Shown here in pieces: positions 1-64,000 of a stretch of 64,000 nucleotides of DNA. Within the stretch, counting starts at the first letter, position 1; each line of letters opens with the position of its first letter. The position numbers were made by a program, and so were the translations under genes. The notes under the pieces were generated by a model. It saw only the letters and a program-made list of their open reading frames with translations. It ran no database searches and had not been told where the DNA came from. Origin of the DNA: Blastocladiella emersonii ATCC 22665 (lineage: Eukaryota; Fungi; Blastocladiomycota); contig JANHCV010000004.1 of the NCBI GenBank assembly GCA_025594325.1, positions 992,001 to 1,056,000 on the forward strand, in the 5' to 3' direction.

Positions 1-956
1 CGCGACGGGTGAACCCACTGCAACGAATCGTACCCTTGGTGGTGATGTTAAAGTCCTCCTTGAAGATGCGCCAGTCGCGCTCCTTCATCTCGTGAAGACT
101 CTTCTCGGTCCAGCGGCGGTTGTCGAGCTTCTCGTTGTCCGCGTCCTTGGAAGACGCCACACCCATGCCGCCGAGGTGCCCACGGCCAAACGCGTTGTAC
201 TCGACGCGGCGGTCGTACAGCGGGTTGGCGTCGCGCGACGTGTCCTCGCTCGCGTCCCAGTCGAAGACGAAGCGGCGGTCGTTGGTCCGGCGCGTGCGCC
301 GCTTACGCTTGTCGCCGCCCATGTACCGCTCGCGGATCAGCTCGAGCTCCTCGGGCGTCAGGTTCTTGAGCTCCTCGTCCGTCGGGCCGTCGCGGTCGCG
401 CTCGCGGTCGTCGTGGCCGCGGTCCCGGTCCCGGCCGTTCCCGCCACGTGGACGGTCGCGATCGCGATCCCGGTCGTTGCCACCGCGGCGCGAGTGCGGC
501 GATGGATCGCGACGCCGGCGGTCCCCGCGATCGCGCGAGCGGGAACGCGACCGGTCCCTGCGCCGCCAGTCCCCGCGGTCGTCGCGCCGGTCGCGTCCGC
601 CGCGGTCGTTGCTGGACGCGGCAGCCCCGCGACCGAACCGCGATGAGCTGGTGGACGTCGAGGCAGGCGCGGGTGGCGCGTGGCGGGCCTCCTCGAAGAA
701 GGTCTTGCGCTGCTCGCGCTCCTCGGCCTGCTGGTCGCGCAGCTTCTCGACCTCGGCGGCGCGGCGGGCGAGGGCCAGTGCGGCACGTTCTTCCTTGGAC
801 AGAAATTTGGGCTACATGGCATGAACGAGGGTCAGGACCAGGGCGGAAGGGGTGGTCGGCAGCGCTCAGACGTGCCTTGGCGTTGGCGTTCTTCTCCTCA
901 AGCTTGCTCTTCACCACATCCTCGAGGGCGAGCGGGTCCTTTTTGGCGTGATTCAT
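1..956 (-). CDS. PRP28: Pre-mRNA splicing DEAD-box helicase Prp28/DDX23, 5' part (runs off the left edge)
   Basis: Exon 1 (956-876) MNHAKKDPLALEDVVKSKLEE..NAK, a GC-AG intron 875-812, then exon 2 (811-34) PKFLSKEER...RRFVFDWDASEDTS...ERDWRIFKEDFNITTKG. These match DDX23 N-terminal motifs (EPLSLEE, PKFLSK, FVFEWDASEDT, DWRIFRED). Next intron GTACG starts at 33. Confidence 0.93.
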
Positions 957-1254
957 GGTTGCAGTAGGTTGAGATGCATGGGCTGAAGCGAGGGCAGGTC
1001 AAGAGAGAGCGGGAGGGAGGGAGAGCGACTCTAAAACGAAAGAAGGAGGCGCGACGGTCGCGGCCATCAGCTGATGCTCCCGCGCCGCTTCCTCTCCGCT
1101 TTTCATCGCCGGCCCGCCGACCTCCCTCCCCCTCGAACGCGTTCCCAACCACATTGCCGCGGCCTGCGACTGTAGCTGCAACTGCCCCTTTCCCGCACTC
1201 TTTGCTACGAATCGACGCGCACACCGTGCCATCTGCCGCCCGGAAACCGAAACC

Positions 1255-3010
1255 ATGTCGCGCCCGAACCCGTCCAAGCGCAAGAACCGCCAATACAACC
1301 GCCTGCCCAACGAGGACACGGCGTTACTGCCTGGTCCGCAGGGCGGGCCCATGCCCGGCGCCGGCGCCAGCAGCACGGGCTACGCGGCGCACCCGGGCGC
1401 GGCGGCCGCGGGCGCCAAGCTCAAGCCCAAGCAGCCCAACCGCACGACCAAGACGGCGCAGAAGCTGACGCTGTTCCCCGAGGACGGGCCGACGATGCAG
1501 CCGCTGTTGTCCGAGGACATGCTGCTGCCCGAGGCCGAGGACCTGTTCGACCAGCTCACCCACATCCCGCCCGAGCGCATCGGCAAGCTCGACCGCACCA
1601 AGCTGCCGCGCGTCACCTCCTACTGCGTCGCCAACGCGTACCAGTTCGACGAGCTCATCGAGTTCCTCAAGTCGCGCCCACACGTCACCGCGCCCCGCAA
1701 GTTCGACGAGTGCGTCTACGTCGCCCTCAACTCGTCCGTCGGCCAGGTCGTCCCGCAGCCCGCCAACACCTCGGCCGCCGCGCTCGACGCCATGACCCAC
1801 CACCACCACCCGAACATGCACCTCGGCGCGGGCATGCCCGGCATGAACCCCGGCCTCCCGCCCACGGGCCCGTCGCTCGACCTCATGGAGGCGTACCGCG
1901 CCCACTCCGAGGCCATGGCCATGGGCGCCGGCGTCGGCGCCGCCCAGGAGAAAAAGGGCGAGCTGTTCCTGTTCGAGTACGGCGTCGTGGTGTTCTGGGG
2001 CTTCTCGGCCACCGAGGAGCGCACGCTGCTGCGCCAGTTTGCGCCGTTCGAGTCGGAACCGCTCGACGCGGCCGACGTGGAGGGCACCCGCGAGGAGTTC
2101 AGCTTCCACTACAACAGCAGCTACCAGCCCCGCATCTACAACGATATCATCTCGCTCAAGTCCGACAACTATATGGCCAAGCTCACCATCTCGCACGCCA
2201 TTGCGCAGTCCACCAAGCTCACCCTCTTTGAGGGCCTCATGGACGAGACCATCTCCGCTACGAAACACATCCCGCAGACCATGGCCGAGACGGGCAAGGT
2301 GCCCATGTCGCGCACCGCTATCACCAAAAAGATCGGCCAGCTGTTCGTTACTCGCGCTCGCTCGCGGGACTGGGGCTCGCCGATCTGACTCTGACTCGCC
2401 TCGCCGTGTCGCGTTTAGGTTCATCATGCGCATCAACGTGAATCTCGTGAGTAACGTCCTGTACGTCCCGCTCTCTGCATCGCCCGACATACCGGCGATC
2501 GGCGATCGACTGACCTGAAAATCCCACCATGTAGCGATGTCCCCGAGGTCTTCTGGGGCGAGCCTGCGCTCGAGCCCTTGTACCAGGCCATCCGCGGCTA
2601 CCTCGAGATCAATCAACGCGTCGAGCTCCTCAATCAACGACTCGCCGTCATTTCCGACCTCCTCGACATGTACGCTTCGCTCCCCTCGCCCACTATCGGA
2701 CAGCTCGCTCACACGCGGTCATTGTTAGGCTCAAGGAACATCTGACGAGCACGCACGGCGAGGTACGTGAAACCTTCCGCTGGCACTCGTCCGCGTCTGA
2801 CGGACTATCTGCCTCCTCAACCGCTTCCCACCAACCCCATGCGTAGGCCCTCGAGTGGATAGTCATCATCCTAATCGGTGCGCTTTCTCTCTCACTGGGA
2901 GCTCGCAGAGCTGCTCACTGACGCTCCAAACTCTAGGGTTCGAGATCGTCATTGGTATCGTGACGATTCTCTTCGACTACTTCTCGTACATCAAGGGCAA
3001 CCACGAGTAG
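1255..3010 (+). CDS. RMD1: RMD1/DUF155 family protein (sporulation protein RMD1-like)
   Basis: ORF 1255-2342 has RVTSYCVANAY, FLFEYGVVVFWG, YQPRIYNDII, KLTISHAIAQSTKL. Spliced small exons give LFIMRINVNL..LDVPEVFW..LYQAIRGYLEINQRVELLNQRL..LEWIVIILIGFEI. TAG at 3008-3010. Confidence 0.9.
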
Positions 3011-3526
3011 GATGCTATTGCGAAACGGACATTATATAGTACCCATTTGACCAACTCATTGATGCGTGTCACCACCGGGGCACTTGCTGACTGGGAGGAA
3101 TACCCCCGTCGTCCAACTTGGCGAGCGCGAATCGACCCCCCCCGTGTGGTTTCCCGCACCTCCCGCACTTCTGTCCACGGTGACCGTTTGCTGCGTGCGA
3201 AGCTGCGTACCGTAGATTTACTTGTTCTGCTGGCAGCGAACGTATGACTAGCGTGCGAGGCGGCTCTGCCGCTTGCGTCCTCTCGCACCTGCTTTGCACA
3301 CAATCAATGTTCAGCGAGGACACATCAACCGCGGCCGGACAGAACAATGTGATCTGGTGATGCGCGACATGAGAAACGCTTAGCGACATGCGGCCTATGA
3401 AGCTGTGATGAGGTATTGATTGGGACGCGTTGCGCCACTCACATGATCGCGACTTGAGTCGAGCCAGGGGATCTGGTCGAGTACAAGAGCATTGCGAGCG
3501 AGTGCGGGACCAAGGGTTCTGAAGAA

Positions 3527-3949
3527 GTGCATATCGAGGCCAAGCCGAGCGCTGGGGGTGCCGGAGCGGCGGCGGCTCCGCCGAAGCGCGAGATCCGGTC
3601 GCGCGACCTGGCCAAGGAGCCGTTCCTGGACGACACCGAGTACTACCAGGACCGCAAGGAGGAGTTCGATCTGCTCGTGCAGCTGATGCAGGAGAACCCG
3701 AAGCCGCCAAAGGCGCAGCACCAGCAGATCGACCTGTTCAAGCGGTTCCGCACGTACTGGCTGCTCGCGTGGATCATCATCAACGGCGGCCTGCTGTTCA
3801 TCCTGCTGTCGCCCGCGTCGGTCGGCATCAAGAACCCGGACTTTGCCGCGGGGTACCTCAACCTGCTGTTCAACGTCGTGCTCGGGTTCTCGGCGTTCCG
3901 GTTCGTCTTCTCGACGCTGTACCGCATCCAGAACGTGTGGTTCTCGTAG
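3527..3949 (+). pseudogene. Duplicated last exon of the chitin synthase (orphan 3' fragment)
   Basis: Same protein as CHS terminal exon 19731-19309 (VHIEAKPS...RIQNVWFS*). No upstream CHS exons on this side; in-frame TGA at 3455. Confidence 0.85.
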
Positions 3950-4110
3950 GTGCGACGCGACGACCGCCCGTCGTGCCCGTTTGTGATGTTATCCCTCCCC
4001 TACCCTTTGTGAATTTGCGTTTTTGCTCTCATACACCTCCGGTCCTTGTCTCTCGTATCCCTCGCGTCCAAACTCGCAGCCATGAGCCAAGACTTGAACG
4101 AGCTGCTGCA

Positions 4111-4419
4111 TCCACACCACGACAGCGCCCGACTCGCGGGCCCACTGCAGGTTGGTGAACGAGAACTTGGCGATCTGCAGCTGCGCGGCCGTCGACAGCA
4201 CGATGATGGCGAGCAGGATGACGGCGATCAGGGCAAACGACGCGATGATGCCGTGGAACACGCCGCGCGCCGATTTCGGGTTGTTGCCGAGCGACGCGAT
4301 GAAGGTCATGAGCAGCAGCAGCAGCGCGTAGAAGGGCCGCGACACGAGCAGCACCGCGCGCAGCACCTGGAACCCGGCCGAGTTCTCGTTGCTCGGGATG
4401 AACTTGACGTTGTCGGCCG
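4111..4419 (-). pseudogene. Copy of internal CHS exon segment (mirror of 18839-19147)
   Basis: Direct-orientation copy of 20245-20547 ([29 protein letters not shown]...RESGAVV). Confidence 0.9.
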
Positions 4420-4987
4420 GGTCTGCGACTGGGACAGCTGCTGGGCGCAGTTGCAGCCGAGCTGTATCTGCGACTGCGACTCGGGAACAAGCGAAAGTGG
4501 AGAAGCGTGGCCAAGGACTGTTGCCGCAGCCGTCGCGGTTCAGCAGCAGCAGCGGCGCCCCGCATACCTCGACCTCTCACTGCAAGGCGCGCAGCGGCTC
4601 ACGGGGCCTGCAGCTTCACCTGACCCGTGCGGACCCGCGGCGGATGCGCAGTGACTTATTGCTCTCTCAAGCCCCCGCAGTCTCTACCCGCCTCGACCAA
4701 CCGAGCCGAGAGAGCAGGTCGATGCCGCTTCAACTCAACTCAGCGGACGTTGCCCCCGAGACGGCGGCGCAATCCACGACCACGATCCATCCGATTATAT
4801 TGCAGGGAGTGCAGTGCTTCATGGTAGTGGGCGAGTGAGGGCGCAAGGGAGGGGCCGCGGCGGCGCTCGTCCGTGGCATGGGACACGGAGCGATCAGCGC
4901 GCTGTCTCGCCCCGCTCACGTGTTTGTTCGACGCGTCTCCACTTTCTCGTGTTCTCGCACGGTCGAGGGGCGAGACAAATAGGCGCA

Positions 4988-5047
4988 ATAGAGATAGACA
5001 TAGAGATAGACATAGACATAGACATAGACATAGACATAGACATAGAG
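4988..5047. repeat. (GACATA/GAGATA)n hexanucleotide microsatellite, mirrored at 18211-18270
   Basis: About 10 tandem hexamers read directly. Confidence 0.95.
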
Positions 5048-5982
5048 GTAAAGAACGGGATGTAGTTTGTTCAAACAGAGAGAGACCACGGCCAACCGAC
5101 GCCGCGGTTCGGTCCCACGCGCCGTCGCGCTCGCTTGAGCCCGCCCCAGCCTCGTCTGGTCGGGCCGGTCGAGAACCGGCTCGCCGACTGACGCGCGTGT
5201 CACATGCTGCAGTACGAGAGGGTCAAGTGGAGGAGAAGGGGTCAGAACGAGGAACGGGTCCCGATTAATGGGAACTGCGACACCGCCGCCACGACGCACG
5301 ACTTGGGATGCACCAAAGGTCGCTACCCCACTCACCGCTGGCGCGTCGAAACCACCCACAACCCAGCTCCATCCAGCCTGCCCTCGAGGTTGACAACGAC
5401 CCCAGCCGACCAGCAGAGAGAGTCCCATACTCGCAGAGGTGCCGCACCATCGGTCCCGCTACTCGCTTGGCGAGGTCACCGCGCGGGACGGGTGATGCGG
5501 CACGTGCGTCGAGGACCCTTCGCGGCGCGATCCAGGAGACGATGACGAGTTGGAGAGACAGCGGACGAGGGAGCGATTGGTGGGTATGCGACAAGAGTCT
5601 GGACGATGGGTGCGCGCAAGGGGTGAAGAGGCAGCAGCCGACTGCGGGAGCGGCACACCTTGGATGCACCCGTTTTGCACGCCGCAGGTAGGCTGATACA
5701 ATGGGTTGGCTTCCCAGACGGGATGCGAGGGAAACATCAAGGGGAGGTGAGGTGGTGGAGGGGAGAGGAGGTGCGTCGCGATACAGGAGCCGTGCGGGGC
5801 GGTGATGGGGACGCGCGAGTGAAGTGCGCGCGAGCGGGTCGACGTGTACCAGTCCAGCAATGTTGGGCGAGACGAGACGAGACGAGCAGCGTGTCGAGGT
5901 CGTAGATGGCCATGGTCGGGACGCAAAGCGTACGCGGGGTGAATGTTCTTGGGCGCGGTAGCAGTGGGATGGTGTCGAGAGT

Positions 5983-8900
5983 CTGTTCGGGAGATGAGCA
6001 AGCAAAGAGTCAGCGAGTAGCACTCGGGATGCGAGTTGGAGATGAGCCGTACCGAGTCCCAAAGTGGTCGACGAGTTGAGGTACCCGACGGCCCGCCTCG
6101 AGCGCGAGTACTTGAGCCGCGCAAGCAAACGTGACACTGTTGAGGGCCTGGTCCGCCGCGGTGCTGGTGGTGGTGGTTGGTCTCTCGAGTCGGCGACGTG
6201 TACCAGAGTCCGACGAGATGTTGAGGCTGTCGTAGCTACACGAAGCGGCGGTGTGAGCACGCGATCGGTCAACCGCGGCGGCAGCAGAATGTACGAGTGC
6301 CGTAAAACCCCTCGATGATCACCGTGGACCGCCGAGAGCGTCGAGCTGCGACACGACCTCCTTGAGCAGCGTGTACGAGCGCTTGTTGAGAACTCGGTCG
6401 GCCGTCGTGACTGACGTCGCACGGCAACATGCCCGTGTTAGAGCCTGACGAAATGTCGAAGCCGAGTGGGCCACGGAATCGACGTGGACAAGAACAGCTT
6501 GCGCGCACGCGTGGTGGCCAAGTCGTGGCCCTGGTCGTGTGGCACCTACGCGAAACGGCAGTGTGAACACGCGATCGGTCGACCGCAGCGACAGCAGAAC
6601 GTACGAGTGCGGAGAAACATATCGATCACCACCATGGACCGCCGGTAGAACTCGAGTCGCGAGAGCCGCGACTGCTGCAGCCGATCAGGCGCGTGAGAGC
6701 GTGAAGACGACCCCAGCCGCTGTGGTGATGGTGCAGCCCCACGCCGTGTTGATGGCCTGGCGACGCCAGGCTCCGCCGGACTTGGGGTTGATGCGCCACG
6801 ACCACTACACGATGCACGAGTCAGCTACGAGGTTTCGTTTGCAGGAGCACACGTTGCAAAGTACCGAGAATGTACGCCCAGCTGGCGCCAGAATGGTCGG
6901 CGACCAGGCGCGTCGCGTCGGCGATGTGCGCCAGAGCCCGACGAGGTGTTGAAGCTGCCGAACCGCCGCTGGATCAATCTGGACGCCGACGAGATCATGT
7001 CGCGCGCGCGAGGCGACGATCGTGATGTGGTTCCACCCGTTCTGTGATGGCTACACGAGGCAAACGGGTGAACACGCGATCGGCAACCGCGCTCGGATCA
7101 GGACATACGAACGCTGGGGCGTTACTGTACCCCCCTTGGTTACCATGAACCGCGCGAGTCTCGAGCTGCGGCTGCCGTCGATCAGGTGCGCGGGAGCGCG
7201 ACGTCGAGCTGGTTCTCGATCCCGACGCGATGCTGAGGAGGAACCGCCGCCACTTGATCAGTGCGGGCGCGGGCGAGTAGAAGTTGCGCGCGCGCACACG
7301 AGGCCTGGATGATGGTGTTGTGGTGGCGCGACGACTACACGAGGGCAGCGATGTGAGCATGCGATCAGCTGACCGCGGCGACGGCGGAACGTACAAATGC
7401 CGTGAAAGTCCTTGACAATCACCGCCGAGCGCCGAGCGCCGAAAGCGTTGAGCCGCGTCTGCCGCCGATGAGGTTCAAGAGTGTGGTGGCGACCCAGCTG
7501 CTGCGTCGACGGCACGGCGATGTCGCGCAGTGCATGGTCGCGCGAGTAGATCGACCCGCAACGGTGGTCACGGGCAAGTGGATGGGGAGGAGCTTGTCGA
7601 GCGCGAGTAGGTGAGACGCGATGGCGCGCGTGGCGGTCGACGACTCGGTCGGCATTGGCGATGGCGGTCGTGGCAGGCGCCGCGCGGTGAGAGGCACGTA
7701 CTGGAAGCCGACCCGACGAGATGGTGAGGCTGAGCCGGCGACTGCATCGACGCGGAACGAGAACGTCGCGCTCGCGCGCGTCATACTGGCACGTCATACC
7801 GATCGTGCGCAGGCCACACAAAGCAAAGGGGTGAGTGAACACGCGATTTGCCAGCTGCGCCAAGATGAGAACGTACGGTTGCTGAAATAGAGCTCCTTGA
7901 CCACCAAAAACCACACGATTGTCGAGCCCTGGACGCCGTGGATCAGGTACGAACGAGAAGACGTGATGGCGAGCGAACTTGACGATGCGTCGACGGCAGG
8001 GCAGGGCGCCGCAGAGCTTGGCCAGGATCGCGCGCCGACCTGTCACGGCGGCCGCGAGAGCATGGAGATGACGAGGAGCGCCTAGATCGCGCACGTACTT
8101 ACGCAGCGAGTGCACGCGTTGTTGATGATGAACTGGTCGACCTGGGTGACGGCGGTGGTTGGCGCCGCGCATGTCGCCGCGCGTATTTACTTGAATCCGA
8201 CGAGATGGTGAGGCCGAGCCGCCACTGGATCGACGCGGGAGCAGAAGTGAACCAGTCGCGCGCGCGCGAGGCCATGATGGTGTCGCGGTAGTGCTGCGGC
8301 TACACGAGCTCGAGGTCGAGTAGTGAGTACGCGACTGGCCAACTGCCCAAAAATCGGGTCGTACAAACGCTGAAGCCGAACCCTTTGGTCGCCGTAAACT
8401 GTGCAGATGTCGAGTCATGGCCGCCGTCGATCAGGTGCGCGAGAGCGCGACGTCGAGCCGGTCCTCGAGCCCGACGAGATGTTGAAGAGGAACCGCCACC
8501 ACTTGATCGATGCGGACGCGGGCAAGAAGCAGGTTGTGCGCGCGCGAGCCCTTAATGATGGCGTCGTGGTGGCGCTAGGACTACGCGAAACAGCGGTGTG
8601 AACATGCAATCGGTCGACCGCACAGAGGTTACGACAGGGCGTACGAATGCCGAGGAGCCCTCGACGATCATGGTGGAGCGCCGAGAGCGTTGCGTCGCGA
8701 CTGCCGCCGATCAGATGCGCGCGAGAGCGTGAAGACGACCCGACCCGACCCGGCTGCCGCGCCGACAGCACGGCGCGGTGCTGCCGAGCATGGCCGAGCG
8801 AGTGGATCGGTCCACAACGGCGGCCACGAGCACGAAGATGATGATGAGCTCGTCGAGCGCGAGTAGGTGGGTTGAAGACTCGGTCGGCCTTGACAATGGC

Positions 8901-9943
8901 GGCCGTGGCAGGCGCCGCGAGGCGGGAAGCACGTACTGGAATCCGACGCGACCCGACGAGATGATGGTGAAGCTGAGCCGGCGACTGGATCGACGCGGGC
9001 GCGAACTTCGCGCGCGTCGCGTCATACTGGCGCGTCATACCGATCGTGGGCCGGCTACACAAAGCAAAGGGGTGAGTGAACACGCGATTGGCCAACTGCG
9101 CCAAGATGAGAACGTACGATGGCTGAAGTCGACCTCCCGGGTCACCGTGAGCTGCGCGAGCGCCGTGCCCTGGACGCCGTGGATCAGGTACGAGAAGACG
9201 CGATGGTGAACTTGACGACGCGTCGACGGCACAACAGGGCGTTGTTGGGCTTGGCCAGGCTCGCACGTCGACCCGTCACGGCGGCCACGGGCATGGAGAT
9301 GACGAGGAGCTCCTTGCGCACGAGTGCTAGAGCTGCGAGTGCGCGGCCATGACCATGAGGATGGCGAGGAGCGCCTCAATCGCGCGCGTACTTGAGCAGC
9401 GGGTGCACATGTCGTTGGCGAACTTGGTCGGCCTTGGTGATGGTGGTAGTGGTTGGCGCCGCGCGTGTCGCCGCGCGTACTTGAACCCGACGAGATGGCG
9501 AGGCCGAGCCGCCACTGGATCGACGACGCGGTAGCGTACGAGAACAGGTTACGCGCACACACGAGGCCGCGATGGCGCCGTGGTAGTGCTGTGACTACAC
9601 AAGGAAGAAGTGTGAGTACGCGACCGGCCAGCTGCCCAGAGATCAGGCCGTACGAAGGCCGAACCCGAACTACTTGGTCGCCGTGAACTGCACGAGCGTT
9701 GAGCCGTGGACGCCGTCGATCAGGCGCGCGAGAGCGTGATGCCGCGCCGCGCTTGTCGCCGAGCATGGCCGGGCGAGTAGGTCGATCCGTCACGGCGGCA
9801 ACGAGCATGACGCGGGCGGGAGGAGAGCGAGAAGGAGAGGAGCGAGACGAGGAAAATCGAGCTCTACACAAGAGTTACGGGCGGGATGGCACGAGGATAA
9901 CAAACGGGAGTCAGCAACACGATCATATTGTTGTTGCTGGTAC
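5983..9943 (-). repeat. Degenerate tandem exon+intron cassette array (left-arm copy)
   Basis: Mirror of 13315-17275. Confidence 0.85.
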
Positions 9944-10081
9944 GGGGAGGCGTTGCGACCGGGCCGTTCGAGGAAGGAAGGGCATGATGAGGATGAGGCA
10001 AGTCGTGGTCGCGGCCACCGACACTAATGACGGCCGAGGGAAAGGAATGAGAGAGATGAGCGCGAGCCTCCTCAACCAATG

Positions 10082-10220
10082 CGTCTCGCCGCCGCCGACG
10101 CTCAGGATGAGAGAGGGAAGGAGATGAGAGCCCGCCGCCGACGCTCAGGATGAGAGGAGGTGATGGTGAAGGGATGGGAGCGTCGGCCACCGACTCGTCT
10201 CGCCGCCGCTGACGCTCAGG
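10082..10220. repeat. Three-copy ~24-bp mini repeat CGCCGCCGACGCTCAGG(ATGAGAG), mirrored at 13038-13176
   Basis: Copies near 10090, 10133 and 10201 (variant) separated by purine-rich linkers. Confidence 0.85.
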
Positions 10221-10835
10221 GTCGGGAAAGCGAGGAAGGAGGAGATTCGTCGTCGAGATAAGCTTGAAAGTCCCCCGTACCATTCATGTTCATGCGCGCG
10301 CACACACACACGGGCAGCGAGCGAGGCGAGGTGATGGTTGATACATGGTGTTGTGCGGGAGGATGCTCGACCCGGATCGGATCGCGGGGGCTGATCATGG
10401 TCGATGCGTGCGCGCCGTCGAGTACTGGCGGTTGCAGGGAGTATGGAGGGCGCGAGCGCGAACGTTGGAGGGAGAGGGTAGGCCGCGGGAGCGCGAGCGT
10501 GCGGCGGTAGCGATGGTGCCCGGGCGGGCAGCAAGGCGCGCATCGCGACGCGCCTGGATCAGTGCGTGAAACTACATTTTCGAGCGGATCATAACATAGC
10601 AACGCCGGGAATGAGTCGCGGCGCGAGACACGGCGGGTGCGGCGTGCGCAAGTGTCTCGCGCGGTGTCTCGCGGCTCTCATCAAGAGTGGCGAAAACGTT
10701 CACGTGCGCCCGCTGGCGGGGACCATCGTCGATTGCCGCGGTAAGAGGAGCGCGGCGGCGGGGGACGCGTCTCGAAAATGGAGACACCCGGGACGCGTCG
10801 CGCCCGATGCGAGACGTCACGCGAGCGGCGCGTGC

Positions 10836-12422
10836 GTGCGAGATCTTGAGACAACTCGTGATAGGCAGCGCGCCGCCCGGAGCCTCCACGCGTTACGCAA
10901 CATTCGCGAGAAGTCACACGAGCGATAACATGACGCGGGAGCGTGAACGCCTCACCAATGTGTTTGCCGCGGCCTGCTGTTTGGCTCTCCTTCGTGGCTC
11001 ACGATCGATTGGAGCGGTCAACAAGCCTGCGAGTCCGTCGGCGCGCCCTGAGCGCCTTGAAGCCGCTGAAGATGGCCACGACGCAGCGAGTTCAACCACA
11101 GCGGATCCTTCTCATGCTACTCCCTTCCTGGCTCATATCAGCGTCACCGATGCACTGGGCCCGTGCTTGCGTCGAGGGCACGGACTCGCGGAAGATTGCG
11201 GGCTTCTGACGCGGTACAAAAAGGTGTACTTGTCGTGGTTGAGCACACGACCAGTGCGAGCCCTGCCAAGGAGGCGGCTGCCGCCGAACGCTGGTGTGGA
11301 CAGCTGCATGGCGTGGAAGACGATCGAGCGGGCTCGGCAAACCTCCACGAAAACGAGACTCAGAGCGGATCCGGGCGACATGGACGAGAATCGGCGAGAT
11401 TGGGGAGAAGCCGAGGGGGTTGCCCCATGTATTGCTTTCGAGTTCCATGAGCCGTCACGGCGCGAGTTCTGCTGCATGAAGTCAAGTGCGAGGAGTGCGG
11501 GTCGGGCGTCGAGAATGGCGAGGAAGATGGCGTACCAGCGGGGATAGTCGGGCGGAGCGCAAGCCAGAGCGCGAGCCACCTCGAGCAGGCGTGGGCGTCG
11601 ATCACGTTGCTCCTGCAGGGGGCGCAACGCGACGTGTTTGACTGCGCACGCTCTCGCGCTCTACACAAGATCACCGGTATCAGACAGCGGGAGTGTTGAG
11701 TCCGGAGGCACATGAAGCAAAATGCTGACCGGACCTTCAGCGGTCCCGTGGCCGAAGGGGTAGTACGGGCCGTTGCACGCGCGACTTGGCCTCGAGCCGC
11801 AAGAGCCCGATCGCGAAGCAGGACTCGTTGAGGTGGTGTCTCGCCCCACTCCCGTTCAGCTCCAGGAACGATCTAAGCAACGCTAAGGTCACGCATGGCG
11901 AAGTCGATGCGGGTGGGACGCGCGAGGCTCGCGGATGGGTCGGCGATGGTTACGATGTTCGCAAAGCGACGGCCCGTCTGGATGTGGCCAACTGAAGCCG
12001 AGTGGCGCATCTCGAGCAGTGCGATTCTCATACACATGATATGAGTTGGTCCGTCGTATCGCTGTACATGGGCGAGATCATGGCGGCTGCCGCAGGAACA
12101 GACCGATACTGGAGTAGGAGCAGGGATATCGTTGCAGCTAGTTCCCGGGGCTTCTGTGCATAGGATTCATGGTCTCGACAATTGTCGATTTTGACATGAG
12201 TGCGAGGGAGAGCAGCGATCGACGAGGCGATCACGCAGGCGATCACGAAGGCGAAAGCACTCAGCAACGGGTCACGTGGTGTGAGCGACACGTTCGCTCT
12301 GTGAGCCGGCTTCAGGATGTTTTTTGACACCGGGCAGACACCCGTCATGATTCTCATCATGATTCTCGATTTTTCCTATAAGCTTGCTCACATTGATCCC
12401 GGACGAACCCCCGCGCCGCGCG
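10836..12422. other. Unique 1,587-bp palindrome spacer (loop)
   Basis: Symmetry breaks exactly after 10835 and before 12423. Visibly less GC-rich than the genes. No recognisable family. Confidence 0.9.
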
Positions 12423-13314
12423 GCACGCGCCGCTCGCGTGACGTCTCGCATCGGGCGCGACGCGTCCCGGGTGTCTCCATTTTCGAGACGCGTCCCCCGC
12501 CGCCGCGCTCCTCTTACCGCGGCAATCGACGATGGTCCCCGCCAGCGGGCGCACGTGAACGTTTTCGCCACTCTTGATGAGAGCCGCGAGACACCGCGCG
12601 AGACACTTGCGCACGCCGCACCCGCCGTGTCTCGCGCCGCGACTCATTCCCGGCGTTGCTATGTTATGATCCGCTCGAAAATGTAGTTTCACGCACTGAT
12701 CCAGGCGCGTCGCGATGCGCGCCTTGCTGCCCGCCCGGGCACCATCGCTACCGCCGCACGCTCGCGCTCCCGCGGCCTACCCTCTCCCTCCAACGTTCGC
12801 GCTCGCGCCCTCCATACTCCCTGCAACCGCCAGTACTCGACGGCGCGCACGCATCGACCATGATCAGCCCCCGCGATCCGATCCGGGTCGAGCATCCTCC
12901 CGCACAACACCATGTATCAACCATCACCTCGCCTCGCTCGCTGCCCGTGTGTGTGTGCGCGCGCATGAACATGAATGGTACGGGGGACTTTCAAGCTTAT
13001 CTCGACGACGAATCTCCTCCTTCCTCGCTTTCCCGACCCTGAGCGTCAGCGGCGGCGAGACGAGTCGGTGGCCGACGCTCCCATCCCTTCACCATCACCT
13101 CCTCTCATCCTGAGCGTCGGCGGCGGGCTCTCATCTCCTTCCCTCTCTCATCCTGAGCGTCGGCGGCGGCGAGACGCATTGGTTGAGGAGGCTCGCGCTC
13201 ATCTCTCTCATTCCTTTCCCTCGGCCGTCATTAGTGTCGGTGGCCGCGACCACGACTTGCCTCATCCTCATCATGCCCTTCCTTCCTCGAACGGCCCGGT
13301 CGCAACGCCTCCCC

Positions 13315-16300
13315 GTACCAGCAACAACAATATGATCGTGTTGCTGACTCCCGTTTGTTATCCTCGTGCCATCCCGCCCGTAACTCTTGTGTAGAGCTCG
13401 ATTTTCCTCGTCTCGCTCCTCTCCTTCTCGCTCTCCTCCCGCCCGCGTCATGCTCGTTGCCGCCGTGACGGATCGACCTACTCGCCCGGCCATGCTCGGC
13501 GACAAGCGCGGCGCGGCATCACGCTCTCGCGCGCCTGATCGACGGCGTCCACGGCTCAACGCTCGTGCAGTTCACGGCGACCAAGTAGTTCGGGTTCGGC
13601 CTTCGTACGGCCTGATCTCTGGGCAGCTGGCCGGTCGCGTACTCACACTTCTTCCTTGTGTAGTCACAGCACTACCACGGCGCCATCGCGGCCTCGTGTG
13701 TGCGCGTAACCTGTTCTCGTACGCTACCGCGTCGTCGATCCAGTGGCGGCTCGGCCTCGCCATCTCGTCGGGTTCAAGTACGCGCGGCGACACGCGCGGC
13801 GCCAACCACTACCACCATCACCAAGGCCGACCAAGTTCGCCAACGACATGTGCACCCGCTGCTCAAGTACGCGCGCGATTGAGGCGCTCCTCGCCATCCT
13901 CATGGTCATGGCCGCGCACTCGCAGCTCTAGCACTCGTGCGCAAGGAGCTCCTCGTCATCTCCATGCCCGTGGCCGCCGTGACGGGTCGACGTGCGAGCC
14001 TGGCCAAGCCCAACAACGCCCTGTTGTGCCGTCGACGCGTCGTCAAGTTCACCATCGCGTCTTCTCGTACCTGATCCACGGCGTCCAGGGCACGGCGCTC
14101 GCGCAGCTCACGGTGACCCGGGAGGTCGACTTCAGCCATCGTACGTTCTCATCTTGGCGCAGTTGGCCAATCGCGTGTTCACTCACCCCTTTGCTTTGTG
14201 TAGCCGGCCCACGATCGGTATGACGCGCCAGTATGACGCGACGCGCGCGAAGTTCGCGCCCGCGTCGATCCAGTCGCCGGCTCAGCTTCACCATCATCTC
14301 GTCGGGTCGCGTCGGATTCCAGTACGTGCTTCCCGCCTCGCGGCGCCTGCCACGGCCGCCATTGTCAAGGCCGACCGAGTCTTCAACCCACCTACTCGCG
14401 CTCGACGAGCTCATCATCATCTTCGTGCTCGTGGCCGCCGTTGTGGACCGATCCACTCGCTCGGCCATGCTCGGCAGCACCGCGCCGTGCTGTCGGCGCG
14501 GCAGCCGGGTCGGGTCGGGTCGTCTTCACGCTCTCGCGCGCATCTGATCGGCGGCAGTCGCGACGCAACGCTCTCGGCGCTCCACCATGATCGTCGAGGG
14601 CTCCTCGGCATTCGTACGCCCTGTCGTAACCTCTGTGCGGTCGACCGATTGCATGTTCACACCGCTGTTTCGCGTAGTCCTAGCGCCACCACGACGCCAT
14701 CATTAAGGGCTCGCGCGCGCACAACCTGCTTCTTGCCCGCGTCCGCATCGATCAAGTGGTGGCGGTTCCTCTTCAACATCTCGTCGGGCTCGAGGACCGG
14801 CTCGACGTCGCGCTCTCGCGCACCTGATCGACGGCGGCCATGACTCGACATCTGCACAGTTTACGGCGACCAAAGGGTTCGGCTTCAGCGTTTGTACGAC
14901 CCGATTTTTGGGCAGTTGGCCAGTCGCGTACTCACTACTCGACCTCGAGCTCGTGTAGCCGCAGCACTACCGCGACACCATCATGGCCTCGCGCGCGCGC
15001 GACTGGTTCACTTCTGCTCCCGCGTCGATCCAGTGGCGGCTCGGCCTCACCATCTCGTCGGATTCAAGTAAATACGCGCGGCGACATGCGCGGCGCCAAC
15101 CACCGCCGTCACCCAGGTCGACCAGTTCATCATCAACAACGCGTGCACTCGCTGCGTAAGTACGTGCGCGATCTAGGCGCTCCTCGTCATCTCCATGCTC
15201 TCGCGGCCGCCGTGACAGGTCGGCGCGCGATCCTGGCCAAGCTCTGCGGCGCCCTGCCCTGCCGTCGACGCATCGTCAAGTTCGCTCGCCATCACGTCTT
15301 CTCGTTCGTACCTGATCCACGGCGTCCAGGGCTCGACAATCGTGTGGTTTTTGGTGGTCAAGGAGCTCTATTTCAGCAACCGTACGTTCTCATCTTGGCG
15401 CAGCTGGCAAATCGCGTGTTCACTCACCCCTTTGCTTTGTGTGGCCTGCGCACGATCGGTATGACGTGCCAGTATGACGCGCGCGAGCGCGACGTTCTCG
15501 TTCCGCGTCGATGCAGTCGCCGGCTCAGCCTCACCATCTCGTCGGGTCGGCTTCCAGTACGTGCCTCTCACCGCGCGGCGCCTGCCACGACCGCCATCGC
15601 CAATGCCGACCGAGTCGTCGACCGCCACGCGCGCCATCGCGTCTCACCTACTCGCGCTCGACAAGCTCCTCCCCATCCACTTGCCCGTGACCACCGTTGC
15701 GGGTCGATCTACTCGCGCGACCATGCACTGCGCGACATCGCCGTGCCGTCGACGCAGCAGCTGGGTCGCCACCACACTCTTGAACCTCATCGGCGGCAGA
15801 CGCGGCTCAACGCTTTCGGCGCTCGGCGCTCGGCGGTGATTGTCAAGGACTTTCACGGCATTTGTACGTTCCGCCGTCGCCGCGGTCAGCTGATCGCATG
15901 CTCACATCGCTGCCCTCGTGTAGTCGTCGCGCCACCACAACACCATCATCCAGGCCTCGTGTGCGCGCGCGCAACTTCTACTCGCCCGCGCCCGCACTGA
16001 TCAAGTGGCGGCGGTTCCTCCTCAGCATCGCGTCGGGATCGAGAACCAGCTCGACGTCGCGCTCCCGCGCACCTGATCGACGGCAGCCGCAGCTCGAGAC
16101 TCGCGCGGTTCATGGTAACCAAGGGGGGTACAGTAACGCCCCAGCGTTCGTATGTCCTGATCCGAGCGCGGTTGCCGATCGCGTGTTCACCCGTTTGCCT
16201 CGTGTAGCCATCACAGAACGGGTGGAACCACATCACGATCGTCGCCTCGCGCGCGCGACATGATCTCGTCGGCGTCCAGATTGATCCAGCGGCGGTTCGG

Positions 16301-17275
16301 CAGCTTCAACACCTCGTCGGGCTCTGGCGCACATCGCCGACGCGACGCGCCTGGTCGCCGACCATTCTGGCGCCAGCTGGGCGTACATTCTCGGTACTTT
16401 GCAACGTGTGCTCCTGCAAACGAAACCTCGTAGCTGACTCGTGCATCGTGTAGTGGTCGTGGCGCATCAACCCCAAGTCCGGCGGAGCCTGGCGTCGCCA
16501 GGCCATCAACACGGCGTGGGGCTGCACCATCACCACAGCGGCTGGGGTCGTCTTCACGCTCTCACGCGCCTGATCGGCTGCAGCAGTCGCGGCTCTCGCG
16601 ACTCGAGTTCTACCGGCGGTCCATGGTGGTGATCGATATGTTTCTCCGCACTCGTACGTTCTGCTGTCGCTGCGGTCGACCGATCGCGTGTTCACACTGC
16701 CGTTTCGCGTAGGTGCCACACGACCAGGGCCACGACTTGGCCACCACGCGTGCGCGCAAGCTGTTCTTGTCCACGTCGATTCCGTGGCCCACTCGGCTTC
16801 GACATTTCGTCAGGCTCTAACACGGGCATGTTGCCGTGCGACGTCAGTCACGACGGCCGACCGAGTTCTCAACAAGCGCTCGTACACGCTGCTCAAGGAG
16901 GTCGTGTCGCAGCTCGACGCTCTCGGCGGTCCACGGTGATCATCGAGGGGTTTTACGGCACTCGTACATTCTGCTGCCGCCGCGGTTGACCGATCGCGTG
17001 CTCACACCGCCGCTTCGTGTAGCTACGACAGCCTCAACATCTCGTCGGACTCTGGTACACGTCGCCGACTCGAGAGACCAACCACCACCACCAGCACCGC
17101 GGCGGACCAGGCCCTCAACAGTGTCACGTTTGCTTGCGCGGCTCAAGTACTCGCGCTCGAGGCGGGCCGTCGGGTACCTCAACTCGTCGACCACTTTGGG
17201 ACTCGGTACGGCTCATCTCCAACTCGCATCCCGAGTGCTACTCGCTGACTCTTTGCTTGCTCATCTCCCGAACAG
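13315..17275 (+). pseudogene. Decayed multi-intron repeat gene / exon+intron cassette array
   Basis: Twelve intron-like segments, mostly GTA[CT]...[CG]TGTAG, 58-80 nt. They are separated by homologous exon-like units (consensus-like HxxxIIxASRARNxFSxAPASIxWRxxLxISSGS and AHLIDGxxxSTLAQFTxTK). Motifs fall in shifting frames with stops. Confidence 0.7.
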
Positions 17276-18838
17276 ACTCTCGACACCATCCCACTGCTAC
17301 CGCGCCCAAGAACATTCACCCCGCGTACGCTTTGCGTCCCGACCATGGCCATCTACGACCTCGACACGCTGCTCGTCTCGTCTCGTCTCGCCCAACATTG
17401 CTGGACTGGTACACGTCGACCCGCTCGCGCGCACTTCACTCGCGCGTCCCCATCACCGCCCCGCACGGCTCCTGTATCGCGACGCACCTCCTCTCCCCTC
17501 CACCACCTCACCTCCCCTTGATGTTTCCCTCGCATCCCGTCTGGGAAGCCAACCCATTGTATCAGCCTACCTGCGGCGTGCAAAACGGGTGCATCCAAGG
17601 TGTGCCGCTCCCGCAGTCGGCTGCTGCCTCTTCACCCCTTGCGCGCACCCATCGTCCAGACTCTTGTCGCATACCCACCAATCGCTCCCTCGTCCGCTGT
17701 CTCTCCAACTCGTCATCGTCTCCTGGATCGCGCCGCGAAGGGTCCTCGACGCACGTGCCGCATCACCCGTCCCGCGCGGTGACCTCGCCAAGCGAGTAGC
17801 GGGACCGATGGTGCGGCACCTCTGCGAGTATGGGACTCTCTCTGCTGGTCGGCTGGGGTCGTTGTCAACCTCGAGGGCAGGCTGGATGGAGCTGGGTTGT
17901 GGGTGGTTTCGACGCGCCAGCGGTGAGTGGGGTAGCGACCTTTGGTGCATCCCAAGTCGTGCGTCGTGGCGGCGGTGTCGCAGTTCCCATTAATCGGGAC
18001 CCGTTCCTCGTTCTGACCCCTTCTCCTCCACTTGACCCTCTCGTACTGCAGCATGTGACACGCGCGTCAGTCGGCGAGCCGGTTCTCGACCGGCCCGACC
18101 AGACGAGGCTGGGGCGGGCTCAAGCGAGCGCGACGGCGCGTGGGACCGAACCGCGGCGTCGGTTGGCCGTGGTCTCTCTCTGTTTGAACAAACTACATCC
18201 CGTTCTTTACCTCTATGTCTATGTCTATGTCTATGTCTATGTCTATGTCTATCTCTATGTCTATCTCTATTGCGCCTATTTGTCTCGCCCCTCGACCGTG
18301 CGAGAACACGAGAAAGTGGAGACGCGTCGAACAAACACGTGAGCGGGGCGAGACAGCGCGCTGATCGCTCCGTGTCCCATGCCACGGACGAGCGCCGCCG
18401 CGGCCCCTCCCTTGCGCCCTCACTCGCCCACTACCATGAAGCACTGCACTCCCTGCAATATAATCGGATGGATCGTGGTCGTGGATTGCGCCGCCGTCTC
18501 GGGGGCAACGTCCGCTGAGTTGAGTTGAAGCGGCATCGACCTGCTCTCTCGGCTCGGTTGGTCGAGGCGGGTAGAGACTGCGGGGGCTTGAGAGAGCAAT
18601 AAGTCACTGCGCATCCGCCGCGGGTCCGCACGGGTCAGGTGAAGCTGCAGGCCCCGTGAGCCGCTGCGCGCCTTGCAGTGAGAGGTCGAGGTATGCGGGG
18701 CGCCGCTGCTGCTGCTGAACCGCGACGGCTGCGGCAACAGTCCTTGGCCACGCTTCTCCACTTTCGCTTGTTCCCGAGTCGCAGTCGCAGATACAGCTCG
18801 GCTGCAACTGCGCCCAGCAGCTGTCCCAGTCGCAGACC

Positions 18839-19147
18839 CGGCCGACAACGTCAAGTTCATCCCGAGCAACGAGAACTCGGCCGGGTTCCAGGTGCTGCGC
18901 GCGGTGCTGCTCGTGTCGCGGCCCTTCTACGCGCTGCTGCTGCTGCTCATGACCTTCATCGCGTCGCTCGGCAACAACCCGAAATCGGCGCGCGGCGTGT
19001 TCCACGGCATCATCGCGTCGTTTGCCCTGATCGCCGTCATCCTGCTCGCCATCATCGTGCTGTCGACGGCCGCGCAGCTGCAGATCGCCAAGTTCTCGTT
19101 CACCAACCTGCAGTGGGCCCGCGAGTCGGGCGCTGTCGTGGTGTGGA
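18839..19147 (+). pseudogene. Inverted 309-bp copy of an internal CHS exon segment, 162 bp past the CHS stop
   Basis: Versus source 20547-20245: 5 substitutions and two 3-nt insertions by my manual alignment. Confidence 0.92.
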
Positions 19148-19308
19148 TGCAGCAGCTCGTTCAAGTCTTGGCTCATGGCTGCGAGTTTGGACGCGAGGGA
19201 TACGAGAGACAAGGACCGGAGGTGTATGAGAGCAAAAACGCAAATTCACAAAGGGTAGGGGAGGGATAACATCACAAACGGGCACGACGGGCGGTCGTCG
19301 CGTCGCAC

Positions 19309-22300
19309 CTACGAGAACCACACGTTCTGGATGCGGTACAGCGTCGAGAAGACGAACCGGAACGCCGAGAACCCGAGCACGACGTTGAACAGCAGGTTGA
19401 GGTACCCCGCGGCAAAGTCCGGGTTCTTGATGCCGACCGACGCGGGCGACAGCAGGATGAACAGCAGGCCGCCGTTGATGATGATCCACGCGAGCAGCCA
19501 GTACGTGCGGAACCGCTTGAACAGGTCGATCTGCTGGTGCTGCGCCTTTGGCGGCTTCGGGTTCTCCTGCATCAGCTGCACGAGCAGATCGAACTCCTCC
19601 TTGCGGTCCTGGTAGTACTCGGTGTCGTCCAGGAACGGCTCCTTGGCCAGGTCGCGCGACCGGATCTCGCGCTTCGGCGGAGCCGCCGCCGCCCCGGCAC
19701 CCCCAGCGCTCGGCTTGGCCTCGATATGCACGTCCTCAGACCCTTTCGTCCCCCAGCTCGTCTCTGCGGGCGGGCAAATTTGAGTGTTGGTAAGTGTCGG
19801 TGAGTGGGGTGAGTGGTGGTGGATGCGGAGAGGTAGAGGTCGAGTGGTGGCGGTGATCGCGAGTCGGCCGGGGTGGATCGGAGGTCAAAGGAAGCGAGTG
19901 AGTCACGCAAGGAAACGTACCCGAGATGTTGCTGAACGCGAAGATCTAGACAAATGTTCCGATGGATGATAGTTGTGGGCGGTGGGCGGTGGGCGGTGGG
20001 TGGTGGTGGGTGGTGGTGGGTGGAGTTGGACGGTGGTGGCGAAGATCAAGCGAGGGCAGTGAGTTGGACACATTTGAGCGACGCTTCGTGAGACAGGAAC
20101 GGACGAAACGTACCTGCAGGACGTTGATGTAGAACGGGCTGAGCAGCGTGTACTGGATGATGTTGAAGATCGGGTGGTACCAGTCGCCGTAGATGAGCGA
20201 CGACACGATGTAGAGGCCCCACGTCGCGAGCAGCGCGAGCAGCGTCCACACGACGGCACCCGACTCGCGGGCCCACTGCAGGTTGGTGAACGAGAACTTG
20301 GCGATCTGCAGCTGCGCGGCCGTCGACAGCACGATGATGGCGAGCATGATGACGGCGATCAGGGCAAACGACGCGATGATGCCGTGGAACACGCCGCGCG
20401 CCGATTTCGGGCTGTTGCCGAGCGACGCGATGAAGGTCATGAGCAGCAGCAGCGCGTAGAAGGGCCGCGACACGAGCAGCACCGCGCGCAGCACCTGGAA
20501 CCCGGCCGAGTTCTCGTTGCTCGGGATGAACTTGATGTTGTCGGCCGCGGGCTGCTCCATGAACTTGACGAACCCGGCGACGAGGTAGTGGTACGAAAAG
20601 TAGAAGTTGCAGAGCGAGATGTAGCTGAAGATGAAGTTGAGGATGAGGTACGCGAACTCGAACGACAGGACGAGCTTGCGGACGAACGTGTGGCCCGACG
20701 TCCAGATGCGGTTGGCGTGCATGAGGGCGTACAGCAGCGCGAACGTGGACCCGTTGAGCCAGCGGCGACGCTGCGGGATGAGCTCGGTGAACTCGTCGGG
20801 CGCGTCCGTCACGGCCACCGACGACTTGTCGTACCGCAGCACCCAGCCGGCGTCCTTGCGGGTCGTGATTTCGAAGCACAGGATGCTAAGGAAAGGCGAG
20901 ACGTGAGTGGACAGGGGCGGCGAGGGCAGAAAGCGAGGAGGGGCGAAGGACAAGGGACGCGTACCGATCTTCCGCGAGGTACATGTTCCGCTGGAAGATA
21001 CCGCCAGATACCTCGACTTTTTCGCCGTAGAAGTACTCCTGGAGCGGGCGGCCCTCGAGAGCGGCGTAGCGATACGCGGAGAAGGCTCCGGGAAGTACCG
21101 TGATGTACCCCATCATACTTTCGATCGGCTTGTCCAAAATGTTGCTCATTTTGTACTCGAAATTCTGCGCAGCGACGATCGGGTTGAGCAGCGACTTGAA
21201 ATCGCCCTCGACGGCGATCTCGCCGCAGGCGCCGCCGACCTGGGGGTCGAGGAACATCTTCCAGAGGCGGTAGATGGACAGCGGCTGCGGCTGGGTGCCG
21301 GCGTCGATGAGCACGACCACGTTGGGCTTGAGGACCGGGCAGAAGGCCGTGAGGGCCCAGCGGTGCGAGTTGATCTTTTTGGCGTTCTTCTCCTTGAGGC
21401 AGAAGATGGTCTGCATCGGCACGATCTTGCGCTTGGTCGACGTGAGGTTGTTGACGAGCGTCGTGCCCTTCTCGGGCGCCGAGTCGAAGTTGTTGGTGAT
21501 GGTGGACTCGAACAGGTGCGCCGAAACGTCCTCGCCGTTGAAGGTGGCCCGGATCAGGCCGTCGCGGTAGCCGCCCATCATGGACAGGATCGTGATCACG
21601 GCCGGGTCGATCTTAGCCCTACCATCTGAGACGATGGCGACAACGACCTTGCGCCAGGCGTCCTCCTGGCCCCAGTGGGCCGAATCGGCGTCCAGCATCT
21701 GCCGAATGTTGTCGTGCACCGCCTGCATCGTTTTTACAAAAAGTTGGCCTGGTTCCTGCACAAACGGGCGAGAAACAGTCAAAACAAGCGATTCCCAGCG
21801 ATTCCCATCGATACCCGTCGATTCCCGTCGAGTTAGAAGAAAGGGGAGCGCGTACGTTGTACATGGTGACGACGATCATGAGCTCGATGTCGTTCTTCGA
21901 GTGGATCAGGTTGTACTTGCCGGGGAACTCGGCGGGCGTGCCCGTGACGGCCGTGTAGCGAAGCCTAAACGTTGGGATCAAAAGGAAGCGAAGGGATGAG
22001 TGAGAAAGTGAGTGGGGAGCGGGCGAGGCGCGAGGCGCGAGGAGGCGGCCGCGGCCACGCGACGCGTTCGGCAGCCACGTACGTCGTGAACTCACTGTCC
22101 TGGCCGGGCTGTAGCAGCTGCGGCGGGATCTTGACCGTGACGGGGTTCGGCTGGCCGACCTGAGCGCGGATCGTGAGGGCCTTGGCCGGGTCGAAGGCCT
22201 CGCCGTTGGCCGCGGCCGCGACGGTCGGCGACACCGTGGCCGCAGCAGCACCGGCACCGAGGGACGTGGTGGCGGCGTAGGTCGTCGTCGTCGTGGCCGT

Positions 22301-22699
22301 GGTGATGACCGAGGGCGCGCCAGTCGCAATCTGGACGCGGTGGTCGGCCGACGAGGCGGCCGTGGGCGGCGGGTAGGCGCCGGTGGCCTGCGGCATGAGG
22401 CCGGCGGGCGGGGCGCCCGAGAGGTCGACCATGGCGTAGCCCTGCTGCTGCTGGACCTGCGTCTGCTGCTGGTGGTGGTACACGGTGTGCTGCTGCTGCT
22501 GCTGGCCGGGCATCGGGGCCTGGGCGTAGACGGGCGACGGCGGCGAGTAGGCGCCGTTCCCGGTCGGCATGGGCATCATGGGCGCGGCGTTGACGACGTT
22601 GCCGGGCGGGTACGGCAGGGCGCCGGTCGAGTCGCCGCCAGCGCCGCCGAGCGGCAGGTAGCCGTTGGCCCGGTTGGGCGAGACGGGGATGCGATCCAT
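19309..22699 (-). CDS. CHS: Chitin synthase, division 1 (class I-III type)
   Basis: Motifs [80 protein letters not shown]. Multi-exon; start taken at ATG 22699; TAG at 19309-19311. Confidence 0.96.
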
Positions 22700-23476
22700 G
22701 GGGCGCAGGTGTGCGGTGTGCAACGAAGTGAGTGCACTGTCTACTTCTTAGGGAGAGAGGGAGGGGAAGTTGAGGGAGGGAGCGACCTTTGAAGGCGCCA
22801 AGTTGCGTGCAGTCGCCGCAGCCACCCGAAACCGCAGCCGGTGGCTCCCGCTGTCTCCCTGTTCACCGTAAAGTCGCGATTGGCCGGCTGGCGCGCCCTC
22901 GTGGTCGAGAAATGAACGTCGACTTCCACGCGCGGAAAATAGACGCCGAATTAGGCCCCTCACCTGTACCTTGACCTACTTCACGCGTCATGGCCAACAT
23001 GCACGGCAGTCGCGGTGGCCGTGGCGGCGGCGGCGGCGGCGTGGCGGTGGCGGTGGCCGCGGTGCGAGACACTTCGCGCGCGCGTGTCCACGTGTTGGGA
23101 GACATGCGTCACTCCCGGTCGGTCGCGATCTCGCACGCGTCGAACTTTGCCGCGGATAAGAGCGCTGCTAGGGCTTATAGTCCAGGTCGCGTTTGCGGGC
23201 ACCTGAAGAATGAACCTCATGCATCGGCACGTTCCGCGGCGGCCGGCAGAGCTTGGCGCTCAAGATTGGGTGCTCGTGTCCGCGCTCGCCGTTGCCCTCG
23301 TTGCCGTCACCGCCGCCGCCCAGGGCGGACGCCCCTGATGCTGTCACCATGTGGGATGGCAACGTGCCCGCGCCATCAAGCGAGCCGTGGGCGTGCCCTC
23401 GCAGCCTCGCTGGCCTCGCCGACCCCGCTCTCATCGCTCGCTCCTCGCTCCGTAAGCTTATGGAACCAGCTTCATC

Positions 23477-24826
23477 ATGTTCGCGTGCTGCCTCACGCCG
23501 CCGCCGCCGCGCTGCCATTCGCCCATAAAACCCGCGCCGGTCTCGTCCCCGACGCTGCAGCTGCCGGACTTGCCCGCTGAGCTGCAGGAGCGCGTCCTGC
23601 TGCGCCTGTCCGCGCTTGACATCGCGCGGCTCGCTCGCGTCGCGCGGTCGTGGCGTACCATGCTCATCACGGCCGACGAGTCGCTCTGGCGCTCGCTGCT
23701 CGCGCGACACGCGCCGGACCTCGCGCCCGTCGTCTTCGCGTGTCTCGCACGACACTCGCGCGAGTTCCGCATGCGCGACGTGTACCGCGTGGTCCTGAGT
23801 CCGCGGCGCGTCGTCGCGGTGTGGGGCACGGGCGCCGCGGCCAAACTCGTCGACCCGCCGCTCGAGCCCGGGTACCGCGAGCTGGTCGAGCTCAGCACGT
23901 CCATGCGGTCATCCCCGCGCCAGGTCGCGTGTACGGCGCACGCCGTGTTCGTGGTCCACGGCGACGGGTCCGTGTGGATGCTCGGCCACCTGCGCAAGGG
24001 CACCAGGGCGTACCCTGGCCGCGGGATCGGGCGCGCGTGGACGCAGCGCGTCGAGCGGGTCGTGACGGCGGAGACCGCGGTCGCGTTCCAGTGCACCGAC
24101 GGCCGGTGGTACGTCCCGCGCGGCGACGGCGACATGGACGCGGAGCTCGTCCCGGCCGAGGTTGGCGGGATGGCGGGCGGCGGCGGATCGGCGCTCGTCT
24201 TCCGCGACGCGGTCGCGTGCGTCAAGCTCACGGGCAACGACGCTGAGTCGGTCCCCTGCACGCACCGCCGCGTGCACTCGGTCGGCCACACGGACGCGCT
24301 CGGCGCCGTGATCGTGACGGGGTGCAGCATCTACCGCGAGCCACCACCACCTACCGACGATGCCGACGTGCCGCCAACGCCAGGCCGGTGGCCGCTGCAG
24401 TGGCGCATCGAGGCCTGGCGCGTCCCGAGCGCACCCGGCCGCGCACCCGCCGAGTCGGACGAGCTCGACTCGATCGTCACCGTGTCGTGCTCCAAGGACG
24501 ACGTACTCGCGCGCACCCGCACGCGCTTGGTCACCACGGGCCCCCAGGGGACGCGCGTGCACCGGTTCGTGGCGCGCGACGCGTCGGCGGCCGTGGCCGA
24601 GCGCCGGTTCGCGGCGATCCGCGACGACGGCACGGTCTGGGAGTGGGGCTGCGACGCGCAGCGCGACAAGCCGCAGCGCGCGTGGATCATGCCCGACGAG
24701 TCGGTCCTGGTGCCCGTCCAGATCGCCGTCGGCGCGAGCGGGATGACGGCCGTGGTCGCCATCGACCTCTCGCCCGCGATCGTGCTGCTCCCGCCGGTCC
24801 CGTACTCGGTGTGCGCTGTTCAGTAG
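23477..24826 (+). CDS. F-box protein with RCC1/BLIP-II-like repeats
   Basis: LPDLPAELQERVLLRLSALDIARLARVARSWR is an F-box consensus. QVACTAHAVFVVHGDGSVWMLG and FAAIRDDGTVWEWG are RCC1-like blades. Single ORF. Confidence 0.8.
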   Translation: MFACCLTPPPPRCHSPIKPAPVSSPTLQLPDLPAELQERVLLRLSALDIARLARVARSWRTMLITADESLWRSLLARHAPDLAPVVFACLARHSREFRMRDVYRVVLSPRRVVAVWGTGAAAKLVDPPLEPGYRELVELSTSMRSSPRQVACTAHAVFVVHGDGSVWMLGHLRKGTRAYPGRGIGRAWTQRVERVVTAETAVAFQCTDGRWYVPRGDGDMDAELVPAEVGGMAGGGGSALVFRDAVACVKLTGNDAESVPCTHRRVHSVGHTDALGAVIVTGCSIYREPPPPTDDADVPPTPGRWPLQWRIEAWRVPSAPGRAPAESDELDSIVTVSCSKDDVLARTRTRLVTTGPQGTRVHRFVARDASAAVAERRFAAIRDDGTVWEWGCDAQRDKPQRAWIMPDESVLVPVQIAVGASGMTAVVAIDLSPAIVLLPPVPYSVCAVQ

Positions 24827-24878
24827 GTAGTCGTTCAGAGTTCAATTCAAACCATTTTTGTATCCGCCGTCTCAGACA

Positions 24879-26595
24879 CTACATGTACCGCGGCGGGATC
24901 CACGACTTGACGAGGTTCCAGTGGTGCTCGGCGCCGCCCGCGCGGAACAGCGCGGCCGCGTGCTTCTCGAGCACGCACGTCTTGAACCGGAACTCGGAGA
25001 AGGCGCGCTGCGGGTTCTGGCCCTCCCACACGAGCCAGCAGTGGCCCTCGCTCGCGTTCCCGCCGTCGTTGCCGCCCGCATAGTCGCCGTCATCGTCGTC
25101 CGAGCTGTCCGAGTTGTACCCGCCGTCGCCGCCGCCCGCACCCGACTTGGTATCGCTGGCCTCAGCGTCGAGCCCGGTCCACTTGATCCGGCGCAGCATG
25201 AGCTTCTTGAAGTGGCGGATCGCGCGTGGCCCGCCCTCGACGAGGACGACTTGCAGGTCCTTGTGGATGGCCGCGACGCCCGTGAGCCCGAGCTGCTGGA
25301 CGTTGGCGTCGATCTTGAACTTGAGTTTCGCGTGGCTCATGTCGCGGCACTTGAACAGGGCGACGTGGATCCCCTTGGCCGCGTCGCGCTCCATCTTGCG
25401 CTTCCGCTTCTCGCGGCGCTGCTCGGGCGTGAGCGCGCGCGCCGCGTTGGCCTTCTCGTGCGCGAGCTGGCGCGCCGCGACCTGCGCGCGGACTGCGGCC
25501 TCGACCTGCGTCGGGTCCTGCACCGACTCGGTCGCCAGCACGCGCATCAGGTTCGCCAGGCGCACCTTGGGCGGGTCCGGCGGAAGCAGGCCCAGGCGGA
25601 TCTTGTCTTGCTTCTCGCGCTGCTCTTCCATGCGCCGCTGGCGGCGCAGCTTGCGGCGCTCGGCGCGCGTCAGGATCACGGTGCGCGGCGGCGCGGCCGA
25701 CTCGAACGGCGGCTGGATCGGGACCGGGTGCTGCACGTACTGCGTGATGGGCGTCACGAGCTGCGTCGTCGACGTCTGCGACTCGGCGCCGGTGCCGCCC
25801 GCCTTCCCCGACAGCACCGCGACGGGGACCTGCTGGTCGAACATGCGGAACGCCGGGTCCGCGCGGTCGTTGACCATGTCGACGCCGCCGACCAGATCCC
25901 CGTCATCGTTTTCGTCGGACACCGCCGGCGCGGGCAGCAGCGTGTCGTAAGTGCGGTGCCCGTGGGTGAGCGGGAGATCCCACCACTCGACGAGCGGCGG
26001 CGCCTCGCGACGCACCACGTCGTCGGAGATGAGGTCGAGCGCAGACGTGTCGACGCCCGTCTTGGTCAGCGACTGCGACACCTTGGCCTTGAGCGCCGCG
26101 AGCCGCGCCTCGTTGCGCATCCGCTCCGCCTTGTCGGCGTACTTTCCCTGCGGGACAAACCGCAGCTTGGCTTTGCCGCGCCGCCGCCCGTGCAGCCCGC
26201 GGAACCCGACGGCGCGGTCAAAGAACTCGCTCGACTTGTCAAGCAGCGGCGCTTCCTCGATCTCGAGCACGAGCGGCGCTGACGGCGCGGGCTCGGGTTC
26301 AGGCTAGACGCGTTCGGGATGACCATCGTTAGAAAGGCCCCGCCGCCGAGACTGCAAGACCCTAGCGATAACGTACCGCAGGCACCGGCTCGGCCGAGAC
26401 AATACCAAGCTGCTTGTTGATGGCGGCACGCTTGGCGGCAATCTGGCGCTTGATGGCCTCGAGGTCGAGCGCAGGCGCACCGCGCGACGCCGGCACGATG
26501 GCCGGCCGCGGCCGCTTCGGATCCGCCGCGCGCGCCGCGCTCTCCGGGCTCAGCGGCCGCTTGCGCTCGTTGGCCGACGACGCGGATTGATACAT
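24879..26595 (-). CDS. PRP3: U4/U6 snRNP protein Prp3
   Basis: VEWWD, YVQHPVPI, RLGLLPPDPPKVRLANLMRVL, DPTQVEAAVRAQVAAR, KFKIDANVQQLGLTG, VEGGPRAIRHFKKLMLRRIKW. Intron 26376-26304. Confidence 0.95.
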
Positions 26596-27107
26596 TGCAG
26601 TGAGTGCAGTGAGGTCGCGAGGGACCGAGGGTAGGGTCAGAAGGGACGAGGGGCATGAGACGACGAGGGCGCCGTCGTCGCGGTCGCCGCTCCCGCCGCG
26701 CGCTGATGTTGAGATCATGTATCGAATGTAACTCTCACGCACAGCTGGACTACGCGCTGTTATGGTCAGACCCGTCATGCGCTACGTGAGGACAGCGTCA
26801 GGCGAGGGCCTGCTCGCAGATCTCGCGCACCGCTCGCCTTCGCCATCGTTGAGGACGACGCAGCTGATGGCCGGTCGCGCTAGAGACGCAACGATACGTG
26901 AGACCTGCGCCGCCTGCATCGCTCGTGCCAAGGTGTCGGCTGCGTGTGCGATTCGGGCGGCCGTTGCCGCGCAAGCGAGCGGGGACAGCGCGGACGTGTT
27001 GCCATCTCGCGTGCGGTCGTCCCAGCACTGGATCCTGCACTGGATCTGGGCGCATGCTGCCGAGTCAAGCCGGGAGCGGGTCGTCTCGCACACGATTGAG
27101 AGCGGCA

Positions 27108-27986
27108 CTAGCATGTTGGCCCTGAACGTTGCGCTGTGGTCGACCCCGCTTGGCAGTGACCGTGCTTCATGCAGGCGCGTGGCCTTAGTACGCGCCAGGC
27201 CTCGATGCGCCATTGCAGCGGCCGCCGGCCTGACGGCGCGGGCGGGTCCTCAGCAGGTGGTGATAGCGGCTCGGGGTAGATGCTGCACCCCGTCGCGATC
27301 ACGGCGCCGAGCGCGTCCGTGTGGCCGACCGAGTGCACGCGGCGGTGCGTGCAGGGGACCGACTCAGCGTCGTTGCCCGTGAGCTTGACGCACGCGACCG
27401 CGTCGCGGAAGACGAGCGCCGATCCGCCGCCGCCGCCCGCCATCCCGCCAACCTCGGCCGGGACGAGCTCCGCGTCCATGTCGCCGTCGCCGCGCGGGAC
27501 GTACCACCGGCCGTCGGTGCACTGGAACGCGACCGCGGTCTCCGCCGTCACGACCCGCTCGACGCGCTGCGTCCACGCGCGCCCGATCCCGCGGCCGCGG
27601 TACGCCTTGGTGCCCTTGCGCAGGCGGCCGAGCATCCACACGGACCCGTCGCCGTGGACGACGAACACGGCGTGCGCGGTACACGCGACCTGGCGCGGCG
27701 CCGACCGCACGGACGTGCTGAGCTCGACCAGCTCGCGGTACCCGGGCTCGAGCGGCGGGTCGACGGGTTTGGCCACGGCGCCCGTGCCCCACACCGCGAC
27801 GACGCGCCGCGGACTCAGGACCACGCGGTACACGTCGCGCATGCGGAACTCGCGCGAGTGCCGTGCGAGACACGCGAAGACGACGGGCGCAAGGTCCGGC
27901 GCGTGGCGTGCGAGCAGCGAGCGCCAGAGCGACTCGTCGGCCGTGATGAGCATGGTACGCCATGAACGCGCAACGCGAGCGAGCCG
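27108..27986 (-). pseudogene. Inverted, truncated paralog of the F-box/RCC1 gene
   Basis: 27986-27190 aligns to 23627-24423. It lacks the first half of the F-box and the C-terminal third. An in-frame ATG at 27953 and open frame to 27108 remain. Confidence 0.8.
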
Positions 27987-28395
27987 GATTGCTAGTATCG
28001 GGTAGAAGCAGCGTGCTTCAGATCCAAATGTTCTCACACAGGATGTGGTAGTGAACCAACGGGAGCTGTTTGATCCTCGTCATCGACGAAGGTGCTGTCA
28101 CGGCGTGAACTTGGAGCGCCCCCAGATAGCTGCCTCGTTGTCCACGGCCCACGACAGCCGCGGTCTTGCGAGAGCCCGATGGAGGAGACGCGTCGCGGGC
28201 GCGAACGCGTGCTGCAGGCGCGCCTGAGCGGCCGTGACGGCCACGGTCCTGAGCATTACGACCGTGAGCGGGTTCGCGAGGACGACGGGGAGACAAACAC
28301 GCTCAATGATGATACAAGAGTAGTCTATACTAAATGAGTGAATAAATGACCGCAAATCGTGCTGCAAAAACGTCGAGTTCGGACAAGACGCTCGC

Positions 28396-30377
28396 TCACT
28401 GCTTGGAGATGCGCAGGAGCGCAAAGATGAGGATGACCGACACGGCGAGGGTGCCCCCGATAATGCCGTAGAACCAAAAGTAGGACGGGTCGTCTACAGT
28501 GCGCACACGCGGAGAGCGAGTCAGTTGGGCTCGACGAATAGCGTAAGGCGATCAGCGAGCGTACCGGTATCCGTGTTCTGGCCCGGGATGTGCACGTTCA
28601 TGCCAAACAGCCCCGCGACGGCCGTGATGGGCACAAAGGCGGCGCCAATGACGCTCATGCGCTTCATGCTGGCGTTCATGGTGTTGGACATCTGCGACAT
28701 GGCGACGCTGAGCTGCGAGTGGTAGCCCGAGTGGGCCGTGTGCAGCGTCTCCTTGATGATGCCGAGCGAGTGCTGCAGGGTGACAATGTGGTCAAAGATG
28801 TCGCGCAGGTACACGACGGTCGCGGGCTGGATGTAGGCGGCGCTCCGGTTCGACAGCGACTTGACCACCTCCTCCTTGAAGTGCAGCAGGCGGATCAGCT
28901 GCGTCACCTTCTTGGACGCGCGGCGCAGCCGCTGCAGCAGGTCGGCCTGCTCGTCCCACTGCAGGATCTGCGCCAGGTCGTCGATCCCGTCCGCGTCAAA
29001 CTCGAGCGACTTGATCACGGGCCGCAGCGAGTCGATCACGTCGTCGACGATCGCGTACGCGACCCAGTCGGGCGCGAGCCAGTGCGACGACGAGTGCGTG
29101 TGGGTGCTCGCGCCGTCATGGACCACCGCGGGGACAGCCGGCGCCGCGAGGGCGGACCCGGCCGTCGAAGTGGACACGCGCTTCGCGGCGATAATGGAGG
29201 CGCGGCGCGCGATGATGGGCTCGCTGGCGGCGGCGGCCGAGAGCGAGGGCGACGTGGAGAGGCGCAGGGCGACGTTGTAGGCGTGGCGGAGGGGCTCGTG
29301 GCGGACCGTGACGACGCACTCGCGGAACAGCATTAGGTAGTAGAAGGTCTCGCGGAGGCGCATGCCATCGGCGTCGTCGGCGTCGTCGGCGAGCGTCTTG
29401 AGGCACAGGAACAGGTAGTGGTCGTACACCTCGCACTTCTCGCGCGCCTCGTCCGTGAGCATGTCCTCGACGGTGAGCGGGTGAATCGCGAACACGCGCG
29501 CGAGGACGGCCATGTCGGCGTCGTCGGGGACGTGCACGTCGAGCCAGAAGGGCTCAGCGCCGGCAGCGCGCGTCACGTCGCCGCACACGGCGGCCAGCGT
29601 CGCGCCCTGCACGAGCCCGCGCGACGCCGAAAAGTAGGTGAACTTGGCACGTGCGTCGTACGCCGTGCGCAGCACCGCGGCGCGCGCCGCCACCGTCGAC
29701 GCCTTGGGCACGCCCGCGCCCTCGATCCAGTCGCGCCCAAAGATGGCGCGCGCGACGGCTGTCGACGGCGACCCCGCGGCTTGCGCGCCGAGGTACTGCG
29801 CGAGCATCGCGAAGTCGATCATCGACTCGGCCGGGTCCATGGGCAGCGTGCCGGGCGCCGCCGACGGGTGCGGGCCCGACGCGTGCAGGTCGTGCTGGTC
29901 GCCGCCCGCGCCGCCAAAGTAGGAAGAGGTCGGATTGCCCGGCACGGGTTTCGGGCTCGACGAGCGGCTCGGTGCGAACAGCGGCGGAGCGACGCCCAGC
30001 GCGAAGGGAGACGACGAGGCCGACGTGAGCGGGTGTGCCGGGGACGCCGTCGCCGCGCTTCGCGCCTTGCGCATCGAATCCACGTCGTCGTGGTCGTGAT
30101 CGTGGTCGTGGTGGTCGTCGGCGAGGATCAGGGTACGCGGGAACGTCGCCGCCGTGGCGGTGGGACCGGCGGCGATGGGCGCGAGGAGGTGCATCTCCTC
30201 CTGCGAGGGCGACGCGGTATCGCGCGGCTGCGTCATGGTAGTGGTCGCGGGCGTGGCGGCAGCGGGTCCAGCGAGCGTCGACGAGGAGCTCTCAGCGACG
30301 AGGGCAGTAGGCAGGGCCTCAGCGGCGGCGGCGGGCAGAGTCGAGTGCTGCTGCAGCGGCGTCGGGACGGCGGGCAT
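28396..30377 (-). CDS. CorA-family Mg2+ transporter (ALR/MNR2-like)
   Basis: PFWLDV, FAIHPLTVED, REKCEV, YLRDIFDH, signature GLFGMNV. After one intron the last TM exon PSYFWFYGIIGG ends at TGA 28396-28398. Confidence 0.92.
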
Positions 30378-30525
30378 AGTGTGGGAGCGGGACGGCGGCG
30401 AGCACAGCGCGCAGGTCGCTCAGTCGGTGCGATCGGACCGGAGCAGCTCCGAGTGCGAGGATGCGACAGCGTGGTTCATTTCGCGGGGTGCGGAGAGAGC
30501 GGACGCCAGGCGAGAGGGGCGACGC

Positions 30526-30531
30526 TTTATA
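30526..30531 (-). promoter_or_regulatory. Putative TATA box (TATAAA) ~150 bp upstream of the CorA ATG
   Basis: CGCGTATAAA on the minus strand in a very GC-rich context. The same CGCGTATAA 9-mer recurs at 40550-40542. Confidence 0.35.
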
Positions 30532-30757
30532 CGCGGCCACGGCGGGGCGGGAGACGTCCCACGTGGAGGGGCCCGCCGACTCGCCGGCTGCGCTGCTACG
30601 CCACCCTTTTACCCGCGGATATCGGTCGAGGGGCGCCGCGAAACAATGGGGGAACTTATCGGTCGGGCCTGCCAAGAGCGATCATCGACCAATAGAGGTG
30701 TCGCGAGGAGGGGATCACAGTCAAATCTATGTACATTTTGTTGGCAGGAGACACGGT

Positions 30758-31429
30758 TTACCACGCGCGCTTCCGCTTCTCCTTCTTGAGGGCGTAGAAC
30801 TTGCGCGTTCCGCGGGCCTTCTTGATTGAGATGGCCTCGGCCTTCTTCTTGAAGTAGGTGCGGCGCTCCGTGTCGGCGAGGATCTGCTCGACGAGCGTGT
30901 TCTTGCGCTCCTTCTTGGTGAGGCGTGACGAGTAGAACTCGTGCTTGGCCTCGACGATGCGGCCGACGTGGAAGAACTTGGGCATGGTCGCGTTCATCTT
31001 GGCGTCCTTCTTGTAGTGGCGCTTGGACTCGAGCACGTCGCGGTTCTTGATGACCAGCAGGTCGTTGCGCAGCTCGGGCGTCAGCTCCGTCGCGGGCAGG
31101 TTGAACCACTTGTCGCCGGCCGTCTCAATCGCCTTCTCCACCTGCGAGTACTGCTTGGCGGGCACCAGCTTGCGCGCCGCGGCCGCCGCATCGGGCACCG
31201 CCTCGGGCACCGCCGCCTTGGCCAGCGGCACCGCCTGCTGCACGTGGTGCGGCACGTTCGCCTGCATCTTGAGCAGCTTGAACGGCCGCGCGTCCTCGCG
31301 CTTCTTGCGCTCCGCCTCGCTGTGCTCGAGGCTCGCCGTCGCGCGCGCCAGCAGCGCGTCGAGATCGACCGCCAGTGACGCGGCAGCGGCGGCCGCGGGT
31401 TTCGTGGTGGCAGAGGGTGCCATTGTCAT
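30758..31429 (-). CDS. FCF2: rRNA-processing protein Fcf2
   Basis: WFNLPATELTPELRNDL..RDVLESKRHYKK..PKFFHVGRIVE..EFYSSRLTKKERKNTLVEQILAD. Confidence 0.93.
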   Translation of the reverse strand: MTMAPSATTKPAAAAAASLAVDLDALLARATASLEHSEAERKKREDARPFKLLKMQANVPHHVQQAVPLAKAAVPEAVPDAAAAARKLVPAKQYSQVEKAIETAGDKWFNLPATELTPELRNDLLVIKNRDVLESKRHYKKDAKMNATMPKFFHVGRIVEAKHEFYSSRLTKKERKNTLVEQILADTERRTYFKKKAEAISIKKARGTRKFYALKKEKRKRAW

Positions 31430-31724
31430 GAGCTTCGTGGTTTACGTGGTGAGTCCTGAGCGCGTGTTCGTCGCGTCGATGGTGGCAGCGGCGCCCAGGA
31501 TCGCGGCGTGTGGCTCCGCCGTGTTGATTTGACGTCAGCTGCGCCCACCTGATGCGTCGCCCTGCAGCCGCGGCCTGCCACTCCCATCACCTCTCGCGAC
31601 CACGCGAAGCGCCCGCCGCCGCCCGGATGCTCGCTGAGCCACGCGCTGCTCTTGGCATCGCCCACTCTCTCTATCAAAAACCCATGTATCTCGCCCGCCG
31701 CCACTGGCCGCACCTTGCTTGACC

Positions 31725-34700
31725 ATGTCCGAACGCATCCGCCTCGTCGGCGTCGGCGGCAGCAGCAGCGGCGCCGCTGGATCGCAGCCCTCGGAACCGC
31801 GCCCCCACTCGCCAGCAACGCCCAGTCCACGGCTCGGCGGGCGCGGGTTCGGCTCGCTCACGTCGCAGCGATACAAGAAATACCGCCTGTCCGACGCCCT
31901 CGACGATGAGGAGCTCATGATGCCCTCGCGATCGCCGGCAGTGCGTTTGCTAGACCTCGTCTGGGCGTGAGCGGCCGCTGACCAGAGATCGGTGTAGGCA
32001 GACGCTCACGGATCGCGCTCCGTGACGAGCCGGGCGGTCGCGGGACTCGCCCTCGTCTTCTGCGGCCCGTGCATGCTGCTCGACGCGCTCGTTCGCGCCG
32101 GCGTCGGCGTGTTCCGGAGGCAACCGACGCCTACCGCTCGTACCGTCGAGATCCCTGGTGCGTATCACAGCTCGTAGCCACCACACCACCACCCAACTCA
32201 CGCACCCGGAAATAGTGCTGTTCGAGGACCGGAAACACCGGCGAAAGCTCTACGCGCCCAACACCGTGCGCAACCAAAAGTACTCTGCGCTGTCGTTCGT
32301 CCCGACCGTGCTGTTCGAGCAGTTCAAGTTCTTCTTCAACCTCTACTTCCTCCTCGTCGCGCTGTCGCAGTTTGTCCCCGCGCTGCAGATCGGGTACATT
32401 GTGACCTACTTCGGCCCGCTCGTCTTTGTCCTCATGATCACCATGGCCAAGGAGGCCAACGACGACCTCAAGCGGCGGCGGCGCGACCGCGAGGCCAACT
32501 CGCAGTACTACCCGGTGCTCAACCCGACCACGGGCACCTTCCTGCACGTCCCGAGCTCGGACCTGGCCGTCGGCGACCTCGTCCAGGTCACCAAGAACCA
32601 GCGCGTCCCCGCCGACCTCGTCCTGCTGCGCACCCACGACAAGGCCGGGTCGTGTTTCGTGCGCACCGACCAGCTCGACGGCGAGACCGACTGGAAGCTC
32701 CGCCTCGCCGTCCCCTCGACGCAGGCCATGCCGTCGGACGCGGCCGTGGCCGGCGTGCGCGCGGTCCTCGACGCCGAGCCTCCCTCCAAGGATATCCACG
32801 CCTTCACGGGCAACCTGACGCTGCTGTCGACGCACCACGTCGACCCGCTGACCGCCGACAACCTGCTGTGGATGAACACGGTGCTGGCGTCGCCCGACCC
32901 GGTGCTCGGGTGCGTCGTGTACACGGGCCGCGACACGCGCGCCGTCATGAACACCAACACGCCAACCGCCAAAGTCGGCCTGCTCGACGCCGAGGTCAAC
33001 CGGCTCAGCAAGATCCTGTTCGCCGTGACGTGTGTGCTGTCGCTCGCCATGATCTACTTTGCCGGGTTCCACGGCAACTGGGCCGTGTACCTGGTGCGGT
33101 TCCTGATCCTCTTCTCGTCCATCATCCCGATCTCGCTCCGCGTCAACCTCGACATGGGCAAGATGTTCTACGCCCGCCAGATCATGCGCGACGAGTGCAT
33201 TGAGGACACCATCGTCCGCACCAGCACCATCCCCGAGGAGCTCGGCCGCATCGAGTACCTGCTGTCGGATAAGACGGGCACCCTGACCCGCAACGAGATG
33301 GAGATGAAGAAGGTCCACGTCGGCACCATGTCGTTCGGCACCGACTCGTTTGACGAAATGGCCGCCCTCGTCGCCGCCGCCACCGCGCACACGGTCGTCC
33401 CGCCCATGCTCGCCGTCGCGCACCTCGGCCACTCGCTCGACGGCACCGCGACCATGACCCCGTCGTCCCCGCTCCTCCCCGGGTTCGGGCAGCCGCCGGC
33501 GCTGCCGCCGCTTCACTCGGCCAAGCGCGGCCACGGCAAGACCCGCGACATGTCGTCCCGCGCGCGCGACATTGTCCTGGCGCTCGCGCTGTGCCACAAC
33601 GTGAACCTGATCGTGTCCGAGACCGACGGCACCGTGTCGCTGCAGGCGGCGTCGCCCGACGAGATCGCGCTTGTGCGGTGGGCGCAGCAGATGGGCATTT
33701 CGCTGGTCGCGCGCGACGTGCACTCGATCCGGCTGCGGCTGCCCGGCGACGTGGACGTGCACTACGAGATCCTGCACGTGTTCCCGTTCACGTCCGAGTC
33801 GAAGCGCATGGGGATCGTGGTGCGCGACTCGGCGACGGGCGAGGCCACGTTCCTCGAGAAGGGCGCCGACGCCGTTATGGCGCGGCTCGTCCAGTACAAC
33901 GACTGGCTCGACGAGGAGTGCGGGAACATGTCCCGCGAGGGGCTCCGCACGCTCGTCGTCGCCCGCAAGCGGCTCGCCCCCGACACGCTCGCCCGGTTCC
34001 AGGACGCGTTCCACCACGCGCGCACGCTCCTGCATGGCCGCAACGAGGCGGTCCAGCAGGTCGTCGCGCAGTACCTCGAGCGCGACCTCGAGATCCTGGG
34101 GTTGACGGGCGTCGAGGACAAGCTCCAGGACGACGTCCGGCCGACGCTCGAGGCGCTGCGCAACGCCGGGATCAAGGTGTGGATGCTCACGGGCGACAAG
34201 ATCGAGACCGCCACGTGTATCGCGCTCTCGTCCAAGCTCGTGTCGCGCCAGCAGGCCATCTACACTGTTTCCAAGGGTACGATTCGCCGGCTTGTCGTGG
34301 GTATCGCCGCTCACCCAGCCTCCCCATTGTAGTCCGAACCCCGCACGCGGCCGAGGAAGAACTCGAGCGGCTCGCGCACGTCACGGACGCGTGCCTGATC
34401 ATCGACGGCGAGTCACTCGCCGTGTGCCTCGACCACTGCCTCGCAGCCTTCCTCACGCTCGCCACGCGGCTGCCCGCCGTCGTGTGCTGCCGGTGCTCGC
34501 CCACGCAGAAGGCCCAGGTCACGGAGCTCATCAAGCGACACACGGGTCGCCGCGTGTGCTGTATCGGTGATGGCGGGGTACGGCACGCTGCTGCCGCGGG
34601 GACACGGCAACGATTGACACGACGTCGAATGTGTAGAACGACGTGAGCATGATCCAGGCCGCACACGTCGGCGTCGGGATCGTCGGCAAGGAGGGCCGGC

Positions 34701-35486
34701 AGGCGTCGCTCGCGGCCGATTTCTCGGTCACGCAGTTCTCACACCTGACGCGGTTGATCCGTACGCCTCCCCAAACCCGCCTCGCACCCTCTTTCACTCA
34801 CACCCGCGCGCCCCCGTCGTGTAGTGTGGCACGGCCGCAACAGCTACCAGCGGTCGGCACGTCTAGCGCAGTTTGTGATCCACCGCGGCCTGATCATTTC
34901 GGTGATGCAGGCCGTGTTCTCGGCCATCTTCTATTTCGCGCCGATCGCGCTGTACCAGGGGATGCTGCTCGTCGGGTACACGACGTGCTACACCATGGCG
35001 CCCGTCTTCTCGCTGGTCCTCGACCACGACGTGCCCGCGGACCTCGCGCTCCTGTTCCCGGAGCTGTACAAGGACCTGACCAAGGGCCGGCACCTCGCGC
35101 TCAAGTCGTTTTTCGTGTGGCTGCTGGTCAGCGTGTACCAGGGCGGCGCGATCATGATGTTCGCGCTGCTCCTCTTCGACAACGACTTCGTGCACGTCGT
35201 GTCCATCAGCTTCACGGCGCTCGTCCTCAACGAGCTGCTCATGGTCGCCCTCGATATCAAGAACTGGCACCGGTACATGGTCTGGGCGCAGGTCTGGACG
35301 CTCGCGGTGTACGTCGCGTCCATGGCGATCCTGCCCGAGTTCGACCTCGACTTTATCGCCACGCTCGCGTTCGTCGGGAAGGTGCTCGCCATCACGGCCG
35401 TGTCCAGCGCGCCGCTCTTCGTCATCAAGCGGCTCCAGCACCACTTTGCCCCGCCGAGCTACCAGAAGCTCGTCAATCACCATTGA
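31725..35486 (+). CDS. NEO1: P4-ATPase phospholipid flippase, Neo1/ATP9 subfamily
   Basis: [72 protein letters not shown]-like [14 protein letters not shown]. Several GT-AG introns. Confidence 0.96.
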
Positions 35487-35678
35487 CACACACGCGCGAA
35501 TAGACTAGCGTAGTTGAAGGTGATATTATTGAGGTGAGGGTAGCTGGATATGCGTGCACGGGTTGGGATGGGACTAGAGGGGAGCAGGGTAGATCGTCAA
35601 GAGGGGGGAGGGAGAGATGGATTCGCAAACACGAGAGAGGAGGAAGGGATTCAATCATCATCATCATCATCGTCGTCG

Positions 35679-38600
35679 TTACAGGCCGTCACCATCACCG
35701 CCGCAACCGCCGCGGCCGGTGAACGACTCGAGCCCGTTCGGGAACAGCGCCGCGAGCGCGTCCGCGTCGCCGACGCCGGCCTCGGCCATGACTACGTCGC
35801 CGTCGCTCGGCCGCGAGGGCGGGTACATGGCCGCAGTCACTTCGTTGAGCAGCGAGCCCTGCGACGCGTCGCTCGGCACCGAGGCCGCGAGCGACGCGAC
35901 CGTCGCTGCAGCGGCCGCCGCCGCCGTGGCCGACACCGCGTCGAACATCGGGTGCGACGCGGCCCAGTCGGGTACCTCCATGGGCAGCGGCAGCGGGTCG
36001 CCGTGTGCCGCGGCGATCGCGGCCGCCGCGAGCTCGGCGAGGAGGTCGTCGCTGATGGACACGGGAGCGGCGGGTGCGGGATCGACGACAACGGGCTCGC
36101 CGCCGTAGCCGAGACCGGCGGGCGGGGACATTGGCGCCGCGGCGAGCGCGTATCCAGCGGCCGCCGACGCGTAGTCCACTTGCTGCTGCGACTGCGCCTG
36201 CGAGTCGAGGTACGCCTGGACGGCCGCGTTCCCGCCGAGCGCGAGCAGGTCGTACGCGGCGAAATGGTCGACGCCGAACGCCGGGTACGTGAGCGACCGC
36301 GACCGCAGCGAGTTGCCCGCGTTCGCCGCCGCCGCGGCAGCTGCTGCTGCCATGGCCGAAAACGACGACGCCGAGGCCGAGCCCGAGTGGTACCGCGTGC
36401 GGCCCACCGCGGGCGGCGCGAACACGTTGACGGTGGGCGTGGGCGGCGGCGGGAGCGCGAGGTCCTGCAGCGACCACGACCGGGCGTACGCGAGGCCCGA
36501 CGACGCATCGACGGACGCTGCAGCCGCGGCGGCGGCGGCGGTCATGGCCGCTTGTTGCTGCTGCTGGTGCTCGTGGTCGAGCTGCGCGGCGAGCGCCGCC
36601 GAAATGTCCATGTCCGAGACCATGTACATGCCCGAGTCGCCGCGGACATGGGTCGCGCGGCCGCGGCTTGCCATGGCGGGCGTCAGGTGCGGCCCATGGA
36701 CCGACGCGGACGCGGCCTGGAGCAGCTGCTGGTACGACGCGGCCGCCGCCGCGGTCGTATCGGGCGCCGCGAGACCGGGCGGCACGACGACCTGCGCCCA
36801 CTCGGGCGTCTCGACGTCCATGTCGACGTGCTGCTGCTGCGACAGGTCGTGCGCGGGGGTCGGGAACGCGTGCGCGGCGGCCGCGGCGACCGACGACGAG
36901 CTGCTGTGGAACAGCGACACGTGCGACCCGCCGGCGCCGTAGGACGATGAGGACGGCAGCGGCGACGCGGCGCGCGGGAGCATGAAGGCGGCGGACCCGG
37001 GGCGGCACGGCGTCGAGATGCCCGACGACGGCTGCGACGACGAGATGCCGTGGTCCATGAGCGACACGCCGGCCCACTCGGGCACCATGTTGAAGATGCG
37101 CGCCTCCTCGGACATGACGAGGCCGTATGGGTCCTCGTTCGGCGCTTGTGCTGGCGCGGCGTGTGCGTGGGCGTGCGACGCGAGCTCGGACCACGCGGAC
37201 TCGGCGTCGGGCGACGCGGGCCGCGGGTCGTCGTGCGGGATGACCGGGTCGACGGCCATGGCGGTCGTCGGGTCTGCGTCGTGGGTTTCGTCGGTCGTCG
37301 TCGAGCCCATGTCGAGTAGTAGGAGCGGGTCGTCGCGCGGTGGTGCGCCGTCGTCGGTCTCGGCCTCAACCTCGGCGCGCTCGCGGCGGCGCGATGGCCG
37401 GACGCGGCGAGCGGGAGCAGCGGCCGCAGGCGGAGCCGGAGCGGGCGCGGCCGCAGCGGTCATGGCGGCCGCGCTCTCGGCCGGGACGGCAATGACCTCG
37501 GTGCAGCGCAGGTTCTACGTCGGGAGGAGGACGGCGAGGGTCAGTGATCCGGTCCGTGGAACGAGGACGAGTGAGACGCTACGGACCCACTTGTGGAGGA
37601 TCTTGTCCATGGCGTCCTGCAGGACCGACCACTTGAAGACCTAGGCGCACGGGCGAACGAGGAGCGTCAGCACCGATCGGCCCACCCACCACCTCGCGAA
37701 CCGTACCTTGATATCCTTCTCGATGTTGCGCGGCTTGGGATCACCGAATTGCATGACAGTGCGGAAAAAGTCGGACGAGTCGGCGCGGGCCTTGGTGACG
37801 GTGACGGGTCGGAACGTCTCCATGTTGCGCCGGATACGGTTCTTCTCCTCGACCTTGAACACGACGCCGAGCAGCCGCTCCATGGCGAGGATGAAGTCGA
37901 CCGACGTCACGTAGAAGTCGTCCATGCGCTCCCAGTAGATGCACGACAGCGTGACGAGGTCGCCCGCCGCGTTGGCCGCGTGGTCGAAGTCGGCCGCCGC
38001 CACCACCGTCCAGCGCACCGCGATCCGGCCCTCGCCGCGCCGCCGGTCCGGGAACAGACACACGATGCGCCGCTTGGTCCGCGCCTGCTCCTCGGGCGTC
38101 CACCCCTCGAGCACCGCGCCGAGACCCGTCGCGAAATCGAGCCGCCACTGCAACCGCACCGCGACCATGCCCGGCTCGAGGTCGCGCGCGAGCTCGGCGG
38201 CGGCGGCGGCCGCGGTCGCCGCGGCCTGCGTCTCGGCCGACGACTCCTGCTGCGACCCGGACGACCGCTCGAGGCTCGACGTGTGCGCGGCCGAGGCCGA
38301 CCCGGACTCGGGGTCGTCGGTCGACGACGCGCCGCCGTCGGTACCCTGACCGCTGCTGCGGCGGCGCCGGCTACGCGGCGCACGGGCCCGCGCCGGTGCT
38401 GCTGGCGGTGGCGGCGGCGGTGCGGCCGAGGACGACGACGAGAGGTCGAGCTCGAGCGCGAGGTCGGCAGCCGCGGTACACGCGGTGCGGCGGGCGCGCG
38501 GGCGGCGCGTGGTGTCCTTGCGGCCGCCGCCGCGGCGCTTGCTCGAGAAGGAAGAGGAGGCGGCGTGGTCGTAGTCCTCGTCGTCGTCGCTGTCGTCCTC

Positions 38601-39514
38601 GATGTCGGCGTCCGTCAGTCGGAACTCTTCCTCGTCGTCATCGTCCGAGGACTCGTCCGACTCGAGGCCGGGCAGGTCCGGGTCGTCGTCGAGGTAGACG
38701 CGCGTCGAGGCGGCGGCCGTGGGCGCGGCCGACGACGGCACGAGGCGCCGGCGGTAGTGGCCGTCGGACGCGGGTGCTGGTGGTGCAGGGGCGGGCGTCG
38801 GCGCGGCGGCGACCGAGTAGTCGACGCTGGGGACGAGGCCGGTCGGGAGATAGTCAAAGAGGTCGAACAGGGCGGCGTCGTCGGCGTCGCCGTGGCCGGC
38901 AGGCGGGGAGTTGAGGGCGAGAGACGGCGGTGGTGGAGCAGGCGCGCGGTGGAGGCCCGACGAGGACGACGACAGGTCGGGCGAGGGCGGGGCCGAAGAC
39001 AGCACCGACTCCTGGTCGACGGCAGCGGCCGCGGTGGCCGTGGTCGGCTCGTGGAAGATGGCCATGGGGCTACAATGTCGGAGGTGAGACATGGTGGCCA
39101 TGGACACAGTCGGTCGTTCGTGCAAACGGGTGACACGTACTCTTCATCGACAACGAGAGCAGCCGAGTCGACCGCGGGCGGGGGCGTTGCGAGCATGGCC
39201 GAGAGGCGCGACGCGGAGATGGGTCGGTGGAGCGGGCGGAACGAGGAGGCCCTTGGCGAGCGCGACCGTGAGCGGGACCGGGACCGCGACCCCGACTTGG
39301 CGGACGCGGAGGCCGTCGAGTGCGACCGCGGGCGCGGCGGCCACGCGACGCCGTAGGGGCGGGCGCGGACCAGCGAGCGGCCGTGGCGGCGGTGCAGGAT
39401 GGCGGCGCAGTCGTAGACAGGCGGGTTGGTCTCGAGCAGGCTCGACGAGGCGCTGGTCGGGCGCGATCGGTCGAGGTCGCGGTGCGCGAGGGTCGAGGTG
39501 GTGGCGGCCGACAT
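35679..39514 (-). CDS. MedA (Medusa)-like developmental regulator (conserved KNRIRRN..KPRNIEKD domain)
   Basis: SCIYWE..YVTSVDFILAMERL..FKVEEKNRIRRNMETFRPVTVTKAR..FFRTVMQF..PKPRNIEKDIKVFKW, recalled as the MedA/Acr1/Ren1 core. Four exons joined in frame by GT-AG introns; low-complexity flanks. Confidence 0.75.
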
Positions 39515-41832
39515 GGGGAGGGCGATCTAGGACAGTGTAAGTGCGGCGGACGTTGGTCAGCGAGGCCGGCGGATCGGACACGGACGCGCGCGCGTCGAGA
39601 GCGTACCGGTCAAGCGAAGAAGTCCTTGGCGACGGTGGAACGGCGGGTGGAAGAATCGCGTCGAGGGGAGACAAGAGCGGGCGAGCGAGCGCGGTGGGCG
39701 CAGCAGCAGAGGAAAGGTGGAAGAGGAGGGTGCAAAGCGAGCAGCGGAGCGGAACAGCGATAACAAAAAGGGGTGGTGTGGGCGCGACGGCGGTGGCGAG
39801 GTGCGTGCGTGGGTGCGAGGACGAGCGCCGCGCAGCGTGGCGGGAGCGGGTGGTGGCGGCGGCGGTGGCCGATACGGCGTCTGGGACGAGGAGCGCGGAG
39901 CGTGGCCGGTGGCCGGGGGCGAGAGCGAGAGAGGGCGTGAAACCTTGGCGAGCGGCGGGCGGGCGCGACGGCAGCAGCACGACTTGGCGTGCGCAGCAGG
40001 AGCAGCCGTCGACGTGGCGGGCGGGCGCGACGCGTCGAAGGCGGGCGGGAGATGCCGATCGGGCGCGCGCGGGAGAATCACACGGCGGCGGCGCCAACGG
40101 AGGACGCGATAGCGGTGACGGGGAGTGACGCGGCACGGCGCGACGCGTCGAAGAGGACGGGCTCGAGTGACGTCGGCGGTGGCGTGATGGCGGCGGTGAT
40201 GAGACCCGCGAGGCGGCCGCGGCGCGCGCGAAACGGCAAGTGGGAGACGCGCGGGCGGTGGCCGAGGTCGTGGGAGTGTGGCGCAGCACGGGGGCGGAGA
40301 CGCGCGAGCAGCGGGTGATGAGACACGGCCGAGGAGCGCGGGGCACGCGCGCGGTCGGTCGGTCGGCGGTCGAGTCGAAGGCAGCGTGTGCGCGACAGCA
40401 GCAGGATCGAGCAGGTCGACGTCGACAAGGAGGAGGAGGAGGAGGAGCAGAGAGGATTTCGCAGGTAGCAGTGATCGAGGCCGACGGCGACGCGAGGAAG
40501 AGGAGCAGGCCGCAGCGGCCGCGCGCGGGGTCTCAGCGGTCTTATACGCGTCCGCGGACGAGTGACGCACAGTGCGGGAGAACAAGGGACGCGCGCGCGT
40601 GCGTGCGGGGTCACCAGCTGGCAGCGGACAGGGCGGGAGGGTGGTGAAAGATGGGAGGGGAGGGGAAAAGACGCGTCGCGAGTGTGGCGCAGCGCGCGGG
40701 CCGTGACCCTGACGTCACACCGCGTCGAGAGGAGAGCGTGAAAGAGTCGCGAACCGGCGGCCGGGCCCGGCCACAGCACCGGCGCGTCGTCGGGGGAGAT
40801 GAGACCGCGAGTCCGCGCGCGTGCGTGTGCGTGAGATCTGCCACGATGAGGAGGGAGTCTTCGCGACGCGGTCGCTGGACAGGTGAGCGACGCGCGTGAA
40901 CGACGGGGTGTGCATGGCGTCGTCACCGGCGGTGCGTGGGCGCGGAACAAGGGAGGGCGGCGGGCGGCGGCAGCATGGGCGTGGCGAGGTGCGGCGACGC
41001 ATCACGCGGCAGCGGCAGCGCGGCGTACGGCGCGACGCGTGGGCGCCGGACGCGAAGATGGCGGTGAAACAGGCAGCGCGGGCTTCGGCGGTCCGGGCCG
41101 GCGAGGGGGCCCGCGGCGCGGCCGGTGCATCGGGCACGCGCGATCCGCCCGCCCCCGGCGACGATTGCGCCCGTGTTCGGCATGGGCGATTGGCGCGTGC
41201 GACCCGGGTGGCGGGCCGATACGAGAGCCGGGAGCGGGCGGCAGCGCCGCGCGAGCTGCGCGAGCCGTCCAGGCCCCGCTGCATCGTGATCTCGGTCGGC
41301 GGTCGCGCGGGCACGCCCATGCGGGGTGGTGGCGGGGAGATCGGGCCGAGCATAGCGTCGCTGCGATTGCGCGCGCGCACCACGCCCGACGCGATTCGCT
41401 GCATCTGCTGCGCGCGGAGGCGCACAAGGCAGCCGGTCTGATCACGGCTCCGCGCTAGCTCCAGATCGCATCGGTGTGGCGCGCGGCACAGGCATACGAG
41501 GCGGCGCGGTCGAGGCCTGGGGCCGCGGGGCCGCGCGCCCAGCCTGCTCCAGCTCGCTGCGAGCGGGTTGCACCGAGTGCGAGCGGGTCACGCTGCCATT
41601 GCATCCATCTGACGTGGGATTCATCGCGCGGTGGGCCGTGTGGGTGGCTCAAACCGCTCAAAATGTCTCGCGCCGCGCCTTGCGACGCCGCCCACGTGGC
41701 CCGTGTGCGCCGACCGCCGCCACGCCGCCGCCGTTCGTCGCCACCTCGACGCGTTCGTTTGCTCCCTCACCTCGTTGCCTTCCACCAAGGCCACACGCAC
41801 ACACACCCAGCAACGTATCAACAACCACAACC

Positions 41833-43301
41833 ATGGCGCAGCAGCCGCAGCACCCGTACAAGGCCGTGATCCTGGTCGGCGGCCCGTCGCGCGGCACGCG
41901 GTTCCGCCCGCTGTCGCTCAACTGCCCGAAGCCGCTGTTCCCGATCGCGGGGCAGCCGCTGCTGTACCACCACCTGGCCGCGCTGGCCGAGGTGCCCGGC
42001 CTCAAGGACGTGTACATTGTCGGCTTCTTCGAGGACGCCGTCTTCGCGCCGTTCCTCGACCGCGTCGCCGTCGACCTGCCCTCCATCAACGTGCGGTACC
42101 TGCGCGAGTACCAGGCGCTCGGCACCGCCGGCGGCCTGTTCCACTTCCGCGACGAGATCCTGCGCGGCAGCCCGCGCAAGCTGTTTGTCCTGCACTCGGA
42201 CATCTGCACCGGCACCCCGCTGCACGCCATGCTGACCTTCCACGCCGACCGCGAGGCCGACGCGCGCACCCAGGGCAAGCCCGCGCCCCTGTGCACGGTC
42301 CTCACTGCGCGCGTGTCCCGCGAGACGACCCAGCGGTACGGGTGCGTCGTGGCCGGCGACGCCGGCGAGGTCCTCCACTACGTCGAGAAGCCCGAGTTCT
42401 TCATCTCGGACCTCATCAACGGCGGCGTCTACCTGTTCGACGCCGCCATCTTCGGGGTGCTCGAGGAGATCCGCAACGCCAAGGCCGCTGCCGCGACGGC
42501 CGCCGCCGCCGCCTCGTTCTCGGCGTCCACCGACTCGCTCGTGCCCCTCGCCACCGACGCCGCCGAGCTCGACGGCAAGCTGCGTCTCGAGCTCGACGTG
42601 CTCCGCGGCCTCGCCGGCACCGGCAAGCTGTTCGCCTACGAGACCAACGAGTTCTGGACCCAGATGAAGACCGCCACGTACGCTCTCCTTGACTCACTGA
42701 TCCACTCTACGCCGACTCGCTCTGACACCCGCTTGCCCCACAGCTCGGCCGTCCTCGTCAACTCGCTCGTCCTGCAGCACAACAAGCGCAAGCGGTCGGC
42801 CTCGGTCGTCGCCGAGACCATGCGGGGCCCGCAGATCGTGGGCGCCGTCTCCATCCACCGGTCCGCGCAGATCCACCCGTCCGCCAAGATCGGGCCCAAC
42901 GTGTCCATTGGCCCGCGCGCCATCATCGGGCCGGGCGTCCGCGTCAAGGAGGCCATCATCCTCGACGGCGTCGAGCTCAAGGCCAACGCCTGCGTCCTCT
43001 ACTCGGTCGTCGGGTGGAACTCCAAGGTCGGCACCTGGTCCCGCATCGAGGGCACGCCGCAGGACGCCGGGATCGCCCACAAGCTCATGCAGAACGGGCA
43101 GAAGACGCAGGCGGCGACGGTCATTGGTACGATCTCTGCTGACGCTGCTACCGCTGCTCGGCTCCGCTTCGTGTTGCTGACGTTGTGCGTTGACGGACAG
43201 GCCACGAGGTGTCCATCGCCGACGAGGTCATCATCCGCAACTGCCTCGTGCTGCCACACAAGGACCTCAAGTCCTCGTACCACAATGACATTCTCATGTA
43301 A
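41833..43301 (+). CDS. GMPPA: Mannose-1-phosphate guanylyltransferase alpha (regulatory) subunit
   Basis: VILVGGPSRGTRFRPLS..PKPLFPIAG, YLREYQALGTAGGLFHFRD, HYVEKPE, C-terminal hexapeptide beta-helix. Two introns; TAA at 43299-43301. Confidence 0.93.
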
Positions 43302-43367
43302 CCAGCCCCACCCCTTCCTTTGCATCCGAATCTTGCCTATATTACAACACTCTTCATCCCTCCTCAC

Positions 43368-46300
43368 TCACCAGTTGTGGAACCACGGCTTCCGCTTGGT
43401 CTCGAGAATCACGTTCCGCGCGCGCCGCACCCCGGCCCGCACCTTGCGCTTGCCCTTGTCCCACATGGCCTTGACGCGGTCACCGAGGTCCGGGTCCTCG
43501 CCCGGCCCGTACACCTGCCCGTGGCCGTGCGGTTTCCACCCGGCGGGCCCACCCGCGCGACGAGACGACGACGCGCCGCCGCTCGACGCGGTCCGCCCGC
43601 GCGCGCGCCCGCGGTCGCTCTTGGCGCGCGGATTGTTATTGGGGGATGATGCGAGCGGGCCGACGCGCGAGTGGCTGCTGCTGCTGCCGGCGCCACCTGC
43701 GCGGGAACAGGATGCGGAGCGCCACCGCCGGTTGCCGTCGGCGTCGTACCCGTCATCGTCCTCACAATCGTCCTCATCGTCGTCGTCGTCGTCGTCGTCC
43801 GTGTACGCGCCGCGCGGGGACCCGCGGCCTCCGCCGCCGCCGCCGCCCTCGGCCGAGTGCGCGGACGCGGCATCCCACTGGTCGATCCACTCGCCGGCGA
43901 CGTGGAAGTGGTCGTCGAGCCCCGCGGTGCTGCCCGCGGTACCCGCGAGTGAGCTGCCGGGCCTCGCGTACCCGCCGGCGCCCGTCGCGCCGCGTCCGGC
44001 GGCGGTGCGTAGCCCGTTGGCGACCTGCGAGACGCGGTCGGGTCCGAGCGGGAGCGACTGCGAGGTCCCACCTCGGGCGCGCGACGACAGGCTAGCGCGG
44101 GGCGACGGCATGACGGGCTGGCGGACGACGATGATCGGGGTGCGGAACCAGAGGTCCCAGGGGGACCCGCGCGCGTCGAGGCACTTGAGCAGGTTGTACA
44201 TTTGGCCGCGGATCACGGCCATCTGCGCCTCGAAGATGTCCGGGTCGAACGCCTCGTCGACCGAGAACAGCTCGTACAGGTCGGTGCGCGTGACGGCCCA
44301 CCACCGCGGGTCGCGCAGCAGGCGGGCGACATACTCGCGCAGGGCCGGCTGGAAGGGCAACTTTGCGATGGACAGGTACAGCCAGCCGTACGGGTAGCTC
44401 CGCCACTTGTCCGGGTGCTTAAACGGGAACGCGAGCCCGTGGTCGATGGCGGCGACCTGCAGCCGCCCGTTGGTGAACTTGATCATCCAGTTGTCGAGCC
44501 CGCGGTCCGTGTTGCGCATCAGGTAGTCGAGCACCGCCAGGCGCTGGAACTGGTCCACGAACGAGTCGTACGTCGCCGCGTCCCAGATCCCCTCGTACCC
44601 GCCGTCGTTGGGGACGCCGAGCATCGCCGTCGCCGGGCTCGGGAGCGCCGGCTCGTCCTCGTGGTGGTGGTGGAGCGGCGGCATGTCGATGCGCGTGTCG
44701 GCCCGCCGGCTCGCGGCGGTCCCGCGCGGCGGCGTCGTGCTGGCGGCGGGCCCGAGCAGCGCCTCGGTCGACGACGCCATGTGCTCGTCGCGGCTCTGCG
44801 AGAGGTCCTCGGACGGCGTGGGGAGGAACGGGGCCGACGACGCGGACTCGGGCGACGCGCCGGCCGCGGCCCGCGTATCGTCCTCCTCGACCTCCACGTC
44901 CTCGCGCAGCGACGCCCACACGGCGGACCCGGGCGGCGGGTCGGCGGGGAGCGGGTGCAGCTTGAAGAAGATGGATGCGTCCTTGAACCCGCGCAGGAAC
45001 AGCTGGAAGCTGCCCATCTTGAGCGGGAGCGCGTTCGGGTGGCGCCGGTGCTTCTTGCGGTAGTGGAATGCGGGCGAGGATAGCGTCACGACCTTGGTCA
45101 GGGGCACGATGCCGAACCCCAGGCGCCGGTCGAGCAGCGACGCGCCCGCCTCGGACAGGTACCCGACGTTCGGGATCAGGCAGCTCCGCCCGAAGCAGCA
45201 GAAAAAGACGTTGCGGTGGATCCACTTCATCCATTTCGGGTTCCTAGACGTCGCAGCGGTGTCAGTCGTGTGGTCGCCGGGCGGAGGTGGTAGAGAAAGA
45301 ACGTACAGCTCGCCATACGGCTCCTCGTCCTTGGGCTTGTGGACGCCGAGGATCTGGCCGTCCGTGTTGCGGCAAAAGTAGGACCCAGACGACCCCTGGC
45401 CGATGCGCATGGGCTGCGCGTCCTCCTGGATCGCGTCGCGCACCGCGTCGACGATCGCGTCAAACTCGGCGTCCGACACCGGGTCGAGGCACGGCGGCAG
45501 CAGCGCACGCGCACCCGTCGCGCTGGCCGGGAGAACCGCGGTTGAGACGGGCGGTGGCGGCGGGCGGTTCACGGCGCTCAGCACGCGCTGCTGCGGGCTC
45601 GACGACGACGCGTGGTGGTCGCTCGAGATCCACGACGGGATCGGCGGGACCGGCGGGATCCCCGGGTCGCCGCCGTACCCCGCGAGGCGCGGCGGGGTCG
45701 ACGGGCGCGACGAGGGCGCGGACCCACCGCTGCTGCCGCGACGCTGCGGCGAGCCAAGCGACGGCATCCCGGCGGCAAACTCCGTGGGCAGCGCCGTGGT
45801 CTCGACCGACACCTCCATGAGCACGCGCGCCGAATGCCGGCTCAGCGTGTCGGCGGGGCTCGCGAACAGGTCGATCTGGGCGTGCGGGCGGCCGTGCGCC
45901 GACGCGCTGCGCTCGCGGCGCGGCGCGATCGTCGTGGCCGCGGACGCACTGCGCTGCCCGCCGCCAATGTCGCCGCCGCTGTCCGAGAGCAGCGACTCGG
46001 AGTGCGGCAGGAACGGGTCCGACGGTAACTCGGAGGCGAACGGGAGCAGCGGGTCGGCGAGCGGGAGCGCGTCGGGGACCGGCGCCGACACGACGTCGAG
46101 CGGCGACCGGACGACCGAGTCGGTGCTGCCATGTTGGGGCGGTGGCTGTTGTGGAAGCGACCCGCTGCCGCCGCCTGAGGTGGCGACGAAGCCGGTGCTG
46201 CCCGACAGGCCGAGGGCGTCGAGCTGGGTCTCGGAACGCGTCAGGTGGTTGTCGACGAACGGCAGCGAGCTCGACGAGGTGTAGGGGAGGGCGAGGCTGT

Positions 46301-46577
46301 CGCCTAGCGCCTACGGATGCAGTGGAGGGTTAGCGGGCGGTGCGAGGTGGCGGAGCGGGCCGCGGGCGTACAGCCAGGCCAACGTTGTCGGTCTCCTCAT
46401 CTTGAGAGTTGGTGTCTGAGACGGACGCGACCTGGAAGCGCGCTCAAGGAGATCAGTGATCACTCTCGCGAGCGATGCAGGAGCAGAGGGCTGTACCGAG
46501 GACGGGACGCTCGAGTCGGTGGAGAGCGACATGGTGGACGGCTGTGCCCGCGCAGGGCGGTCGCCTGGAGAGGACAT
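43368..46577 (-). CDS. LSB6: Phosphatidylinositol 4-kinase type II
   Basis: IGQGSSGSYF, KPKDEEPYG, GYLSEAGASLLD, K.GSFQLFL, LDYLMRNTDRGLDNW, AAIDHGLAFP, WRSYPYGWL. Three introns modelled. Confidence 0.93.
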
Positions 46578-47013
46578 GCGGGTCGCTCGGTTCGCGTGTG
46601 TGTGGTTCGAGAAGCGGAGAATACAAGAGGGTGGTGGAGGGCAGCTGGCGGGACTCGGGCGTCTCCCTCGCTGGTGGGATACACGAGGTGGTCGACGCGC
46701 GCGTGCGTCGGAACTCGTCGGGAGGATCGGTTGCGGCCTCAGGGAGCGAGTGCCGCCACTGGATGATACATGCGCGGGCAGAGCGGTTGCGCGGAGAGAG
46801 CGGGGGATGGCGAGAGTTGGGCGAGCGCGAAGGCGGCGGGCGGGGCGGCGACGGCGGCAGGCTCACGGCAGCGTGACCGCGACGCGCCGCGTCGATCAGG
46901 CGGGGGCGCCACACTCTCCGCTCCTCATCAGCTTCTCGATCAGGCGGCAGATTGGTCATCAATCGTTGTATACAATGAAGGGCTAACAAAAAGAATGTAC
47001 AGGAGGGGACGAC

Positions 47014-47481
47014 TCAGCGCTTGCCGCCGCCAAAGAGGCTGCCGAGCAGACCCGTGCCAGCAAACGACTGGGCGGCGGTGCGGATCTCCTCGTCCGTGAC
47101 ACCTGCGGCCTTGAGGGCCTCGGCGAGCTTCTCGGTCTTGGCGCGCACGTCCTTGTCCATGAGCACCTGCATCAGCTTGACCGACGGCTTGGTCAGCTCC
47201 TCGGCGCCGACGCCCTTGGCCGCGAGCGCCTCCTGGAACTCGCGCACCGCCTGCACAAACTCGGGCGAGTTCTGCAGCTTGAGCGCCAGGTTCGCCACAA
47301 ACTCCTCCTTGTCGTTCTCGGCCGCGAGTCGCCGCGGCGTCGTCGTGAAGGTGCGCGCGACCGCGACCGCGACCGGGGTCATCTGTGCGGTGGCGGCGGG
47401 CGGGCGCGCGAGCACCGCGCGGGTCGGCACGGCGCGGGCGGTCGCGCGGACGGCGGCGAGTCGGAGTGCGTTCGAGTACAT
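47014..47481 (-). CDS. Small hypothetical protein, probably mitochondrial
   Basis: 155-aa ORF with strong GC3 bias. N-terminus MYSNALRLAAVRATARAVPTRAVLAR..RTFTTTPRRL is Arg/Ala-rich with no acidic residues, like a presequence; helical body follows. Confidence 0.7.
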   Translation of the reverse strand: MYSNALRLAAVRATARAVPTRAVLARPPAATAQMTPVAVAVARTFTTTPRRLAAENDKEEFVANLALKLQNSPEFVQAVREFQEALAAKGVGAEELTKPSVKLMQVLMDKDVRAKTEKLAEALKAAGVTDEEIRTAAQSFAGTGLLGSLFGGGKR

Positions 47482-47762
47482 GGTTTCTCGTTGGACAGAT
47501 TGCACCGAGTCGGGAGCGGCCGCGGCGAGGGGAGATGAGCGCAGCGCGAGCAAAAACACGTTCGCGTTCAGCGAGCATTTGTATCAGGTGACCCGCCCAG
47601 CCATTGCGGCGTGATCTCACACGGCCAGTCAACACCCCTCCTCTTTGTCGTGCTCGCCGCCGCCGCCAGCCGGGAGATCGCCGTCGTCGTCGTGAACGCC
47701 CTTCCGTTCCGCGAGAGTGCCGCACCGCTGCCCCACAGAACCACCTCCTAACCGTCGTCAAG

Positions 47763-49140
47763 ATGCTGTCGGCCACCGCCCGCCCCAACGCCCGCGTGTG
47801 CGTGTCCGCGTCGCCGCGCCGCCGCCGCCCGTCGTCCTGCTCGCGCGCCGCTGGACTCCTTCGGTGTCGGGAGGGCACACGTGCACGCGCGACACTCGAC
47901 CCTCCTCCTCCACATGCTGCACTGGCCGGCACCCCATGTATCGAGTGATCGACCCGCGCCGTGGTAGACCGCTCGCTCGTTGTGCCCCCGTCGTGGGGGA
48001 CGGCTGATCGACCACGATACCGTCGTCGGGATATTCCTCCTGGCACTCTGCTCGACCATGCGCCTACTCGTCGCCACGCACGACTTCGCCGATCAGCAAG
48101 GGGGAGGAGGAGAGGTGGTGTCGCGTGCCAGCGTACCCGACCTACCGAAAGCGCGCGAGCTCGACGACGGCGGCCTGTACTCGACCCGATGATCTCGCTT
48201 GCTGACCCCCACCCGCGCTCTGCGCGTCCGCCTCAACGTCCAGGGTGTCGCTCCTCCAGCAGCAGGCCACCATGGCCACGCTCAAGGAGAGTACGTATCG
48301 CTCGCCCTTGTCCGCCCACCAGACTGCCCGCTGACCTGTTTCGTGTCCACAGTCCAGATGCGCCTCAAGTCCATCACCAACATCGGCAAGATCACCAAGT
48401 CGATGAAGATGATTGCCTCGACCAAGATGACCCGCGCCCAGCGCGCCATGGACGCGGCCCGCATCAACGGCACCGCTGCCACGGCCCTGCTCAAGCACGC
48501 CGGCACCCAGCCCGCCGAGGGCCCCAACGGCGCCTTCATTGCCGTGTCCTCGGACCGTGGTCTGTGCGGCGGTATCCACTCGTCCATCACCAAGAACATC
48601 AAGCGCACCGTGGCCAAGGACGGGCCCGCTGAGCTCGTCGTCCTCGGCGACAAGTGCCGCAACCAGCTCGCCCGCGAGTTCCGCAACAACGTGCGCCTCA
48701 CCTACTCGCAGCTCGGCAAGACGGTGCCCTCGTTCCTCGAGGCCTCGCTCATTGCCGATGCTGTGCTCGCCGACAAGGACCTGGCCGCGCTCAAGACGGC
48801 CATCGTCTACAACAAGTTCATGACCGTCATCTCGTACGAGTCGACGCAGATGCCCGTGGTCTCGGCCGAGGCCCTCAAGGCGTCGCCCAAGCTCGCCGCC
48901 TACGAGACCGAGGGCGAGGTGCTCAAGGAGCTGCACCACTTCCTCTTCGCCACCTCCCTCCACTGGGCCATGAACGAGGGCCACGCGTCCGAGTTCTCGG
49001 CCCGCCGCGGCGCCATGGACAACGCCACCAAGAACGCCGGCGAGATGGTCGACCGCCTCACCCTCCTCTACAACCGTCAGCGCCAGGCCTCCATCACCAA
49101 CGACCTCGTCGACATTATCACCGGTGCCTCGGCCCTGTAA
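47763..49140 (+). CDS. ATP3: Mitochondrial F1 ATP synthase gamma subunit
   Basis: ATLKE|IQMRLKSITNIGKITKSMKMIASTK, SSDRGLCGGIHS, SARRGAMDNATKNAGEM, RQASITNDLVDIITGASAL. 446-nt intron 1 (47798-48243) plus a short intron 2. Confidence 0.97.
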
Positions 49141-49460
49141 AGTCGCTCTACTCTCACGCGCGGTTGGTCGTCGCTGGGGGTTGGTTCACCGTATCGTGGG
49201 CTGCCTTCGCGTCCTCTAATCCCTCTCTCTCCTCTACCCCACACCCCCCTCCCCCTCTACCCCTCGGTGGTGCGTGTCGCTTCGTGATGGCTGCTCTGCC
49301 TGGGATATACGCTGATTCCTTTTGATGCTCGGTTTGCCTTGTCAGGTCTCTCTCTCGTTTCTTCTCCTTACTCGTCGGAATACATGGCTCGCTCGCTGTA
49401 CGTTTGAATGAGAACCATCTCTCGCTATCCATTCCAAGTCTCTCCTCCCACTTCTCGCTA

Positions 49461-52400
49461 TCAAGACACGGTACACCACCCGTCGAGCATCCGCGCACAC
49501 GCGTTCCGCGCCTTCCCACCCGCGCTCTTGGGCGACGCGGGCGCCGACTTGACGCCGAGCTGCAGCCAGTGGTGCCCGCCGGGGACCGCGTCGTGGATGC
49601 GCCAGAACAGCGTCTGCTCGCCCTTGTAGTAGGCCCAGGTGCCGTCGCTGACCGACACCACGAGCGACTCGTACCCGTAGTGGTACTTGGGCACGTACAC
49701 GACCGTCTCGTAGCACTCCTCGGGCAGCTCCGTCGTCAGCCACTTGAAGTACGCGCCCGTCATGCCGTCCTTTTGCAGCTTCACCTTGTGCGTCGTGAAC
49801 TCGAGGCTACACACACGCGCGCGGGCGGGGTTAGTGACGGCGGGCGGAGAGACCGCGTAAAGCGTACCGGAAACTCAGTGTCTTGAGGTCAAACTCCATC
49901 TTGGTGGGCGTGCCCGCGACGCGCGCCGCGTACGGCCGGATCACGGCGTCGAGCACGCGCCCGCCCATGTGGTGCTGCAGGTCCTCGTTGAAGAAGAGCT
50001 CGGTGATGTCAAACGGCGTGTTGGGCGACACGGGGCTGCCCGCGCTCGCCGACAGGTCGCGGTCCTTGGGGATCGTGAGCAGCTTGGACCGCTCGCTCGG
50101 TCGCGCCATGGCGGACTCTTCGCCGCCGCTGCTGCTGCTTCCACTACTCGCGGCGACCGCGGACCCACCGCCACGGCGCTTCCCCGCGCTGGCGCCCGCT
50201 GCCGCGGCTGCCGACGCGACCTTGGGGTCGAGCGCAAACGCCTTGATCTTGTTCTTTCTGCGGTTGCGGCGCTCCTCGGACTTGAGGCTGTACTGGACGC
50301 CCTGGCGCGGCGAGAAGATGGAAAAGTCCTCGCCGTTCCAGTAGTCGCCGTGCGTGTTGTCGTTGCCCGGGTTGTAGTTCCACAGCGTGAAGTGGAGGAG
50401 GTTGGCCTCCATGGCGCTGATGACCGCGTCCAGGAAGTTGTTGTGGTGCGCGTAGTTGCCCGTGTCGAAGGCCGCGCGCCGGTTCAGGTCCATCGGGATC
50501 CCGCACTCGCCGATCACGCAGCTACGGAGGACGCGTAGGTGAGGGTGAGTGAAGGTGAGTGGAGGGAGGGTGTGGCGCAGCGGGTGCGATCGGCGGCGGG
50601 ATCGGATCAGCGAACTGATCGCGTCGACCCGAGCCGAGCCCCGCACGCGCGGCAAGCGAAAGAAAGGTCAACGTACGGCACGTTCCCGACGCGCTCCTTG
50701 CCCGTGGCGTGCAGCTTGCGGAGCTGGTTGGCGTAGTTGCGCTTGGCGCCCTGGAGGCCGAAATAGGTGGCGGCGATGAGGTTGCGCGAGACGCGCAGGG
50801 CGGGCACGTCGTGGGTGATGAACCCGTCGAAGGCCTTGGAGAAGACGGACTTGAGATCGTACCAGTGCGGCGCGTAGACGAGGTTGGGCACCTGCTGGGT
50901 GAAGACGGGCGGCAGCTCCTGCGGGATCGGCTCGGCGAGGATCAGCGCGTCCGGGAACGCCTGCTGGATCGCCACAGCGTACATGTTAATGAAGGGGAGG
51001 TAGAAGTCCTGGTTGAAGTCGACGGCTTGCTTGGTCCTCGGGTGTTTCGTGAAGTAGTCGGGCTTGAGCACCTCTGGCGGCTGCCCCGCGTACTCCTCCG
51101 GGTCCGGGAACGCGTACACGCCCTCCTCGAGCCACGGACACGTGTACCCGGGCAGCCACACCCGCACGCCCTCGGCGTTGAGCACCCGCGTCGAGTGTTT
51201 CCGGCTCGGGATCGGCCACGACTTGACCCACACCTCCACCTCCTGCTCGAGCCCGAGACCGAGGCAGAACGACTGCAGCGCCGACGGGTTGTCGCCCAGC
51301 AGCAGCGCCTCCATCGGGTCGAACCGCTCCAGGCTGTGCAGCCCGACGTAGCCCTGGTGCGGCTCGTTCATGACTAGAATCGCGCGGGTGGGGCGACGGG
51401 TTAGACGGCAACGGCGGGGTGAGCGCGGCAGGGTAGAGCGTACCCTCGAACCCGAGCACGGCGTCGAGATGGCGCACGCGCGCGGCGAGGTGGCGGTAGG
51501 CGGCAAAGTAGTGTCGCTGGAGGTAGTGCTGGATGTTCTCGCCGTCGATGCACCGGTTGGGGGCGAAGGTGGCGCCGGCAAAGAAGAGCGTGAACATGGT
51601 CGCGGACGCGAGCTTGGTGTAGTTGGTCGGCCACAGCATCGGCTGGTGCGGAAGGTCGCCGTGAGTCTCTACACGTTCGCGAGGATGGATGGGTGAGACG
51701 GCGCGGTGAGACGGATACCCAAAAACCGCGTACTCGACGCGTCGGCCTTGGCGTTGGGCGTGTAGACGCCGGTGACGGGGTCGACGGTGCAGTCGCAGTG
51801 TCCGGCGACGTGGGCGTTGTGGACGTGAGCGGCGCCCGTGGCCTTGAACTTGCGGATGTCGAGGCCGGCGACCTCAAAGGTCCAGCCGGGCGCGCCGGAC
51901 CCGCCCGAGAAGCGCGACCACACGTCCTGGTGCGGGTCAATGAAGCACCGGATGCCGTACTTGGGCATGAGCTCGCACAGCTTGATCAGGTAGTCGATGT
52001 AGGCCTCGTCGTAGATGCCCGGGCCGGCGTGCTCGAGGGCCTCCCACGGGACGAGCAGGCGGACAAAGGTCTAGAGTCGCGGCGGGCGAGGGTTAGGGCG
52101 GCGGGTCGAGGTCGAGAGGTCGCGCACGCGTACCAGACCCCAGTGGCTCAGGCGCGAAAAGTGCTCGTGCGCGTCCTCGAGCGGGAGCGGGCGGCCGATG
52201 AACGACACGTTGCGGGTGTCGTAGAACTCGGGGTGCTCCGGGTTATCGGCGTGCGGCGTGGTCGGCAGCTTGGAGCTGCCGCACAGGTTGACGCCGCGCA
52301 GCTGCAGCGTGCGGCCGAAGGCGTCGCGGATCGTCGGCCCGTCGACGTACACGCCGCCGCCCGCAAACCAGTCCTGCGCGGGCGCGCGCGACGTCGGATG

Positions 52401-52949
52401 GAACTCTTCTTCTGCCGCGAGATCCTCGCCCGAGCTGCCGCCGGCCTCGAGGCTGTCGAGCGTGCCGCTGTGCCCGCTGGCGTCGCGCGTGCCCGACCGC
52501 GACCGCGAGATCGACGAGAAGGAGGCCGCGCGGCGGTGCTTGTCGCGCACGATCGGCGTCGACGAGTGCACGAGGCGGCGCGCGGTCGGCGACCCGTGCG
52601 TGCTCGCAGGGGCGGGGTCGCTGGCGGCAGGACTTCCGTCGGCGGCGAGCAGCGGGGCCGAGGCGTCGCCGAACACGGGCAGCGCATCGGTCGAGTCCGA
52701 TCCCGCGCCCACGGCAGCGCGAGGGACGGCGCGGCGTGCGGGCGAGCTGTGTGCGCTGCTCGCGGACGAAGAGTGGGTGGTGGTGGGCCCGCGGCCCGAC
52801 TTGGTCGGCGACAGGTGCGCGAGCGGGCTGCGCCGCGCGTCCGACGTCGACTTGGACCGCTTGTGCCGGCGCCGCGCCGTGTTCCCGGTGCCGCTCCCGC
52901 TGCCAGAGACAGCGGCGGGCACGCCCAGGGCGTCCTTGCTCGATGACAT
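49461..52949 (-). CDS. GH5 endoglycoceramidase-related protein (EGCrP; glucosylceramidase/steryl-glucosidase type)
   Basis: DAFGR..LRGVNL.GSSKLP, LVPWEALEHAGPGIYD, IDPHQDVWSRFSGGSGAPGWT, WPTNY, catalytic MNEP and IGECGIP, LWNYNP..GDYWNGEDFSIFS. Confidence 0.92.
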
Positions 52950-53288
52950 GTGCAGAAGAGTGGGTGTGTGTGATACGTCGTGTGAGCGAGCAGGGGAGAG
53001 TGGATGCAACGGGGCGCGAATCGAAAGGCGCGAGCGCGAAGCAAAGCAAAGAAGTGTCTCCCCCGCACTTGCCTGTTGCGCGCAACCGCGTGCCTCGCGC
53101 CTCGCTTCGCGCAGCCCAAACGCGTCCCACGCGCGTGCCGCCCCCCCGCGTGATGCGTCACGGGACGCTGCAGTTCGCCCCTTTCGCTGCTCGCTCGCTT
53201 CCCCTTCGCGCCGCGCCGATCTCTTCTCGGGAAGCTCACCAGGAACGTCCCCTTGCCGGGACTCTATGCAACTGCTCTGAACCGAGCC

Positions 53289-54800
53289 ATGGAAGCCGAA
53301 TCCGCGCCCGCGTCGCCACCACGCGTGCCCATGGCGCCGCTCACGCCCTCGTCGGTCCCGCTCGCGCTGCCCGCGCACGCCGAGGACTCGCACGCCGCTG
53401 AGGGCGATGCTGCTGCTGCACCTGAAGAGACCAAGGAGCAGGGTAGCGTGCAGCTCGCTATGCCGTCGCCGCGTTCGCCCGCCCGCCGCTGACGCGCAAC
53501 GGCAACCACTCGTAGACGCCAACAAGGAGCTGCCCAAGCTCGTCTTTGGCAAGCGCGGCCGCCCCTTCATGATCCAGCCCGACGAGAACCCGCCCTGCAA
53601 CACGCTGTACATTCGCAACCTTCCCGAGCGCAAGGGCCACACCAGTACGCGCGCGTGCTCGCCACTTCCATCCCGCATCCCCCGCTCACCCTCTGCACCG
53701 CCATGTAGCGATCCGCCGCTACCTCCTCCGCCTGTTCGAGCAGTTCGGCTACGTGCTCGACGTGCGGTGCAACTGCGGCATCGCCAAGCGCGGCCAGGCC
53801 TGGGTCATCTTCAAGCGCCTGCCCGACGCCGTCCTCGCCTACAAGGAGATGCAGGACCACATGTTACTCGGCCGCCCCATGATCATCCACTACGCCAAGA
53901 TGAAGAGCAAGGCCATTGCCGAGGAGGACGGTTCGATTGACGAGTACGAGGCCGAGCACGCCAAGCGCTTCGGTACGCTTTCCCCTCGCTCCATCTCGGT
54001 CAACCGTGAACTGACCGCGTGCCCCGAGAACAGAATCCCGCCCGCAGGAACTCGTCGACCGCCGCGCGCGCCGCGCCCGCGAGGCCGTCACCGTGCCCGC
54101 GCCCGGTACCTTCCTCGCCCCAGGCCTCCCGCCCGGCGTCACCCCGAACTTCGGCATCCCGCCGCCCGGGATGCCCGGCATGCCCGGCATGCCCTTCATG
54201 CGCCCGCCGCCCGGCCTCCCACCACTCGGCCCCGACATGCTCCCACCCGGCATGCCCGCGCTCCCGCCCGGCGCCAACCCCGCGGCTGCCGCGGCCGCTG
54301 CGGCCGCTGCTGCTGCTGCCGCCATGGCCGCCGGCGCACCGCTCCCGCCAGGTATGCCCCCGCTCCCGCCCGGCATGCGCCCGCCGGGTATGCCGCCCAT
54401 GCCGCCTGGCGGGATCCCGCCGCCGCCCCCGGGGCTCGGCGCGTTCGGCCCACCGCCGCCAGGTCTCCCGGGCATGCCGCCGATGCCGCCGCTTGGTGCG
54501 CCGCCGGGCATGATCCCGCCGCCGCCCGCCATGTTCATCCCGGCGGCCGGCGGCGCCGACGCGGGCCTGCCGAACCCGACGCTGTTCGTGTCGGGCCTGC
54601 CGACGGGCACCGACGAGGCCGCGGTGCGCGCGGTGTTCGACAAGTTCGCCGGGTTCAAGGAGGTGCGCATGATCCCCGCCCGTGGGATCGCCTTCATCGA
54701 CTACACGGACAGCGGCGCGTCGGCTGAGGCGCGCCGCGCGACGGACGGGGCTAAGTTTCTGGGGTCTGAGGCGGTGATCAAGGTGACGTTCCGCAAGTAG
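53289..54800 (+). CDS. U1A/U2B''/SNF-family two-RRM snRNP protein (divergent)
   Basis: RRM1 PCNTLYIRNL..RGQAWVIF..GRPMIIHYAK, Pro/Met/Gly-rich linker, RRM2 PNPTLFVSGLP..FKEVRMIPARGIAFIDY..IKVTFRK. Confidence 0.85.
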
Positions 54801-54930
54801 TAGGATTTGGATATATTGATCGGTGCTCGTTCGCTCGTTTTTGGATTGATTTACATTTGATGGGTGCGCGGGTCGGGGAGAAAAGGTAGCTCGATGGTAT
54901 GCGAACAACACGCGCCGCGCCGTGCGATCT

Positions 54931-56900
54931 CTACAGGTCATCCACGATCTCCTCCTCGTCCTCCTCGTCGGCGGGGAGCGCCAGCCGACGGGCGACCATC
55001 TCCACGAGCCGCGCGCACGCGTCGCCCTGCGTGGCCCCGCGCGCACCGACCCCGCCGAGCCGCGCGACGTGCTCGCCGCTGCCGTCACCCGCCGCGCGCG
55101 CGTCGAACGGCAGGTTGAGGTAGAACGCCATCCCCTGCAAGAACGCGTGCGGCGACGCGGGGAGCGGCGGGTGGCCGGCCTCGGGCGCGGGCGGCGCATG
55201 CGGCACCGCCGCGGCGTGGCGGTACGGCGGCTGCACGTGCACAATGTCGAGTGCGTCGCCCGTGGTCGTCACCGACGTGGTCGCCGACTCGAGCGAGGCG
55301 TTCGACAGGTCGACTAGGACGCCCGTCAGGTCGTCGTCGTCGGCGGGATCGGTGTCGGGCACGCTGGCGAGGTCGCTCGCTTCCTCGTCCATGTCCATTT
55401 CGGCGTCGCTTTCAAAGTTGTTCTCCTCGTACTCGTCGTCGTCATCGTCGTCGTACGCGTCCGTGGCGGGCGTGAGGCGCACCGAGGCCGCGTCCGAGTT
55501 GGGCTGCTGCGGCGCGAGCTGCTGCGGCTGAAGCTGCTGGGACGCGCCGCTGCCGACACCGTTGAGCGCGTCGAGCGCGAGCGCGGCGGCGTCGGCCTTG
55601 GCGGCCTTCTTGCTCGAGTGCGCGCCCGTGCGCAGCTCGAGGTTGGCCTCGGGGATCGTTACGGTGCACGAAAAGCCGTTCTTGGTGGAGTGGTACGTGT
55701 ATGTGACGGGCTCCCACTTGTTGTCTACACACGGACGCGAATCGAAAGTGAGCGATATAACGACAACGCGTCGAGTGGCGACAACGCTTCGAGCGACCAA
55801 ACCGTACCCTGGGTCAACGAGTTGAGCATCGCGACGGGATTCTGCACCTCGTTCGCCGCCGCCGCCGCCGCCCCCGCACTCGCGTCCGCAGGCGCGACAG
55901 ACGTGTCGTACCCGGCCCACTGCGCGAGCCAGACAGCGGCGGCCTCGTGCTTGGCGTCGCGCTTGTTCGGGTGCGGGCGCGACCGGGCCGTGGTCTGGCC
56001 GACGGTCAGCGTGCACACGAACTGCGGCGGCAGCCCGTGCTTGCCGGGGGCGGTCGTCGCGTAGTGGTAGTTGGGCATGTCCGGGACGTGCGCGGCCTGC
56101 AGGTGCTGCAGGTGCGCCGAGACCCAGTCGGCGGACAGGTCGACGGCAGCCGCGGTGGTGGGGGCGGCGGTCGGGTGCGGGTGCGCGACGGGCGCCATGG
56201 CGGGCGGCGGGTAGTGGTGCATCATCGGCGCACCGGCGGCGCCGTACGCGGCCGGCGGCGGCATGTGGTCGTTGGCGCCGTACACCGGCGGCGGGATGTA
56301 CACGGCCTGGTGGTACGGGTTGTAGTTTGCCCACGGCAGCATGCCGGGAGCCATGGGCGCAGGTGGATGGGCGACGGCTGGCGCAGCGGGGGTCGCGGGA
56401 CGCGACGCGGGGGCGGGCTGCTGCTGAGCGGGTGCGGGTGCAGCGTTACCGCCGCCCGGCCGCCACGCGGGCGCGTTGACGTTGAACGGGCGGTCGGGCA
56501 CGCGCGAGGCGTTGGGCGCCAGCGCGGTGCGCGGTCCCCCACCACGGCCTGCGTTCCCGCCCGCGCGGTCACGGTCGCGGTGCTGGTCCGCGTCGGCGCG
56601 ATGGACCGCGCGCGGGCTCTTGCTGCGCGACGGCTCGGGCGGGTGCTGCTGCTGCTGCCGTTGCGGGATCGGTTTGTGGTGCTGCGGCCGGTGCTCGTGC
56701 TCGCGCTGGTTCTCGGCCATCATCGAGTCCTCGACGTCGGCGCCGTCGGTGGCGGTAGCCTTGTTGCGGTGGTTGCTGTGCCGGTGCGAGTGCGAGCGAC
56801 CACGACGGCCACCTCCCCCACCGCCGCCTCGGCCGCCGCCACCACCACCGCCGCCGCCGTCGTTGCGCGCCGCGTTCTGGCGCTTGCCCTTCGGGTTCAT
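54931..56900 (-). CDS. Double-stranded-RNA-binding-domain protein (2 clear + 1 degenerate dsRBD, no catalytic domain seen)
   Basis: dsRBD1 ..PNYHY..PQFVCTLTVG..PNKRDAKHEAAAVWL. dsRBD2 NPVAMLNSLTQ|DNKWEPVTYTY..GFSCTVTI..SSKKAAKADAAALAL (intron 55807-55725). Third SPHAFLQ..-like unit. Gly/Arg- and Gln/Pro-rich N-terminus. Confidence 0.85.
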
Positions 56901-57644
56901 TGCAGGATGTTTGGTTCGGTTCGTGATCGTAAGCGGTTTGTGGGAGGGGCGCGAAGGCGACGCGATCGGCGCGGTCGCCGCTGGACACGCTCTGGCCACC
57001 GCGGTCGAGTCACCTGACGGGCGCCGGTCCTCTGCCGCTGGGCGTGCTGCGCCACGCACGCCGCCCCCGCTGCACCGCCACTCTCGCCCTCTCTCTCTCT
57101 CCTTCCTCCTCACCCTCCCGGTGGTTTACCGCTACCAAGCGGGCTATCGCTTATCAGCCAGCGGCCGGCCCCGTGGCCGCGATCCGCGATCCTCGAGGGA
57201 GACAAGGAGGGAGCGAAGAGCTCGCGCCCCCAACGGTCGGGATACGTGTCATCATCATCACGCGGCTGTAAGCAAGTGGCGGAATTCGAGGCGCGGCACA
57301 GCACGGGCAATCCACGCGGCCGCTGCGCGGTTTTCCTGCAACAAGCAACGCTAGCGTCCGAGACCCGCCGGCTCGCGGAACTGCAGCATGGGGCCGATGG
57401 CCACGGCTCTCGATGACGTCGAAGGCGCCCGCCCTTTACGCCCGCGTGTGTGTAACGTACCGCGCGGCGGGCGTCGGGTTCAGCGCCCCCCGCGTTAGCG
57501 TTTCTTTGCGGCCCTTGTTCTCGCGGCCAAGCCTCGCGCCGGCGCCGCGGGCGTCAGCGTCGCGTTGTCTGTCTTCCTGCTTCCACTGCATGGATCGGCC
57601 GGGCTTCTTCTCCCGCATGCACCGAATTCTCTCACGTATCTGCT

Positions 57645-58925
57645 ATGAGTACCAACACGACCACGCCGCCCACCACGATCAGCAGCGCAACAGCGGCGGG
57701 AGACCCGCTCGCGCACTTCGCGTCCGTCGTGTCCGAGCTGCAATCCGCGACGCGAGCCCTGACCGCGCGCGTCGACGCCCTCGATACGAGGGACGAGTCC
57801 ACGGACGTGTTTGCGGCGCAGTCGCGTGTCTTTGAAGCGCAGGCGCGCGCATTCGACAGCCAGGCGCGCGCGCTGCAGTGCATGGCCGCGACGTTTGACC
57901 GTATCGCGGCCGCGCTCGGACACGTCGCGCCACCAGTACCGGCCGAGCCGGCTGCAGAGCTGCCGCCGACGCCGATGCTGAGCACCGCGTCGTCGAGCGC
58001 ATCAGACCTCGTCGCGGCACTGCGTCAACCAGCAGCGGTCGTGGCCGCCGCTGCTGCGCCTCATCCGCCACTTCCGCCGCCACCTCATCCGGTCGCGCTG
58101 CAACGCCCGACGCTGTCAGCGTCGTCGTCAATCCCCATTGCCTCACTCCTCGACGCCGAGTCGCACTCGGCAGTCGCGGCCGACGCGGCGCTGGCGCCCG
58201 TACGGAAACGGAGCCGTACGCCGATGGTCCTCGCGCACCCTCCTCCCCCGAGTTCCGCGGCGGCTGCGAGCGGCGACGAGTCGGCCGCGTCGTCGACGCC
58301 CGTCATCCAGCAGGGCGAGCAAGTCAAGCAGCGCGAGCGGAGCGGCGAGATCGAGGTACGTTGTGGTTGCTATGAAGCTGATGCGTCCGCACCCTCACGG
58401 TCCGAGCTGATGTAGCGACTGATCCGCGTGCACCGGAACCAGTGGCTACTGTCGAGCGCGAACGCGATCCTCGCCGAGCACCGCGCCGCGTACGACCGCG
58501 CCGCCGCCGCCTCCTCCTCATCCACTGCGCCACCACCAGAAGCGTACGCCGCGCCGTCGACCGACAACCTCGCATCGACGCTGGTGACGCGCAAGCGCGA
58601 GTGCATCGAGGCCGCGGTGCGCGGTGTGCTCGCGGAGCGCGGGCGCGACGCGTTCGAGGTCGATGGCGTCGTGTGGGACGAGGATGCGGTGCTCCGCAAG
58701 GCGACACGCACCATCAACGGGTTTTTCACCGACGGCCGCCGGTTCGGCGTCAACCGCGTCCTCGACGGCCTGCTCGCCGGCGACGAGCAGTTTCTCTCAG
58801 GCAACGCCATCAAGCGCGACCGCACCACGTCCGGCGCGAGCGGCGGAGCCGGCGGGTACTCGGGCGACGAGCAAGGAAGCGCGGCGACGGGGCCCAAGGC
58901 GGCGAAGCGAGCGAGGAAAGCTTGA
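57645..58925 (+). CDS. Hypothetical protein (coiled-coil N-terminus, low-complexity middle)
   Basis: Exon 57645-58354, GTACGT..TAG intron, in-frame exon to TGA ~58925. High GC3. Confidence 0.7.
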
Positions 58926-59314
58926 CGATTCGAATGCAACGACTCCATTTTTGACTTTCCCTGCGCTCGCCGTTCGGCATGGCGTGGCATGGCGAGTTGC
59001 CACGCGCCACCCCCGCACCTACAGCGAAAAGTGTCTCATGTCTCGCACTTCGGTAACGTGACGCGCGCGTGCGTGCCGGACCGCGCGCGCCCCGCACGTG
59101 TCTCACCTGAGCGATCACCCCCCGTCATTTTCTGTACTGCAGGGCGGTGGTCGGCACGAGCAGCCGGAGGCCGGAGGGAGGGAGTCCCTGCTTCAGCTCC
59201 CTCACTCTTCCGCGATTGCTCCCGTCCCTGGCCTTATCTTCATCGACGTCGCTGCGGCCCTGCCTCACCACCGCACGCACGAACGACCACAACCACCAAA
59301 TCCGAACCACCACC

Positions 59315-59845
59315 ATGAGCTTCATCTCGTCGTCGTGCTACCACTACCAGACGCAGGGCCCGTTCCACCTCTACGACATGAACCGCCCGGGCAAGCGCAA
59401 GGCCGACGTGCGCGACGCCGGGTCCTCGTCGCCTTCCCCGTCGCCGTCGTGGCACGAGGAGCACGCCGCGGCCGTGCGGCCCAAGCGCGCCAACCGCGCC
59501 GCGCACCGGCCCGCGGTCCTCGTCGCCGACCAGTCCATCAACTCGCTCGCCGCCTCCACCGCGCCCGTCGACCCGAACGAGGGTTGCGGCTCGCTCAACG
59601 CCGGCGTCACGGGCGAGTCCGAGGTCGCCGCCGTCGGCAGCGTCAAGTCGTGGTTCCCGACACCGCCGCACCCGACCATCACGCCCGCGACGCGGTATGC
59701 GCGCACGCCCGCGTGGGCCGAGGACCTGATTGGGTGGAGCCAGCCGCACACAGGGAACGCTGACGGCGAGGACGTCGCCATGGCCGTCGAGCCCGCCGTG
59801 TCGTGCAGCAGCAGCAGTAGCGACGACATGGACCTGTCCGACTAG
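59315..59845 (+). CDS. Hypothetical small protein
   Basis: ATG in a CACCATG context after a CCA-rich leader; strong codon bias; TAG at 59843-59845. Confidence 0.6.
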   Translation: MSFISSSCYHYQTQGPFHLYDMNRPGKRKADVRDAGSSSPSPSPSWHEEHAAAVRPKRANRAAHRPAVLVADQSINSLAASTAPVDPNEGCGSLNAGVTGESEVAAVGSVKSWFPTPPHPTITPATRYARTPAWAEDLIGWSQPHTGNADGEDVAMAVEPAVSCSSSSSDDMDLSD

Positions 59846-60115
59846 CTTGCATGAGCTCCCCGTCGTCTCCTCCCCCTCTTGTACAGCCTACCCTCTCTCC
59901 TCCCGCTCGATGGCGAGCGACGTTCGGTCGTCGGCCGTATCGTCGAGTTTCACCCTTATCCGTCCCCTTCTCCTTTTCCTCGTTTGCATCGTGTGTTTCG
60001 GCCGCGCGTCTCGGCCTCGCTTCTCTCCTCTCTCCTCTCTCCCTCTCCCTCTGCGTGCCTAAATAACAACTAGTTTTCTAAACCGGCCTCGAATTCGCTC
60101 ATGGGAGTGAGTGAG

Positions 60116-62584
60116 TCACGGGTCCTCGTAGTACTCGTAGTGGTTCCGCTCGTCCTCCCACCACGCGTCCGACAGGCTGAGCCGGCGCAGCGGGTCGTCG
60201 AGCTGCTCCTCGACGGGCGCTGGCTCGACCACGATGATGCTGTCGTCCGCTGCGGCCGCGCCGACTTCTTCGTCGCTGTCCTCGACGTCGAGCACCACGC
60301 GCTTCGGACGCGCGGCCGAACTCGATGTCGACGACGAGGACGCGGGCGCGATGACGCCGCGCGGGGACGAGAGGGCGGTGTACGCCGAGACCGGGCGCCG
60401 TTGCTGTTGCTGTTGTTGCGCCGCGCGCATCGCCTGCACCCGCGCCGCGAGACTCTGCTCCTGCTCCTCGAGCTCGTCGCCGACCGTCTCGTACTCGTCG
60501 CTGTCGTCCGCCCGACCGCGAGCCCGACCCAGCCCTGTCGTGTCCGAGTACGACCGCCGCACCGACCGCGACGCGGACGCGGACGCGGACGCGGAGGGCG
60601 GGGTTTCGCGCATCGCCTGCATCGCGGGCGACCACTGCTGTTGCCGCTCGCGAACCGACGCAGAGACCGACGGCGGCGTCGAGTGGATCGAGATGTGCGA
60701 CGGCGTCGGGCTCGCTGCTGCGATCCGCTCCATGGTCGCGGACAGCAGCAGGTCGATGTCGACACGCTGACGTGCTGCCGACGCGGCGGGTGTGCGGGGC
60801 GCTGGAGCGCGCGCGGCGGGTGCGGAGGCGGCGGCAGCAGCGGGTTCTAGGACACGCTGTCGCGGGAGCGAGCGCATGGTGCTGCTGGTGCTGCTTCTCG
60901 CGGCAGATGAGGCCGAGGTGGTGGCGGCAGCGGCGGGTTCTAAGACACGCTGCCGCGGGAGCGAGCGCGTGGTGCTGCCGGTGCTGCTTCTCGCGGTTGA
61001 AGAGGCCGAGGTGGTGGTGGCGGCGGGTTCCAGTACACGCTGGCTTGGAAGCGAGCGCATGGTGCCGTTGCTCGTCGCGGTGGTGGACGACGAGGTAGTA
61101 GCCGTGGAGCGCAGGGCGGCCGGTTCGCGCTGGACCTGCGCAGGGAGCAGGCCCTGCGGTTGGCGCGCGCGTTGACGGTGTCGCGGCTGATGTTGCTGTT
61201 GATGCGCGCGAGGCTGCGGTCGCGGTTGCTGCTGCTGAGTTTGAGGCTGCGGTTGCGGCGGTTGCTGCTGCTGCTGCGTCGGGCGAACCTGCTCCTGCTG
61301 CCGCACCAGCGCCGGCTCGCGTCGCACGGGCGGCGGCGGCGACTCGGACGGGTACCGTAGCGTCCTGGGCGCCGGTTGCGACAGCGAGAGCCCCGCGCCC
61401 GCCGCCGGCATCGGCGGCCGTCCACGCACCGCGGTCGCACCCGAACCCGCCGCTTCTGCCGCTTCACCGCCGTCGCTGCCGCTCTCGGACCCGCTCTCGT
61501 CATCATCATCTCCGTCCTCGACGTCCGCGACCGCGCCGCCATCCAGCGCCTCGCCCGCCGCCATGAGCCGCACGCGCAGCGGCTGCACGAGGTCGCCCCA
61601 CGCCGCCTTGGCGCCGCACGCGGGGCACGTCCCGCTGACGGGGAGCAGGCGCCCGGGAGCGCGCCACGCGCGCGCCCAGCAGTGCAGGTGGCCCGGCACG
61701 CCGCACGCGAGACACGCGAGGACCGCGCGCGGGTGCATCGGCGTGCCGCGCGTCGCGCACTCCTCGGGGCCGAACGCGCACCGGCGGCCCGCCGTCGCGG
61801 GCGCTTCGGGTGGCGGCGGTGGGCCGGCACCGCGCCGTTGTGGCGGCGGACGCGTCAGCGGGCCCGTCGTGATGCGCACCTGCCGCGACAGGTCCGCGAG
61901 GCCGAGTTTGGCGGCGAACCGGTCCCGATTCACTGGGTTCGGGAAGTGCACGTGCAGCGACCACGACTGGTACAGGTTCGCGCGGAACAGGCCGGCCAGC
62001 GCGTCCAGGCACGGGTCGACGCGGACGTGCGTCTGCGCGTTGCGCGGGAGGAACCGGTTGCGCATCTGCATGTGTCGCGAGTTGAAGCTACGTGGGAGGG
62101 GAGGGGAGGGTTAGGTCGTGGGAAGCGCATCCGACCAGTGCGAGCGAACGTACGGGTCTACACATAGAGCTCAGTTAGATGACGTCCGGTCTGATACACA
62201 GGGCAGTATCACGTACGCTGCCAGGCCCACTCGAACTGCAGCGCGGCCAGCTTGTTGGGGAACCCATGCACGAAGAGCACCATCTCCCTACCGACGTCGC
62301 ACCGTCAGAATGCGTCCCCTCACGAGCCGTTGAGCGTAGACGCATCACTACCATGGCTTCTTCTTGGACGTCTTCTTGGCGCCGCCCGTAATCTCGCCAT
62401 TGTGCTGCCGCAGCCGCCGGATCGGGTCGGGCGTCGACCCAATGTACGCGTGCGACTTATGCCGCGGACTCAGCGATTGCAGCAAGTAGCACGAGTAAAA
62501 GTGCTGCGGCGGGATCTCCATTCGAGTGCATTGGTGGTTGAGGTACGAGAGAAAGCGAACGGCCGAATTCCGCAACGGCTCCAT
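60116..62584 (-). CDS. SLX1: Structure-specific endonuclease subunit Slx1
   Basis: [41 protein letters not shown], then [18 protein letters not shown], and a Cys/His ring (C..C..GHLHC..GTCPAC..WGDLV). Start could be 62584 or 62521. Confidence 0.93.
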
Positions 62585-62707
62585 TTCGACTCACCGCCGA
62601 TCGCACGTGCGACACGGGGACGTGACCATCGCGCTCGGACGGACTCGTCGCGGCTTGCACCGTCAACCAAAAAACTACTAAATCAATGTATTCATATTTG
62701 ACTACCA

Positions 62708-64000
62708 TCAAGGGGTGTCGCCGCGCTCCATTCGACCAATCTGGTCCTTTGCAGCTGGCGTGAGATGAACGCAGTGCGTCGCGACGGCAAACGTGCGTCC
62801 CGATGGCCAGGACGATACAATAGCGTCCACGCTTGCATCTGCAAGACGGGTGTTGGAGGAAAAGGCTGAGGGTGCGCAGTGACGGGACCGAAGGCAGCAA
62901 TGGCGCGAGTTTGGCAACGTGGAGATCAGTCAGCTCACACGAATTGAAACCAATGAACTCGAGTAAAGGCGCTCGAGCGGCCCATTTAGCAAGCACAATG
63001 AGATCTTCCTCCTGAAGATGACTGCACGAAAGGTCGAGATGGATCAACGAAGCAGCGGCCGGGAGAGCCCAGAGGAAGCTGCGCAGGGAGCTGGCTTTGA
63101 AGTTGCAGCCCATCAACGCAAGCTTGGCCATCGAAGGCGAGAGCAGCCGGAAGAGCTTGGTCAAGTTGTACTTGGCGTCCTTAGAATGTCCAACCTCGAG
63201 CGAGCGGAGCTGACGGCCAAAGTTCTGCAAAACTTCAAAGACTTCGCCTGGTCGAACGCTCTGGTTCTGACGATAACTGAGCGCAACCATGGTCGGCAGG
63301 AACCCACGCATGAGCTTGAGCCGGTCGCCGGCGCCCGTCCGAGTGCTGTTGATCACCAGCCCCTAAAATTGCGGAAGTGCGCGAGTCGCAACGGCGTCAA
63401 CCGCTCGGTCGTTGCCTTGGTTTTAGGACAGGTTAAGCGTCTCGATAGAGTCGGGTAACGCCTTGATCAGCTTGGCGGACTGGTTCGCCGAGAGGCCGCA
63501 CATGTCCACCCCAAGCGTACGTAATCTGGTCAAGCGGGAAAGCGCAATGACTAAGGGACCGGTGCCATCCCGGGCCAACCCGATACGGCCGCTGAGCTTG
63601 AGGAGCCCGAGTCCAGCGGGAAGATTCTCGAGGACAAACCGCCCTGATTCCGCCGAAAGGGCACAATTATTCATACGGAGTGACGTGAGAGACGCTGGGA
63701 AGAGGGCCGCGGGCTCGACAAGGTCGCAGGAAGTGAGATGGTTGGACGACATGTCGAGTGCCCGCAAGGAACTCGGAAGCACACGTGCAAGCTTGCACAG
63801 AGCCGCAAGTGTCAATTTGCACAAGGTGAGTTTCAACTCGACAAGATTGAGTGAGAGAAACAAGGCATCGTCCACGGCGAAGCCTTTGAGCTGGCCGAGC
63901 GGGTTTCCTGTGAGGTTGAGTCGGGTAATGGTGGCGGGGAGATTCATGTCCGACAGCTGCTTTACGCCAATTGAGCAAAACTCGAGAGCGAGAGAATTGA
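62708..64000 (-). pseudogene. RNI-like leucine-rich-repeat gene with two in-frame stops (runs off the right edge)
   Basis: LxLxxN/LxLxxC repeats (ITRLNLTGN, LRALDMSSN, LIHLDLSCS) in one frame, interrupted by TAA 63425-63423 and TAG 63365-63363. More AT-rich than neighbours. Confidence 0.75.

Follow-up and report, generated by a model that had tools for sequence, protein, structure and literature searches.

The region between RMD1 and a chitin synthase gene (CHS) of the zoosporic fungus Blastocladiella emersonii ATCC 22665 carries a near-perfect 16-kb palindrome with 7.3-kb arms. It is best explained as a genuine chromosomal structure, namely an inverted segmental duplication that was built in at least two steps, and we assign a probability of roughly 0.65 to this reading. 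In the first step an older inverted copy of the CHS 3' end, together with downstream DNA, would have been placed beside RMD1. Much later one arm would have been overwritten by the other via intrachromosomal homologous recombination, either by gene conversion or by break-induced or synthesis-dependent copying, making 7.3 kb identical. The copying may have halted a few tens of bases before the end of the homology, leaving the outermost 31 nt with their old divergence.

The analyzed window comprises 64,000 nt and corresponds to positions 992,001-1,056,000 of contig JANHCV010000004.1 (forward strand). The palindrome is thereby located at approximately 1.0 Mb, near the middle of the 2.5-Mb contig. 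It consists of the following parts:

3527-10835, left arm identity core, 7,309 nt, with one difference from the right arm, at 3565
10836-12422, unique spacer, 1,587 nt, GC content 55-66%
12423-19731, right arm identity core, 7,309 nt, continuing into the remainder of the CHS gene
3565 (A) and 19693 (G), sole mismatch within the arms, synonymous (GGA/GGG), at a third codon position

A base-by-base comparison confirmed the original prediction of a near-perfect palindrome with a single mismatch at 3565/19693. The sequence 3527-10835 was the reverse complement of 12423-19731 with a coordinate sum of 23258 and no indel, and the arms were identical at 7,308 of 7,309 positions, i.e. at least 99.9% identity for kb-scale inverted arms. 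Slightly wider limits were returned by a repeat search (3503-10835 and 12423-19755) and by gapped blastn (3496-10835 and 12423-19764, containing 7 mismatches and two gaps of one base each). The outer flanks were unique as predicted, except for a diverged edge of 31 nt and a 307-nt piece of a CHS exon (20249-20555) which is also found inside each arm. For the spacer neither a second copy within the 64-kb window nor inverted self-similarity was found; a codon-position GC signal was absent and the Pfam search gave no match. The inner arm boundaries were abrupt, and no decayed inverted homology was detected at the spacer ends. In total, the locus represents a gene-poor stretch of about 14 kb within a compact genome, composed of a unique core and arms containing a tandem array, with a GC content equal to the genome background.

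The genes and gene pieces at the outer ends of the palindrome were:

1255-3010, plus strand, RMD1 (DUF155; Pfam 8e-40), in the unique left flank
3307-3949, plus strand, gene model annotated in GCA_025594325.1 (175 aa), based on the left copy of the last CHS exon
19309-19763, minus strand, working last exon of CHS, a division 1 chitin synthase (annotated gene 19309-22699, product of 911 aa)
4118-4426, minus strand, P' of the left arm, mirror of the right-arm P'
18832-19140, plus strand, P' of the right arm, antisense copy of the CHS exon piece 20249-20555, located beyond the CHS stop codon

The RMD1 product matched 'sporulation protein rmd1 [Blastocladiella emersonii ATCC 22665]' at 99% identity. 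It had been assumed that RMD1 is transcribed into the arm, but the annotated gene ends at 3010, about 500 nt short of the left arm. The functional last CHS exon was indeed located within the right arm (19763-19309, minus strand). An upstream CHS exon matched Chitin_synth_1 (Pfam, 1e-56), and the C-terminus encoded by the working last exon shared 50-54% identity with the C-termini of the orthologues in B. britannica, Catenaria and Allomyces. An open frame (3458-3946) contains the left exon copy, and the 175-aa model had no match in the Pfam search; it represents a truncated pseudo-copy or else a small orphan gene. P' shared 96.8% identity over 310 columns with the 307 nt of CHS 20249-20555, and its 5 substitutions and two 3-nt slips were common to both arm copies. 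Sequence of CHS exons is therefore present in both orientations at this locus, as the last exon in each arm and as the antisense P'.

The evidence for an older duplicate is located directly outside the identity cores:

3496-3526, plus strand, diverged outer edge of the left copy, corresponding to the initial 31 nt of the last CHS exon, from which it differs by 6 third-position changes and a 1-nt gap
19732-19764, minus strand, diverged outer edge on the right, where the last exon of the working CHS gene begins directly after the acceptor cag (19766-19764)

The gapped homology with its 7 mismatches extended to 3496/19764, which is the splice acceptor of the CHS last exon. All 7 mismatches (6 in the edge and the one at 3565) affected the third base of a codon, an outcome whose chance probability is about 0.0005 when this phase is specified and 0.0014 when any one phase is allowed. 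Beyond 3496 no further CHS homology was present in the left flank at the DNA or protein level. The edge encodes GWGTKGSDEVH in the orthologues and CGTKGSEEVH in the left copy. Since the left copy retained the E of the orthologues where the working CHS has D, and in turn lost the invariant W, both copies must have changed after they separated. The codon-phased differences and the orthologue-like residue in the left copy thus point to an older duplicate which was later overwritten. Arm identity appears to be younger than the duplication, as judged from a small sample (the 31-nt edge and position 3565). Arm-to-arm homogenisation, as originally predicted, is in agreement with this signature of an older paralogous copy. 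The old divergence is still readable only because the edge lies in coding sequence. We infer that the homogenising event was gene conversion, and a recurring one in the sense of maintenance, and that decay has made the old duplicate unrecognisable at its inner, non-coding end.

Alternatively, the palindrome could stem from just one inverted duplication of very recent date, produced through fold-back priming or by template switching during replication. Here the arms would be alike because they are young, and no later copy-correction would be needed. One difference in 7,309 nt, the abrupt inner boundaries without decayed homology and the missing structure in all related genomes examined fit this explanation, and the second small inverted copy of a CHS exon nearby indicates that such events do occur at the locus. 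It expects, however, a sharp junction with a microhomology of a few bases at most, whereas we found 31 nt that were codon-phased, approximately 25% diverged and ended at an exon boundary. Furthermore, the left copy keeps an orthologue-like residue which its presumed template has lost, and an older CHS-like piece would still be required beside RMD1. We regard a single recent event as unlikely.

On the other hand, there are points against the two-step duplication. Firstly, the evidence for the older duplicate consists of one 31-nt edge and one mismatch, and residual homology was missing at the inner boundaries. Secondly, the structure was absent from the related genomes examined, and conservation over time is the classical proof of maintenance. 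A comparison with related species had been proposed along with the palindrome, and it did not recover the structure there. No inverted repeat of at least 50-60 nt was found at the CHS orthologue loci of B. britannica, Catenaria anguillulae and Allomyces javanicus, nor downstream of RMD1 in B. britannica. In the latter species the order PRP28-RMD1 is kept and followed by a BAR/PH gene, and its CHS orthologue has other neighbours. Conservation of the structure with diverging sequence was consequently not seen among the three relatives. These are very distant (RMD1 60% identical), and the absence of a palindrome there is not decisive. Of the proposed maintained locus, the part concerning copy-correction is in agreement with the edge divergence; long-term maintenance would draw on one 31-nt edge, and the structure was absent from the related species.

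Support for the copy ratio and the junctions was obtained at k-mer and contig level from unitigs of three or four independent sequencing libraries of the strain, here named X1 to X4. Arm unitigs had about twice the depth of the spacer in three libraries (209-218 compared to 100-107 in X1, 52-71 compared to 33 in X2 and 8-13.5 compared to 4-6 in X3). The depth of the arms, for which a check against half the single-copy level had been suggested, was thus about double that of the spacer. Almost all arm unitigs were at about two copies, so that the arm is not a high-copy dispersed repeat. Unitigs across the inner junctions started exactly 30 nt inside the arm (10806-11165 in X1, X2 and X3; 12267-12452 in X3), as expected from a k=31 graph at a true repeat boundary. 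At the junction of RMD1 and the left arm 99% (X1) and 98% (X2) of the sampled words were present, and for a 71-nt probe placed on it both sampled words were found in X1 and X2. Libraries X3 and X4 bear tails of 454 adaptor and loxP linker, hence more than one sequencing technology is represented. According to the genome paper of the strain the assembly was made from HiFi reads of 10.5 kb, which are long enough for spanning one arm. Together, the 2:1 ratio of arm to spacer, the inner junction words in several libraries and the words of the RMD1-side junction substantiate the original prediction of a physically real structure.

It is nevertheless conceivable that one locus or two alleles were wrongly laid out as a palindrome during assembly. 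A de Bruijn long-read assembler, haplotig purging and short-read polishing were used, and the 7.3-kb arms exceed many reads. From the genome paper a mean HiFi coverage of approximately 191x can be calculated, and its authors report the removal of haplotigs with purge_dups. If X1 is that HiFi run, the spacer is at about half and the arms are at about the mean coverage, and the palindrome would then be present on one of two haplotypes. The estimate from the Illumina run (X2) places the spacer near single copy; calibrations of the copy number from the paper's read totals thus disagree between the two libraries. Against a misassembly, contigs of three libraries connect the single-copy spacer on either side to the same end of the arm, which means that any molecule bearing the spacer has inverted arms on both sides. 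In addition, the arm-to-spacer ratio was about 2:1 in X1, X2 and X3, words specific for the left outer junction were present and the left edge has a diverged sequence of its own, unexpected of an artefactual copy. A fold-back read would carry no unique spacer of 1.6 kb. A fold-back artefact is unlikely because the arms have about twice the spacer depth and both spacer/arm junction words occur in independent libraries; neither missing junction support nor a missing spacer was observed, and relative to the spacer the arms were at neither single nor half depth. An artefact of assembly or haplotype in general we consider quite improbable.

The interior of the arms was dominated by non-coding sequence:

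13450-17164, plus strand, degenerate tandem array of about 10 units of approximately 457 nt, 64-78% alike, with a higher-order period of about 1.24 kb
6094-9808, minus strand, mirror array of the left arm, a copy of the right-arm array

The units were found by nhmmer iteration and unit alignment. The array had neither a codon-position GC signal nor a Pfam match, and its best conserved blocks were intron-like (GTACG...CTCAC...pyrimidines...TAG). Units of spliced coding sequence were considered and rejected, as removal of the conserved intron-like block left no frame open in all units. Coding paralogues were rejected as well: 3-periodicity was only faint and many indels were not multiples of three. 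In a scan of the arms for GC3 and codon phase the CHS pieces alone stood out, and the Pfam search of 20 ORFs matched nothing. The gene models annotated on the two identical arms encode different products of 300 and 362 aa and were for this reason not treated as real genes. No Rfam family and no tRNA was detected among RNA genes.

A gene-poor inverted repeat of about 14 kb with a unique core and array-bearing arms, located near the middle of a 2.5-Mb contig and containing CHS exon sequence in both orientations, could also have a function of its own. It might be a source of hairpin RNA or siRNA acting on chitin synthase, or a centromere of the inverted-repeat type. However, the intron-like signals in both arms point outward from the centre, so that the two arm transcripts would be identical and not complementary. 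For dsRNA to form, transcription would have to continue through the spacer or overlap the 3' end of CHS. A conserved gene has a coding exon within one arm, an unusual arrangement for a centromere; the GC content equals the genome background and the nearly uniform depth of two copies argues against a high-copy dispersed repeat. A function of either kind seems slightly less probable still than an artefact. 

Some composite transposons are likewise built of long inverted repeats around a unique middle, and two inverted copies of one element would look similar. Yet no transposase, recombinase, integrase or reverse-transcriptase domain was found in the ORFs of arms and spacer, the arm starts inside a host exon, the depth indicates two copies with no additional one in the 64-kb window and no convincing Helitron-like or TIR-like terminus was seen at the junctions. 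A transposon is hence very improbable, and in rejecting it we agree with the original prediction, on the grounds of the missing domains, the copy number of two and the end within a host exon. A site-specific invertible switch was rejected, as there is no recombinase domain in or near the element and the arms are 7.3 kb long instead of being short sites.

Returning to the inverted duplication with later copy-correction, a cellular function is not needed for explaining the structure. Most of each arm is non-coding (the decayed array and CHS fragments), therefore selection on duplicated genes is not required. A second, truncated copy of the C-terminal CHS exon is a likely side effect. As further likely side effects conversion could carry changes into the working CHS exon, and the spacer could become inverted when the arms recombine.

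The common view of large perfect palindromes is that they are unstable curiosities, restricted to sex chromosomes and asexual animals. They are not mentioned in the genome paper of the model fungus B. emersonii. Here, the homogenised DNA is mostly non-coding and can be explained without selection on duplicated genes. Identity ends within the last exon of a gene for a conserved cell-wall enzyme, which means that sequence can pass between a truncated pseudo-copy and the working gene. Owing to the coding context, the older duplicate has also left a trace that can still be read, and structures of this kind rarely offer such an internal clock. Taken alone this is a modest finding, and its value is that of one case within a genome-wide survey of Blastocladiella palindromes. 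More speculatively, and with rather low odds in our view, B. emersonii may keep dozens of large palindromes letter-identical by frequent intrachromosomal copy-correction, as a general property of recombination and not by gene-protecting selection; the locus might in addition be a source of CHS hairpin RNA if transcription crosses the spacer or enters the antisense fragment. If this were true, an almost gene-free palindrome would show that copy-correction is a general property of the recombination machinery.

Among known structures, regional centromeres of the S. pombe, Candida tropicalis and Komagataella type have a gene-free central core between inverted repeats. The unique core and the array-bearing arms of our locus, which lack a coding signal, would fit such a layout, but here an arm includes a working exon. 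The palindromes of human and ape Y and X chromosomes are reported to be homogenised by arm-to-arm gene conversion (Rozen et al. 2003, cited in PMC5490193; PMC11168930). They share with our locus kb-scale inverted arms of more than 99.9% identity, a unique spacer and a divergence at the boundary indicating that identity is younger than duplication (PMC5490193, PMC11168930). The Y palindromes carry multi-copy testis genes, in contrast to the short (7.3 kb) and almost entirely non-coding arms of B. emersonii. Moreover, our locus is situated on an ordinary fungal chromosome, and conversion is deduced from a single edge and not from a comparison of species.

No sexual cycle is known for B. emersonii. 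Palindromic collinear blocks were described in asexual animals, with 17 cases in Adineta vaga and 11 in Folsomia candida, and gene conversion was proposed as the homogeniser (PMC5490193). These are similar in that palindromes occur in an organism without a known sexual cycle, but they are palindromes of gene order with measurable divergence (Ks about 0.2 in Folsomia), whereas the one of B. emersonii is letter-identical and mostly non-genic (PMC5490193). The long, nearly perfect inverted repeats of C. elegans have a structure that outlasts their sequence and is conserved in C. briggsae and C. remanei (Zhao et al. 2007, PMC1803023). Although they are conserved among nematodes and the three distant relatives of B. 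emersonii were without an inverted repeat at CHS, both are autosomal and of kb scale, include gene ends together with intergenic DNA and can be read as being actively kept alike (PMC1803023).

Base-by-base comparison confirmed that positions 3527-10835 are the reverse complement of 12423-19731 over 7,309 nt, with no indels and a single mismatch within this core (3565 A vs 19693 G). The arm limits were 3503-10835 / 12423-19755 according to a repeat finder and 3496-10835 / 12423-19764 according to gapped blastn, the latter alignment including 7 mismatches and two one-base gaps. These analyses are in agreement with the original prediction regarding the arm coordinates, the absence of indels and the single mismatch. 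The inner arm boundaries were abrupt, and the spacer of 1,587 nt (10836-12422) showed neither inverted self-similarity nor a second copy within the 64-kb window. Both arms carried an identical (ATAGAC)n tract, a microsatellite with about 10 copies (4988-5046 and 18212-18270). Since this tract is prone to slippage, arms with any period of independent evolution behind them would be expected to differ here.

The features of the locus, with the chitin synthase gene named CHS, were as follows:
1255-3010, plus strand: RMD1 (public annotation; Pfam DUF155)
3307-3949, plus strand: 175-aa model (public annotation)
3527-3949, plus strand: left copy of the CHS last exon (GC3)
4029-8671, minus strand: 300-aa model (public annotation)
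13450-17164 (mirror 6094-9808), plus strand in the right arm: degenerate tandem array of ~10 units of ~457 nt
14587-19229, plus strand: 362-aa model, mirroring the 300-aa one (public annotation)
18832-19140 (mirror 4118-4426), antisense to CHS: P', 307 nt derived from an upstream CHS exon (GC3, blastn)
19731-19309, minus strand: working copy of the CHS last exon, part within the arm (GC3)
19309-22699, minus strand: CHS, 911 aa (public annotation; Pfam Chitin_synth_1, 1e-56)

The open frame of RMD1 (1255-2388) was 99% identical to the 'sporulation protein rmd1' of B. emersonii ATCC 22665. RMD1 had been thought to be transcribed into the left arm, but its annotated end lies about 500 nt short of it. 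The public models on the two identical arms differ in their product (300 aa vs 362 aa) and are unreliable, because the same DNA yields different proteins. The 362-aa model terminates within P', the antisense CHS fragment, where it is read in a non-CHS frame. An unusual CHS motif at 19913-19763 (microexon and start of the last exon) was common to the orthologues of B. britannica, Catenaria and Allomyces (NISETGWGTKG / NVSETWGTKG) and is thus typical of the CHS lineage, not peculiar to the B. emersonii gene. Additionally, a second, smaller inverted duplication was found at 23627-24423 / 27190-27986 (94.6% identical over 803 nt, 97% in the best 560 nt), where part of an F-box/RCC1-like gene is duplicated across PRP3. 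Inverted duplication has thus happened more than once in this neighbourhood, and homogenisation has not followed in every case.

The outer edge of the palindrome differed from its core. Beyond the identity core the left flank (3496-3526) matched the CHS last exon (19764-19732) for another 31 nt, and the match stopped exactly at the intron acceptor of the working gene. In the CHS frame, the six edge mismatches and the mismatch at 3565 were all third-position changes (chance ~0.0005 for that phase). The left copy encodes the edge peptide (S)ECGTKGSEEVHIE, where the orthologues (B. britannica, Catenaria, Allomyces) have GWGTKGS(D/N)EVH(I/F). It has lost the invariant tryptophan and kept the glutamate of the orthologues, which is aspartate in the working gene, so each copy has changed since the two separated, and most of this change was filtered by coding constraint. 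Past 3496 no further CHS similarity was found in the left flank at the DNA or protein level, as expected had all sequence beyond the exon been neutral and decayed. The edge does not resemble the junction of a one-step duplication; it is the kind of remnant left when an older duplicate is overwritten nearly to the end of homology. At the inner boundaries, an equally old remnant in non-coding DNA would be beyond recognition.

A two-tier pattern of identity core and diverged edge is confirmed at the CHS palindrome. We favor, with a probability of roughly 65%, a real palindrome with a history of two or more steps. First, long ago, the CHS 3' region would have been duplicated in inverted orientation, and recently 7.3 kb would have been homogenised via intrachromosomal gene conversion or break-induced copying. 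A single recent duplication by fold-back or template switch is rather unlikely, as it leaves the edge unexplained.

Whether the structure might stem from the assembly or from merged haplotypes was judged from depth and junctions. The published genome comprises 21 contigs (34.27 Mb in total) assembled with the La Jolla Assembler from PacBio HiFi reads of 10.5 kb mean length, then haplotig-purged and Illumina-polished; palindromes or inverted repeats are not mentioned there (PMC9730499). The locus was found in four DNA runs of the same sample (X1-X4). Unitigs, the assembled contigs of these runs, were placed over 7200-13100, and depths were taken from long, mismatch-free ones. Arm and spacer depths were 209-218 and 100-107 in X1, 52-71 and 33 in X2, and 8-13.5 and 4-6 in X3, a ratio of about 2:1 in all three runs, which contradicts the fold-back artefact considered initially. 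At either end of the spacer, its unitigs started exactly 30 nt into the arm (10806-11165 in X1, X2 and X3; 12267-12452 in X3). This is the k=31 graph pattern at a true repeat boundary, so that words joining spacer end and arm end exist in the reads. Both inner junctions are thereby supported at the contig/k-mer level (X1-X3), and as both spacer ends are joined to the arm end, every spacer-bearing molecule has inverted arm copies on either side of the spacer. At the RMD1-side junction, 99% (X1) and 98% (X2) of 140 words sampled over 2800-4200 were present, as were both sampled words of a 71-nt probe (3496-3566) in the two runs; this is weaker support in the same direction. The agreement extends over two or three library types at the least, as contigs of X3 and X4 had tails of 454 adaptor and of loxP linker from paired-end libraries. 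These tails account for the loose ends of X3 and X4 at 7228, 7548 and 10296, which are library artefacts and not biology. With junction words present, a 2:1 ratio and a left copy carrying its own diverged edge, an assembly or haplotype artefact is improbable.

The mean HiFi coverage implied by PMC9730499 is ~191x. If X1 were the HiFi run, its spacer depth would be about half of this mean and its arm depth about equal to it, as for a palindrome carried by only one of the two haplotypes. For the Illumina run, the spacer comes out near single copy on a rough estimate. That the palindrome exists is independent of this point. A join from 7775 to 9030 that omits one 1,254-nt higher-order repeat unit (flanks 7527-7775 and 9030-9511; mirror 13747-14228 and 15483-15731) also occurred among the contigs of X1, X2 and X3 (depths 150, 43.6 and 5). 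Unitigs of X1 just outside the skip had ~3x spacer depth (295-300) and those inside ~2x, which suggests a third partial array copy elsewhere or an array-length variant, for example on another haplotype. Furthermore, a short stretch of the 'unique' spacer has related sequences at other places in the genome, as contigs 95-99% similar to it at 11551-11791 and ~12109 had loose ends and ~2.5x single-copy depth.

Real exons of this genome have a GC3 of ~0.9 or higher, and by this yardstick the only coding-like pieces in the arms were the two CHS fragments. The remainder of each arm (~6.4 kb) and the spacer had no codon-phase signal; outside the CHS fragments no Pfam domain was found in 20 ORFs of arms and spacer, and no Rfam family or tRNA. 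P' shared 96.8% identity with 20249-20555; the five substitutions and the two trinucleotide slips between them are common to both arms. The symmetry centre of this inverted repeat (19694.5) lies at the arm mismatch 19693, 37 nt from the identity limit 19731; we cannot say whether this is coincidence. The array units were 64-78% alike with a higher-order period of ~1.24 kb, and the best conserved blocks (~62 nt) were intron-like (GTACG ... CTCAC ... pyrimidine tract ... TAG), orientated along the right-arm plus strand, i.e. outward from the centre. With this block removed no frame was open in all units, and indels between paralogous units were multiples of three in a minority. We take the array for a spliced repeat that is decayed or non-coding, rather than for an established gene.

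P' lies about 170 nt beyond the CHS stop codon, and a transcript extending through it could form a long hairpin whose loop would measure 1.1 kb. A hairpin-RNA locus with a function, or an inverted-repeat centromere, is very improbable, with several points against it; as a caveat to the dsRNA idea, the outward splice-like signals of both arms would make their transcripts identical, not complementary. A transposon pair, already disfavoured in the original prediction, is scarcely credible, for there is no mobility gene, only two copies exist and one end lies inside an exon.

No inverted repeat of at least 50-60 nt was found within 7-10 kb of the CHS orthologues of Catenaria anguillulae, Blastocladiella britannica and Allomyces javanicus. 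B. britannica has kept the PRP28-RMD1 pair, followed by a BAR/PH gene, and none of its CHS neighbours is present in the B. emersonii window. The palindrome is thus confined to the B. emersonii lineage, the three relatives being too distant (RMD1 60% identical) for dating or a test of structural conservation.

The nearest known parallels are sex-chromosome palindromes, where conversion between the arms homogenises them, the long C. elegans inverted repeats (PMC1803023) and the palindromic blocks of asexual animals, e.g. Adineta vaga and Folsomia candida (PMC5490193). The CHS palindrome stands out by its nearly gene-free arms, by a boundary that falls within a working exon and by the codon-phased relic at its edge.

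Follow-up and report, generated by a model that had tools for sequence, protein, structure and literature searches.

Upstream same-strand regulatory long non-coding RNAs (lncRNAs) are known from yeasts, such as SRG1-SER3, prt-pho1, nc-tgp1-tgp1, and ICR1-FLO11, and are largely unspliced and not known to be repetitive. Introner-like elements in fungi and introners in algae are dispersed into unrelated genes. Whether the splicing of lncRNAs is functional in itself is still debated across eukaryotes and, to our knowledge, hardly any spliced lncRNA has been described from zoosporic fungi. In human and other vertebrate multi-exonic lincRNAs, the main constraint falls on splice-related motifs (PMC4245815, PMC4338330).

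The window analyzed here, a stretch of 64,000 nt from Blastocladiella emersonii, contains an array of exon-plus-intron cassettes that resembles these lincRNAs in its near-neutral exon drift, its retained donor, acceptor, and splice motifs, and its lack of coding potential and of a conserved fold. Unlike lincRNAs, which are defined by observed transcripts in human and other vertebrates, the array belongs to an early-diverging fungus, is described here from its DNA sequence, and consists of nine tandem copies of one exon-plus-intron cassette within a six-locus paralogous family, partly in palindromes. Like the yeast lncRNAs, the non-coding unit that contains the array lies upstream of, and co-oriented with, a protein-coding gene that appears to have its own promoter, but the link to this gene is purely positional and is absent in the copy of the window. 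Like the array, introners multiply a short intron sequence into numerous similar copies within one genome. However, the intron copies here were amplified along with their exons, and 40 of 41 genome matches to the monomer pattern fall inside the six family loci, with homologous exons, and not in unrelated genes; introner-like elements were rejected on this ground.

Array architecture and intron type

All 12 intron-like units listed by the sequence-only reading are present, all on the same strand (Table 1). Checked singly, they start with GTAC or GTAT and end with TAG or CAG, except for the unit at 15382-15444, whose acceptor had been described as mutated to GG and indeed reads TGG. A YTNAY branch-like motif lies 11 to 26 nt from the 3' end in 11 of the 12 units; the remaining one, at 13315-13394, has in its place only GTAAC, 12 nt from the 3' end. 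Unit lengths range from 58 to 80 nt. Against the 12 intron-pattern matches observed in the array, Markov shuffling predicts 0.94, and 300 shuffles gave 6 at most. The array strand shows a C- and T-rich skew, as do the sense strands of genes in the window.

Nine units share the core RTCGCRTRYTCAC ... GYGTAG, in line with the GTACG ... TCAC ... GTGTAG-type signal proposed earlier for most of the 12 units. The branch-to-acceptor distance ranges from 15 to 26 nt and is 17 nt in 6 of these 9 monomers. The claim of 11 to 12 homologous cassettes is an overcount, as homology holds for these nine; the units starting at 13315, 16383, and 17206 are intron-like but unrelated. The proposed A-B-C superunit of ~1.25 kb proved real by alignment: 13913-15061 matches 15142-16320 with 73% identity over 1216 nt, and further superunit pairs are offset by 1241 to 1289 nt, with copy identities of 64 to 77%. 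Tandem Repeats Finder (longest period, 500) reported no repeat in the array, because the superunit exceeds this period and copy identity is near the program's limit of ~70%.

Intron candidates in the window's Pfam-supported genes follow the pattern GTACG ... CT[CGA]AC ..., often with a final (G)TGTAG, and mostly span 56 to 80 nt; published B. emersonii introns (PMC2773782) have GT/AG ends, a branch resembling CTAAC, and lengths mostly of 60 to 79 nt. In motif and length, the putative splice signals of the array (GTACG ... CTCAC ... GTGTAG, 58 to 80 nt) match the intron type of their own genome.

TABLE 1 Coordinates of the palindrome, the array, and neighboring features within the window
Feature	Position	Strand	Remarks
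Inverted repeat, left arm	3503..10835	-	
Mirror copy of array in left arm	5858..9943	-	Identical sequence; x+y=23258
Unique spacer	10836..12422	.	1,587 nt
Inverted repeat, right arm	12423..19755	+	Contains entire non-coding unit
Best conserved block of unit (C16, C15a, C15c)	12760..13314	+	Directly 5' of first intron-like unit
Exon-plus-intron array, non-coding	13315..17400	+	9 homologous monomers and 3 unrelated intron-like units
Intron-like unit 1	13315..13394	+	GTACC ... GTGTAG; not monomer type; 99% identity to C15a copy
Monomer-type intron-like unit	13605..13663	+	GTACGG ... CTCAC 17 nt ... GTGTAG
Monomer-type intron-like unit	14141..14203	+	
Monomer-type intron-like unit	14614..14677	+	Acceptor GCGTAG
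Monomer-type intron-like unit	14894..14958	+	
Monomer-type unit	15382..15444	+	Acceptor broken (TGG); sole loss of TAG among 33 monomers
Monomer-type intron-like unit	15864..15923	+	
Monomer-type intron-like unit	16150..16207	+	Donor GTATGT
Intron-like unit	16383..16453	+	CTGAC branch; not monomer type; 94-98% identity to C15 copies
Monomer-type intron-like unit	16654..16712	+	
Monomer-type unit	16964..17022	+	Donor GTACAT (change at position +5)
Intron-like unit	17206..17275	+	CTGAC branch; CAG acceptor; not monomer type
Conserved ~500-nt non-coding block	17503..18010	+	91-93% to C15 loci, 79-83% to C19 and C1
59-nt remnant of Gln/Ser-repeat gene	18781..18839	+	Promoter and ATG absent

Conservation of putative splice signals and lack of coding constraint

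Constraint was gauged solely among paralogues of one genome, using 33 monomers from 5 loci that are kin by descent, with GTACG, CTCAC, and TAG as the signal columns. Intron interiors (0.74) are about as conserved as exon columns (0.73), and the signal columns stand out at 0.93; a block permutation of the signal columns against random blocks gave p = 7e-5. GT and TAG each survive in 32 of the 33 monomers and the TCAC branch core in 31. When loci are compared with one another, identity is 0.90 to 0.93 at signal sites versus 0.74 to 0.84 for the remainder (Fisher p from 0.022 to 8e-7). An excess at the GT, AG, and branch sites was among the checks set by the sequence-only reading, and it is found at both levels. 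The monomers cluster according to their place in the array, in no case according to locus, meaning that the signals were retained through 12 to 25% divergence; by this grouping, the arrays are old and position-orthologous. Identity between loci is mosaic (0.67 to 0.98), a mark of gene conversion, which can raise apparent conservation locally but should not favor signal columns. By these comparisons, the putative donor, branch, and acceptor signals are kept by selection.

Conservation of ~0.9 is also seen besides the minimal signals: in ~8 nt directly 5' of the branch (ATCGCGTG), in two "exon" blocks (ATCTCGTCGG and CTGATCGACGGC), and in a second AAGTACG that lacks a consistent acceptor. The copy in the window, locus C16, carries two damaged signals, the acceptor of 15382-15444 and donor position +5 of the unit starting at 16964. 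RNAalifold predicted 0 pairs over 29 monomers, and under this model no RNA fold explains the conservation. A host gene for snoRNAs or other recognizable small RNAs was rejected: the Rfam search was empty, the units are only 58 to 80 nt long, and no consensus fold was predicted; a novel small RNA is conceivable. With nine old tandem cassettes, replicated in six loci, in which drift has spared the splice signals plus some short blocks and nothing else, the family constitutes an unusually clean natural experiment.

Splice signals are better preserved than the reading frame, as had been claimed, and the exons are frameshifted as described: every frame chain in the C16 array, followed exon by exon rather than on a joined sequence, contains 9 to 15 stops, and no open chain with a protein-like translation occurs at any locus. 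Substitutions are free of codon-phase bias in every window of the C16/C15a, C15a/C15c, C15a/C19, and C15a/C15b comparisons, and the majority of indels between paralogous copies are not multiples of 3. The sequence-only reading had called for searches for a protein family and for an intact donor gene. Neither Pfam (20 ORFs) nor a search against 5.8 billion proteins returned a match, Rfam gave none at the gathering threshold or at E<=1, the B. emersonii genome (32.65 Mb), searched in six frames, yielded nothing beyond the family, with weaker matches than DNA searching gave, and no relatives were found outside this genome. No intact donor gene or expressed homologous acceptor gene was found in the genome. 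By frame, codon phase, and homology, the array is without protein-coding capacity or constraint.

These results separate the three readings offered earlier. A decayed repeat-protein gene is not supported, being left without a Pfam or protein relative, a codon-phase signal, or an intact donor gene, and neutral decay cannot account for the excess conservation of splice signals. A silent variant-cassette library is likewise not supported, as it has no expressed coding homologue, the sole genome matches being five paralogous non-coding loci. The third, a spliced non-coding RNA, is the best fit, given the conserved splice signals, their native type, and the sense-strand composition.

A candidate spliced lncRNA and its alternatives

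The family comprises six loci (C16, C15a, C15b, C15c, C19, and C1), with non-coding units of roughly 6 to 7 kb. The block at 12760-13314 is 0.93 to 0.96 identical to C15a, and 0.95 identical to C15c up to ~13,090 and less past that, in a region where C15c is without one short repeat; we regard it as a candidate promoter-proximal region or first exon. No significant fold was found in the block at 17503-18010. An A-rich motif near 18,187-18,200 is conserved, with AATAAA in C19 only, and hints weakly at termination ahead of the gene. At three of the other loci examined (C15a, C15c, and C19), a 267-aa Gln/Ser-repeat gene follows the unit on the same strand and in the same direction, and the unit ends a few hundred bases before the TATA box and ATG of this gene. 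The TATA-like box, TATAAGA, stands ~110 nt before the ATG at all three loci, suggesting that the gene is served by a proximal promoter of its own. The C16 copy may be decaying, since its presumed target gene is lost and two of its signals are damaged.

We propose, with a probability of about 0.55, that the array makes up the body of a multi-intron, non-coding transcription unit, a candidate spliced lncRNA; we infer its transcription, splicing, start, end, and function from sequence features. The unit would have originated by ancient tandem amplification of one exon-plus-intron cassette into A-B-C superunits of ~1.25 kb. The transcript would run along the right arm's + strand, starting near 12,760-13,314, crossing no fewer than 12 short introns of native type, and continuing across the conserved block at 17,503-18,010. 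Its most likely role would be cis-regulation of the Gln/Ser-repeat gene via upstream same-strand transcription, as suggested by the position of the unit upstream of this gene at C15a, C15c, and C19, or else a role that needs splicing itself. In the window, the unit is present twice, pointing outward in a palindrome, with the arms maintained as identical by gene conversion and the downstream gene truncated. If splicing is confirmed by RNA, the pattern implies that selection acts on splicing as such within a non-coding transcript, and the unit would be a tractable target, B. emersonii being a laboratory model. If RNA is negative, the same pattern would point to an unrecognized DNA-level motif grammar that mimics introns.

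The array could instead be a DNA-level cis-regulatory array, its motifs being protein-binding sites in a control region that extends very far upstream of the Gln/Ser-repeat gene, and their likeness to splice signals incidental. The position upstream of the same gene at three loci, the conserved blocks beyond the minimal signals, and the absence of a consensus RNA structure are consistent with this explanation, which we nevertheless consider unlikely. However, the three best conserved blocks coincide with the splice sites (donor and acceptor) and branch of the genome's own introns, correctly ordered, confined to a single strand, and with intron-like spacing and total length, and the same grammar recurs in the three unrelated intron-like units. 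Binding-site arrays have no reason to retain intron grammar, and the C16 copy retains its signals though the gene is gone.

Somewhat less likely still is a neutral relic, either a dead ex-coding repeat gene or amplified junk in which intact signals are left over. A broken frame, the lack of a protein family, exon columns that vary as much as intron interiors do, and the damaged signals and truncated neighbor gene of the C16 copy would all fit such decay. However, at ~25 to 35% monomer divergence, most 13-position signal sets should be gone, contrary to the near-complete retention of GT, TAG, and TCAC and the permutation result. The excess is also seen in the younger between-locus layer, which is already without codon-phase bias and has mostly non-3n indels, and no coding donor gene accompanies these comparisons.

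Selection for splicing would also be accounted for if the array were an intron-rich 5' untranslated leader of the Gln/Ser-repeat mRNA, transcribed from a distal promoter, and strand and direction agree with the downstream gene at C15a, C15c, and C19. We judge this improbable, more so than a relic, for the gene seems to have a proximal promoter, the A-rich motif hints weakly at termination before it, the spliced product would still carry several kilobases of stop-rich leader, and the unit persists in C16 with the gene gone.

A more speculative version of the lncRNA proposal, to which we give little weight, is that splicing itself is the function. Splicing is shut down in B. emersonii under heat and cadmium stress (PMC2773782), so the unit could sense splicing status or act as a spliceosome sink that gates the Gln/Ser-repeat gene. 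With a dozen optimal introns per array in a free-drifting RNA, the fate of this RNA would depend strongly on spliceosome capacity, and the palindromic duplication would double the dose.

That the array is a rapidly evolving protein-coding gene, or a library of silent cassettes for such a gene, is very improbable. ORFs of 278 to 386 aa do cross the array, and one frame chain of C15b has a single stop across ~2.2 kb. These ORFs, however, read straight through the intron-like units and lie on the pyrimidine-rich strand, on which stops are rare; their translation is rich in Arg/Ser/Pro/Ala and matches no family; indels of 8, 3, and 1 nt separate C15a from C15b within the array; and both codon-phase bias and an expressed homologous acceptor gene are missing.

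The palindrome and its spacer

The inverted repeat and the six-locus family had both escaped the sequence-only reading. The arms are 7,333 nt long and 100% complementary. The spacer shows no sign of coding and is G-rich on its + strand, the reverse of the right arm, and homologous spacers occur at 4 other loci (87%, 87%, 79%, and 75%), one of which is not palindromic. The inner junction is common to the C16 and C15a/b palindromes within 8 nt despite sequence differences of 12 to 17%, so the structure is older than arm identity suggests. Gene-conversion-maintained palindromes occur on primate sex chromosomes. The present structure, with its near-identical arms, unique spacer, and age beyond its arm identity, is by these features a palindrome of the same kind, with 100% identical arms flanking a unique spacer; unlike the primate palindromes, its cargo is a non-coding unit and not protein-coding genes. 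With regard to a foldback-type transposon, the observations point both ways: the arms contain tandem subrepeats, but they also carry pieces of host genes, namely, the Gln/Ser-repeat gene and a chitin-synthase fragment, the arrays are old and position-orthologous, and one locus is not palindromic.

That the palindrome, and hence the second array copy, is a chimeric long-read product is scarcely credible: perfectly identical arms could arise in this way, but the 1.6-kb unique spacer, its homologues at other loci including the non-palindromic one, the shared inner junction, and the source assembly from HiFi reads of ~10.5 kb (calculated from published base and read totals, PMC9730499) argue against it, and the existence of the array is independent of the palindrome.

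Array architecture and intron signals

All 12 intron-like units that the sequence-only reading had placed in the array were recovered at their positions in a per-unit sequence check. Its count of 11 to 12 homologous cassettes stands for nine monomers (each one homologous exon-plus-intron repeat), which align over ~283 columns, but not for the other three units, which are unrelated to them. Self-alignment confirms the ~1.25-kb higher-order repeat: 13913-15061 and 15142-16320 match at 73% identity over 1216 nt, and additional self-aligning pairs lie at offsets of 1241 to 1289 nt. Tandem Repeats Finder made no call within the array, since its longest period was 500 and the copies are only ~64 to 77% alike. 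A regular expression of the local intron grammar gave 12 matches in 13315-17400, compared to a mean of 0.94 and a maximum of 6 in Markov shuffles.

Published B. emersonii introns, mostly 60 to 79 nt long, begin with GT, end with AG, and have a branch resembling CTAAC (PMC2773782, which also counts 23,350 normal-library and 6,350 stress-library ESTs). The intron candidates in the genes of the window, mostly 56 to 80 nt, carry GTACG together with a CT[CGA]AC branch and, in many cases, (G)TGTAG. The intron-like units of the array are 58 to 80 nt long and share one strand, with 15 to 26 nt from branch motif to acceptor where scored (17 nt in six of nine monomers). That strand is C and T rich (GC skew, ~-0.14; AT skew, ~-0.15), like the sense strands of Pfam-supported genes.

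The whole unit, which runs from a spacer through an inner block and the array into an outer conserved part reaching to ~18,787, is a family of six loci in the 32.65-Mb, 21-contig assembly: the window copy (C16) on contig 16, C15a to C15c on contig 15, C1 on contig 1, and C19 on contig 19. Genome-wide, 40 of 41 matches to the monomer-type intron pattern are confined to these loci, and an introner family is rejected on that ground. The sole match elsewhere, C1:2,868,683-2,868,740, is 58 nt long and intron-like; it has TCGCGTGCTCAC ... GTGTAG in common with the monomers but is unrelated to them otherwise. The normal intron consensus of the species may include this extended branch context.

Coordinates of features in the window and at paralogous loci (L prefixes denote sequence pieces around those loci)
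Feature	Position	Strand	Remark
Intron-like unit, not homologous to monomers	13315-13394	+	99% identical to C15a copy
Intron-like unit, not homologous to monomers	16383-16453	+	97-98% identical to C15a copy
Intron-like unit, not homologous to monomers	17206-17275	+	87% identical to C15a copy
Identical second array	5858-9943	-	mirror in left palindrome arm
Palindrome arms	3503-10835 / 12423-19755 = C16:995,503-1,002,835 / C16:1,004,423-1,011,755		
Counterparts of ~500-nt block	L016:4889-5394, L018:2317-2822, L014:7897-8431, L015:8320-8826		
267-aa Gln/Ser/Gly-rich repeat ORF	L016:6217-7020 = C15:988,217-989,020		counterparts at C15c and C19
Gln/Ser-repeat gene remnant	18,781-18,839		59 nt, all that is left in window

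Coding potential

Reading frames chained exon by exon across the 12 proposed introns contain 9 to 15 stops in every chain of the window array, and the same chaining at the other family loci yielded no protein-like open chain. The composition of the pyrimidine-rich strand accounts for the one-stop chain at C15b, whose translation is not protein-like. In four paralog comparisons (C16/C15a, C15a/C15c, C15a/C19, and C15a/C15b), substitutions show no codon-phase bias in any 150- to 300-nt window and indels are mostly 1, 2, 4, 5, or 8 nt long; between C15a and C15b, frame-breaking indels fall within the array.

The protein family that the sequence-only reading could not assign did not emerge: Pfam had no match for 20 plus-strand ORFs and exon pieces, and a large word-indexed protein search with a 386-aa ORF as query returned none. 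Nor did an intact donor gene, as a six-frame search of the same genome with an "exon" peptide matched family loci only, and these far more weakly than DNA did. Rfam gave no match, even in a permissive scan at an E value of ≤1, and a tRNA scan was empty. Judged from sequence comparison, the array does not code for protein, and the protein-coding options proposed for it are rejected. A silent library of variant cassettes is likewise rejected, since the genome holds no coding acceptor.

Conservation of the splice signals

Conservation was compared in 33 monomers from five loci, with C15b omitted as a near-copy. The 13 columns of GTACG, CTCAC, and TAG have a mean conservation of 0.93, compared to 0.74 for the rest of the intron and 0.73 for the exon, and random blocks of equal sizes match this level in 7 of 100,000 trials. 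GT is intact in 32 of the 33 monomers, the TCAC core of the branch in 31, and TAG in 32. When C16 is compared with the units at matching positions of other loci, identity is 0.90 to 0.93 at signal sites and 0.74 to 0.84 at the remaining sites (Fisher P of 0.022 to 8e-7), the same excess in a younger layer. Monomers cluster by array position and never by locus in a maximum-likelihood tree, indicating that the array predates the locus duplications and that the signals survived this whole period. The three nonmonomer units are conserved above the background of their locus pairs, with 89 to 94% identity to C15c. By this internal comparison, the splice signals are under selection.

The splicing reading is weakened by conservation that reaches beyond the minimal signals, at ~0.9 also in ~8 bases 5' of the branch and in two short exon blocks, and with a second AAGTACG ~0.9 conserved without a consistent acceptor. 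It is further weakened by the C16 copy itself, in which two signals are damaged and the downstream gene is missing, and by metagenome contigs, in which two family-specific DNA patterns found no relatives outside this genome. No intron-size indel indicative of precise intron loss was seen in paralog comparisons.

Outside the array, the best conserved part of the unit, 12760-13314, is 0.93 to 0.96 identical to C15a throughout and 0.95 identical to C15c up to ~13,090. This part, in which a ~28-nt motif, CATCCTGAGCGTCGGCGGCGGCGAGACG, occurs three times, stops exactly at the first intron-like donor and is a candidate promoter or first exon. Past the array, a ~500-nt noncoding block at 17503-18010 is 91 to 93% identical to the C15 loci and 79 to 83% identical to C19 and C1, exceeding the family average at each locus. 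This block has a C-rich first half and a G-rich second half; RNAalifold predicts a single long hairpin with a covariation term of -0.45, and single-sequence folding is no better than for shuffles (z = -1.45), values that do not support a structured RNA. The RNAalifold consensus fold of 29 monomers has 0 pairs.

Downstream of the unit, C15a, C15c, and C19 have a TATA-like box and then the start codon (ATG) of the Gln/Ser-repeat ORF. The ORF has a distinct C-terminal stretch of ~40 aa with a terminal Cys-Cys and TATAAGA upstream, and Pfam holds no family for its protein or for its neighbor.

Comparison among the loci shows a noncoding unit whose native-type splice signals are selectively maintained, in the strand and direction of the downstream gene. 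Among the options of the sequence-only reading, a spliced noncoding RNA is favored, at slightly better than even odds (about 0.55). Transcription would start near the 12,760-13,314 block, a dozen short introns would be removed, and the transcript would end near a conserved A-rich motif at ~18,190. Its role might be cis-regulation of the Gln/Ser-repeat gene through upstream same-strand transcription, or one dependent on splicing itself. The unit is not recognizable as a snoRNA host, given the empty Rfam scan. The closest match is to multiexonic lincRNAs, in which the main constraint is on splice-related motifs (PMC4245815, PMC4338330). New features are construction by tandem exon-plus-intron amplification, a six-locus family partly inside conversion-maintained palindromes, and an early-diverging fungus as host.

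Palindromes and history of the loci

A perfect inverted repeat, with 7,333-nt arms around a 1,587-nt spacer, contains the array in its right arm; the arms are 100% complementary, so the left arm carries an identical array. The two copies face outward and their transcripts would be identical rather than complementary, so the structure alone would yield no hairpin RNA. On contig 15, two loci (C15a and C15b) are also palindromic, their arms measuring at least 9 kb and their spacers ~1,560 nt, and C15c is nonpalindromic; C1 has a different, smaller palindrome with an array remnant within its spacer, and C19 has an old inverted repeat, 81% identical. A centromere reading was dropped because two sister palindromes occur on a single contig.

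At 12 to 17% divergence between the loci, the C16 and C15a/b palindromes still have their inner junctions within 8 nt of homologous positions. The palindrome is therefore older than the split of these loci, and its arms have stayed identical since then, most simply through gene conversion. The arm/spacer junctions of C16 (12423-12500 and 10760-10835) are GC rich, a short inverted repeat, GACGCGTC ... GAGACGCGTC, lies ~35 nt inside each arm, and the junction of the contig 15 sister palindromes is 8 nt further in. Such a junction may mark a hotspot or preserve a trace of the palindrome's origin.

Identity between C16 and C15c is a mosaic ranging from 0.67 to 0.98, which points to local tracts of gene conversion between loci or to unequal exchange between copies of the array; insofar as interlocus conversion occurs, it also weakens the splicing reading. 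C16 15623-16422 is 0.90 to 0.98 identical to C15:2,290,400-2,291,200 (0.96 to 0.98 in three of four 200-nt windows), and 14,823-15,222 is only 0.67 to 0.69 identical to C15c. The family seems, from its genomic context, to have spread by segmental duplication with neighboring genes included. F-box and RCC1-like paralogs adjoin both the C15c unit (L013:4530-5900 = C15:2,285,530-2,286,900) and the C16 palindrome (23477-24826). Pfam matches for the long ORFs of the window (PI3/PI4-kinase, P4-type flippase, SLX1, F-box, and CorA) are eukaryotic. A (TCTATG)x9.8 microsatellite at 18212-18270 is found in the C16 copy only, with a 58-nt gap at the other loci.

Follow-up and report, generated by a model that had tools for sequence, protein, structure and literature searches.

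The chitin synthase gene (CHS) of Blastocladiella emersonii carries, a short distance beyond its stop codon, an inverted copy of part of its own fourth exon. We propose, with a probability of about 0.6, that this copy is a pseudo-exon: some 305 bp of exon 4, duplicated recently in inverted orientation by a local rearrangement and without coding function. It most likely reflects the tendency of this region to rearrange and is best read as a by-product of that, not as a purpose-built regulator. The arrangement would still confer a latent capacity for double-stranded RNA, in that a CHS transcript extending 470 nt beyond the stop is predicted to form a near-perfect intramolecular duplex of 300 bp. 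Coordinates below are those of the window, i.e., the whole 64,000-nt stretch of DNA that was analyzed.

CHS occupies 19309-22699 on the minus strand, with its ATG at 22699-22697 and its TAG at 19311-19309; the boundary of the first intron is left approximate. The gene has the makeup of a division-1 fungal chitin synthase and is apparently intact and under constraint. Pfam matches it to Chitin_synth_1 (PF01644, E = 1.3e-56), with weak matches to Chitin_synth_2 and Glyco_trans_2_3 at exon 4, and the motifs QNFEYK, LAEDR, QRRRW, and SWGTKG, which comprise the QxxEY, EDR, QRRRW, and SWG signatures, can be read from the translation of an open, spliceable frame. A protein homology search with the catalytic exon returned 926 homologues at E <= 1e-20, whose names are those of chitin synthases of class 1/2; the best of them are CHS fragments with 62% identity. 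Exon 4 (20114-20885) runs from ILCFEITT through QRRRW to YINVLQ. It is followed by a 25-nt microexon encoding IFAFSNIS (19921-19945), whose two flanking introns (20113-19946 and 19920-19764) were placed by eye from GT..AG boundaries and reading frame, and then by the last exon (19309-19763; ETSWGTKG ... VWFS, ending in the TAG). Between the stop and the copy lies a 3′ flank, 19148-19308, in which GC falls to about 0.60 and which contains a U-rich tract at ~19290-19230. Judging from these letters, the normal poly(A) site is assumed to fall within this flank.

Gapped local alignment upholds the original prediction that 18839-19147 (309 nt, plus strand) is an inverted copy of 20547-20245, a minus-strand segment of exon 4 that follows the QRRRW motif and codes for transmembrane helices. 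The copy differs from its source by five substitutions, at 18850, 18977, 19042, 19136, and 19140, and by two insertions of 3 nt each, which follow 18932 and 19130; divergence is about 1.6%. A repeat search recovers the relationship as two pairs of inverted arms, 18936-19140 with 20249-20453 (205 nt, 98%) and 18839-18944 with 20442-20547 (106 nt, 99%), and weak homology beyond the edges of the copy dies away at 18832 and 19153. Since a 42-mer from the segment occurs three times in the window and shuffles give an expectation of 0.00, a chance origin of the repeat is excluded.

The copy covers 101 of the ~900 CHS codons, and its flanks are unrelated to the gene. What was duplicated is an internal part of the gene only, with no promoter, start codon, or splice context: the CHS frame is closed upstream by a stop at ~18679 and offers no Met until within the copied helix. 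The differences from the source comprise three non-synonymous and two synonymous changes, few in all, plus a pair of in-frame slips, of which one falls within a run of CTG; such a mix would fit drift. A Pfam search of the copy gave no match, a protein homology search with its open reading frame plus the unique tail of that frame gave no homologue, an Rfam search of 17500-20600 gave no RNA family, and an exact scan of metagenomes for the 42-mer gave no occurrence.

Because the copy is sense on the plus strand, it lies antisense inside any CHS read-through RNA. It had been predicted that such an RNA, reaching 18839, would fold into a stem of ~300 bp beginning about 162 bp past the TAG, with a loop of 1,097 nt, or ~770 nt after splicing. 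These figures hold: 161 nt separate the TAG from the copy, the loop measures 1,097 nt in the genome and 772 nt once the introns on either side of the microexon are subtracted, and RNA folding predicts that 300 pairs form between the arms once the read-through RNA is spliced. The predicted minimum free energy of the spliced RNA to 18839 is -984 kcal/mol, versus -422 kcal/mol when the copy is left out, and the arm duplex itself is assigned -694 kcal/mol. The longest perfectly paired stretches between copy and source reach about 90 nt. In having near-perfect inverted arms of ~305 bp that match CHS, interrupted by only the five substitutions and two small indels, the locus has the form of a hairpin-RNA locus.

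Could the inverted copy be an error of assembly, made by a mis-joined haplotig or by a chimeric read that folds back on itself? The copy lies within one of two 7.3-kb inverted arms, described below, whose perfect identity is suspicious at first glance, and all four public DNA runs come from one sample, which is perhaps also the source of the genome assembly. Against this, contigs built independently from k-mers of those runs bridge every examined junction, including both of the differing outer flanks of the arms. X1 record 3 spans the copy edge at 18839 and X1 record 5 the edge at 19147, and X2 record 14 (18851-20136) runs from the copy through the last exon of CHS and on across the microexon with its introns. 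The junction of the right arm with CHS is bridged by X1 record 6 and again by X2 record 14; the outer junction of the left arm is bridged by X3 record 21, whose loose end is the reverse complement of 3478-3507. The case for two copies of the arm is drawn from these bridging contigs and not from read depth, which is about 235 versus about 100 in X1, gives a weaker signal in X3, and gives none in the low-coverage X2. Moreover, a fold-back could not have produced the five substitutions and two indels, and the palindrome is diverged at its edges and interrupted by a unique spacer of 1.6 kb. Since the contigs bridge both junctions of the copy and tie it to the body of CHS, the copy is no assembly artefact; that reading is largely refuted, and we hold it to be scarcely credible.

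One X4 contig (19932-20453, 3.3x depth) bears copy-type letters at 20347 and 20412. Gene conversion between exon and copy was considered for these letters and rejected; at 3.3x depth, and with copy and exon identical over the 88 nt that separate the switch points, a switch of path in the de Bruijn graph is the simplest explanation.

The right arm (12423-19755) of a 16-kb palindrome, delimited by inverted repeat search and arm alignment, carries the fragment together with the CHS 3′ flank and nearly the whole last exon. The right arm also holds a repeat-cassette gene, and a single-copy spacer of 1,587 nt (10836-12422) separates it from the left arm (3503-10835). Because these three elements travel together in the arm, the exon-4 fragment recurs without change at 4111-4419 (minus strand), beside an orphan copy of the last exon (3503-3949, plus strand), the pair spanning 3503-4419. 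The orphan lacks both an upstream CHS and a start codon and is preceded, 13 codons upstream, by an in-frame stop. Neither the palindrome nor the copy at 4111-4419 figured in the original prediction.

The arms measure 7,333 nt, of which 7,270 nt are free of mismatches (3566-10835 versus 19692-12423). Seven inter-arm differences all fall in the outermost 63 nt and all at third codon positions, which points to a gene-conversion boundary there; the edge of the right arm at 19755 is 8 nt inside the CHS last exon. Sex-chromosome palindromes under gene conversion likewise have long arms of identical sequence around a unique spacer and diverge abruptly at the outer edge, and it is most likely that arm-to-arm gene conversion has kept the present arms identical as well. 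This likeness applies to the carrier and not to the 305-bp fragment. The repeat-cassette gene in the arm is probably coded on the plus strand, and GC skew places the probable end of its coding sequence around 17800-18000, some 0.9 kb before the copy, and suggests that the gene converges on CHS. On the other side, a plus-strand gene ends at 3008, upstream of the left-arm copy, and plus-strand transcripts through 4111-4419 would be antisense to CHS exon 4.

The exon-4 copy is a separate and older event than the palindrome, being 98% identical to its source versus 100% between the arms. We propose that a local DNA rearrangement inserted the inverted segment 161 nt downstream of the CHS stop, the likely route being break repair, or template-switching during replication, in which a neighboring segment was copied backwards. 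Fold-back priming on the small exon-4 repeat was also considered as the origin of the palindrome and was rejected, the centre of the palindrome (10836-12422) being 6.4 kb away from the fragment.

A repeat search of the window places three separate inverted duplications within 1-28000 and none within 28000-64000. The nearest available relative of CHS, at 62% identity in the search with the catalytic exon, has the homologous transmembrane region and no inverted repeat of at least 40 nt in 13.7 kb. The location of the copy in a palindrome, the three inverted duplications in 28 kb, its youth, and the lack of a counterpart in the relative together lower the prior for a purpose-built device, and we infer that the copy is probably neutral. 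Not all observations sit easily with an origin as a rearrangement by-product. The fragment has persisted to ~1.6% divergence without being lost, it lies 161-470 nt from the stop, within reach of ordinary poly(A)-site scatter, and perfect pairing over stretches of up to about 90 nt would make good Dicer substrates.

Might the copy instead be used on the plus strand? It could supply the converging arm gene with an exonized transmembrane segment or a 3′ UTR, or it could encode a small two-helix membrane protein started at the internal Met. The CHS frame is open from ~18682 to a stop at ~19264-19266 and both indels are in-frame; however, an open frame is to be expected in so young a copy, and the searches found neither a Pfam match nor a protein homologue. 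The ratio of three non-synonymous to two synonymous changes shows no constraint, and GC skew suggests that the coding end of the arm gene is still ~0.9 kb upstream. Plus-strand use is, in our estimation, highly unlikely. Even less weight attaches to the idea that the 300-bp inverted pair is a recombination substrate that flips the 1.1-kb segment with the CHS 3′ end as an on/off inversion switch. Inverted repeats of ~300 bp can support inversion, but no joint of the flipped form was present at 10% or more in the DNA contigs, and neither a recombinase nor any other switch feature lies nearby.

A more serious competitor, although an unlikely one, is an incidental or constitutive source of hairpin siRNAs, in which read-through of a weak poly(A) site by some CHS transcripts would yield the 300-bp stem and diced siRNAs would damp both CHS and the hairpin RNA, with no stage switch. 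The predicted fold is overwhelming and the copy begins close to the stop, both of which favor this possibility. Transcription through the left-arm copy, which lies downstream of the plus-strand gene ending at 3008, or from the convergent plus-strand neighbor suggested by GC skew, could supply further antisense RNA. There is also a precedent in the hairpin-RNA loci of Drosophila simulans, born from inverted exon fragments near the parent gene (PMC10317233). As to machinery, the available part of an RNAi survey, which does not include B. emersonii, records Dicer in one blastoclad, Allomyces, and detects none in another, Catenaria, whose proteome is <90% complete (PMC12663654). Strong self-silencing would, in addition, be costly for a gene that is intact and apparently constrained.

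That cost and the Catenaria result also weigh against the stronger proposal of the original prediction, namely that CHS alternates, by regulated alternative polyadenylation, between a productive short mRNA and a longer isoform that forms a hairpin and silences the gene, for instance in wall-less zoospores versus walled stages. What speaks for a toggle is geometry alone, i.e., the U-rich tract ahead of the copy and the predicted fold. The fragment is young and lineage-specific and sits amid three inverted duplications, the nearest available relative has no counterpart, no element in the sequence points to a regulated distal poly(A) site, and no link to life stage is apparent; we consider the toggle most improbable. 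It is tempting to carry the idea further, to a CHS mRNA with its own off-switch, in which stage-regulated read-through at the proximal poly(A) site would give the 300-bp hairpin, siRNAs would silence wall synthesis in zoospores, and the left-arm copy would act in trans as a source of antisense RNA. This scheme, built on predicted folding, is a long shot.

Among known systems, the closest resemblance is to Drosophila hairpin-RNA loci. For example, hp58 of D. simulans was built from a piece of CG17385 exon 2 in inverted orientation, located one gene away from CG17385, and the same paper cites work in which plant microRNA genes were born via inverted duplication of target sequence (PMC10317233; Allen et al. 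2004, as cited there). The CHS locus shares with the fly loci a recent inverted exon fragment near its parent, near-perfect arms of several hundred bases, and perfect complementarity to the parent mRNA over long stretches. The differences are in the arms and in the evidence. Both arms of the Drosophila loci are extra copies within a separate non-coding transcript, for which siRNAs and Dicer dependence have been shown, whereas at CHS, known from its DNA sequence, the working exon is one arm and the gene's own 3′ flank holds the other.

A functional analogy is offered by mouse CTN-RNA and by inverted Alu pairs, where mRNA isoforms carry inverted repeats in long 3′ UTRs. As in those cases, the CHS duplex would exist only in a longer poly(A) isoform and could alter the fate of the mRNA. 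There, however, the UTR supplies both arms, each a copy of a transposon, and the RNA is retained in the nucleus or edited instead of entering RNAi, while one CHS arm is coding sequence and the CHS isoforms are hypothetical. A survey of rice pseudogenes describes, in the part available, duplicated fragments whose pairing with the parent mRNA gives rise to endogenous siRNAs (PMC2708354). The CHS copy is likewise a reversed partial gene copy whose RNA would be antisense to the parent; unlike the rice sources, it is in cis to the parent segment, 1.1 kb away, and is known from DNA alone. The siRNAs from pseudogene fragments in mouse oocytes are a similar case.

For now, the value of the locus is modest: it is a clean, read-supported inverted partial gene duplicate that arose beside its parent gene, and such duplicates are the raw material for hairpin-RNA loci in flies and plants. 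Because five substitutions and two indels separate copy-derived from gene-derived RNAs, CHS is a ready test case. To our knowledge, endogenous RNAi is almost unstudied in the early-diverging fungus B. emersonii. If the hairpin is used, this would be a rare natural case in which a gene's own coding exon serves as one arm of an RNAi trigger, and it would tie cell-wall synthesis to the zoospore cycle.

The chitin synthase gene (CHS) whose 3′ flank holds the inverted fragment looks intact in the minus-strand reading. Its start ATG is at 22699–22697, the large catalytic exon ends at 20967, exon 4 spans 20885–20114, a 25-nt microexon (IFAFSNIS) occupies 19945–19921, and the last exon, 19763–19309, closes with a TAG. 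The catalytic exon matches Pfam Chitin_synth_1 (E = 1.3e-56), and the motifs QNFEYK, LAEDR, QRRRW, and SWGTKG are all four in frame. The microexon interrupts a conserved motif immediately before SWGTKG and is flanked by introns of 168 and 157 nt. In the 3′ flank, a U-rich, GC-poorer tract at about 19290–19230 is the only visible candidate for a poly(A)-site feature.

The original prediction held that this flank carries an inverted copy of a CHS exon segment, and the copy is present as described. A repeat search returned two adjoining inverted pairs, 18936–19140/20249–20453 (205 nt, 98%) and 18839–18944/20442–20547 (106 nt, 99%), which gapped alignment resolves into a single copy, 18839–19147, of segment 20547–20245. 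Divergence from the source is about 1.6%, with five substitutions (18850, 18977, 19042, 19136, and 19140) and two 3-nt insertions in the copy, which follow 18932 (within a CTG run) and 19130; homology fades at about 18832 and 19153. The source segment codes for transmembrane helices C-terminal to QRRRW. The predicted spacing and loop sizes are also right: the copy lies 161 nt past the CHS stop, and the loop between copy and source is 1,097 nt in the genome and 772 nt once spliced. Just outside the fragment are short nested inverted repeats (18281–18355, 20 nt, 80%; 18301–18327/18750–18776, 27 nt, 85%), which may be chance matches or element-end remnants.

Contigs built independently from four DNA runs of one sample were aligned to 16700–22600. 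In run X1, record 3 (18338–18880) spans the outer junction of the copy, record 5 (19101–19731) spans the inner junction, and record 6 (19702–20288) connects the last exon with the CHS body, as does record 14 of run X2 (18851–20136), which also includes the copy. Since contigs span the junctions, and since copy and source differ by substitutions and indels, unlike any fold-back product, the inverted copy is not an assembly artefact, a reading that retains just a small share of the probability. A similarly small share goes to an inversion switch: flipped joints at ≥10% were absent from the contigs of this interval.

A 42-mer of the copied segment occurs three times in the window, against 0.00 occurrences expected by chance, and the third match, at 4217–4258, exposed a far larger palindrome. 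The interval 12423–19755 is an inverted repeat of 3503–10835, so that arms of 7.3 kb and a unique spacer of 1,587 nt make up a palindrome of 16.2 kb. The right arm ends within the CHS last exon, 8 nt from its edge. It takes in almost the entire exon together with the 3′ flank, the inverted fragment, and an adjacent repeat-cassette gene, all of which the left arm mirrors. Thus, a second fragment, identical to the first, lies at 4111–4419, and an orphan last exon with its 3′ flank lies on the plus strand at 3503–3949. This orphan exon is preceded by neither CHS nor a start codon, and its frame meets a stop 13 codons upstream. An unrelated plus-strand gene, with its TAG ending at 3010, lies about 500 nt ahead of it. 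Reads also contain the left outer junction: the loose end of record 21 of run X3 is the reverse complement of 3478–3507, and the left-arm letter at 19693 is present in X1 record 5. Word depth in X1 is about 235x for arm contigs versus about 100x for the CHS body, matching two arm copies; X3 shows this ratio less strongly, and low-coverage X2 does not show it. Over 16700–18472, the summed contig depth in X1 is 3–10 times single-copy, with variant letters at 16867, 17542–17562, and 17754, so that this stretch of the arm probably belongs to a family with further copies elsewhere in the genome.

Base-by-base comparison of 3566–10835 with 19692–12423 found no mismatches over 7,270 nt, whereas the outermost 63 nt (3503–3565 versus 19755–19693) contain seven. 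Beyond 3503 and 19755, the flanks are unrelated. All seven mismatches fall at third codon positions in the CHS last-exon frame (chance about 5e-4); five are synonymous and the others are Cys/Trp and Glu/Asp. This abrupt switch from identity to divergence looks like the edge of gene conversion across an older duplicate of coding sequence, and the third-position differences point either to conversion across an older coding paralogue or to a patch from another CHS paralogue. As the carrier of the fragment, the palindrome falls among those homogenised by gene conversion.

Across the whole window, a scan for repeats of at least 100 nt found three separate inverted duplications: the palindrome, the 305-bp CHS fragment, and a pair of about 730 bp (23627–24351/27259–27986, 97% identity, spacer about 2.9 kb) just upstream of the CHS gene. 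All are confined to the first 28 kb, a local hot spot; the other 36 kb has none. The arm gene, 13300–17400 (mirror 5850–9950), consists of homologous cassettes, each an exon plus an intron. A higher-order period of about 1.25 kb runs through them, and its direct-repeat families are 78–86% identical. GC skew suggests that it is coded on the plus strand and ends near 17800–18000; it would therefore converge on CHS, leaving about 0.9 kb between its end and the fragment. In this gap, about 12 units of a (TCTATG)n microsatellite at 18200–18276 (mirror 4982–5058) form the AT-richest spot between the two converging genes and a candidate shared termination zone.

The closest CHS in the protein collection (L001:2304–5047, on a 22.7-kb metagenomic contig) has only 62% identity in the catalytic exon. 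It has the same domain order and a homologous transmembrane region (49% identity over 136 residues), and its contig contains no inverted repeat of at least 40 nt in 13.7 kb and no inverted self-copy. Together with the 1.6% divergence, this fits a young, lineage-specific event, although the contig is weak evidence because the homologue is distant. An exact scan of metagenomes with the 42-mer gave no match.

We favour, at a probability of about 0.6, the reading that the fragment is a partial duplicate of exon 4, inverted and of recent origin, a by-product of rearrangement with only a latent dsRNA capacity. A local rearrangement would have dropped the duplicate into the CHS 3′ flank, and the fragment would then have been carried along, or homogenised, inside the palindrome arm. 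The physical part of the original prediction, that read-through CHS RNA would form a stem of about 300 bp, is sound as a fold prediction: the spliced RNA from 20547 to 18839 (1,384 nt) is predicted to form 300 pairs between the arms at an MFE of −984 kcal/mol, versus −422 kcal/mol without the copy, and the duplex of the two arms alone is predicted at −694 kcal/mol. The longest perfectly paired runs are about 90 nt. The folded RNA used a microexon shifted by one base, which leaves the arms unaffected. No Rfam family was found at 17500–20600.

Such a stem might yield hairpin siRNAs, incidentally or constitutively, from CHS read-through; we consider this unlikely, even when antisense RNA supplied by the left-arm copy or by convergent transcription is counted in. 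A 2025 survey lists a non-canonical Dicer in Allomyces macrogynus and none detected in Catenaria anguillulae, whose proteome is <90% complete, and Blastocladiella emersonii is outside that survey (PMC12663654); for Allomyces, an earlier platform has a table with eight genes under one of its RNAi-component columns (PMC4290597). That poly(A)-site choice toggles CHS between productive mRNA and a self-silencing hairpin, as originally proposed, appears highly improbable, a regulatory role being made less likely by the palindrome and duplication context. Use of the copy on the plus strand takes another small share: its CHS frame is open between about 18682 and about 19266. A start codon is missing ahead of the copied segment, and neither Pfam nor the protein search returned a match.

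The nearest documented kind is that of hairpin-RNA loci born of inverted exon fragments near the parent gene, such as hp58 of D. simulans, which lies one gene away from its parent CG17385 (PMC10317233); the plant proto-microRNA model, as cited in that paper, is similar. What defines a hairpin-RNA locus is that both arms lie in one transcript, that its small RNAs depend on Dicer, and that the target is derepressed when RNAi is lost; the analysis of the CHS copy covered DNA sequence, DNA reads, and predicted folding. Unlike in hp58, one arm at the CHS locus is the working exon and the other lies in the gene's own 3′ flank, so that trigger and target would be the same molecule.
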